Shown piece after piece: positions 1 through 42,892 of a DNA stretch of 42,892 nucleotides; positions within the stretch are counted from its first letter, which is position 1, and the number at the start of each line of letters is the position of its first letter. A model generated the notes under the pieces. It was not told the origin of the DNA. It made no database searches and worked only from the letters and a program-made list of their open reading frames with translations. A program made the translations under genes and the position numbers. Source of the stretch: Asterionella formosa (taxonomy: Eukaryota); the NCBI GenBank assembly GCA_002256025.1, contig NKIB01014504.1, positions 1 through 42,892 on the forward strand, read 5' to 3'.

Positions 1-1104
1 ATTTAGAGTCAGGAAGTAATCGATCTGTCAGTTCTGGGAATGAATAACATGAAGGAGCAAAATTACTGCAACTTGCAGTTACCCGAAGGATAAATGGAAG
101 ATAGGTACTATCATCAGTACATATGTAGGTTAAAACTAGATCTAGCTACTGCCTGATGGTGCTACGATGTACATACAAGGCATCCCGGTATAATCACGAT
201 GATGTTCGCAAATTCGACTTACTGGAGCATAAGGAACGGGTGGTCAGGGATGTAGTATCCCTATCCTTGAAGACCTTCAAGCAAGAACGTTCTACGTGAT
301 ATTTCGACTAGTACCAAAACCAATGGACCGACCTTCTGACACGGGAAGGGAACGAAAACAGCCAATCGTCACATGCATGATGTTATTACCATGAGGATGC
401 ATCATGATCAACAATGATGCCGCCAACAATAAAATATTGTCATTTCTTCTACCGCCACTACCGGTATTTCTTTTCCTCAAATCGTCCTTGTCGCTGTGTT
501 ATTTGACTTGGTTGTTGGTTCAGCTGTTGATACATTGTTGCTGTTACAATATATACTCTAGTTGAAGACTACTTTGCTTTTAGAGGAAGTGAGAGAGCTT
601 GTTTTTCTTTTTGTAAGTAGAACAAATGTTGAGATGGAATCTCAACAATTCAGGAGCATTCCCCGTCTGGGCGACTATCACTTGCGGGATTCTACATGGG
701 TCTGTTGAGTGATCAGTGCACTTCCGGAAGATAAGGATAGGCGAAGGGATTGTTCACGGAAGGAACCAGTGTGCCAATATTATGATGGAAGCAGCATACC
801 AAAAAGTCTTGATTCAGAAATGAAGCGTGCTTGCGACTTTTTGATGCGCTCATTAAACAAGGCATTGGAATGTAGACACCATAAAGAGGGATTTTCAAAA
901 ACAGATACCGTTGCTTCGTTATCATCAGATTGGGTGTCAAACATTTAGTTCTTGGTGTCAGAACTTCTAGTGGTGGCATCTGGATGATATTGATGAAACC
1001 AAAAACTAGTCCTAGAACTCTTACTTAATTGTTTCAAAACACCATTGTCCCTAACATGTGTATCTTTATCATTTCAAGAATCAGAAAAAAGAAAGAACAA
1101 AGTC

Positions 1105-4100
1105 ATGGCACCTAAACAGATTTTTCCTCGAAAGCAGTTTGCTTATGATGAAATTCCATCGACCCCTGCGACGGAGCCACCACTCCCCTTTTCGAATGCT
1201 GCCAAGAATCATATTCCCAACCCGTACATGAATACAAATATTACCCACGAGCAGATTGCTGCCATTCGGGCAAAGGCAACCATTCAGGGCCAAACTATGG
1301 ACTATCCACAACCTGCAGAACTGTACCCCTCCGAGTTTCCTTATTTTGTTCGCGGCCGTGATTCACTCCGGCAGTACATCACGTCATTATTTACTTCTCA
1401 GATTGCCATGTATGATGGAGCTATGGGTACCATGATCCAGAATTATGCCAAGAGAAACACGCTAGGTGAAGAAGAGTTCCGCGGCGAGCGCTTCAAGGAC
1501 TGGACCTGTCCCGTAAAGGGAAACAATGATATGTTGTCAATTAGTCAGCCTCACATCATCCAAGGAATTTACCGTCAGTACTTGGAGGCTGGTTCGCACA
1601 TGATTGGCACCAACACGTTCTCGTCAACTACGATCGCTATGGCAGATTACGAGATGGAGGCATATGCTTACGAGCTCAATTATGCTGCTGCTAAATTGGC
1701 AAGGTAAGGGCTGTTACCCTGTCTCGCCGCGCTCCTCCCCCGTACAATGCAATGCAATACAATTCAATTGATTGATTGTGAACATGCTGCTGTTTGAGTT
1801 GTTAGTTGTTTTTGTCAATGTATGATTGATTGTGAACATGCTGTTGTTTGAGTTGTTAGTTGCTTTTGTCAATGTATGATTCCATTTGTAGTGTCTGACA
1901 AGATATTTTTCTCACCTTCTCCTTGATTGAAATGTCCCTTGTTGCAATTTTTTTTCAAATAATCCGTACTTCAACATTCATCATTACAGAGAGGTTTGTG
2001 ACGAGATAACCGCACTTGACCCCACAAAGCCCCGATTCGTTGTTGGCGCTCTCGGACCAACCAACCGTACCGGAAGTATCAGTCCAAGTGTAGAGGACCC
2101 TTCAGCTCGCAACGTGACATTTGACGAGCTTGTTGCCACCTACCTGGAACAGGTTGTTGGTCTCGTGGACGGAGGATGTGACATTTTGATGGTGGAAACA
2201 ATTTTCGATACTTTGAATGCGAAGGCAGCCTTATTTGCTATCGGGGAGTATCTTGAGTTTAGCGGTCTGGACATTCCAGTGTTTATCTCCGGCACCCTTG
2301 TAGACCAATCTGGTCGTACCTTGTCAGGTCAGACCGGCGAGGCATTCTATGCGTCAGTGAGACACGCCAAACCCATGTGTGTTGGTGAGTGCCATGGTCC
2401 CTTGTTTCGTGCCTTTCATTTTGTGTGTGTGCGTTTGTATGTTTATATTGTTTGAAAGATTGATGCTTTCTAACGTTGTGTATTGCATTTGTTTACCTTG
2501 TTTACTTTCATTCTAGGATTGAATTGTGCTCTTGGAGCCCAACACATGATTCCCTTCGTGGAGCGTCTTTCCAAGGTAGTAGAATGCTTCATGCACGTCT
2601 ACTCGAATGCTGGTCTCCCCAACGCCATGGGTGGCTATGACGAGAGTCCTAGTGATATGGCTGAAAACTACAAATCCTTCTTCGACAATGGTTGGGTGAA
2701 TCTAGTTGGTGGTTGTTGTGGGTCCACCCCACCGCATATCAAAGCTATTTCCGAAGAGGCTGCAAAGTACAAGCCTCGCAAGCTTCCTGATGTCGGCAGG
2801 CCCAAGATGTGGCTTTCTGGACTGGAGGATTTGATTGTCGACGATGTTGTCAATCATTTGGGTATGCCATTCTTGAATGTAGGCGAGCGTTGCAACATCA
2901 GCGGTTCCATCAAGTTCAAGAAGCTGATGATGGCTGGTGACTATGGTGCAGCCATGGATATTGCCAAGAAGCAGGTCGAGGATGGAGCACATGTGATTGA
3001 TATCAACGTGGACGATGGTATGCTTGACGGCCTCGCTGCAATGCAGAAGTTTGTGAAAATTGCTGTTACGGAGCCTGAGATCGCCAAGGTCCCGTTCATG
3101 TTGGACGCTAGCAAATTCGAGATAGTGTTGGCTGGTCTGAAGTGGTGCCAGGGTAAACCAATCGTGAACTCAATTTCATTGAAGGTCGGCGAGGAGCTTT
3201 TCAAACAGCATGCAACGTTGTTGAAGAAGCACGGTGCAGCAGTGGTTGTGATGGCTTTCGACGAAGAGGGCCAAGCTGCAACAGAATCAGAAAAGGTCCG
3301 TATCTGCAAACGCAGTTATGACATCCTCGTCAATGAGGTTGGTTTCCCACCTGAGGACATTGTGTTCGATCCTAACGTGTTGACGATTGGTACTGGTATG
3401 GAGGAACATGCAAACTATGCAGTTGACTTTATCAATGCCACGAAGACGATCAAGGAGCAGTGTCCGTATGTTAAGATTTCAGGAGGTATTTCGAACTTGT
3501 CGTTTGGGTTCCGCGGAGTGACGAAGGTACGCGAGAGTATTCACTCCGTGTTCCTTCAACACGCGATTCTCGAGTCTGGTATGGATGTCGGTATTGTGAA
3601 CCCCCATGAAATGATAGCGTTTGATGACATGGAAGAAGATATGAAGGTTCTGTGTGAGAATCTTGTATTCAATAAGAATGAAGATGCCACTGAGGACATG
3701 TTGAATCGAACCAACTATGAACGTGCTTGTGTAGAGGCCAAAAAGAAGGGACAAGAGCCACCAAGAAAGCCACGGGGCAAGCCGATCGTTCGACCTCGTC
3801 TTAAATTCGATTATGATTACGTTGAACCAACGGCTGCCACGGAGCCACCACTCCCCTTTTCGAATGCTGCCAAGAATCATATTCCCAACCCGTACATGAA
3901 TACAAATATTACCCACGAGCAGATTGCTGCCATTCGGGCAAAGGCAACCATTCAGGGCCAAACTATGGACTATCCACAACCTGCAGAACTGTACCCCTCC
4001 GAGTTTCCTTATTTTGTTCGCGGCCGTGATTCACTCCGGCAGTACATCACGTCATTATTTACTTCTCAGATTGCCATGTATGATGGAGCTATGGGTACCA

Positions 4101-7100
4101 TGATCCAGAATTATGCCAAGAGAAACACGCTAGGTGAAGAAGAGTTCCGCGGCGAGCGCTTCAAGGACTGGACCTGTCCCGTAAAGGGAAACAATGATAT
4201 GTTGTCAATTAGTCAGCCTCACATCATCCAAGGAATTTACCGTCAGTACTTGGAGGCTGGTTCGCACATGATTGGCACCAACACGTTCTCGTCAACTACG
4301 ATCGCTATGGCAGATTACGAGATGGAGGCATATGCTTACGAGCTCAATTATGCTGCTGCTAAATTGGCAAGGTAAGGGCTGTTACCCTGTCTCGCCGCGC
4401 TCCTCCCCCGTACAATGCAATGCAATACAATTCAATTGATTGATTGTGAACATGCTGTTGTTTGAGTTGTTAGTTGTTTTTGTCAATGTATGATTGATTG
4501 TGAACATGCTGTTGTTTGAGTTGTTAGTTGCTTTTGTCAATGTATGATTCCATTTGTAGTGCCTGACAAGATATTTTTCTCACCTTCTCCTTGATTGAAA
4601 TGTCCCTTGTTGCAATTTTTTTTCAAATAATCCGTACTTCAACATTCATCATTACAGAGAGGTTTGTGACGAGATAACCGCACTTGACCCCACAAAGCCC
4701 CGATTCGTTGTTGGCGCTCTCGGACCAACCAACCGTACCGGAAGTATCAGTCCAAGTGTAGAGGACCCTTCAGCTCGCAACGTGACATTTGACGAGCTTG
4801 TTGCCACCTACCTGGAACAGGTTGTTGGTCTCGTGGACGGAGGATGTGACATTTTGATGGTGGAAACAATTTTCGATACTTTGAATGCGAAGGCAGCCTT
4901 ATTTGCTATCGGGGAGTATCTTGAGTTTAGCGGTCTGGACATTCCAGTGTTTATCTCCGGCACCCTTGTAGACCAATCTGGTCGTACCTTGTCAGGTCAG
5001 ACCGGCGAGGCATTCTATGCGTCAGTGAGACACGCCAAACCCATGTGTGTTGGTGAGTGCCATGGTCCCTTGTTTCGTGCCTTTCATTTTGTGTGTGTGC
5101 GTTTGTATGTTTATATTGTTTGAAAGATTGATGCTTTCTAACGTTGTGTATTGCATTTGTTTACCTTGTTTACTTTCATTCTAGGATTGAATTGTGCTCT
5201 TGGAGCCCAACACATGATTCCCTTCGTGGAGCGTCTTTCCAAGGTAGTAGAATGCTTCATGCACGTCTACTCGAATGCTGGTCTCCCCAACGCCATGGGT
5301 GGCTATGACGAGAGTCCTAGTGATATGGCTGAAAACTACAAATCCTTCTTCGACAATGGTTGGGTGAATCTAGTTGGTGGTTGTTGTGGGTCCACCCCAC
5401 CGCATATCAAAGCTATTTCCGAAGAGGCTGCAAAGTACAAGCCTCGCAAGCTTCCTGATGTCGGCAGGCCCAAGATGTGGCTTTCTGGACTGGAGGATTT
5501 GATTGTCGACGATGTTGTCAATCATTTGGGTATGCCATTCTTGAATGTAGGCGAGCGTTGCAACATCAGCGGTTCCATCAAGTTCAAGAAGCTGATGATG
5601 GCTGGTGACTATGGTGCAGCCATGGATATTGCCAAGAAGCAGGTCGAGGATGGAGCACATGTGATCGATATCAACGTGGACGATGGTATGCTTGACGGCC
5701 TCGCTGCAATGCAGAAGTTTGTGAAAATTGCTGTTACGGAGCCTGAGATCGCCAAGGTCCCGTTCATGTTGGACGCTAGCAAATTCGAGATAGTGTTGGC
5801 TGGTCTGAAGTGGTGCCAGGGTAAACCAATCGTGAACTCAATTTCATTGAAGGTCGGCGAGGAGCTTTTCAAACAGCATGCAACGTTGTTGAAGAAGCAC
5901 GGTGCAGCAGTGGTTGTGATGGCTTTCGACGAAGAGGGCCAAGCTGCAACAGAATCAGAAAAGGTCCGTATCTGCAAACGCAGTTATGACATCCTCGTCA
6001 ATGAGGTTGGTTTCCCACCTGAGGACATTGTGTTCGATCCTAACGTGTTGACGATTGGTACTGGTATGGAGGAACATGCAAACTATGCAGTTGACTTTAT
6101 CAATGCCACGAAGACGATCAAGGAGCAGTGTCCGTATGTTAAGATTTCAGGAGGTATTTCGAACTTGTCGTTTGGGTTCCGCGGAGTGACGAAGGTACGC
6201 GAGAGTATTCACTCCGTGTTCCTTCAACACGCGATTCTCGAGTCTGGTATGGATGTCGGTATTGTGAACCCCAGTGAAATGCTTGCCATTGAAGAAGTTG
6301 AACCTGCCATGCTCAAGGCTGCTGAAGATCTAGTATTCAATCGGACAGAAGAGGCAACAGAGATCATGCTTAATTTAACAACAAGGGAAAAGGAATTGAT
6401 CGAGCTTCGTAAAAAGGGTGGAGGTGGGGAGAAAATAAAGGAGGCATCTTGGCGTGATCTTGAATGCAGGAAACGTCTCGAACATGCTCTGATCAACGGA
6501 ATCTCTGAATATGTCGACGCAGATGTCGAGGAAGCCCGTCAATTTTGTGACAAGCCTCTCGATGTCATTGAGGGACCCCTTATGGACGGGATGAATACTG
6601 TAGGGGATCTCTTTGGCTCTGGTAAAATGTTTTTGCCACAAGTCATCAAGTCGGCACGAGTGATGAAGAAGGCTGTTGCATATCTTTTGCCATTTATGGA
6701 CGAAGAAAAGCGTCAAAATATGATCGCCGAGGGTCTTGACCCTGCTACATTCGACGAAAACGATGATTCCAATTATGCCGGAAAGGTTCTAATGGCGACG
6801 GTGAAGGGCGATGTCCACGATATCGGGAAAAACATTGTTGCTGTTGTACTTGGATGCAATAACTACAAGGTGTATGATATCGGTGTCATGTGCTCTTGTG
6901 AAAAGATCCTTGAGGCCGCGAAGCAATATAATGTGGACGTCATTGGCTTATCCGGATTGATCACTCCTTCCCTTGATGAGATGGTTGATGTCGCCAAACA
7001 AATGTCCAAATCTGGCTTCACTGTTCCACTATTGATTGGAGGTGCAACCACCTCCAAGATGCACACCGCTGTTAAGATTGCGCCTAACTACTTTAGCCTG

Positions 7101-8258
7101 GATCATCCTGTCATCCACGTCCTTGATGCTTCTAGATCCGTTACTGTTGTTTCTTCTCTTCTCGGCGAGAACAAGACTGAGTTCACAAGTGATATCCTGG
7201 AAGAGTACAACGAGATGCGCGAAGACTACTATGCTGGTCTGGAGGATCGCTACTTTCTCACGTTCGCTCAAGCCAAGGCTGCCAAGCTTAACATTGACTT
7301 CGACGCAGTTCCCCCGGCACCGGCGCCAAAATGCTTGGGCGTTACTACGATTGATTCTGTAAAGATTGCTGACATTGTTTCGTACATTGATTGGAATCCT
7401 TTTTTTCAAACTTGGGAGCTCCGTGGTCGCTATCCCAACCGTGGCTACCCCAAGATTTTTGACGATGCAGCCGTTGGTGTGGAAGCCAAGAAGCTCTTCG
7501 ATGATGCTCAGTCCATGATGCACCAGATCATTGCCGATGGAAGCATGACACTCAAGGGTGTGTGTGGCATCTTCCCCGCAAATAGAAGTGCCGACGGAGA
7601 AGACGTTGATATTTTCGAAACTGAAGAAGCGAGAGAGGCTGGTACCCCTCTTTCCACATATTGCATGCTAAGACAACAAGCAGAGAAGGAGAGCGAAGAC
7701 CCATTTTTGAGTCAGGCCGACTTTATTGCCCCAGCTGGCTACAAGGACCACTTGGGTATGTTTGCAGTTTCATGTTTTGGATGTGATGGTTTGGTTGCCA
7801 AGTACGAAAGCGAAAATGACGATTACTCCAAGATTATGGCTCAGGCTTTGGCCGATCGCTTTGTTGAGGCATTTGCTGAATACTTACACAGACAGATTCG
7901 TACCGACATGTGGGGATATGCCCCCGATGAGAATTTGAACGAAGCTGATTTGCTTAAGATCAAGTATGATGGTATCCGCCCTGCTCCTGGCTACCCTTCA
8001 CAGCCAGACCATACCGAAAAGACCACAATGTGGGAGCTAACCCGTGCCAAGGAATTGGCAGGCATGGAATTGAGTGAATCTCTTAGCATGCTTCCCGCAT
8101 CGTCAGTGTCTGCCCTTGTCTTTGCTCACCCCCAATCTCAATACTTTGCTGTCGGTCAGATTGGCAAGGACCAAGTGGAAAGTTATGCCGAGCGCAAGAA
8201 GATGGAAGTAAGTGTTGTTGAACGTTGGTTGTCGCCTATTCTAAACTACGAACGTTAG
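1105..8258 (+). CDS. METH: Cobalamin-dependent methionine synthase with tandemly duplicated Hcy-binding + folate(pterin)-binding modules (5 exons, ~2105 aa)
   Basis: Exons 1105-1703, 1990-2384, 2517-4371, 4658-5052, 5185-8258 are joined by GT-AG introns (1704-1989, 2385-2516, 4372-4657, 5053-5184). Total 6318 nt, open throughout. Splicing restores [18 protein letters not shown] and CV|GLNC. Motifs present twice: [31 protein letters not shown] and GGCCG (Zn ligands), [21 protein letters not shown]. Motifs present once: cap domain ([23 protein letters not shown]), B12 motif [17 protein letters not shown], AdoMet domain RPAPGYP. Confidence 0.95.
1171..3604 (+). repeat. Copy 1 of 2434-bp intragenic direct repeat in METH
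   Basis: Matches 3839-6272 at a constant offset of 2668 bp, including both introns. Differences seen by eye: 1790 C/4458 T, 1894 T/4562 C (both intronic) and 2998 T/5666 C (synonymous Ile). Confidence 0.97.
1771..1881 (+). repeat. 54-bp tandem duplication inside METH intron 1 (repeated in intron 3, ~4439-4549)
   Basis: ATTGATTGTGAACATGCTGYTGTTTGAGTTGTTAGTTGYTTTTGTCAATGTATG starts at 1771 and again at 1825. Confidence 0.9.
3839..6272 (+). repeat. Copy 2 of 2434-bp intragenic direct repeat in METH
   Basis: Begins ACGGAGCCACC and ends GTGAACCCC, as does 1171-3604. Confidence 0.97.
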
Positions 8259-8511
8259 GTAACTATGATTTTGGAGCTAAATATTACTCGGAGTATTACA
8301 TGTACTTTTTCTATTTAGTTGGTTCATTCGAAATGGACTACATCTTGTTTCCTTCGATATAGTCTATGTACAACTAATTAGGTACTTCTCATGAGCAAGT
8401 CTAATGTATTGCTTTTATCACATCACGGTAGTAGTTTCGTAGTGTAGGATTTCCTGCAATGATGTAATTATAAATTACCCAAAAGGGATGTGTTTATATG
8501 AAATGACTCAA

Positions 8512-9111
8512 CTAGCTGGTCGTAGTACTAGGTACCACATACTTTCTAAATGGTAGCAACTCTCTTGCATACTCTTCCATGTGTTGTGCCATTTGTATAT
8601 CCTTGTTCGAAACTCCACCGCAATCATGTGTGGCAAGTGTTACTTCTACACGATTGTATACATTGGACCATTCGGGATGATGATTCATCTATTCCATAAA
8701 CAAACGATGTGTAAGTACTAATAGTACCAGGAACAGCAGCAACACCGATAGCAATTCTAGCCTGGTACAATACCTTTTCGGCTAACAAGGCAGTTCTAGA
8801 TAGAAAGGACCATGCCTGATTGAAATCCGTGAATTCAAAGACTTTGGTCATGGCATGACGTCCTGGTACCTGTTTGATTGTTCAAGTTGTAGTTGTTTAG
8901 TTAGTTAGTTATAGTGGGGACATGTTTCTATTCATATACTAGTAGTATTAGTGGAAGTTCAACAACTCACTTCGTGCCATGGCGCTGTCGTTTGTTCCGA
9001 CAGGCGTCGCAAAGCTTCTTTTGTTTCTTCCAGAGATAATGCAACAGTGGAAAAGAAACAATGTCGTCGAGTGTGATGATTGGATAGAAGGAGGAATGAT
9101 CTACTCATCAT
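8512..9111 (-). CDS. PCBD: Pterin-4-alpha-carbinolamine dehydratase (PCD/PhhB family), probable organellar transit peptide
   Basis: Three exons (9111-8971, 8869-8774, 8688-8512) with GT-AG introns give ...[71 protein letters not shown].... HHPEW.NVYN.V and THDCGG.S.KD are the PCD signatures. The N-terminus is Arg/Ser-rich. Confidence 0.93.
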
Positions 9112-9517
9112 GATGAAAGGATGAACTGATCCGAGAATGAAAAATGATGCAATTTGCTTTTGGTTGTTGCTTGCTTGAGTTCCTGGTACGAGATATGTAG
9201 TACCTGATAAATCCCTGGTGCAGTATGTATCTTTATGTATGTAGGACGAATCGAGGAGGTGTACCGTAATTATTATGTCAAATATCATCACGCGCGCATT
9301 GTCGTGTCACTTACATTCATATTATACATAGCGGAATATGTGACAAGAAATAATAGCTGATGCTCGTTTACCGGTACAGGTATTTCCTGCTGGTATTCTT
9401 TTAAGCAAGCATGTACCGTTCGGTAGAAGGACTCCGTGGAAAGGTGTCAGGTTGCTTCATATCACATTCCGATTTAGAAAGATTCTATTCCAAAAGCTTC
9501 TGTCCTCACTGATCCTG

Positions 9518-10978
9518 ATGATGGCGACGATGAGTATTCATAATGCTGATGATACTTTGCTCGGTCCTCTCAATGATAGCTTCAAGTTCTTCATCGCCAA
9601 TTTAGCGTCGCATATGACAGCGCCAGATATCAAAGCGTTCTTTAGCGTAAGCGCTGCAAATGTTTTTGTCATTGTCGATTCATGCTGATTATTTTGTTTC
9701 TCATTCCTAGTATTCCAATTCCTAAACATTATTCCTATTCTACCATTCCTATACATACTATTATTCCATTTTTATTATAATCAGTCCTTCGGAGTGGTCA
9801 ACTTTGTCAAGCTCATCTATGAAACGAACAACAAGGGCGGAGAGAAAAAATCCAAGGGGTATGGGTTCGTGTACATGTATGATGCTGCAGGGGACGCAGC
9901 TGTTCAGAACTATTTGGACTACCATCAGAATCGAATAGAACTGTTGGGCCAATCTCGAGTTTTTATGAATCGACATGATTCAGCACGAGAAATGCCTTTG
10001 AGGCACAAGCGTTCCCGGGATGTGGCAGTTGCCAGCGTCCCAGCGGGACCTAATCACTTTGGGCAGCAACTGTATAGTAGTAGCCAAGGATCCTATCCAC
10101 AGCCAATGCCTCCTCTAGAATATGCTACTCCATATTCTCAAATCAGTCCAGGGTATTATCCCTCCTATCCACAGCAGCAACCGAATGGTACACCACAGCA
10201 AGGGTATCCTCAAAGCAACCATCAGCAAGGGTATTCTCAAAGCAGCCATCAGCAAGGGTATCCTCAAAGCAGCCATCAGCAGCCCTATTTTGATCAACCA
10301 CCAACACAATATGGAGGAGGTTACAATAACCACAACAACAATGGCTTTCCCGAAACTTACCAACCGACCAACCAATACTCGTGGGCGATGAACCATATTG
10401 GCCATTTCCAAGGCGGAGGGAATGATCCTTCCTATTCGCTACCCCACCACCATCACCACCCCTCAAATGATCCATACATTCGGGAGCCACCAAATAATAT
10501 GAACCATTACCCACACACAAATCAGGTTCATCAAGATCACAACTACAATAGAATATCACAACCATCATCATACAGTAATAAGCAGCCAGTTCAGAATAAA
10601 GACAATGAGAACTACGAGACGCAAAGACCAGCAAGACCATACAATGATGCCACTACAAAGGTATTTCTTGAAAATCTTCCCGAGGACGTTACTCCCAAGA
10701 CTGTAACAGAATGTCTGAAAGCACACCATTTGATTGCCAAGAGATGTACAATGGAGTACAATGCGCAAGACAACACTTCCTCTGCTCGGGTGGAATTGAA
10801 TAGCCCTCAAGATGCCAGCAAATGTTGTATGCTGGCTAAAAATAAGGAACTGAACTGTGGGGGACGAACATTGAAGGCATCGCTAGACCGACCACCAAGA
10901 CCCAACCACAACAAAAGTCGGGGTGGTGGCAGAAATCATGGGCCTCGGCGGGAAGGTCGTCGGGATCGGCCCTATTGA
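9518..10978 (+). CDS. Two-RRM RNA-binding protein with Q/N/Y/P/H-rich low-complexity linker and Arg/Gly-rich tail
   Basis: Exon 1 9518-9646, intron 9647-9784 (GTAAGC..TCAG), exon 2 9785-10978. Splicing joins RNP2-like KFFIANL to RNP1 KGYGFVYM. A second, degenerate RRM begins KVFLENLPEDVT. The choice of start ATG is uncertain. Confidence 0.88.
10196..10282 (+). repeat. 27-bp coding tandem repeat (QQGYPQSSH-like x3)
   Basis: CAGCAAGGGTATYCTCAAAGCARCCAT occurs three times in tandem. Confidence 0.88.
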
Positions 10979-11729
10979 ACGACCTGTTTTTATTGTTGCC
11001 TTTCACATTGTTTGATTTTTGATGATTCCAATTGTTTCATATGATGAAAGCAAAATGGGCGTGGCTTATTATATCACCATGTTGTGTTTATTGCTGGGAG
11101 AAACGAGTTATTATTTCTTCTACTGTGGAGTTTTTCACCAAAATTGATGTATTCCTTTCATATCCCTTTCTCTCTTTTTCATTATGACCCATGGAGATGC
11201 TGCTTTTTCAAGGGTATGGCTTTACGTTCAATTGTTACCACCTTCTTTCTATCCCACATCTTTTACTTCTTGCCCCAATTTTGTTTCACTCTTTGTCCTT
11301 TTATTCTTGTTGATTTGATTGTTTATTTTTCAACATTTTCATCCACATTTATGCTGCTTCCCATGGAAAGCTAGCGGAGCATCTTTCACTTTACTCTTCA
11401 TCCCTTTTTCTTTTGATCGCTCATTTCTCAACACTTCCTCTACATCAGTGGTGAATTCCCTAGGAAAGCTTGCGGACCATTGTTCTTATTTATGCAAATT
11501 CGTTTCTTTGTTCTCGCATGCTATGGGCCAATATTTATTCTATGTTTCCATTTGCCTTGTTGGAATGAATTCGTGCACAATATAGCATGTATTTTGTTTG
11601 TTAAATGTGGATTTTCGTCCTTTTATAAAGGTGCAAGTAAGCTTGATCGCTATTCCTATATACTGTATCGACTATTGTAAGAAAAGTAAAATAAAGTTCA
11701 CCATCAAAGGGAACAAAAATCCAAGAATC

Positions 11730-13121
11730 TTAAGCAGCTGACTTGAGTTTGCCTTGTTCACATTCTGCAAGAACAGCATCTAAAGCACTTTCCATAGTTT
11801 CCACCGTCCCAGATATATCCCCCAACTTGTCCAATCCGAAGAGTCCCATACGGAATGTGAGTAGACCATCTGGCTCATCAATTCTCCACGGGACACCCAT
11901 GGCAATTTGAAGTCCTTGCGCCTTGAACTTGGCCATCATCATGGGATTTTCCTGACCGACGGGCGAATAGTACACAAGGACACCAGGTGCTTGAAATCCA
12001 GGTGCAGCCACAGATGTAAGTCCTCTCGAGTCCAGGGATCCTCTTGCCGCCAAACCCAAATCCAACTGAGCTTGCTTGAGTTCTGGAAGACCAAATTTCA
12101 AGGTCTCGACAGAGATTTCATGAAAGTCCCTAAGCGCGTCTGTTGGCATGGTGGTGTGATATCCAAAGCCTCCCTTTTCGTACGTGTCCATAATGGCAGA
12201 CCATCTCTTGAGCGACATGCTAAAGGATGTTTCCTTGGTGGTAGTCATTTTTTCCACGGCAGCAGGTGACATCATAACGAGGGCGGCAGCGGCAGACCCA
12301 GTCCATCCCTTTTGAGGAGCAGAAATGACAACGTCGAGCCCAAGCTCCTTCATGTCGACCCATACAGTTCCCGAGGCGATGCAGTCAAGAACAAATAGAC
12401 CGCCAACTTCGTGCATGGCAGCAGCAGCTTGTTTAATGTAATCATCAGGAAGCATCATTCCAGTGGACGTTTCGACGTGAGGTGCGAACAAGACGGCAGG
12501 TCGTTCTTGATGAATCTTTTGGATAAGATCAGCAATGGGATAAGGTGCGTATTGCATGTGATTAGATCCTTCCGTTGGTTGTGGCAGAGCCTTGAGGACC
12601 GTGTGTGACGAAGGGATCGAGTTTTCCTTCCCCATGTCAAAGATTTCGGTCCATCGGAAGGAAAACCAACCGTTGCGAATGACCATGACATGTTCGTTAG
12701 TAGCGAACTGGCGAGCCACGGCTTCCATTCCATAGGTTCCAGATCTGGAGGGATACGATATTAGAGAATTGTTAGTGAGGAAGCTTACTATAGATATTCG
12801 ACGTGAGCATTCACAAAGGGAAAAAGAGCTTCGGACAGCTCAGTGCACGTACCCCGGAATGATGGCCACCTTCTCCGCTTGGTAGGTTTCCTTGAGCAAT
12901 TCATTGAGATCTCGCATGACTTGTTGAAAGGGACTGCTCATGAGGTTCAGCGAGCGATTCGTGAAAATGACAGAATACTCTTTGAACTCGCCGAGATCTT
13001 GCTTCGGCACGACGCCGTAGTTCAGGTTTGCACCCTGCTTGGCTGTAGTGCTGAAAGCTCTGGCGGCTCGGCTAGGAGCTCGGCGGACCAGCGACCTAGC
13101 TGCTGATCGCATCATCATCAT
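11730..13121 (-). CDS. Class V PLP aminotransferase, serine-pyruvate/alanine-glyoxylate type, with mitochondrial-type presequence
   Basis: Exons 13121-12853 and 12744-11730, intron 12852-12745 (GT..AG). Splicing yields IIPG|SGTYGMEAVARQF. Class V motifs HVETSTG, VLDCIAS and SAPQKGW (PLP lysine), plus FRMGLFG. N-terminus MMMMRSAARSLVRRAPSRAARAFSTT. Confidence 0.92.
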
Positions 13122-13708
13122 GGTCAAAGGATTAAATAACGACAATTGCACTTTTTGTTCTTCAACGAGATATTTTATGTGTTTTTTGATGACGACGGCA
13201 TATCACACTCATCTGCGATAAGATCGAACACGTACAATCATTCACACTTCTTGCTGTGCGGGGATGCATTCTATAATAGGCAGTGCGGAATAAAAATCCT
13301 ATTCTATATGTATAATTTCCAGCAGTTGACTATAAGTGCTTCTTTGTTTCAAATCCATTAGAATAGGCATATGTATTTTCAATATATTAGATCCAGCAGT
13401 GATCACCTACCGTATGAAACACATTCTATACTGCTTTCGAGATTTGTAATCTTATTGAGTTTCGACGAGTAGAGAATATTTCCATTCCTGTTATTTTAAA
13501 CAGCAGGAGCACACCAGATCATCGCAGTTATCATTAGCCCACGGCAGCGCTCTGGATACACTTAAACAAATTGACGGTATTAACACGTCACTCCTTGAGG
13601 AATCCCATGCATCATTACTTCGGTCGTCTGCTTTTCTGAGCGATGGTTGAGCGATTGTGGCTCCGTGCTGACATCATTAGCCCACGTCAGCGTGATGTCC
13701 ACCTTCGC

Positions 13709-13943
13709 CTGGTACCAGGTACCTGGTACCCTGGTACTCCTGCCTGGTGCCATGACCATCGGAACACTGTCACACACCACAAGCACCACAACGGCCTGTA
13801 TATCGGTACCTGTACCTGGTACTCCGTACTCCGCACTCCGTACCTCGTGCTGTAGTGTTACAATATGCATGTCGTGGTACCTGTTACCTGGTACCGTGGT
13901 CCGAGGTCGAGTGGACTATGTACGCTACCAGGTACCAGGTACT
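13709..13943. repeat. Cluster of CCTGGTA/TACCAGG heptamers and GGTACC palindromes
   Basis: CCTGGTACCAGGTACCTGGTACCCTGGTAC at ~13709, GTACCTGTACCTGGTAC at ~13807, TACCAGGTACCAGGTAC at ~13927. Confidence 0.75.
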
Positions 13944-14405
13944 ACATTATCATCTAGGGAGTCTAAAAAACAAAACCTTCTGTATGGCATTAGTGTTATA
14001 ACCGGGTAGGCACAGTGGCTATGCACGATGATTGTTGCTTGACGATTTCACTCATGATGAATCATTGACTACCTATGAGTTACTATACGTTGTTCATCTC
14101 GAAACCTGCTTGCGTGCACATTATGGGGTAAAATCGAAGAAAGGCTTTAGCTACCTGCAATGGTAGACAATGTATAAATTTGCTTCTTGTGTTTGAACAG
14201 TAGCGCATTACTACTGCAGCTTTGTACTCTATTGGTGACAAGAAAACCGGTATGAGGACCTTGGGACTAAAAAGGTATGAGTAACATAGAGAGGATTTTT
14301 TCCGAATTTTCATTCTTATCGTCATGCAGCACTACTATGACATCTATATATATCCTATGATTTACCAATCCAGGGATGAATATTTGTCTCACTCTGTATA
14401 CATTA

Positions 14406-16402
14406 TTACCAGCGCTTAAACAAACAGCAAGGGCATGGACTTGTTGACACACCACTATCCAATAGTATTTGCAGTTCAAGGTTGCTGGTGCAAAGATGAA
14501 TAGTACCAATGGAACCGTTCAAGGAATTCGAGCGAACATCTACGAGGGTCAAGTTGGTGGGATCTTCTAATTCTGTTGACAATGTTCCCGTCAACTTGTT
14601 ATGCGAAAGATGTAATTTGATAATATTCACGATCTTTCCGACAGTTGAGGGAATTGAGACATTCAATTGATTTCGAGAAAAGTCCAGTATTTCTGCATCA
14701 CCATCGAGTCAGCATGAAGTAGGAAGGTTTAGGCATAACAGGTAAGTAGATGGCACAAAATCAGAAGGTTAGGGACTGAATCAACTTACCCAGGTTTGTC
14801 AAGTTCCCCAAACTGAAGGAGCTTGGGTTTTGGACCTGTGATTTCATTACTCTCCAGGTGCAGGTATCGGAGATCAGTAAGATTGAGAGTTTTCAGGAAG
14901 ACTACTATTGAGACGGTTTTGGGAAAAATCTAGGGAGGTGAGCTTTGTCAAATTGCCAACATCCGGAGGTATTGAGGATGAAAATTTGCAATTTGGGAGG
15001 TTCGAAATGACAAGATCTGACAATCTGCCAAGATGTGAAAGAAGACTCCCCGTCAAATGTGTTGCTGTAATGTTTAGCATTCCTGTATACAGTAGGGAAA
15101 GTGTAAGCGAAGAGTGCTGGTGAAGATGTGTACGAGAGTTTTCAAGCTTTCTCCTTGATTATTCCCAAGCAGTTCGAAATTCACTAGTACTCACGTAGCT
15201 TGGTAAGATTCCAGAGTTCGGTCGGTAAGGTAGGACTACCTCCCAAACTGTCTTCAGTGGTCAAAGATAGATCTAGAGAAATAGCAATCTCTGTCAAATT
15301 AGTCAACATACCAATTCGAGATGGGATGGTGCTGTTAAAGGTCGTCGGAAAATGATGGTGTGAATAGGCAAGAGTGGGAGTCTAATACCCAAAATAAATA
15401 AAATAATAAAAGCTAGTAGGTTCCTTGGCAGTCGCTCACCTAGGGTTGTCAGCAATCCGAATTTCTTCCGGGAAGGATCCTTTCAAAAGCGATTGCAAAA
15501 TCGTCGATCCATTTACACTACTGTGCATTGCAAGACTAATGATTTTTGAATGATTGTCGCAAGCAATATATTTCCAGTGACATTCATTATTGTTGTCCTC
15601 TTCATCTCGATTCAACCATTTGTATCTTCCAATTCAAATGAAGTATGTAAAGAACAAACATTTTAAGTGCGTTAATGTTTTCGTCTATGCCAATGTCGCT
15701 ATCGGTGGCTAATTCCAACAACGCAATGTTTGAAGCATTGCAGGACCAAATGTTGTGAAACTGGAATTTGGTATCGTTCTTGAACCATTGATTGACTCTC
15801 GCTAGGTTCTTTTTTTGGTACAGGTCGTCGGTGTTGGAGGAGCGTAACGTAGCAGAGTCACCACAAACGCACTAAACGGGGGAATCAGGTTCTTGCAGAC
15901 CTGTAAAGATACAGACACTCTGAGCCGCAGGAGGGGTAGTGCTGTCTCAGTGTGGTCTCCTGACGAAGGCGCCGACACCAAATCCAATGGCGAAAACCGC
16001 AACAAGCAAGACTACAATCAATGCAATATGAACGCCTCGGACCCCTCCGGTTTTGATGCATCTAGTCTGATACCTCGACTGGGGGATGCTGGTGGTAATG
16101 TTATAGTTATTTTGACCCTCAATGATTGTCCTGTTATTACTCTCTTCAATGACTGCGTCTGCAATAAAAACATGACTTTCGACCAGAGTAGCTGATAGCG
16201 GTCTAGTGTCATACGCTTCCTCTGGAGTTTGTGGAAGACTACAACGCAATTCTAGAGGTATGGTGGATGTTGATGATGAATCTTGAGTCATGGGTTGTTG
16301 TGCCCTCGGTCGAGACCAAACAGGACGGCTTCCAAAACCCCGCTGATTCACCGGAAATGCTCCAACGCGGCTATCTCTGCTTCCTTTGCTCATGAAGCTC
16401 AT
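14406..16402 (-). pseudogene. Decayed type II membrane-anchored LRR protein gene (same family as 19225-21261)
   Basis: Fragments occur in the expected order across several frames: VGAFPV motif, TM helix (IALIVVLLVAVFAIGFGVGAFV), SCNASNIALLELA, LRRNT-like KWLNR..NECHWKYIAC, LRRs (SIPPDVGNLTKLTSLDFSQNRL; LSHNKLTGTLSTELEDPTNLTLVDVRSNSLNG), terminal CPCC. Multiple frameshifts and stops. The 5' end may extend past 16402. Confidence 0.82.
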
Positions 16403-17412
16403 GATGATTGGAAAACGGGGGGGGGTCTATACTTGTTGATGGAGTTATGTAGTTTTGTTTGTGCTCAGTTAGCTTTGATAAATTGTGTGATAGATCTAAT
16501 CTGTGGTCAAGCGATTCATCGCGGATACGGGCTACTCCACCTGGTAAGAATGGTGGAACTACCAGTGTACATATATATTTACAGATCTTTTGAAAATGCC
16601 GTAAAACTACTGCTTGGGCGATGTTTGATGACGAGGTTGGGTAATGCTTGTGCTATAGCTTGTCGTATCCAAACATGAGAAGACAAGTTTCCAGGACAGT
16701 GACATTATATACATACACATTTTAAAAAGTATACTGGCATATATGAATGCTCAATGAATTCTATGATTTGTCATGAGGAGGGAGTGCACCACGACATGGA
16801 ATACTGCATGGAGAATACAAATGCCTTGCTTACATTGCTTGACTGAGCATCACATCACAATATCTATCAATTTGGATACATGATAAATGTAATCCTACAT
16901 TAATTTGTTCACACCATGCCTGACCTGGTTTGCCAGGCTATTATTACTAAACCGTGGTGTGATTAGACTTTGCTTCATATGTGTTCTTGGTAGATCATAA
17001 TGGTACAGTACATTGCAGGGATATAGATCATCAGCTTACCTTTGTCATCAAAAACTATTGGGCATTTCAACCAGTTCAGCATCAATGGCAGCAATTTCAA
17101 CAATGCTGGGGAGTTTCTGTATATTCCCTCCACCTCAAACAGAGTCCAGTCAAATTCAGTGATGACAGTGTATATATGATTTTTGGGGGCAGTGTTCAGG
17201 TCAATGAATTGTATAATATACGGTACTGTATGATGCATACATATAATGCTGTGGTGTGTTGCCGGCGGGATGATATAAATTTGTTTATTGAAATCTATTT
17301 TATTACGAATAGCGAATATCGCACAAAATATGTAATATATACAATACAGGTACCACCGGTATAACGCAACGATCATGTCAGTGACAATTATTGCCATTTT
17401 CCGATATCGACC

Positions 17413-18191
17413 ATGAAGATTACGCTACAGTCATCCGCTTCGCTGGGGGCCTTGCTTGTTCTAAGTATGCCACTTGCAACAAAGGCTAGCTTCTCTATTA
17501 TTTTACCTAGCGGGGAAGAGGAATGCTTCGCTGTTTTAGCGCCGTACAATCAATCAAGTATCGTTTAGTACGTCAAAACTCTTGATTTTGAGGCATATTC
17601 ATGTATTGCCAGACGTTTAGGTAGCTTGATAGTCGCAGTGCTTTTTGTTGTGTCTAACCAAAGTGTCTGCTCACTATGGTATACAGTGGAGACTTTGATC
17701 TGTTGGATGACGATTTGTCCTCGACTCCCATCTCCGCTCGATTGGAGTCGGACGAACAGATCCTCTGGAGCTCGCACAGCACCGATACGGAGGGAATGTT
17801 TGAAGTAACGACGAAGGTGGGAGGCAAGCACCGGCTATGCTTGGAAAACGGAAAACATTTCAGGGGGGACGGATTAGATCGACACGTGGGGTGGGCCATA
17901 CGTGTCAGAAAGCAAGCCACACGAGCCCTGGAAGAGGGTGTCCTAGGACCAGATCAAGAGCGAGCCTTGGAATTAGTGAGTTGGGCTGAAAGTCTCTCAT
18001 TGGATTGGGAGTCCATGTTGGATCATTATGGGTATTTGAGAGATAGAGAAACAGCACACACCATCATGTCAGATAGTATCATGTCACGAGTGGTACGGTG
18101 GACAATATTGGAGGGACTGACCCTGCTATTGATTGCCTTGGCGCAAGTTATGTACCTGCGCAAATTCTTTGAAAAGCGACGCTATTTGTAG
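17413..18191 (+). CDS. p24/emp24/gp25L GOLD-domain cargo receptor
   Basis: Exon 1 17413-17567 (signal peptide, ..GEEECFAV), intron 17568-17686 (GTACGT..CTAAC..ACAG), exon 2 17687-18191. Second GOLD Cys in GKHRLCLEN, coiled coil, TM helix, tail QVMYLRKFFEKRRYL. Confidence 0.92.
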
Positions 18192-19224
18192 TTCTGAACT
18201 GAAGAGTGGATAATTGATTCACTTTTGTGATCTGGGCATGTTTTGACGAGTTGTATATCTCATGGTTGTGTTATTCATTAAGCTATTCCATTATATGAAG
18301 TTTTTATTAGCTTTGCTTTTGAATGACCCAAGCACCTCCATAAATTATTTGTGAGAATTTGCATTCTAGGAAATATTCTATTGTTCATTCAATGTCTGAA
18401 TCTTGTCAGAGAATCTTGGGTCAGTACATGATGGAGGAAATAGCATCTTTTGGTGGTGATGATACTGAGTGGACCTTTCTGTTTTACAGTTCATGTCAGG
18501 TGCTGTTCATCAATTTTTATGGTGCCATGCATCATACATAGCTAGCATTATTATACGGCTAGCTTGATCCTTATTCATGCAATTCTTGGTTGCTGGATGT
18601 AATCCCTAATGGCTAGCAAGCAATACCACCCCTGCAATGATAAAATTACAAGGCGAAAACTTTGCACCTACAAGAGAATAATCAAGAAAAGATCGAGATT
18701 TCAGCCACTGCAGCACCAAAGCCAAAATATGAAGTAGAATGGAAAATTTTTTCATAGGAATCAAACCCACACATTAAATAGATCCAAAAATAGTTACATT
18801 TTTGCCCTCCTGATTTGGATATATTTAGATATTCTGTTGGGATGCCATACAGTAGCTTAAGGGTAGTTATATTCCATCTATCTCTCCACCATGCATGTAT
18901 GTATGAGCAGACACAATCTTGGGGAGGGAAAGTGGAGAAAGTATCACATTGTTGTGTTGAGTCCCCAACCACCTTTGCAACAGCAGTGGGGGAAGAAACA
19001 CCAACACTGCGAGGAGCATCTAGGAGTGCAGAAATCGAGCAAAAACAACGAGGTTACGTCTCCTTGACGCACTCCTTGCCTTTTTGTTCGAAATATCAAA
19101 ATGACTCTTGCGGTATCACAATGACTCTGTGTGTCAATAAAATGGCAGCCCATGCTGTTATATCGGGTACTCCAATATAATTCTTGTTAGTTTCTTCGCT
19201 TGCCTCTATTGCATTTGAGCCACA

Positions 19225-21261
19225 ATGTCAGAAGATACGGGACAAAGTGGCAAAACGGTTTCAAGCCAGAGCGATGATGATGATGATGATGAGGTTCGCC
19301 GAAACGAAAACCTACAGCAGGAGCTTGAACGTGGCCATGCCAGAAGTGTCCTAGTAGGGACTTCCGAGGGGTTACAAAAGGACAACCCGTCTCAACGTCC
19401 TGGTCATTCAGGTAGTGGCGATACAAGCCACCACCAGTCAAACGGTGTCGATCGAGTGGCACACAGATCACATCAAATGGCGAAACAGGACAACGAAGAT
19501 GCGCGGGCGAGTGGTGGTGGTGGTGCATCTCAGAACATACATGGGCGAAGTGATTCAAAAGCCACTCGAGGAATCCAGCCGGGAGGGCCGCTGCCGGGAG
19601 CCTACAGCGTTTGTCGCAGGGCACGAGGAGAAGTTCCCGCATGGGGTCTTCAAGATAACAGCGGCAATGACAGGACAGTCAACGCACTTACAGCTGATAT
19701 CATTGGCGAAAGTGTCACACTACACGACACGTACCAGCGGAATGAGGAGGCATTCGAACAGTCCGAACTTGAACATTCCACCGTTGATCGCAAGATCCAT
19801 CCGCATCGAAAATACATGCTGCTCCTCTTATGTGTACTCGTAATTGCAGGAATTGCTATTGGTGTGGGAATGGCGGTCAGAGCGAGAGCGGCACCGGCAC
19901 CTGCCGTTGCATCGAATCCTTGTGATTTCACAAAAAACGTACAGCCCGATTTACAAACGCTATGCTCTTGCTATGGAAATATCACAGTGCTTCCTAATGA
20001 TACGCTGGCTCAATACAACATTTTGCGAGATGTTCTCGGTCTCTCAGCCCAACCCGCAGACTTGGGGACATGCAAGCCCGAAAATTTTGCATTGTTTCTT
20101 CTTGGAACACATAATACCACATACAGCAACGAGACTCTGCTGAATAGGTATGTTTTGAATCTGATGTACCTGTCTATGGGAGGTCCAAGCTGGAAAAACA
20201 AAGATGGCTGGCTAATGGCAAGTGATACATGTGTATGCTGTATCTATGGGGTGACATGTGTTCGAGAAAGTGTGGTTAGCATATCCATGCCAAAAAATAA
20301 CATTACTGGCTCCATTCCTTCACAACTGGGTATATTGACTGACTTGACAGACCTTAACCTCTCCAACAATAAGATTTCTGGGGGAATCCCGACTGATTTG
20401 GGCCAGTTAACTGACCTTGTTGACCTTCAACTGAACGACAATACAATTGCTGACAGCATTCCTTCTGAATTGGGTTTGCTTATAAAGTTGCAAACACTTG
20501 ATTTATCAACAAACGAATTGATTGGCTCTTTACCAAGCGAGATTTGGAATTTAACTGATTTGAGATCCTTCTCCATGATTACAAATAAATTGGAAGGGCT
20601 AATCCCCGCTGAGCTGGGCAAACTTACCAAGTTGGAAATGTTTGCTGTTGCCTCTAACAAACTGTATTTTGATGGCATATTCCCGTCTTGGAACATGTCA
20701 ACTCTAACAAATCTGGATGTGTCCAAGACTGGAATAACAGGAATTATACCTGCATCGAAGCTGTCACTCATGACTGGCCTAGTCACCCTGAATCTTGATG
20801 ATAATGCGATCAATGGTACCATACCAACAGAGATAGGGTTGTTGGGGGATCTGAAATTTTTATTTCTCTCCACAAATAAATTGACTGGCACAATCCCCAC
20901 AGAACTGCTCATGACTGGCCTAGTCACCCTGAATCTTGATGATAATGCAATCAGTGGTACCATACCAACAGAGATAGGGGTATTGGCGAATCTGAAATTT
21001 TTATTTCTCTCCGAAAATACATTGACTGGCACTATCCCCACAGAACTGGCTGCATGCACTGATCTTCTAGAGATTAGAATTGGCGGGAATGAAATCTCAG
21101 GAGTGGTGCCTCCTGTTGAAAACTCCACAACTGGCCTTTGCTCCCTACGCGTGAAAGGTCAATTAACAATTTTTGAAGCAGATTGCGGTAACAAAGTGAA
21201 ATGCTTTTTTCCGGACTGTTGTACTGTATGTACAGATACTCCTATCAGGAGACTTAGCTAA
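19225..21261 (+). CDS. Membrane-anchored leucine-rich-repeat protein (disordered N-terminus, single TM helix, plant-type LRRs, Cys-rich C-cap; no kinase domain)
   Basis: Intronless 678-aa ORF. PGAYSV motif, TM MLLLLCVLVIAGIAIGVGMAV, LRRNT (WKNKDGWL..C..YGVTC), about 11 LxxLxLxxNxLxGxIPxE repeats, C-terminal ADC..KC..DCCTVC. Confidence 0.93.
   Translation: MSEDTGQSGKTVSSQSDDDDDDEVRRNENLQQELERGHARSVLVGTSEGLQKDNPSQRPGHSGSGDTSHHQSNGVDRVAHRSHQMAKQDNEDARASGGGGASQNIHGRSDSKATRGIQPGGPLPGAYSVCRRARGEVPAWGLQDNSGNDRTVNALTADIIGESVTLHDTYQRNEEAFEQSELEHSTVDRKIHPHRKYMLLLLCVLVIAGIAIGVGMAVRARAAPAPAVASNPCDFTKNVQPDLQTLCSCYGNITVLPNDTLAQYNILRDVLGLSAQPADLGTCKPENFALFLLGTHNTTYSNETLLNRYVLNLMYLSMGGPSWKNKDGWLMASDTCVCCIYGVTCVRESVVSISMPKNNITGSIPSQLGILTDLTDLNLSNNKISGGIPTDLGQLTDLVDLQLNDNTIADSIPSELGLLIKLQTLDLSTNELIGSLPSEIWNLTDLRSFSMITNKLEGLIPAELGKLTKLEMFAVASNKLYFDGIFPSWNMSTLTNLDVSKTGITGIIPASKLSLMTGLVTLNLDDNAINGTIPTEIGLLGDLKFLFLSTNKLTGTIPTELLMTGLVTLNLDDNAISGTIPTEIGVLANLKFLFLSENTLTGTIPTELAACTDLLEIRIGGNEISGVVPPVENSTTGLCSLRVKGQLTIFEADCGNKVKCFFPDCCTVCTDTPIRRLS
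20767..21048 (+). repeat. 141-bp (47-aa, two-LRR) tandem duplication in the LRR gene
   Basis: CTCATGACTGGCCTAGTCACCCTGAATCTTGATGATAATGC starts at 20767 and again at 20908. The copies are highly similar at DNA level. Confidence 0.92.
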
Positions 21262-21603
21262 ATCTTCCCTGCATAATTGGTGGGGAGCCTTGACTTGTAG
21301 GGAAAGACGAAATCACCTTGGTGTAATATGTGCACATCAGGCCAATATGGAGGCTGCATTGATCTTCAGATGATTTTATTAACTACCAGCAAAGTCAGAT
21401 TTTCTTGTTGGTCTCCAGTAGTTCTCATCACATCTTGATCACTCCTCCAGCTTACTTTACCATTGTAAAATAGGGTCCCAAGGGCATTAGAATTCTTTCC
21501 ACCTGTTGGTCCAAAGAATAATTTATGTTTCACGATTAAGATTTAAAGTACATTTAAACTAACTAAAAATTGCACTTGTGCCTTGGTAGTCACCTTACCG
21601 CTT

Positions 21604-22240
21604 TCACGTCTGTTTCTTCCTAACCCTAGGGTGCTGGCCGTGATTTCTTTGCCATAATGGGGCAAAGCAAAGCCGAGCTCCATCCAAGGTTCCAACAGTA
21701 TGTATATGGTACCACACGTTGACTGCCCAGTCTACTGATTCAATCCACTGACGTTTTTGAGAGATAGAGTGACAACATATGTGTATTTCTATGGGACGAA
21801 GGAAAAAAGATTTATCTTCCTCACGCACTTTCACTTGATCTTGTTTGTATCTTGTTGGAATCTTATCATCAACCTCTTTGGTAATCTTTGCAATTTATTC
21901 CTCCTCTGTCTTTCTGGACAGTTGCTCATTGCGATGTATCCACCTGTCGATTCCAACTTGCCATAGTCCTTTTATTACTTGCGCATTCCCATGTTGCTCA
22001 AGTCAGCACCCATGTCTTTGAAAGGCCTTGATGGCCGCGTTCCAGTTTTTACTGATCCTCCCTCGAAAGGCCTGGTCCCCGCCAGTATCAATTTGATTCA
22101 CAAACGCCGCAATGGTTAGCTATCCCACAACATCCATTTCAGAGGGTATTGGGCCTACTACTACCCACCTCTCTGGTTCAAAATTGAGCCACTGTTGTAG
22201 AGTATACTGGCAAACGCATTAATCAAAGGGACATTGATGA
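21604..22240 (-). mobile_element. Degraded 3' remnant of a non-LTR retrotransposon ORF
   Basis: Minus-strand translation NQIDTGGDQAFRGRISKNW...GLWQVGIDRWIHRNEQL...KRQWIESV matches the Q..IGW....GRIS..W / LW......W..RN..L C-terminal pattern of these elements and the independent remnant at 34.4 kb. Contains in-frame stops. Confidence 0.68.
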
Positions 22241-22809
22241 CAATGTTGATTTGAATGGATCTAATAGAATCCAATGCATGCTTAGTAGTTACATAATTAA
22301 TATAGTTAGTCTGAGACTTCCACAATGCAAGCCATATCATAGATGATAGGAAAACATTGATTCTGCTCTATACTACTATTAGTATTAGTGCCACCTGTAC
22401 TGAACAAATATTGCAGTGCAGTGTGGGCGCGTGGGTGAACGTACCGTGTCATACGGTACAGGGTACCAGTACTAACTAGCCGTTAGAGTGCTTTAGCGAT
22501 AGTACAGCGTGCGAGCTTGGACAGCGAATGCGCTAGAACAGCGTAGGTATATATATCTTTAAGACTATGTTTTCAACCTTTATCTTTCTTTCCTTGTGCA
22601 CCATGTAAGTTGTTCTGCCGACCACACTAGCGTATTTATTCGGTACTTGCTATATGTAGCGGTTTACCTCCATTTTTACTACTATGGTGGAGTGATAATT
22701 TCACGACTCTTTATTGTCCAGCACAACATGTTCGGAGTGATGCTCAATTTATTATTATATATTAATTCATTTTCATTCTTTCCTTTTCATATCCTGACTT
22801 GGTCATCAT

Positions 22810-25094
22810 TTGCAATTTGCAATGTCTTTGCAGACATTGCAATGGTGTCATCTGTGTAACTACAAATTTCGGAAGAACAAATCCCCATCTGAGTCTCACA
22901 ATCGAAATTGTAGCAACCGTGTTTTTTATGCATATGGTCACTGTCGACATTGCATGCAAGAACATAGAGTTCCTGGAAAACATAATGAAACTATGTATAG
23001 CGGTAGTGCATCGAATCATTCAAGGAAAAAAGTTAATGATGGCAGTGTAACTGCTGCAGCATTTAGGGAGATTAGACAAGAAGAGATTATGTGTCCTATC
23101 CTTGAATCAACTGACCACAATCATCGACTTCATGACGACAGCGACAATTCAGCTTATAACAATATTCAGTCACAACAGGACGAACAATTGAGACTTAAAA
23201 CTCTCCAAGGGTTGAATATTCAGATTTTAAAGATTGCACCGGCTTTCTCCCTGAAAATGCAATGGAAATGCCCCTTCCTCCTCAATTTCAACTTCCAAGT
23301 AAACATTCTCTGAACATGCATGGATCCAATTGAATTAGAACTCATGTTATTCCTCAATGAGAATTACCTTTCACCAGTTTACTTTGATCATCTAATGAAA
23401 TGGCTGTTCAAGGCCAAAGCAATGAAATATTTTGATGGAAGGTAGTCTATCAAGCTCCATACTACCAGACTTTGGAAAAACGCATGGATATTTCATTTCC
23501 ACCAACATTAGCTGGCGGTCAAATGTTGACCAAATAAAAAAAGATTGATAACAATTCAAACATGATCATCCCATGCACACTCCATTATTTCGATCCAGTA
23601 CAGCTTATGGCAGGATTGTTAAGTGATTCCGATATCATGCAACATTTTGTATGTCACCCACAAGTGAAACTTACAACTGGAGAACGCATACATGACGAAG
23701 TAACTTCTGCGACTTGGTTTAAAAATGCATTCAACCATTCTCCTGCATCAGAAAATGGAGTGTTGAAGACAGGGTGTTTATTTGTTGCCCTAGCAGTTTT
23801 CAGTGATGGTTCACCTATTGATAAACAAATGAAACATTCCGAGCATCCGCTTTTGCTGACAATGTTAAACTTAACGTTAGAAGGAAGGAAAAATGGTGAT
23901 GGATGGCAATTAGTATCTCTTTTGCCAGACATTGAGGTCAGTGATCTGGAGAAACAAATGAATAATAAGTTATCTGGTGACGACTTGTCCTTATGTAGAC
24001 TCACATTTAAAATTGAAAGTAATGTTCCCTGCCAAAGTATTTTCAGATGCCATCCGAAATGGATTAATGATTCAAAGGCAGGAGTCTCTGGTCGTGAATG
24101 GTTTGACTGGGTCGAAGTGAACTGGGAGAAGGGAGATGGATCAAGTTCCTACAAAGATCCTGCAAAACTACTGTTTTTGTAAGTGGTTCATTACATACAG
24201 AAAACAAACAATAGAAGATGAGTTGAAAAATACCATCAATGCAACTGAGGGTATTTCTACAGAAATTGATTTCGAAGGAATGATTCCGGATACAATGATG
24301 TTGCCTAGTAGGTCGCCTGATAATATTGGAACGTCGCCTAAATACATATTCCATTCAATTCTCTGCTTCATCGTCAAATGGTCTATGGACTATAGCAGGT
24401 GCCCCTAATAAGATTGGGCATGCTGTATCACGGAGTAAGTATGCAACCTTGTGTCAATTGGTTCTTCCTGATTTACCGAAGGGGCCAACTACGTAACGAG
24501 CATTGCGAATTCAGCAATAGAAATAGCAAGAATTAAAAGTCTTGAAGATGGGGTTGGGCCTGCTGTTTTCATTTGTAAGGATTGACTTATATTATCATGT
24601 TAAAATTGAAAGTAACGTTCCCGGCCATACAACTACTATTTTCAGATGCCATCCGAAACGGAATAATGATTGAAATGCAGGAAGCTCTGGTCGTGAATGA
24701 TTTGACTGGGTCGAAGTGAACTGGGAGAAGGAAGATGGATCAAGTTGCTTCCTTCACAGTTCCTACAAAACTACTTCTTTGGGGAAATGTTATTTCTCCA
24801 ACACAACAATCATTCTCTTAGCGTGTATTCGTTCCTTGAAAAGTTCAACTGAAATGGAAATTCATAAATGTAGCTATGTTTTTTGCAAGAGGAGACATCT
24901 TATGCAATGATACAACTGAATTGAGCGTTGTTGAATTTCATAACATACTTTCGGCAGCATTTGTTGTTCCTGCTTTGAAACCACAGGAATCAAGGATATA
25001 TCTGAAACCGCAAGAAATTTTGGAACAGATACGGAAATATAATTTTTATTTTGCCATGATGCCTCCACGTAATTTATGGAAATCAATCGGGTGA
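22810..25094 (+). mobile_element. Internally deleted, frameshifted Plavaka-like (CACTA/CMC-related) DNA transposase remnant
   Basis: GERIHDEVTSATWF..LAVFSDGSPID..HSEHPLLLTMLNL..GR..GWQLVSLLPD resembles the Plavaka first catalytic-Asp region. It is fused directly to the C-terminal IFRCHP..WFDWVEVNW..PAKLL motif, and the end fragment reads ILSAAFVVP..PPRNLW. Recognised by pattern only; no HMM search run. Confidence 0.7.
24007..24775 (+). repeat. Internal ~150-bp duplication within the transposase remnant (~24007-24170 and ~24600-24775)
   Basis: TAAAATTGAAAGTAAYGTTCCC..TATTTTCAGATGCCATCCGAAA..CTCTGGTCGTGAATG.TTTGACTGGGTCGAAGTGAACTGGGAGAAGG occurs twice. The second copy has stops. Confidence 0.88.
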
Positions 25095-25204
25095 GACCAA
25101 AAACTAACAAACGAACGTTGATAAATATACAAGAATAATATAATTGATAATGGTAACAATATAGTTTCCCATACTATATTGGTTATTATGAGACTTTCAA
25201 CAAA

Positions 25205-27657
25205 CTACAATTTCCTAAGAAATGATGACATTGGATGATCCCAATGGTCCATTATTTGTTCTTTTTCACTCCCAAAGACGTTTCGTCCGAAAATTTTGCT
25301 TCTCCACTTTTCAAGTGCAGTTCGATATGAGTCTGTAATCTTTTTCAATTTGATTCCAGAAGGGTCATCATCAGTTACAAAATATTGATGCATCGAGAAA
25401 AAAGGACACACGCACCAGTTATCAAAAATATCTACCCTGGCAAAAATCAAGACCCAACACTTGTAACAGCACCAGAAATGTATGTTCGAAACTATTTGTT
25501 CTTTTTCACTCCCAAAGAACTAAGATGGTCCTTCTCGTTTCGTCCGAAATTTTGCTTCTCCACTTTTCAACTGCAGTTCGATATGAGTCTGTAAACTTTT
25601 TTAATTTGATTCCAGAAGGGCTATCATCAGTTACAAATTGTTTTTCAACTTTTTGTCAATTTTGATGCAACCAGAAATTTGGCCAAGAGGTGCATGATTA
25701 TACCATTTGAAAGGGAGCAAGTTTTTCATTACTTTGTTGTCTCATGGATGTTACGTGGACAACTTCATCCTTCTTGAAAGAATAGTTGCAAGGAACTCGT
25801 CAAAATACTTCGTTCAACATTTTTAAATCTAAATTGGATGTCAAAATTTTGTCGATACAAAATTGAAGAACAGTTATTTCCAATTGAAACATATCCTTTT
25901 GAGAATTTGTCATTGTCACTTGAGGCCAAACTGTTCCAAGATGAAAGTATGTTGACTTGGTTGGTGGGTAAGATGTAACAGATAACAAATCGTCTGTTCG
26001 ATCTGTTGCTACCACCTGACGTTTTAAAACTGTCCAGAACTTAGTCTCCAAACGGAACTGTGCCCGTTTGCCAAGAAATTCGGTTTTGCCATTCCTTTCC
26101 AATTGCAATAGAGTTTCCAACACTTTAACAATTGTAAAAGGTCCACATGAACCTCCAAAATCATCTTCTGGTTGAAATAACATGGAATCATGCATACTCA
26201 GTGGCCATACGGATCTGCAATGGTGCTTTGGTGCCAGTATAGATAGATTCCGAGAACCCAATTCTTCAGGTATATGGGATTCTTGTGGAAGATATCCTGT
26301 ATCGGTGCATAACAATTCCAAATCATTTCTGCATCCGGGAATGATGCAGTACTTACGGGAAAGATGAAATACTTTTGATCATAATGTTCATCCACACTTG
26401 CATCTTTTCCTGGGTCACGGTCTTGACATAATCCATCATTTATAGCAAAAAGATAATGCACAAAATGATTGTTTTCCTCCTCATCTGATCCTTTGCAATA
26501 CACAATTAGCACATAGTTACTTTCGTGATGAAGTGGATGACAATCACCTTGGTATATATATGGATTGTTATTACCCTTTTCTGGGATCTCATCCAGATCA
26601 AATATGGTATAACCTTTACATCAATTGGATGAAGTTCATGAATTATATAATGGATCATAGAGGTAATTGTTTTAGGATCCGCCCCCAATATGCAAGATCT
26701 TTAAAATCTGAAGATTATTTTTTGATACTACCTTTGACTCCATAAAATACAAAGGCGTAATTGCATATATCTTGTGGGGTACGAGTGTACAACTCTTTTC
26801 ACAATTTTAGTTGTCCATGCGATTTCGGCAAACTCAAGGAAAATGGCATAATAACTCTACACATTTCACATGCCAACTCTTCACAAAAGTAGCTAGCTGC
26901 CTTTGGGTTTGTTCTAAATGATTTGGGAAAAAGATTCAATTTTGTTTTTCTGACTTTGTTCCCGACTCAGAGCATCAACTGCCTTATCCAGTATCACATC
27001 GCTGTCTGCATTGACCTTCTTGAATTCGAGGTCTTGATCTAGCTCAGACTTTTTCTTGAATATCGGTTCTTTTATAAATGCAATAGTTTCTCTGCTTTTA
27101 TGATGTTCATCTTGATGTTCTGGACGGATAGTGAGATATGTTTCTTGGTTTTGCAACTTTTCAACCATTTCTACTTCTGAAGTGTTGTCTGCCACATTTC
27201 CGCCGATACTTTCATTCATCGCATGAATTTGTTCATCAAATGAATGAGAATCACTGAGTTCTTCTTCATCATCAGCGATTTCGCGAGAATGAGGAGCAAA
27301 ATACGACACTGGATGGTGGAAATGTGACTCTGTACGAATAGAGTCTTCATCAAACCGCGAAGACCAACTGTTTGGGTTTCCTTGGCTCTTCGAAAGCAAT
27401 CTTTCCTTCTTCTCAATCTCAGCCACTATTGTATCGGCATACTTGCTTCATTATTTTTCTGGAGTATTATGAATCTGTTCAAATTCATTTGATCTTTGAG
27501 TGTATTCAAAGGAATCTTCGATTGATTTCATAACTTTCTTCATCTTCTTTTCCGAAAACATAAAGTCGTGTAGTGTAAACAATGGAAGTAAGTCACGTTT
27601 CTTGTTTGACTGATCCTTTCCATGAAATCCGTGAAATGCCATTTGGAAAGTTGTCAA
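25205..27657 (-). pseudogene. Fragmented large ORF convergent with the transposase; possible Ulp1-like peptidase cargo
   Basis: A chain of broken minus-strand ORFs: acidic low-complexity region, Cys cluster (ASYFCEELACEMCRVICH), KYFIFPV, NWVLGIY and FQPEDDFGGSCGPF (similar to the Ulp1 Q..DCG.F motif). Also a ~130-bp local duplication at ~25255-25382 and ~25495-25637. Confidence 0.4.
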
Positions 27658-28392
27658 AGGGCCAGAAGACTATGATGTAAAACAGTGGAAGAGAAACGCG
27701 AAGCTTTTCACGGAGCATTTTGCGGCGCTTGTGGAGGTGCAACTGGTGTGATGGTAACCAATTGTAGTAATTGTTGAACAGAGCACAGTGTAATATGCAT
27801 GTTCCGCCAGCGTAGTGTTTACAATACACATGACGGCATATATATAGCTAAAACAAGGAAAGACGACACAACAATGAATGTAATGGCTGGTTGTTGAGGA
27901 TACCGGTATGTGATATGCATCAATCCATGTCACAAATCATAATATAGTGATGTACATATCAACGCATCCGTATACTTAGATCCTATCCACTGTGTAATAC
28001 TATCATATTTGCTGTTGACTTTAACAGTATACATTAAGAGACAAACATATATGATGTCTTGATAACACTTGCGTACATATTATATCGTATTTTATTATCA
28101 TTGTATTATTTTAACATAATCATATTTTGATCAAAATTGTGTCATAAATATTTTATAAAATCATTATAGTTTTATGATCAATGTATCATAGCTATGTAAT
28201 GCACTTCATTCAATATTACGCGTCGTACTTTGGTGATGTATGCATCGATGTAACTCTATCATGATATCACATTATCATCTTATCAACCATGATGAGATGA
28301 TTGGGAAGCAACTGTATTCTGCATCGTGCTATGGGGTACATTGTTATATCACGCACTTTAGTAGCTAAGAAGTCTTTCCGCCTGTAATGTAC

Positions 28393-28865
28393 ACAAGTCA
28401 ACAGTGCACATACACACACACTAATCAGGTTTGAGGCAATGGACAGTCGTTCCAACGAGCGAACGACGATACCACGAGTACCAATTTTTCCAGCAGCAAA
28501 CCGCAATGATAAAAAGAACTTGTCTCTCTATTGATGATAAGAACTTGTCTCTCTTTTGATGAGGATGACACGGACACCGACTTTTCCAGGAGCAAACAAC
28601 AATGAAGAGTCCCACTCGTCGCTCTATTGATGGTAACAAAGATGCGGACAAGTTCAGCAGTGAATACAAGAAGAACAACATACCATTGAAAACAAGTCGA
28701 CAGTGTGTGCACGCACACGCCAAGCAAGTTTGAGGCAACGGACAATTCCAAGAAGCAAATGACGATACAGATATCAAATTTTTCCTACAAGTAAACAACA
28801 ATGAAAAGAGCCACTTGCTTTCGCTCTCTTGATGGTATCAAAGATGCGGACAAGTTCAATAGTAT
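28393..28865. repeat. Diverged direct repeat pair (~299-bp offset) with shorter sub-repeats
   Basis: ACAAGTC at 28393 and 28692, TTTGAGGCAA at ~28430 and ~28729, CAAAGATGCGGACAAGTTCA at ~28638 and ~28838. Confidence 0.8.
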
Positions 28866-29564
28866 ACCAAATGCAGAAACGAAAGAGCGATATGAAAATG
28901 AAATCATTCTATAACTATAGCTATGTGGACAGTAGTCTGTTACGCACATTTTCGTATCTCCTTCTATGCTGAATCTCAATAGTAGATGTAGTATCATGTG
29001 AGAATTGAAAATGTCAACGAGAACAAGTAGAATGTGTTTGTTTAGGGGACAGGTTGATTGGCGAAATTGTCACGCTGAAGTCGACGAAACGGATTTACTT
29101 GGAGCGCTGTGTGCGGAACCATTACGAGTTCGAATGATTTCTTCTCTCTGCCTGTAAACTCTTAATTGAATGATTATGAACAAAAGTTCACTGCACATGA
29201 CGATTACTCGAAGATATAATGATCACTTGACCAACAATTGAAGACCTTTTCGCAAACATTCATTCCGCTTGTCATCGCTAGTATTTCGTTGTTGTTGCAA
29301 AAATCGGAGTGATGACGGATGCAAATGACGAGCCAAATTACATTACTTGAGCAGGTACATTATCCTACCAAGAAATTCGAATACAGGAGTCAAATAGAAA
29401 CAATACATATAATACTTAAATATATGTAGTCAAAAGGGTTACTATTTAAATTACAAAGGTATTTATCAAAATTATTAGATGATATAACGAAAAATTATGA
29501 TCAGATGATCACAATCCTATGATGCATCATGGAAATATGATAGTTTTTATTTGCAGACAAACCT

Positions 29565-30870
29565 AAATTCCAATCCATCTTTCTCAACCAATTTTAGGCC
29601 AATCTCTATCTAATATAGTATTCGATGTACCTGAAATCAAAGGCTTCTGATCGATTGCCAATATGATCAGAACGAACCAATATTGTCTAAAGGAGGCATC
29701 AGGATGTGTAAATTTCAGCTGCCTGCTGTGGACTGATGGCCACTGCTTTAACAACCAAACTTCCAATCCATCTTTCTCTACCAATTCCTTTTCAACTTGT
29801 ATCTAACATAGTATTCAATGTACACGAGATCAATGCCGCTATTTTGATTGTCGATAAGCTCAGAACGAACATATATTGATCAAATTGGTCATCAGGATAC
29901 TGTGTAATTTTTTGGTGCTTGTGGCCTGATCATTAGTAGGGCAGCATCCAAAAAAAACCAAATAACCCTTTTCAACCAATTTAAGGCCGATTTTTATCTA
30001 GCATAGTATTTGATGTACACGAAATCAATGCCGTCATGTCCAATGTCGATATACTCAATGCAAGCATATATTGATCAATGGAGGCATCAGGATGTGTAAA
30101 ATTTCGGTGCTGCTGTGGACTGATGCATGACCAGTGCTGTAGCAACGAAAATTCCAAAACATATTTCTCCACCGATTTGAGGCTGCTTTCTATCCAGCAT
30201 AGTATTCGATGTACACGAGATCAATGTCGTCATGAGCAATGTCGATTATTTCAGAACGAGCATATATTGATAAAATTGGCCATCAGGATGTGAAAATTTT
30301 CGGTGCTTGTGGCCTAATCATCAGTGCTATGGCAACAAAACCTCCAAACCAGCACCTTTCTCCACCAATTTAAAGCCGATTTTAGTCCAGCACAGTATTC
30401 GATGTACACGAGATCAATGTCGTCATGAATAATGTCTATATGCTTAGAACGAGCATCTATTGATCAAATTGGTCATCAGGATGGTGTGTAAAATTTCTGT
30501 GCTTGCTGTGGACTTAACATCAGTGCTGTAGAAACAAAATTTCCAAACCATCATTCTCCACCAATTCAACGCCGATTCATATCTAGCATAGTATTCGATG
30601 CTGTACACGAGATCAATTTCGTCATGGCGAATGTCGATATTCTCAGAACAAACATATATTCATCAAAGGAGACATCAGGATGTGCAAATTTTCTGTGCTT
30701 GTGGACTGATCATCAGTGCTGTAGAAACAAAAATTCCAAACCATCATTCTCCACCCATTTAAGCCGATTTCTATCCAGCATAGTATTCGATGTCCACAAG
30801 ATCAATGCCGTCAAAACGAATGTCGATATACTCATAACGAACATATATTGATCAAAGGAGGCATCAGGAT
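29565..30870. repeat. Satellite A: ~7 diverged tandem units of ~194 bp
   Basis: Anchor AYAGTATTYRATG at 29615, 29808, 30003, 30199, 30392, 30588 and 30780 (spacing 192-196). CATCAGGAT and ATCAATG recur in the units. Confidence 0.93.
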
Positions 30871-31242
30871 GAGTAGATGGGAGGCGATTGTGGCACTTCT
30901 CTTTTTTGATTTACAACCATAGGATGTGCTATTATGCCATGATGATAGTTAGTACAACAACAGGGAAGCACCAAAACTCAAAACTATTATTATCAACCAA
31001 ATTGCATCCATCTACTACGTCGCTAAAAGTTTTATTGGTCAAATTAGACATCAGCAAATATTTTCGGAGTGTATTGACTGGTGGTGTGCAGAAAAGCGAA
31101 ATATTGCGAAAAATACAGGTTATGGAGTGGCTGAATTCAATGAAGCTGATAGTCCTCATATCATTGGCCCTTGCATTTACAACAAATTTCTTATTGCTAC
31201 AGTTATCAATATAGATGTAATCTAGCCGATCGGGAAAAAAGA

Positions 31243-32005
31243 ATGCCATTACGGCACATCTCAATTTTGACTCACTATGGCGACATGAATTGAAGAATGT
31301 TCGAATATGCAACTGCTGTTTCTTCTAAACAATTTTACAATTCAATCGTTGACAGCTGCTCCTCCTCTGCTTCTTTTTCTATATTTTACTTGTTAGATTT
31401 ATCGCTGTAAACTATTTGTAGCCGCTCCGAAAAGAAGACGTCATCGCTGCACACCTCAATTTCGATTCACTATGGCGACATGCATTCAATTGTTGTCAGC
31501 TACTCATCCTTTCCTTCTTTTTCTATATTGAGCTTGCTAAAGTTATTCCTGTAGCCTATTTGTAGCTACTCCGAAATGGAGAAGGCCATTGTGGCACATC
31601 TCAATTTCGACTCACTACGGCGACATGCATTGAAGAATGTTAAAATACGCAACAGCTGTTTCTAAACGATTTAACGAAATCAATCGTTGACAGCTATTCA
31701 TCATTTTATTTTATTTTATATTGTACTTGCTAGAGATATCGCTGTAGAATATTTGTAGCCCCTCCGAAAAGGAGATGGCCATTTTGGCATATCTCAATTT
31801 CGACTCCTCACTAGGGCGACATGCATTGAATGTTAATTAATGCAACAGCTGTTTCTTAAGGAATTTACGAAGTCAATCGTTGACAGCTACTCATCCTTTC
31901 CTTCTTTTTCTATATTGAACTTGCTAAAGTTATTGTAGCCGCTCCGAAGAGGAGAAGGCCATTGTGGCACATCTCAGTTTCGACTCACAACGGCGACATG
32001 CAATG
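31243..32005. repeat. Satellite B: ~4 diverged tandem units, full unit ~195 bp
   Basis: Anchor GGCGACATG at 31279, 31474, 31619, 31815 and 31992 (spacing 195, 145, 196, 177). The short units carry internal deletions. Confidence 0.92.
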
Positions 32006-33029
32006 CTCAACGATGCTCAACGAGGACCACCGGTGCTTTATTTCTAATCTGGCAGGCTATTGTTATCTCTACAATCAAGAATGACTTATCAATGTGTCTA
32101 CAACAGCAACTAATACTACGTCTTCCTCTTGCATGTGTTGTTATATGCCAGTTGAAATCAAAAAAATGTCGGAGCAGGAAAAATAATAATAATTGATTCA
32201 TAATTGGCAACTCTTTCGGTAATTATATGGTGAAAGCAGCATAATGTTGCAGCGGTTCCTGCATAATTTCGATTTTATACAGTCGTAATGGCTAGTTGGT
32301 CAACATAAATTGTCCCGAACACACATGACTATTGGTGTGATCACACAATGATTCGATAAGTGAAATAAATTTTTGTTTAACACAAATAAATTAGGGAAAA
32401 AGTAACATAATATTTTAGAAAACTGACATAATATTTTAGAAAAGTAGTATAAATACGTCACTTTACACATAAATTCGAATAAGTGCCTTAAACGGCGTCT
32501 TAGATGTCTGCAAATAAAAAGTATCGTACTTATAAGATCAGGGGTAATTACAATAACTAGCAGAGAATCTTTCTATGCATGATACGCATTTTGTTATTTG
32601 TGCGATAGGTAGTACATAACATACATATGAATTTTTGATTAGCATGTTTATACTTATAAAGTTTGATTATAATGTTCTATTATTGATCAATATTGACTCA
32701 TAACGATAAACACAAGTAATCATACAAATACAGCAATTGAGTAACAACAACTCAAGTCAAAATCATCACTTCTATATGAATTTCAATCGCTTTTCTCATG
32801 ATCTCGAATTACTAATTGTATTTACAAGACCATCATTGATATACCTTAGCTACATCCTATATTATGTATTTGTTCATCTTATAGCCATATGAATACCATC
32901 TTATTTATATGAAAGTGTGGAAACGGATTGTAATTTAACTACTAAGATTAGAATTGTTTCTATCTATCTATATAAAGCCGAGATTGTTGCACACCAGCCA
33001 TCTCACTCCTGTTCACTCCCTTATCTACT

Positions 33030-33280
33030 ACTTCCCTGCTTCCCCGTTTCTGACACAACTGTAACTGCCCACCTCTATAGCCTTTCCCTTGTTTTTACTC
33101 CTCTGATCATGGAGGATAAATTGATGTTGTTGATAGCGGGCTGCCTCATCCCATTCTACTGCTTTCCTGGTACCCCGTTTCTGACACAACTGTAACTTCC
33201 CACTTCTATGGCCTTTCCCTTGCTTTTACTCCTCTGATCATGGAGGATAAATTGATGTTGTTGATAGCGGGCTGCCTCTC
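33030..33280. repeat. 131-bp tandem duplication
   Basis: CCCCGTTTCTGACACAACTGTAACT...CTCTGATCATGGAGGATAAATTGATGTTGTTGATAGCGGGCTGCCTC starts at 33042 and again at 33173. Confidence 0.92.
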
Positions 33281-34059
33281 CCCATCCCCTTGTGCTCCGT
33301 TTCAAAGATTTCCTTCATTATTAGTATTCAAGTTAATGTTGTAACAATTGTGAAGCAAAATACTTGTTAGTTATATTATTCTTTTTCCATTCCATTTTCA
33401 CTTACCATGAATAGATGTATTCTGTCACACAGGTTTCCTCAACACAATGTGTTAGGCATGTTTAGCTTTTATTACAACTGGCAGTTCCAATCATGATGGT
33501 ATTGTCACTTACTGCAACAAATCCATGTTCAGTTTCCATATTCCTCAATATATTGTGGACATGTTGATGTTTCGAACTTCTATATACTCTTTGTATACAA
33601 TTAACCTGACAGATGTAAAGGATGTGTTACGTATGTTCTAATTGGTGATTCTTGTAGGCATTGATCCAACGACAGCACTTACCATGACCGTCATCTCTTC
33701 AAATTGAATTTGTCCCCATAAGTATACTTATTCAGGTAAGCAATGAATCACTTGAAGAGAAAGCATGAATTTATTTACTGTCAACCCAACAAGTGAATAT
33801 TCTGATATATTCCATTGACCTACCGTTGCTTTCGGCCTTCTGTTCAGCACCATTCCTTATTGTGTTTCCAATGAAGTCGCAAGGTATCGGTAAATTGATC
33901 TGTAGCGGTAATAAACTGTTTATCTGTGTCTTGTTTATTCATTTCATGTAGTGTGCATGCCCTTGCTGCATCAGTCCAAACATGTGGTACCAAGTGCAAT
34001 AAGTGCAATAGTAACAAAACAAGCAAATATCGCCTTCCTCTCCGATTCATTGGGCACTC

Positions 34060-34934
34060 TCACTACTCAACCAGACATGGGTTACGAGTCATTTACCCAC
34101 AGTCATCAAAGAAGCGTCCTATAACATGGGACGCACTGAATGGGATTCTTCCGAAATATTCGATATGGTGGACTGGGAAGCAAGAATTTGGGCGGGCAAG
34201 ATGATCAAGGGGGAACAAAGGACAACAATTTTCAAAATTGAATTTGATTTATTTGCGACAAGGACGAGACGACGACAAGTTCAGAAATTGAACGATAGAA
34301 TATTCAAGAAAAAGTTCCAAATTTTGGTTAAAATTGATGGCGCCTGGCAACGGGGTCCGTACGGTGGGATGGTAAAATTCCGAACAGAGATGATGTAATT
34401 GGACATGCCACATACCAAGCCCTCTTGAATCAACAAGAAATCGGATGGAATCAAACAATCCGGGGAAGGATTAGTTGTCAATGGGGAATCGCAAAATCGT
34501 TGTACTGTAAAAGTAGAGGGTCAGCAGAGGATGTGTCTTGAGTGGAACAGTGGACAACAAACATGGTGTCTACATTGTGGCAAGATGGGCTTGAGTGCTG
34601 GAGGGTAAGGAACCTGTATGGCGACGCAAAAGAACAGCAAGAAATACTTTGACGCCTGGATTTGGATACTTTGATTACATATTTATATGATATGAGAGAG
34701 ACGATCAATCCACTGATTTGGGATCGTTTCTACTCTGAAGACTGGTTTGATAGAAACACCATAAACTGGGACAAAAAACTACCATGGGTGAAAACAGTAA
34801 ATATCTTAATTCAGAGTTGGCGTAAAGAAGGTGGGATTACGCTGGGAGAGGGAGTTCGGCTCCACCTCGCCCATCAGATCAAACGGTTGGAGGGACATCG
34901 GCCAAGGGTTCGTTTATGGCATGAGCTCTCGTAG
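34060..34934 (+). mobile_element. Degraded 3' remnant of a non-LTR retrotransposon ORF
   Basis: WDSSEIFDMVDWEA..TIFKIEFDLFAT, then QQEIGWNQTIRGRISCQWG and TLWQDGLECWRVRNLYG. Contains stops and frameshifts. Confidence 0.72.
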
Positions 34935-36310
34935 TAGCCTCTTTGTGGTGTCTGCATGGCCCAAGTGCGATTATAAGTTTAGATATAATATACTCTAAAA
35001 ATTTTATTTATCTCTCTTAATCAAGACAATTGGGCAAATTTCATGTCCAAGTTGATCATTTTAATATTCCATCGCTAAAGCAGAAGGACTGGCCACGGAA
35101 TTTACCAAAAGGTAATTCATCTGGTAGCAGACTCGCTCATTAAGCCCTTGCTGTTTGATGCGCTAAATAATCAAACACTTGATTTTATACTCACATCAGA
35201 AATTCATTAACATCTACAGTCTGGATGAATAATTTGTCTCATATCATCCACACAAAAGGACATGAATTCAATCTCTGTTTTCGGCGCACCATGTACATAA
35301 AGAAAGAATAAATCGTGAATCCTCTTTAATGCAATTAGGCATCAATACAGGCTGAGAAAAAATGTTCCTCATTAAATACTAATGCAAAGCATGAGAAGCT
35401 CTAATAAAAATCCATTGCCAGCAGCAGAAGAATGCATGTAGTGGGTAAAATTGGCCATCAGACAAGTATGGTCAGCAGTAACATGTGTTTGGGAGGATGG
35501 AAAAGAAATGTTGCGTCAGGAAAAAATCATAGCATCACATATTAAGAGTACAATGCAAAGAGACACCAGGTGTATGCTTAATGATGGGAGATGATGTCCT
35601 TTCAGGATAAAATTGATATTAAGTAAATTCCTTTCCAATAATCGCACTGGTGCCCACATTTTGAATGGAAACAAATAATACAGGATCTATTTGTCTGTAT
35701 GGTACATCGGTACCTGACTTTTTGTCCCCCCCCCCTTAGAACCCTAAGGACTACATGAAAAAGACAAGTGGAGAGTGTAGGAATCGATACTGCCACTACA
35801 GAAGGTGAGCCAACAATAAGCCAACCTAGGATAACCATATATTTACAACAGATATGCCCACACTCATGATCTTGCAGTTAAAGAAGAAGATATGATTCCT
35901 AGAAAGGGCTAAATAAATTCTTGACAAAATTTCTACATACTTACTTTGCACAATGTACCGGTAGTACAATTCCATCAAGAAGCCACAGAACACAAAGAAA
36001 ATCAATCCAAGCTATCAGACTTGAAAAAATTTCAATTATATCAACTGACATACAGAACATATCTCTCCACCAGTTTGATAACCAAACATTATACACACAC
36101 AAATTGGCTAACAATACCCGTGGCCTCACTTCTTAAAAGCAATGGAGCACAATGCTGGAAGCTAATTTACAGATGATTACTAATATCAGTTTAAAGGAAC
36201 ATTGCTGAAACTCTCTCTAATCCCATCAAGTTGGCCAACTAGCACAATGCTGTGAGCTATAAAAATTATTACTAATATCAATATGGAGGGGCATTGCTGA
36301 CACACACAAT

Positions 36311-38772
36311 CTAATCCCATAAACTTGGTGAAGTGATTGGACCACTTCTTCTGCTATATAATGGTGGGCCTGGCTGAGGGGAAGTGACTGGAGAAAGAGG
36401 TGCAACATCAATGGTAACATCGTAAACCTTGTCACCAGAGGGGCCTTGTTCCCCATGAGTGCTGTTAGAGGAACCATTACCACCCATACCCCCAGGAGGA
36501 TCCTTGATCCCAATGATTGCTGCTAGAGGAACCATTAAAGCCCTTCCCACCCTTACTACCAGAGGAGCCTTGATCCACATGAGTGCTGCTGAACGAACCA
36601 TTGGAGCCCTTGTCAACTGGCGCTAGGATGGGTGCAACAGCAGGAACTGGCGCTGAGTTGGAAGCAACAACCGGAACTGGTGCTGGAGTTGGATCAACAA
36701 CCGGAACTGGTGCTGGAGTTGAATCAACAACCGGAACTGGTGTTGGAGTAGAAAAATGGTGGACTCGAAATTCCTGTTGGTGAAGCAGGGAGCGGTGCTG
36801 GAGTTGGAACAATAACAGGAACTGGCGCTGGGGTGAGAGCAACAACAGGAGATGGCGCTGGTTCCGTCATTGGCATAACAACAGGGGTTGGTGCAGGAGT
36901 TTTAGGTTTGAAATGTTCACAGACGTAATTTCCGTTTTTGCAGACAAAGGTCTCTGTACCATTGACCCCGTTTCTAGTTAGATCGCTGGTGCATGTGCGG
37001 TTACCGGCACAGGAGATTACCTTGTTCTGTTTCGGGGGATTTGGAGGACAAGTGAAAGGATTGTTGCAGACAAATGATGAGTCTTTGCAGACACAGGTTA
37101 TTGTCGCGTTTATTCTGCGCCTGTTTATAGGGTACAAACATGCGATGTTACCGTCACATGAGATTGTTTTGGTTCTTTTTGGAGGTTTGGGAGGGCAAAG
37201 GTTTGTGATAGGACTTGAAGTTGATGTGAAAGGAGCAGTTTGAATAGGTGGTGCGACGGGAATGGGTAGCACGGTTAGTACAATAACAGGAACTGTTGCT
37301 GGATTTGGAACGATGACAGGAACTGGTGCTGGAAGTGTAACAATTACAGGACTTGGTGGAGGAGTCGAATTTTCTGGTAATGAGGCAAGGAGCGGTGCTG
37401 AAGTTGGTACATCAACAGGAACTGGTGCTGGGATGGGAGCAACAACAGGATCTGGTGCTAGGGTGGGAACAACAGCCGGAACAGTTGCTGGAGTTGGAAC
37501 AACAGCCGGATCTGGTGCCGGAGTAGAAGAATTAACTGGGCCAGAAGCTTGACTGTCGTCAGGACTTTGTGGAGGTGTCGAAATTGCTGGTGATGAGAGG
37601 AGGAGCGGTGCTGGTTTTGATACAATAACAGGAACTGGTGCTGGAGTTGGAACAACAGCCGGAACTGTTGCTGGAATGGGAGCAATGATAGGAACTGGTG
37701 CTGGATTTGGAACAATAGCCGGAACTGATGCTGGAGTAGGAACTTTCACAGGAACTGGTGCCGGAGTAGAAGAATGAACTGGGCTAATTGCCGGACTGTC
37801 GACGGGACTTGGTGGAGGACTCGAATTTCCTGATTGTGAGGCAAGGACCGGCGCTGGATTTAATGCTGGGTTGGGAGCATCAACAGGAACTGGTGCTGGA
37901 GTTGGAGAAACATTCAGATCTGGTGCTGGTGCCGTTGTTGGCATAACAACAGCGGTCGGTGCAGAAGTTTTAGGTCTAAAACGATCACAGACGTAAGTTC
38001 CGTTTCTGCAGACACAGGTCTTTGTACCATTCACCCCGTTTCTAGTTAGATCGTACTAGGAGCATGTGCGGTTACCGGCACAGGGGATTACCTCCTTTCG
38101 TTTCGGGGGATTCAGAGGACAAGTGAAAGGATTGTTAACGACAAATGATGAGTCTTTGCAGACACAGGTTATTGTCGCGTTTGTTCCGCGCCTGGTTATA
38201 GGGTACAAACATGTGATGTTACCGTCACATGAGATTGTTTGGGTCCTTTTCGGATATTTGAGAGGGCAAAGGTTTGTGATAGGACTTGAAGTTGGTGTGG
38301 AATGAGCAGTTGGAATAGGTGGTGCGACGGTACTGGGTACCACGGTTGGTACAATAACCGGAACTGGTGCTGGAGTTGGAACAATAGCAGGAACTGGTGC
38401 CGGAGTAGAAGAATAATCTGGGCTCACAGCTGGACTGTCGACAGGATTTGTTGGAGGAGTCGAATTTCCTGTTGGTGAGACTAGGAGTGTTGCCAGCGTG
38501 AACACAACAACAGGGGTCGGTACTGGGCTTGGAACTTAAGCAGGAACTGGCGCTGGAGTTAGAACTTCAACAGGAACTGGTGCTGGGGTTGGAACCATAT
38601 CGGGAGTTGGTGCAGGCGTGGGAACAACAGTCGGAGTGGGTGCCGAGGTCACAGGCACAACGGGAGCAGAAGATGCCACAACAACAGGAATCGGCCAAGG
38701 ATTAGCCTGTGCCAGGGCACCGCTGGTGAGAAGGCAGATCCCCACAGCGATTTCGGTGATGCAAAACTTCAT
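36311..38772 (-). pseudogene. Disrupted secreted Pro/Thr/Val-rich mucin-like protein with four Cys-rich modules
   Basis: Signal peptide MKFCITEIAVGICLLTSGALA, many (V/I)VPTPAPVP repeats, four CP..PPK....ISC.GN..C.Y.....TCVC.....VC modules and a Gly/Ser-rich tail. ORFs 38772-38536, 38505-38056 and 38034-36724 share one frame, separated by single TAA and TAG stops. Frameshifts near 36760 and 36490. Confidence 0.8.
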
Positions 38773-40112
38773 CTTTCATGCAAGTTGTGTCGACTCTCGA
38801 AATTTTGTCCACTTTTGTGTGAGGGAAGCCGACGAATATCCGTAAATAAACGTAGTTTGCTACAATCAACAAGACAGTAGACACAGGGGAATAAGTCTAA
38901 TTTTAATTAAATGATCTAGAATAACCCAAGCCAGGCAAATGCTCGCCAATACAACGGCGAAAAACGAAGACCTAGTATAAGCCTTCAGATATTCAGGAAT
39001 GATGAGTACATACATCGCATAAAAGGCCCATTTTAGACGATAGTCCAATCGCAATCAGAACACCCAGAAGGAGACCCACAGATGAAACTCAAAAGTCCAT
39101 CACAAACACCAAGAACGTAAATCGGTAGCAAGTTACAAATCGAATTCAAAATAATAACCCGGAAACCCATCAGATATCTCACATTGTGGAGTTCTGAAAA
39201 ATTTATTGCTTTCTGCAAATCAATTGACGCTGATCTGTTTTTTTATGAACATAATCACTTATACCCCTTTTTTATCAGAAAACAAACCCAGATCAAGCCC
39301 AAGGAGTTTTCATTTATATCCGATCATAAAGGTGGCAACTTCGATTCACCATATATATCTACACATTCAATCAACTGAATTTTCCGAATGTGGTGTACCA
39401 TACAGTGCATCTACCTGTATGAATTTGGTATAGCTTTTACCTTGCTTTGATATACCCTGGTATATCTCGTCTACCGGTACGAAAACAGCAAGCGAAAAGA
39501 TTGTCATAGACGTGTCAATACTGGCTGGTTCATAGATCAGAATCTGCCATATTAATTAGTATGGATAATAATAGCCCATATGATAGATAAACTGAACAAA
39601 AATGTGATGCGAGCAATTGTTTAGGTCACATTAAAGCCCTATCCTGGAGGCGCCTACTGGTATATACATTTCATATGAACTCCTGCATATGCAATCCAAA
39701 GCTGACGATAATAGGCATTCATTGTAAATTTGTTGATGTTTCATTTGAGCCCTCTCCCCTAACCAAAGTTTTAGCGCGTATCGTCATTTATTTTTCAATA
39801 TAATTTTACTCAGTTTATTTACTATCATAATTGTAGAATCTTTGATTCAAACGAATGCAGAACTATTGGCAAAAAAATATTAGAGTGCCTTTTTCATTAA
39901 GGGTCCTGCATTTGAACCCCTAGCTCGAGGTAGGGTTAAAAAAATAATATTAAGTCAGAGTAGTCAAACATAGACTTCTTACGAGTAAAATGTAAATGTA
40001 TATCGCTAAACGGAGCTTTCACCAATACACACCCTTTCCACATGCTAAAATACAGTCATTTATCAAAGTAGGGGTATAGGTCAACGCTATATATCGTCAG
40101 GATATAGGATCT

Positions 40113-40235
40113 GGCGAGAAACTGCAGAAAGGAACTTCGGTTTTTTAACTATGCTAAAAATAGTGGATTTTACCGGGCTAACTCGTTTATTTGGCCTAGT
40201 AAAAAAACCGAAGTTCCTTTCTGCAGTTTCTCGCC
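40113..40235. repeat. Internal long inverted repeat, 34-bp perfect arms
   Basis: GGCGAGAAACTGCAGAAAGGAACTTCGGTTTTTT (40113-40146) and its reverse complement (40202-40235). A homologous hairpin lies at ~41331-41456. Confidence 0.93.
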
Positions 40236-40619
40236 GAAAGGTAACTTCTGGGGCTATATGAAGATTACCTATGTACCGGTACTTAACTCTTCTTCAAACC
40301 CTGCCAACGTTGAGCTATCGTCGTCCAAAAATTCGACAATATCGGCCTTTTCAACGGTCACCAAAACGTCGGAATCAGAATCAGTAATCGCCGAAACGTC
40401 ATCATCGGAATGGTAGTCTTGTGCTAAAATTTGTAGTCGTAAAATCTCGTGTACAAAAAGTTCCAACGTAATTGCCCGCTGTATTAATCATATTCTGATT
40501 GGCTATCCTTATATCCGTTCGATTGGCACGGTTTGCGAGGTCTTGCAATCCCACGCCGGCCACACTGGATACACATGAAGCATTTTCTTGCGTGTTGGCC
40601 GATCCTACCCGTATACCGG

Positions 40620-40735
40620 TATCCGTACGGAGTAGGAATACCGAGTACCGGGTAGACCTATCCGAAAACCATATCCGTACGGAGTAGGAATACCGAGTAC
40701 CGGGTAGAGTAGGAATACCGAGTACCGGGTAGACC
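40620..40735. repeat. Short tandem repeat GAGTAGGAATACCGAGTACCGGGTA x3 inside TIR element 1
   Basis: Copies at ~40630, ~40682 and ~40707. Absent from the homologous position in element 2. Confidence 0.88.
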
Positions 40736-41121
40736 TACCGGTACCAGGTAGCTGATCATCATTGGTCATAGTAGGAGGTAGTGCACGCTTACCAGTACGT
40801 TACTACCGTTAGTATGCACATTCAAATATTTTTCGGAGCCGCCGGGTCGTGAATGTGAAACATATTTGTTGATACGAGTAGGTGTTACAATCGGTAGAAA
40901 AGCAATGTAAAACATCCAGCGATGACGAATCTATTTTTACATATTTAATGCATTTGAAATGGAATCTATACACGTACGCGCAAATTTCCACTCATTTGAA
41001 TATTTCAAACTGAATCATTGATATTCAAATTAGCACATAAAAGTTCTTAGTTCCAGGGAATTTCGGCAACCCTAAGCAATATTTTAATTTTTGCCTAGGG
41101 GTTCAAATGCAGGAACCTTAA

Positions 41122-41869
41122 GGTTGCTGCATTTGAACCCCTAGCTCGAGGTAGGGTTAAGAAAATAATATTCAGTCAGACTAATCAAACACGTACTTTA
41201 GACATATAAATTAAAAATGTATAACGCTCAATGGAGCTTTCACCAGTAGACACCCTTTCCATATGCTTAAATACAGTCTTCGGACAAAGTAGGGGTGTAG
41301 GTTCACTCAATATATCGTCAGATATAGGATCTGGTCAGAAACTGCAGAGAGGAACTTCGGTTTTTTAGCTATGCTAAAAAGAATCGAAAATTCGGGGGAA
41401 ATCTGTTTATTTGGCATAGTAAAAAACCGAAGTTCCTTTCTGCAGTTTCTCGCCAGAAGTTATATACTGATGCTATTTGAAAGTTACCTATGTATCTAAA
41501 TCGCCGTCAGACCCAGCCAACGTTTAGCTATCATCGTCCAAAAACTCGACAAAATCGGCCTTTTCTACGGTCGCCAAATATTGGAATCAGAATTATTAAG
41601 TGCCGAAACGTCATCTTTGGAATGGCAGTCATGTGCCGGAATTTTTAGTCCTAAAATCTCCTGTCCGAAAAATTCCATTGTAAGTACCCGCTTCCACATA
41701 TATAATATGATTGGTGAGCATGAAGTACATTCCTCTGTTTGATTGGCCTGGTTTGCGAGGTCGTGCAAACCCACGCTGGCCACATTGGAATAACATGTAA
41801 CATTTTCTTGGGTGTACTGACAGTCCGGTGCTATATTCACGACGGGTACCAGTAGATGATCATTGTGTG
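41122..41869. mobile_element. Second, diverged copy of the TTAA TIR element, same orientation, interrupted by a copia insertion
   Basis: Starts GGTTGCTGCATTTGAACCCCTAGCTCGAGGTAGGGTTAA immediately after the shared TTAA. Colinear with ~39901-40765 up to the LTR boundary. Confidence 0.88.
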
Positions 41870-42040
41870 TGTTGAGAGGGAGAAACGCTTGCAACGGGTG
41901 CCAGCGGCAGCTACATTAACAAGGAACTGAGATTCTAAAGTAGTATTTAACTAGCTGTAGAGGGACCAGTACTCACGGGAATTAAGCACTTACAGGAATC
42001 TTGGTAGGATATACGGAGTAACTGGTTTATGGTACCAACA
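41870..42040 (-). repeat. 3' LTR of Ty1/copia element (171 bp)
   Basis: Bounded by TGTTG...CAACA inverted termini. Directly preceded on the minus strand by the purine-rich tract GAGCGGGG (42048-42041), right after the pol ORF. Confidence 0.82.
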
Positions 42041-42046
42041 CCCCGC

Positions 42047-42892
42047 TCAAGTGAGAAAATTCCCATGAGACGGGACAATAATATTGCGGAGGCGGAGAAA
42101 ATGGGCATCATCTTTATGTTCTTTGGTGAACAGATCAGCAACATTGGTATCCCCTGGGAGGTGGGTGACAAAGATTTCGGAAAAACGGTGAGCGTCGCGC
42201 ACAGCCATGTTGCGGATATTAATGTGCCGCATCTTTTTGTTAGCACAGTTGTGGGACCAGTCCACAGCACCTCGGTTGTCATTCCAAAGAGGGGTGGGGA
42301 GAGTGACATCAGGCATGTGGAGGTCACTAAGGATATGGCGGATGAATTGGGTAACCTTGGTGCCCTCATCTGCAGATTTGATTTCAGATTCGCAGGTACG
42401 GCGGCTCACACGAGGTTCACGAATGACATGCCAGGCAATGGGGCCACCTGTACGTGTACTGATGGAACCAAGAAGGGAGCAACACTCGGCAAGAGAGATG
42501 ATGTCGGTGGGGTTGGGTTTGGAAGCATCTTGGGGGCCCCAGTTGGCATCGGTGTAAGTGGTGAGAGTGGGAGTGTCCTTGGGCCAGCCAAAGGTGGTGG
42601 AGAGGTATGAGGAAGCAAATTGCGAGGTAAAGGCAATGCCATGATCGGCAGAGCCAGCCAGGTATCGTAACACATACTTGGCACCTAAAAGGTGAGCAGG
42701 GGTGGCATAGGAGTTGTGCTGAGCCAGGAGAGTGAGGGCCACAGAGACATCAGGACGTGTGCTGACAGCCAGCCAATTGAGAGCCCCAATGAGTGACTGG
42801 TATTGTGTAATAATGGCCGCGCGAGCTTTGGGGGAAAGTTCAGCACCATCAGGCACAATGCGGTCATAGACCAGGCCAGAGCGATAAGGGGT
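42047..42892 (-). mobile_element. pol: Ty1/copia LTR retrotransposon pol C-terminus (end of RT + RNase H), truncated by the window edge
   Basis: YQSLIGALNWLAVSTRPDVS, KYVLRYLAG, YTDANWG, CESEIKS, NDNRGAV, RHINIR, VADLFTK. The frame is uninterrupted. Confidence 0.95.

Follow-up and report, generated by a model that had tools for sequence, protein, structure and literature searches.

An expressed diatom methionine synthase with two identical homocysteine and folate modules ahead of a single cobalamin arm

The METH gene of the diatom Asterionella formosa, at positions 1105-8258 on the forward strand of the window (the whole 42,892-nt stretch of DNA that was analysed), encodes a cobalamin-dependent methionine synthase with a variant architecture. 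Two identical modules, each with a homocysteine (Hcy) barrel and a folate barrel, precede one arm made up of a Cap, a cobalamin-binding (Cob) and an activation domain. The analysis confirmed that this two-headed architecture is real, transcribed and spliced. Judging from the sequence, each of the two heads would probably act as a docking station for the one B12 domain.

The gene has five exons (1105-1703, 1990-2384, 2517-4371, 4658-5052 and 5185-8258, stop included) separated by GT-AG introns, two of which lie in Hcy barrel 1 (1704-1989 and 2385-2516) and two in Hcy barrel 2 (4372-4657 and 5053-5184). When the exons were joined by script they gave a 6318-nt coding sequence and a 2105-aa product, in which the sole stop was the terminal one. 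The product runs through N-extension, Hcy barrel and folate barrel twice before it reaches its only Cap, cobalamin and activation domains.

Pfam searches with the exon translations returned S-methyl_trans, Pterin_bind, B12-binding_2, B12-binding and Met_synt_B12, all of which exceeded their curated cut-offs. Head 1 starts with an N-terminal extension of about 100 aa (1105-1410, part of the duplicated unit from 1126 onward) ahead of the Hcy (zinc) barrel (1411-2758; PF02574 on exon translations P0003 and P0001), and continues into the folate (pterin-binding) barrel (2882-3601). Head 2 has its Hcy (zinc) barrel at 4079-5426, also detected with Pfam, and its folate (pterin-binding) barrel at 5550-6269 (PF00809 on exon translation P0002, residues 122-361). 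Both heads match PF00809 from end to end (1-244 of 244), with E values of 2e-51 for head 1 and 1e-51 for head 2. When the spliced protein was scanned for motifs, the Hcy start was located at residues 104 and 854, the GLNC-type zinc motif at residues 332 and 1082, the GGCCG motif at residues 396 and 1146, the folate motif at residues 549 and 1299 and the end of the folate barrel at residues 689 and 1439. The GLNC-type and GGCCG motifs, which we take to hold the three cysteine zinc ligands, are therefore present in both heads, and PF02574 passes its cut-off. Past the terminal (canonical) folate-to-Cap linker (6273-6470), every domain is single: the Cap (6471-6686; PF02607), the cobalamin-binding Rossmann domain (6780-7064; PF02310) and the AdoMet-dependent activation domain (7365-8201; PF02965, E 3e-109, positions 2-273 of 273), all on the forward strand like the rest of the gene. 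The scan likewise gave a single Cap motif (residue 1545), a single Cob motif (residue 1624) and a single activation motif (residue 2013). The lone DVHDIGKN at residue 1624 is presumably the DxHxxG (His-on) motif. Instead of the canonical one copy per module, the protein thus carries two Hcy and two folate barrels, and its Cap, Cob and activation domains occur once each.

These results agree with most of what the original prediction had read from the DNA letters. It had proposed an open protein of about 2105 aa with the order [ext-Hcy-Fol]-[ext-Hcy-Fol]-Cap-Cob-AdoMet, which the spliced coding sequence, Pfam and the motif scan all bear out, and it had claimed that both Hcy barrels keep the zinc-ligand motifs (GLNC and GGCCG) and that both folate barrels are complete, as the scan and the full-length PF00809 matches, respectively, show them to be. 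The contrast that it drew with single-headed enzymes also stands, in that all solved methionine synthases matched by the window protein are single-headed (for example human MTR, 1265 aa).

The two heads form a repeat with a period of 2668 nt. Its homogenised core, which takes in exons and both introns, lies at 1171-3604 (copy 1) and 3839-6272 (copy 2), and the copies are the same at 2431 of 2434 nt. The only three differences are found at 1790 and 1894, which are intronic, and at 2998, which is synonymous (ATT/ATC), and the protein modules of heads 1 and 2 of the window are 100% identical. The flanks of this core are homologous but diverged, with identities of 53-60% (87/165 nt on the 3' side and 27/45 nt on the 5' side), and further out the identity falls to the random level (15/69 and 31/126), a pattern that excludes chance. 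Between the two cores lies a unique inter-module linker of 234 nt (3605-3838), seen in contigs from independent runs of both RNA and DNA. The first ~165 nt of the linker repeat the folate-to-Cap linker in diverged form, and these are followed by a basic, Pro-rich junction and then by a diverged start of the N-extension. The internal and terminal post-folate segments of the window protein are 46.7% identical.

The segment between the heads measures about 165 aa from the end of the folate barrel to the following Hcy start, and neither it nor the N-extension of about 100 aa had a match among solved structures or in Pfam. An AlphaFold model of a homologue (P0098), which takes in head 1, the linker and some of head 2 and gives the relative placement neither of two complete heads nor of the B12 domain, has a mean pLDDT of 81, with low confidence confined to residues ~750-770. 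In this model the equivalent of the N-extension is predicted to be ordered (pLDDT 84-95), and two linker helices are present.

The stretch 3300-4100, which contains the linker, was present in 20 public runs from 14 studies, and eight of these runs are recorded as RNA. One polyA RNA contig covers 3575-3868 with zero differences, a second RNA contig runs from 3575 to 4369 and is then spliced to 4656, and a DNA contig (3597-4495) keeps the intron. Both introns are absent, having been spliced out, in contigs from three RNA runs, that at 4372-4657 among them. The contigs of one RNA run break exactly at 2998, the sole exonic difference between the copies. Transcripts that cross 3605-3838, whose absence had been named as evidence against the two-headed gene, therefore exist, and their introns have been removed. 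All of these contigs are short-read unitigs, which join the linker to a copy on each side rather than following one molecule through both whole copies, and they fall short of proving exactly two copies on one molecule. In one RNA run the depth was 217 over the linker and 90 over the repeat, though such depths are not convertible to copy number or isoform ratio.

The homologue search (n=120) used a query that spans the junction and favoured proteins of 1081-3085 aa. In this set, biased as it is toward long forms, motifs of two or three Hcy and folate modules were found in 116 of the 120 proteins, and more than one Cap or Cob motif was found in none. Two or three heads occur in diatoms, labyrinthulomycetes and pelagophytes and three heads in green algae and dinoflagellates, and across species the homologues are 41-83% identical to the window protein. 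The multi-headed layout is shared by Hondaea and Mucochytrium (named as in the source), which we take to be labyrinthulomycetes and heterotrophs. Many diatom models of ~1360 aa look single-headed, as do the models of the stramenopiles Nannochloropsis and Fibrocapsa (~1280 aa); either the extra heads are dispensable or the assemblies have collapsed. Several database models start inside the linker or omit a module. When a representative library was searched with the junction-bearing exon, the best 150 matches consisted almost entirely of fragments and of canonical proteins 1150-1290 aa long. The only two long proteins among them were set aside as a different paralogue, which lacks the Cap, Cob and activation domains.

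Heads within one protein were 80-100% identical, mostly 99-100% (58 proteins), with the qualification that many of the 100% values come from short-read or transcript assemblies in which the repeat unitig was possibly traversed twice, which overstates identity. In named genome entries the values were 99.3% for Nitzschia inconspicua, 97.5% for Epithemia, 100% for Hondaea and 97.8-99.5% for Chrysophaeum. The heads of the same protein were monophyletic in 54 of the 58 proteins, and the internal linker type was recognisable in diatoms, in Hondaea and Mucochytrium and in Chrysophaeum. The repeats are therefore more alike within a gene than between species while their boundaries are older, which is the pattern of concerted evolution. 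Taken together, the near-identical core, the diverged flanks and the linker type found across species suggest that the duplication is old and that its core has been kept uniform by gene conversion. The duplication probably dates back at least to the common ancestor of the sampled diatoms, pelagophytes and labyrinthulomycetes, recurrent gene conversion appears to hold the 2.4-kb core near-identical, introns included, and unequal crossing-over between identical copies could alter the number of heads. The original prediction had treated the doubling as a feature of this gene, and on this point it does not hold, since the architecture is old and widespread. Homogenised cores erase the signal that would tell a single origin of the green-algal, dinoflagellate and stramenopile forms from several.

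In the mechanism that we favour, each head would be a competent docking station for the single B12 domain, which would move on the canonical flexible linker. At either folate barrel the B12 domain would accept the methyl group of methyltetrahydrofolate, which it would hand to homocysteine at either zinc barrel, and the heads would be strung like beads on a tether that is short (~20 residues), basic and disordered. With more substrate-loaded sites available to each cofactor the flux per B12 would rise, and oxidation-prone cob(I)alamin in particular would be shorter-lived. The original prediction had similarly supposed that doubled modules could offer each B12 more docking sites, or closer ones, and so raise turnover per cofactor, which would suit algae short of B12. 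Isolated N-terminal MetH fragments supplied with free cobalamin catalyse both methyl transfers, and oxidation of cob(I)alamin occurs about once per 2000 turnovers. Visits of the B12 domain to head 1 are putative.

A broader reading can be built on this mechanism, which we regard as tentative and rather doubtful as a whole. Multi-headed METH would be a recurrent adaptation by which algae and their relatives tune the number of substrate stations per scarce B12. Extra folate barrels would remethylate cob(I)alamin faster, which would cut oxidative inactivation in oxygen-rich cells and raise the methionine flux per cofactor. The number of heads (one, two or three) would be set by unequal crossing-over between repeats kept alike by conversion, and splicing from a copy-1 donor to a copy-2 acceptor could give a one-headed isoform; both introns are duplicated with the module, so that a splice from a copy-1 donor to the matching copy-2 acceptor would stay in frame. 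The architecture would have had separate origins in stramenopiles, in green algae and in dinoflagellates, each time at one and the same permissive point in the folate-to-Cap linker. However, the presence of the same layout in the heterotrophs Hondaea and Mucochytrium counts against a specific B12-scarcity reading, and so do the apparently single-headed Nannochloropsis and Fibrocapsa.

The foremost alternative to the docking mechanism is that the extra head is not catalytic for the B12 domain and serves instead as a folate/homocysteine buffer, a scaffold, a partner-binding unit or a regulator, its motifs persisting mainly through gene conversion from head 2. Because the heads are homogenised with their introns, motif retention is not independent evidence of function, and head 1 could be preserved, with no selection on head 1, by conversion from the essential head 2, which counts against the proposed mechanism. 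The existence of relatives with apparently one head fits this alternative too, as does the state of head 1 in certain homologues. In P0063 the Hcy part of head 1 is 70% identical to that of head 2 and has no zinc motifs, and when the sequences of P0077, P0062 and P0061 were read, the zinc motifs were likewise lost from head 1. By its motifs, then, head 1 has lost its zinc site in some lineages while the folate barrel is intact, so not every lineage needs a second head that is catalytically complete. However, folate barrel 1 of P0063 is still 90% identical, and the decay of Hcy barrel 1 next to a conserved folate barrel 1 suggests that the extra folate site is under the strongest selection. In addition, every scanned zinc and folate motif is kept in all heads of P0097, P0093 and P0100, despite heads that are only 80-88% identical, and the in-frame duplication has been kept over deep lineages although identical 2.4-kb repeats would be expected to be lost readily by unequal crossing-over. 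These three observations were counted as indirect support for a functional extra head, and a non-catalytic head 1 is considered unlikely.

It is also conceivable that the protein is a precursor cut at the conserved basic linker, which would release a free Hcy and folate module and a METH of canonical size. The junction is conserved, strongly basic, Pro-rich and predicted to be disordered, which is the type of sequence accessible to proteases. However, the basic stretch can be read equally well as a flexible tether or a targeting signal, and the linkers of green algae and dinoflagellates have no basic motif and their proteins have three heads nonetheless, which makes cleavage highly improbable. 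An assembly artefact or a very recent, private duplication of no biological meaning is less probable still, for although 99.9% identity between copies, introns included, has the look of a recent event or a mis-assembled repeat, the junction is unique, in frame and homologous in diverged form to both ends of the unit, recurs in independent studies and spliced RNA, and is conserved in type in other species and genera.

The multi-headed architecture matters for several reasons. MetH is the textbook case of one cofactor that shuttles between distant sites, and a natural form with two or three modules would let the limiting step of the cycle be asked about directly. It also bears on the thrift of B12-dependent algae with a vitamin thought to be growth-limiting in many waters. 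At the practical level, short-read assemblies collapse or truncate near-identical 2.4-kb repeats, so published METH models and lengths may be wrong, and any transcript or peptide assay directed at the repeated module would score one enzyme molecule as two or three. The gene would also be a clear case of intragenic gene conversion that has gone on for a long time and extends to introns.

No description of the multi-headed layout was found in the main texts of the openly accessible literature searched, and the matching passages of PMC11197592, PMC4523565, PMC11439496 and PMC10861871 describe no repeated Hcy or folate modules in METH. Databases do hold multi-headed METH entries with the layout of the window protein ([Hcy-Fol]xN-Cap-Cob-Act), for example those of Nitzschia inconspicua (2113 aa), Epithemia (2119 aa), Hondaea (2120 aa), Chrysophaeum (2877 aa), Chlamydomonas eustigma (2802 aa) and Polarella (2721 aa), labelled merely 'methionine synthase' or 'hypothetical protein'. 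The stramenopile entries also carry the linker type of the window, and the closest multi-headed entries are only 79-83% identical to the window protein.

Canonical MetH/MTR (E. coli, human and Thermus; PDB 9ssp, 8ssc, 8g3h and 1q7m, among others) has in common with the window protein the five Pfam domains, their order and the zinc, folate, Cob and activation motifs, and its chemistry is presumably alike. It differs in having a single Hcy barrel and a single folate barrel for each cobalamin domain in ~1150-1265 aa, whereas the window protein has two of each, together with the N-extension and the inter-head segment. The B12-free methionine synthase, which belongs to an unrelated fold family, also grew through internal barrel duplication; according to the abstract that describes it, the two barrels lie face to face and are no longer alike, whereas the two-barrel modules of the window METH are in tandem and kept identical. 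Another parallel is offered by corrinoid methyltransferase systems with separate subunits, for example MeTr and its partner, the corrinoid iron-sulfur protein (PDB 2e7f and 4djd, which matched the window folate barrel), where a corrinoid module visits pterin-dependent methyltransferase barrels. Such systems are not restricted to one barrel for each corrinoid carrier. However, MeTr and the corrinoid iron-sulfur protein are separate proteins, whereas the window METH has all of its stations on one polypeptide.

The gene examined here, METH, encodes a cobalamin-dependent methionine synthase and lies at 1105-8258 on the forward strand. Stop-to-stop frames and splice-site sequence divide it into five exons (1105-1703, 1990-2384, 2517-4371, 4658-5052 and 5185-8258), and every intron has GT-AG borders. 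When joined by script these exons give a 6318-nt CDS of 2105 aa whose sole stop is terminal, which corresponds to a product of about 230 kDa as estimated from length. Pfam matched PF02574 (Hcy) and PF00809 (pterin) in exons 1-3 and again in exons 3-5, followed downstream by one each of PF02607, PF02310 and PF02965. A motif scan found two Hcy starts, two zinc motif sets and two folate barrels with a single Cap, a single cobalamin-binding (Cob) and a single activation motif. The original prediction of a double-headed layout with one cobalamin module is borne out by these data, a head being one N-extension, one Hcy barrel and one folate barrel. In all domains and motifs tested METH belongs to the MetH/METH family, but it departs from that family in module stoichiometry, in the N-extension and in the linker between heads, and neither the N-extension nor this linker had a match in Pfam or the PDB. 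Downstream of METH, a long open frame at 9689-10978 (+) carries Gln, Pro and Tyr repeats and a segment that resembles an RNA-recognition motif.

The repeat has a period of 2668 nt, and its two cores (1171-3604 and 3839-6272) are identical at 2431 of 2434 nt with both introns counted. Two of the three differences are intronic and the other is a synonymous ATT/ATC at 2998. On the 3' side of the core, diverged homology (87/165 nt identical) extends to the Lys-Lys-Gly of the terminal linker, the canonical folate-to-Cap linker at 6273-6470, past which identity is at the random level (15/69). The 5' flank matches at 27 of 45 nt before identity falls to the random level (31/126). By these limits the duplicated unit began just past the start codon and extended some 55 codons beyond the folate barrel. 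The 234 nt between the heads (3605-3838), carried by exon 3, are unique and in frame, and this internal linker consists, in forward order, of diverged sequence copied from the folate-to-Cap linker, a basic junction rich in Pro, and a diverged copy of the N-extension start. A junction of this composition is beyond what an assembler could invent. The first intron of each copy also contains a 54-nt tandem repeat (1769-1881 and 4437-4549; 2.1 copies, 96-98% matches), and one of the three copy differences, at 1790, falls inside it.

A search for longer homologues using exon 3 as the query (617 aa, junction-bearing), which favours long forms, listed 120 hits, all of them methionine synthases and the majority with full query coverage. 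Among those listed, at least three folate-barrel motifs were found in 15, two in 101 and one in 4, and no protein of the 120 carried a second Cap or Cob motif. Thirteen of the two-motif models (about 1420-1540 aa) open in the last part of a folate barrel and continue into the internal linker, and judged by sequence they are two-headed genes truncated at the 5' end. Three of the four one-motif records are visibly incomplete or collapsed two-headed genes (P0098 ends within head 2, P0120 keeps the internal linker, and P0123, a fragment of 1112 aa, lacks the activation motif); the remaining one is P0117 (1418 aa). The best-matching named homologues among the listed hits are from diatoms (Nitzschia inconspicua, 81%; Epithemia, 78%). 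Source-named entries with two heads include those of these two, Hondaea, Mucochytrium and Aureococcus, the last with fragmentary models in which three folate motifs are present, and those with three heads include Chrysophaeum, Chlamydomonas eustigma, Dunaliella, Botryococcus, Myrmecia, Trebouxia, Polarella and Prorocentrum. When the C-terminal half served as query in another search, limited to 562-1791 aa, many models of about 1360 aa were recovered, and 15 of the models were inspected by sequence. Five start inside the internal linker or at its basic junction, one comes from a collapsed transcript in which the linker is still present, and six are apparently truly single-headed with a complete N-extension. 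Most of these six derive from transcript assemblies or from contigs between a few kb and 18 kb long, where the repeat may have collapsed. The models from Nannochloropsis and Fibrocapsa appear to have one head and no long N-extension, and the last of the 15 is the Phaeodactylum reference model.

Several other features of these homologues were recorded. The Phaeodactylum tricornutum reference model P0167 (1245 aa) has its N-terminus within the Hcy barrel, and its post-folate linker has the internal-linker signature until the junction point and then passes straight into the last residues of the terminal linker. This gene model or assembly may skip a second module, which may concern users of this model diatom. 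Five three-headed green-algal proteins (P0088, P0093, P0095, P0097 and P0094) have long hydrophobic, transmembrane-like stretches before head 1; stramenopile METH has none. Three proteins of 1243-2076 aa (P0274, P0374 and P0259) have two diverged Hcy+folate modules without zinc motifs, lack the Cap, Cob and activation domains and have a distinct C-terminal region in common; they appear to form a paralogue family of their own, built on MetH N-terminal modules. P0260, a 1582-aa methionine synthase, has an insertion of about 350 aa with a P-loop-like motif between the Cap and B12-binding domain.

Within-protein head identity was 80-100% in 58 proteins (most 99-100%, window 100%), and identity of listed homologues to the window protein was 41-83%. 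Short-read assemblies may pass one repeat unitig twice and so overstate head identity, but named genome entries still show 97.5-100% and the window retains three copy-specific differences. In a tree of 127 heads, those of the same protein were monophyletic in 54 of the 58 proteins, and near-identical entries account for two of the four exceptions. The linkers were compared over the 45 residues following each folate barrel. The internal and terminal segments of the window are 46.7% identical, and the internal one closely matches those of other diatoms and has a signature also found in Hondaea, Mucochytrium and Chrysophaeum. Means between species over 18 stramenopile proteins differ modestly (internal-internal 50.2%, terminal-terminal 49.2%, internal-terminal 43.8%). 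Because heads are alike within proteins while linker types are common across species, we infer one old duplication in stramenopiles with a core under ongoing gene conversion. In four proteins the within-protein segments are 78-91% identical, conversion nearly reaching the junction, and its limit marks the junction position too. Green algae have their own internal-linker types, common to Chlamydomonas, Dunaliella, Botryococcus, Myrmecia and Trebouxia (source-named), with lower identity for head 1 (80-95%) than between heads 2 and 3 (94-99.5%), and the dinoflagellate linker is a further distinct type. The junction falls at nearly the same position within the folate-to-Cap linker in all three groups, which could mean either that the layout arose once or that only one site is permissive.

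Gene conversion makes motif conservation weaker as evidence of function, and head 1 could be non-catalytic and kept intact by conversion, a reading we consider unlikely. The in-frame repeat has been retained in deeply separated lineages despite the ease with which identical repeats can be deleted, and where the heads of a protein are only 80-88% identical each of them still has all scanned motifs. In the homologue P0063, Hcy barrel 1 is 70% identical to barrel 2, has deletions and lacks the zinc motifs, whereas folate barrel 1 is 90% identical to barrel 2 with motifs intact. By reading, P0077 and P0062 and, separately, P0061 have also lost the zinc motifs from a head-1 Hcy barrel with deletions while the folate barrel is intact; these four proteins are natural half-dead heads. 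Decay of the head-1 Hcy barrel alongside an intact folate barrel 1 suggests that the extra folate barrel is the most important element. As read here, the architecture and its evolution are, in our judgement, highly probable. The likeliest reading is that one B12 arm would serve two equivalent stations, with the gain coming mainly from faster cob(I)alamin remethylation at the additional folate site, though the kinetic detail is held with much less confidence. A link of doubled heads to B12 scarcity, as originally suggested, is not specifically supported; Hondaea and Mucochytrium, which we take to be heterotrophs, have the same layout.

An AlphaFold model of the homologue P0098 (1089 aa, 80% identical to the exon-3 query in the best local alignment; 28-sequence alignment) had a mean pLDDT of 81 and a pTM of 0.64. 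The N-extension is predicted to be ordered (pLDDT 84-95), and two helices are predicted in the opening part of the internal linker, as expected of the start of a folate-to-Cap linker. Low confidence is limited to the basic junction, about residues 750-770. From this model, which spans head 1, the linker and part of head 2, the heads are probably joined by a short flexible tether. Processing of the protein at this basic tether seems very improbable.

The region 3300-4100 is present in 20 public runs from 14 studies, one DNA run of which may be the window's own source. Eight are on record as RNA, and the runs that contain this DNA are labelled as freshwater, lake or algae metagenomes; with the diatom homologues, these labels suggest a freshwater diatom as the source. 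Contigs from four runs in four studies were aligned to 2300-4700. Positions 3575-3868 are matched without a single difference by a polyA RNA contig, 3575-4369 by a metatranscriptome contig that then splices to 4656, and 3597-4495 by a DNA contig with the intron kept; transcripts across 3605-3838, called for by the original prediction, were thus found. Contigs of three RNA runs skip the introns 2385-2516 and 4372-4657, and in one RNA run contigs break exactly at 2998, the sole exonic copy difference, as expected if both copies are present. The internal linker is joined to the module on either side, in spliced RNA, in contigs that are short unitigs, shorter than two modules. That the duplication is an artefact or a recent private event is scarcely credible, given a unique in-frame linker with diverged homology seen in independent RNA and DNA runs.

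Public databases already hold multi-headed METH entries under generic names. No description of the layout was found in the searched full text of the literature on algal METH, supplements and subscription journals aside, and one such paper gives dinoflagellate metH "the four known" domains. Multi-headed METH is a variant of MetH/METH whose layout was not found described in these sources. Every solved methionine synthase structure that was matched has one head, whereas Asterionella METH has two heads and one B12 arm.

What the first reader, a model, noticed from the sequence alone, without database searches (positions are those of the whole stretch)
3605..3838. Diverged in-frame junction shows an old duplication whose core is being homogenised
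Seen: the 234-bp spacer is not random. Its first part ([49 protein letters not shown]) aligns without gaps to the sequence after copy 2 ([49 protein letters not shown]) at 23/49 identities. Its end ([20 protein letters not shown]) aligns to the protein N-terminus ([20 protein letters not shown]) at 7/20. Yet the 2434 bp in between, including 418 bp of intron, differ at only ~3 positions, with abrupt boundaries. Inference: an ancient duplication under ongoing intragenic gene conversion or unequal crossing-over. A plain assembly stutter or a very recent duplication would not create a diverged homologous junction.
Basis: partly seen in the sequence, partly recalled or inferred. Interest (0 to 1): 0.8.

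Follow-up and report, generated by a model that had tools for sequence, protein, structure and literature searches.

The report
Multi-headed B12 methionine synthase in algae
This diatom's vitamin-B12 methionine synthase has two near-identical copies of its substrate-binding half on one B12-binding half, an old design shared with many algae and kept identical by recombination inside the gene, which may help algae get more work from scarce B12.

Summary
Observation confirmed: a 2,105-aa diatom METH holds two 2,434-bp Hcy+folate modules differing at 3 silent or intronic sites, joined by a diverged in-frame junction. It is not an assembly artefact: contigs from four studies hold the junction, and DNA depth is about 2x on the core, 1x on the junction. 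The duplication is old: 78 of 120 listed relatives (diatoms, a pelagophyte, labyrinthulomycetes) have two or more modules. Cores group by protein (73 of 79), and the 3' flank groups by position. Chlorophytes and dinoflagellates have 2-4 homogenised modules on one cobalamin domain, probably from separate origins (AU p=8e-6). Where conversion has lapsed, module 1 stays under purifying selection. Best reading: one tethered cobalamin serves several substrate heads, raising yield per B12; this is inferred, not shown. The doubling was noted once, unverified, in Phaeodactylum (PMC4523565). Eight paper searches found no report of its breadth or concerted evolution, and this scan has no earlier finding on it.

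The parts
1105..8258 (+). METH gene (cobalamin-dependent methionine synthase), 5 exons, 2105 aa: [ext-Hcy-Fol]-junction-[ext-Hcy-Fol]-Cap-Cob-AdoMet
   Evidence: gene model; Pfam; both intron types spliced in three RNA or RNA-like runs
1105..1170 (+). unique N-terminal 22 codons; diverged homologue of the junction's last 20 codons
   Evidence: 7/20; seen as loose ends joining the core start in runs X1, X2, X5
1171..3604 (+). core 1 (module 1, aa 23-694): ~80-aa N-terminal extension without a Pfam match, Hcy/Zn barrel, folate barrel
   Evidence: Zn and folate residues intact
1704..1989 (+). intron 1 of module 1 (286 bp; holds a 54-bp tandem duplication and 2 of the 3 differences)
2385..2516 (+). 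intron 2 of module 1 (132 bp, identical to its copy)
3605..3751 (+). junction part A: C-terminal helices of folate barrel 1, internal-position type
   Evidence: 23/49 to the terminal copy; groups with internal flanks of other species; two confident helices in the model of relative P0059
3752..3778 (+). junction part B: Pro/Lys-rich linker QEPPRKPRG (family consensus KKGLPPPRKPRG)
   Evidence: alignments; pLDDT falls from 79 here to 51 just downstream in the model of P0059
3779..3838 (+). junction part C: diverged copy of the N-terminal PR..F.YD motif
   Evidence: 7/20
3839..6272 (+). core 2 (module 2, aa 773-1444), identical in protein to core 1
4372..4657 (+). intron 1 of module 2
   Evidence: spliced
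5053..5184 (+). intron 2 of module 2
   Evidence: spliced
6273..6419 (+). terminal-type helices of folate barrel 2, leading to the Cap
6471..6686 (+). Cap (PF02607), single copy
6780..7064 (+). cobalamin-binding domain (PF02310), single copy
7365..8201 (+). AdoMet reactivation domain (PF02965), single copy

Best explanation
SHOWN: a real, spliced METH gene in which the whole N-terminal half (extension + Hcy barrel + folate barrel) was duplicated in tandem before diatoms split from other stramenopile lineages. The copies are still being homogenised inside the gene, introns and silent sites included, while the junction evolves as its own conserved position. The same many-heads, one-cobalamin layout occurs in chlorophytes (2-4 modules) and dinoflagellates (3). 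INFERRED, DNA mechanism: gene conversion plus unequal crossing-over between the cores, which also explains 1, 2 or 3 modules among Skeletonema records; the inherited divergence of the junction stops most tracts at the GIVNP motif. INFERRED, function: both modules are working enzyme halves, and the single flexibly tethered Cap-Cob unit visits either. A pre-loaded second folate or Hcy site shortens waiting for substrate exchange and the life of oxidation-prone cob(I)alamin, giving more methionine per B12. One crossover between identical cores would rebuild a normal one-module METH, so long persistence in many lineages implies selection to keep the extra module. Odds: old duplication under concerted evolution 0.95; both modules catalytically used 0.7; B12 economy as the reason 0.45.
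For: Window: 3 differences in 2434 bp and 0/309 at fourfold sites, against 6/7 in the flank. Runs: a 294-nt contig core end-junction-core start in X1, X2 and X5, and a contig from the junction into core 2 in X3. X1 depth is 7.9 on the junction, 12-17 on the core and 6.9-7.6 on the C-half. Six X1 core sites differ from the window inside ~2x contigs, as expected if new variants spread to both copies. A second diatom (L003, L004; 76% DNA identity to the window core) has copies differing at 0 and 1 of 2019 nt, and one silent site reads T,T in one sample and C,C in the other. Relatives: in 78 of 78 two-module proteins the modules are closer to each other than to the window; 62 of 78 are at least 99% identical; trees. 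All 59 new long METHs have 2-4 folate domains and one Cob. In 12 proteins with lapsed conversion, differences fall on 4 invariant against 333 variable positions (272 and 322 columns). P0051 and P0145 lost a Zn ligand in the terminal Hcy barrel and kept it in module 1. PMC13376404 (passages): N-half, Cap-Cob and Act move as independent modules; MeTHF binds first and THF leaves last; cob(I) oxidation is said to be likely higher when MeTHF is limited. PMC10293825 (passages): inactivation about once per 2,000 turnovers.
Against: No biochemical data. No long read spans both modules of this strain, and short-read assemblers can copy one consensus into both places, so 100% values are upper bounds. 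Logan contigs drop variants, which weakens the shared-variant argument. Module 1's Hcy barrel has decayed in P0038/P0350 and P0039/P0045/P0046/P0050, so a second Hcy site is dispensable in some diatoms. In chlorophytes the non-terminal folate barrels drift more at invariant columns (36:337) than the Hcy barrels (3:255), so no one domain explains retention everywhere. 9 of 120 hits and several chlorophyte records have one module; some may be true losses. This genome also has METE and non-photosynthetic labyrinthulomycetes have the duplication, so neither B12 auxotrophy nor photosynthetic oxygen is required.
Confidence: 0.72

Rival explanations
1. Same old duplication and homogenisation, but the extra module is not a catalytic partner of the cobalamin: it is a methyl-folate store or sensor, or a docking site that shifts the resting or reactivation equilibrium.
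For: In two diatom lineages Hcy1 is dead while Fol1 keeps all 5 folate residues checked; none of 160 stramenopile-type modules lost one. Folate binding undocks the B12 domain in Thermus MetH (PMC10293825 passages).
Against: Hcy1 is under purifying selection in 12 lapsed proteins and in green algae. In P0051/P0145 only module 1 has three Zn ligands.
Confidence: 0.17
2. The extra module is nearly neutral: conversion keeps it intact for free, and the cell may make a normal one-module enzyme by splicing from a module-1 donor to the matching module-2 acceptor (in frame, 1355 aa).
For: Introns are duplicated identically, so such skipping is possible and invisible to short reads (sequence). One-module records sit inside multi-module clades. 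The Phaeodactylum model treats the copy as an intron.
Against: The junction is conserved (37/49 aa between species with 8/9 fourfold sites changed) and present in RNA contigs. L003 and L004 have no intron in the core. Module 1 is under selection where conversion lapsed. Collapse to one copy is an easy, absorbing event.
Confidence: 0.07
3. Recent duplication, assembly stutter, or two diverged copies homogenised by collapse or polishing.
For: The genome is fragmented (15,436 contigs), the source's raw reads were not available, and run X2 may be the source sample.
Against: Junction and both breakpoints recur in three further studies with strain-specific variants; the core is one 2016-nt contig in X2 and X5 and about 2x in X1. 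The junction is present in 111 of 120 listed hits. Megabase contigs of Nitzschia inconspicua and Skeletonema marinoi carry 2 and 3 modules.
Confidence: 0.02
4. On origin only: one very old duplication in an early eukaryote with many later collapses, not three convergent multiplications.
For: Collapse by unequal crossover is easy, and counts of changes on a tree cannot tell gain from loss.
Against: Multi-module proteins fall in three places and one clade is rejected (p-AU 8.45e-6). Chlorophytes are sister to one-module Closterium and Mesotaenium records. Distal linkers of stramenopiles, green algae and dinoflagellates show no homology (hhalign probability 0.3, 0.1, 0.0), though short linkers can lose signal.
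Confidence: 0.25

Closest known systems
Cobalamin-dependent methionine synthase (MetH/MTR; human N-half PDB 9SSP, 4CCZ; Thermus 8G3H, 8SSC)
   Same: All five Pfam domains in order. A module model of relative P0059 matches the human N-half at TM 0.94, rmsd 2.4. Zn and folate residues have the same spacing as human C260/C323 and N470/D537/N579/R585.
   Different: Two N-halves per cobalamin, an ~80-aa ordered extension on each, and a conserved junction. None of the 18 PDB sequences matched exceeds 1265 aa.
Phaeodactylum tricornutum METH, Phatr2 23399 (Bromke & Hesse 2015, PMC4523565, section 11 read)
   Same: A 2,280-bp 'intron' encoding in-frame MetH and pterin-binding domains, with ESTs; almost surely the same duplication.
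   Different: Reported for one species as a probable duplication needing verification; that section says nothing on age, breadth, homogenisation or function. I did not analyse that gene.
Long-lasting concerted evolution of mtrA-1/mtrA-2 in methanogens (PMC4632066; PMC6053082; abstracts read)
   Same: Domains homogenised by conversion over very long times beside position-specific parts; also a corrinoid methyl-transfer system, also convergent.
   Different: Those are separate genes in prokaryotes; here the units are 670-aa catalytic didomains inside one eukaryotic gene, introns included, with variable copy number.
Intragenic homogenisation in spidroins and other repeat proteins (PMC3933166, PMC5100051; search listing only)
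   Same: Repeat units within a gene are more alike than orthologous units.
   Different: Structural or binding repeats, not whole catalytic halves of a core metabolic enzyme.
MetE double barrel (PMC539065; search listing, and as cited in PMC10861871 passages)
   Same: A methionine synthase shaped by intragenic duplication.
   Different: Unrelated enzyme; its halves diverged and only the C-terminal barrel binds zinc.

Membership tests
MetH/MTR | Hcy (PF02574), pterin (PF00809), Cap (PF02607), Cob (PF02310), AdoMet (PF02965) domains in order | tested here: met
   architecture map
MetH/MTR | three Zn-binding cysteines (GLNC, GGCC) in the Hcy barrel | tested here: met
   both window modules; motif assignment recalled and checked by spacing against human C260/C323
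MetH/MTR | folate-binding Asn/Asp/Asn/Arg | tested here: met
   both modules; spacing equals human N470, D537, N579, R585
MetH/MTR | DxHxxG cobalamin motif | tested here: met
   DVHDIG, once, in the translation; motif recalled
MetH/MTR | one Hcy-Fol half per cobalamin domain (canonical layout) | tested here: not met
   two halves per Cob; a layout variant, not another family
MetH/MTR | B12-dependent methyl transfer activity | not testable with these tools
   no assay
Concerted evolution | copies within a species closer than orthologous copies | tested here: met
   78 of 78; 73 of 79 own clades
Concerted evolution | duplication older than speciation (flanks group by position) | tested here: met
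   3' flank: 7 changes vs 53 shuffled; 5' flank weak
Concerted evolution | identity extends to silent sites and introns | tested here: met
   2 of 418 intron sites; 0/309 and 0/306 fourfold sites in two species
Concerted evolution | conversion tracts phased on single molecules | not testable with these tools
   only contigs were laid

The most novel reading that the evidence does not exclude
Three lineages of eukaryotic algae and relatives (stramenopiles, chlorophytes, dinoflagellates) independently built a multi-headed methionine synthase in which 2-4 substrate modules, kept identical by long-lasting intragenic conversion, serve one cobalamin in cis. It is a convergent B12-sparing enzyme design, largely hidden by collapsed assemblies and gene models.
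Probability: 0.4. Interest if true: 0.92.

Novelty: new variant of a known kind. Interest (0 to 1): 0.82.

Why it matters
B12 supply is reported to limit and shape phytoplankton communities (abstracts listed), and METH is a main B12 user in algae. If algal METH has a different head-to-cofactor ratio, B12 use efficiency taken from bacterial or human enzymes may not apply. Peptide or read counts from the repeated half would overstate enzyme number two- to fourfold (inference). Many normal-length algal METH records may be collapsed: 33 of 120 hits keep the junction with incomplete modules, and 90% clusters hold both ~2085-aa and ~1385-aa members. For enzymology it makes a clean test of how far the tethered cobalamin domain can reach; natural variants with one dead Hcy site exist. 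For evolution it adds a eukaryotic, intragenic, probably convergent case to a phenomenon called very rare (PMC6053082 abstract).

Tried and rejected
Complex prediction of folate barrel 1 with its junction helices against module 2 (P0012 parts): no answer, score 0.00 twice, alignment not used; no evidence either way. ESM Atlas search of junction plus extension: best score 0.77, no lead. Self-BLAST printed nothing and was replaced by pairwise alignment. The careful IQ-TREE flank search did not finish; the quick tree was used, with 52 columns and 90 of 149 inner branches open. The first gene model had wrong exon ends and was corrected. The metagenome pattern scan gave only 2 loci of one species, so DNA-level tests rest on two species. 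RNA contig depths were not used for copy number or expression. Identity by purifying selection alone was rejected because introns and fourfold sites are identical. Position-specific grouping of the 5' flank is weak. 'Only the extra folate barrel matters' was considered and not adopted, because chlorophytes show the reverse drift (row P0350 there is a stramenopile-type protein wrongly binned as green and was dropped from my sums). Passages searched without finding the duplication: PMC11439496, PMC6451014, PMC10861871, PMC11197592, PMC3901274; their supplements were not read. Earlier scan notes returned appear to concern prokaryotic loci and do not bear on this.

Full report
OBSERVATION. The stretch lies in a cobalamin-dependent methionine synthase gene, 1105-8258 (+), with five exons and four GT-AG introns, reading 2105 aa. 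Two cores, 1171-3604 and 3839-6272, differ at 3 of 2434 bases: two in intron 1 and one synonymous. The 78-aa junction matches the post-copy-2 sequence at 23/49 (0 of 100,000 shuffles) and the N-terminus at 7/20 (p about 5e-4). Pfam gives Hcy and pterin domains twice, then one Cap, one Cob and one AdoMet domain. The own genome holds no further copy of the core and also encodes a METE-family protein. The METH tree places the window among diatoms.

IS IT REAL? Four of 24 listed runs were laid on 3605-8400; all are contigs, from four studies. X1, X2 and X5 each hold a 294-nt contig made of 30 nt of core end, the junction and 30 nt of core start; X3 has a contig from the junction to 5665. Loose ends at the core start read the N-terminal sequence in X1, X2 and X5, so the graph is a loop with the window's breakpoints. 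In DNA-like run X1 depth is 7.9 on the junction, 12-17 on the core and 6.9-7.6 on the main C-half contigs: two modules. Both introns are spliced in X2, X3 and X5. X2 may be the source sample; X1, X3 and X5 carry their own variants. Six X1 core sites differ from the window within ~2x contigs, while two sites appear as ~1x bubbles, which suggests that variants have spread to both copies; contigs drop variants, so this is supporting only. No piece spans the whole stretch, so a single full-length mRNA is not shown.

AGE AND CONCERTED EVOLUTION. A search with the junction region found 187 long proteins, 120 listed. Of these, 78 have two or more complete modules, 33 have the junction with incomplete modules and 9 lack it; the search selects for the junction. 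Named two- or three-module proteins include Nitzschia inconspicua, Epithemia clementina, Chrysophaeum taylorii, Hondaea fermentalgiana and Mucochytrium quahogii; Skeletonema records have 1, 2 or 3 modules. Within-protein core identity has median 100% (62 of 78 at least 99%, minimum 82.9%) against 85.6% to the window. In a tree of 160 modules, 73 of 79 proteins form their own clade; four exceptions are two pairs of proteins with identical cores, and P0039/P0050 group by position. The 52 residues after the folate barrel do the opposite: 158 rows (two truncated ones left out) need 7 changes of the internal/terminal label against 53 shuffled, with labyrinthulomycete and pelagophyte internal flanks beside diatom internal flanks (quick tree, SH-aLRT 92). 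In one clade the terminal flank has been overwritten by the internal type. The homogenised tract ends within 10 residues of the window's boundary in 69 of 79 proteins. The 5' flank groups by position only weakly. At DNA level, fourfold sites in the folate barrel differ at 0/107 within the window, 0/105 within L003 and 59/89 between them. The duplication therefore predates the split of diatoms from pelagophytes and, unless the gene moved sideways, from labyrinthulomycetes; that means several hundred million years (dates recalled, not tested). Deep stramenopile branching in the METH tree is unresolved, and Euglena longa carries a stramenopile-type copy, so transfer does occur.

BEYOND STRAMENOPILES. 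A search for METH over 1790 aa listed 120 of 147 hits. All 59 new ones have 2 (39), 3 (18) or 4 (2) folate domains and one Cob; they include Chlamydomonas, Volvox, Chlorella, Trebouxia, Haematococcus, Bryopsis, Prorocentrum and Polarella, mostly near-identical within a protein. A 22-row tree (chosen from 56; one-module records nested in multi-module clades were left out as possible collapses) puts multi-module proteins in three places and rejects one clade (p-AU 8.45e-6). Fungal, streptophyte-algal and cryptophyte records have one module. The distal linkers of the three groups show no homology. Separate origins are favoured, but one origin with losses is not excluded.

IS MODULE 1 FUNCTIONAL? 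156 of 160 stramenopile-type modules keep three Zn cysteines and five folate-site residues; all four departures are in Hcy barrels. In 12 proteins whose modules have drifted apart without decay of either Hcy barrel, differences fall on 4 invariant against 333 variable positions (the four with departures were left out of this sum), so module 1 is selected in its own right. Hcy1 has decayed in two diatom lineages while Fol1 is kept; in P0051/P0145 (5 residues apart, possibly one organism) it is the terminal barrel that lost a Zn ligand. In green algae non-terminal folate barrels drift more than Hcy barrels. A model of relative P0059 (pLDDT 86.5, pTM 0.68) shows an ordered extension, two confident junction helices and a short low-confidence hinge before module 2; its module matches the human N-half.

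MECHANISM. In human MTR the N-half, Cap-Cob and Act domains move as independent modules; in E. coli MetH methyl-folate binds first and folate leaves last; oxidation of cob(I)alamin is thought more likely when methyl-folate is short (PMC13376404, passages). Inactivation occurs about once in 2,000 turnovers (PMC10293825, passages). I infer that a second hinged N-half lets the one cobalamin move to an already loaded site, raising yield per B12 and shortening cob(I) exposure. Homogenisation is the by-product of tandem identity, and selection acts on keeping the extra module and the junction. None of the functional steps is shown. In this gene, splicing across duplicated introns could also give a 1355-aa one-module isoform (inference).

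WHAT IS KNOWN. Bromke and Hesse 2015 (PMC4523565, section 11 read) noted an in-frame doubled MetH/pterin region annotated as an intron in Phaeodactylum and asked for verification. Searches and passages of five papers on algal B12, folate or amino-acid metabolism gave no account of its breadth, homogenisation or function; most subscription papers and all supplements were not seen. The closest process analogue is mtrA conversion in methanogens (PMC4632066, abstract and start of the introduction).

VERDICT. Observation confirmed; interpretation supported and extended. A new variant of a known enzyme with an unusual evolutionary history and a directly testable function. Interest 0.82.

Noticed in passing
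P0111 (Euglena longa record): A euglenid METH nests in the stramenopile clade and begins with the stramenopile junction, suggesting gene transfer of the duplicated form.
   Followed up: partly
P0051 and P0145: The terminal Hcy barrel has GGCSG in place of GGCCG while module 1 is intact: a natural test of whether the cobalamin reaches module 1.
   Followed up: partly
P0104: A record labelled Sphagnum compactum is a stramenopile-type two-module METH with a shortened extension; probably a contaminant.
   Followed up: no
P0165, P0166: Unnamed two-module METHs sister to the stramenopile clade, sharing only the FVxGxDS end of the extension.
   Followed up: partly
window 1769-1881 and 4437-4549: A 54-bp tandem duplication inside intron 1 is present in both modules.
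   Followed up: no
G000:C395:16133-17107 (L005): METE-family gene in the same genome.
   Followed up: no
window 29526-32538: Diverged ~193-bp tandem repeat families bounded by 34-nt inverted repeats; possibly a non-autonomous DNA transposon.
   Followed up: no
window 36438-38688: Pro/Val/Ala-rich 30-bp tandem repeats on a ~1070-bp period, with a 443-aa minus-strand frame holding Cys-rich blocks; no Pfam match.
   Followed up: no
window 39897-41692: Two ~1.2-kb-spaced copies at about 80% identity with internal inverted repeats.
   Followed up: no
window 42047-42892 (-): Open frame that looks by eye like the RT/RNase H end of a copia-type retrotransposon (recalled resemblance); no Pfam match.
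   Followed up: no
window 23538-24182 (+): Plavaka transposase fragment (PF18759).
   Followed up: no
window 9689-10978, 11730-12839, 17658-18191, 19219-21261: Neighbours: a weak RRM protein, a weak class V aminotransferase, a p24/GOLD protein, and an LRR protein with a 141-bp internal tandem duplication.
   Followed up: no
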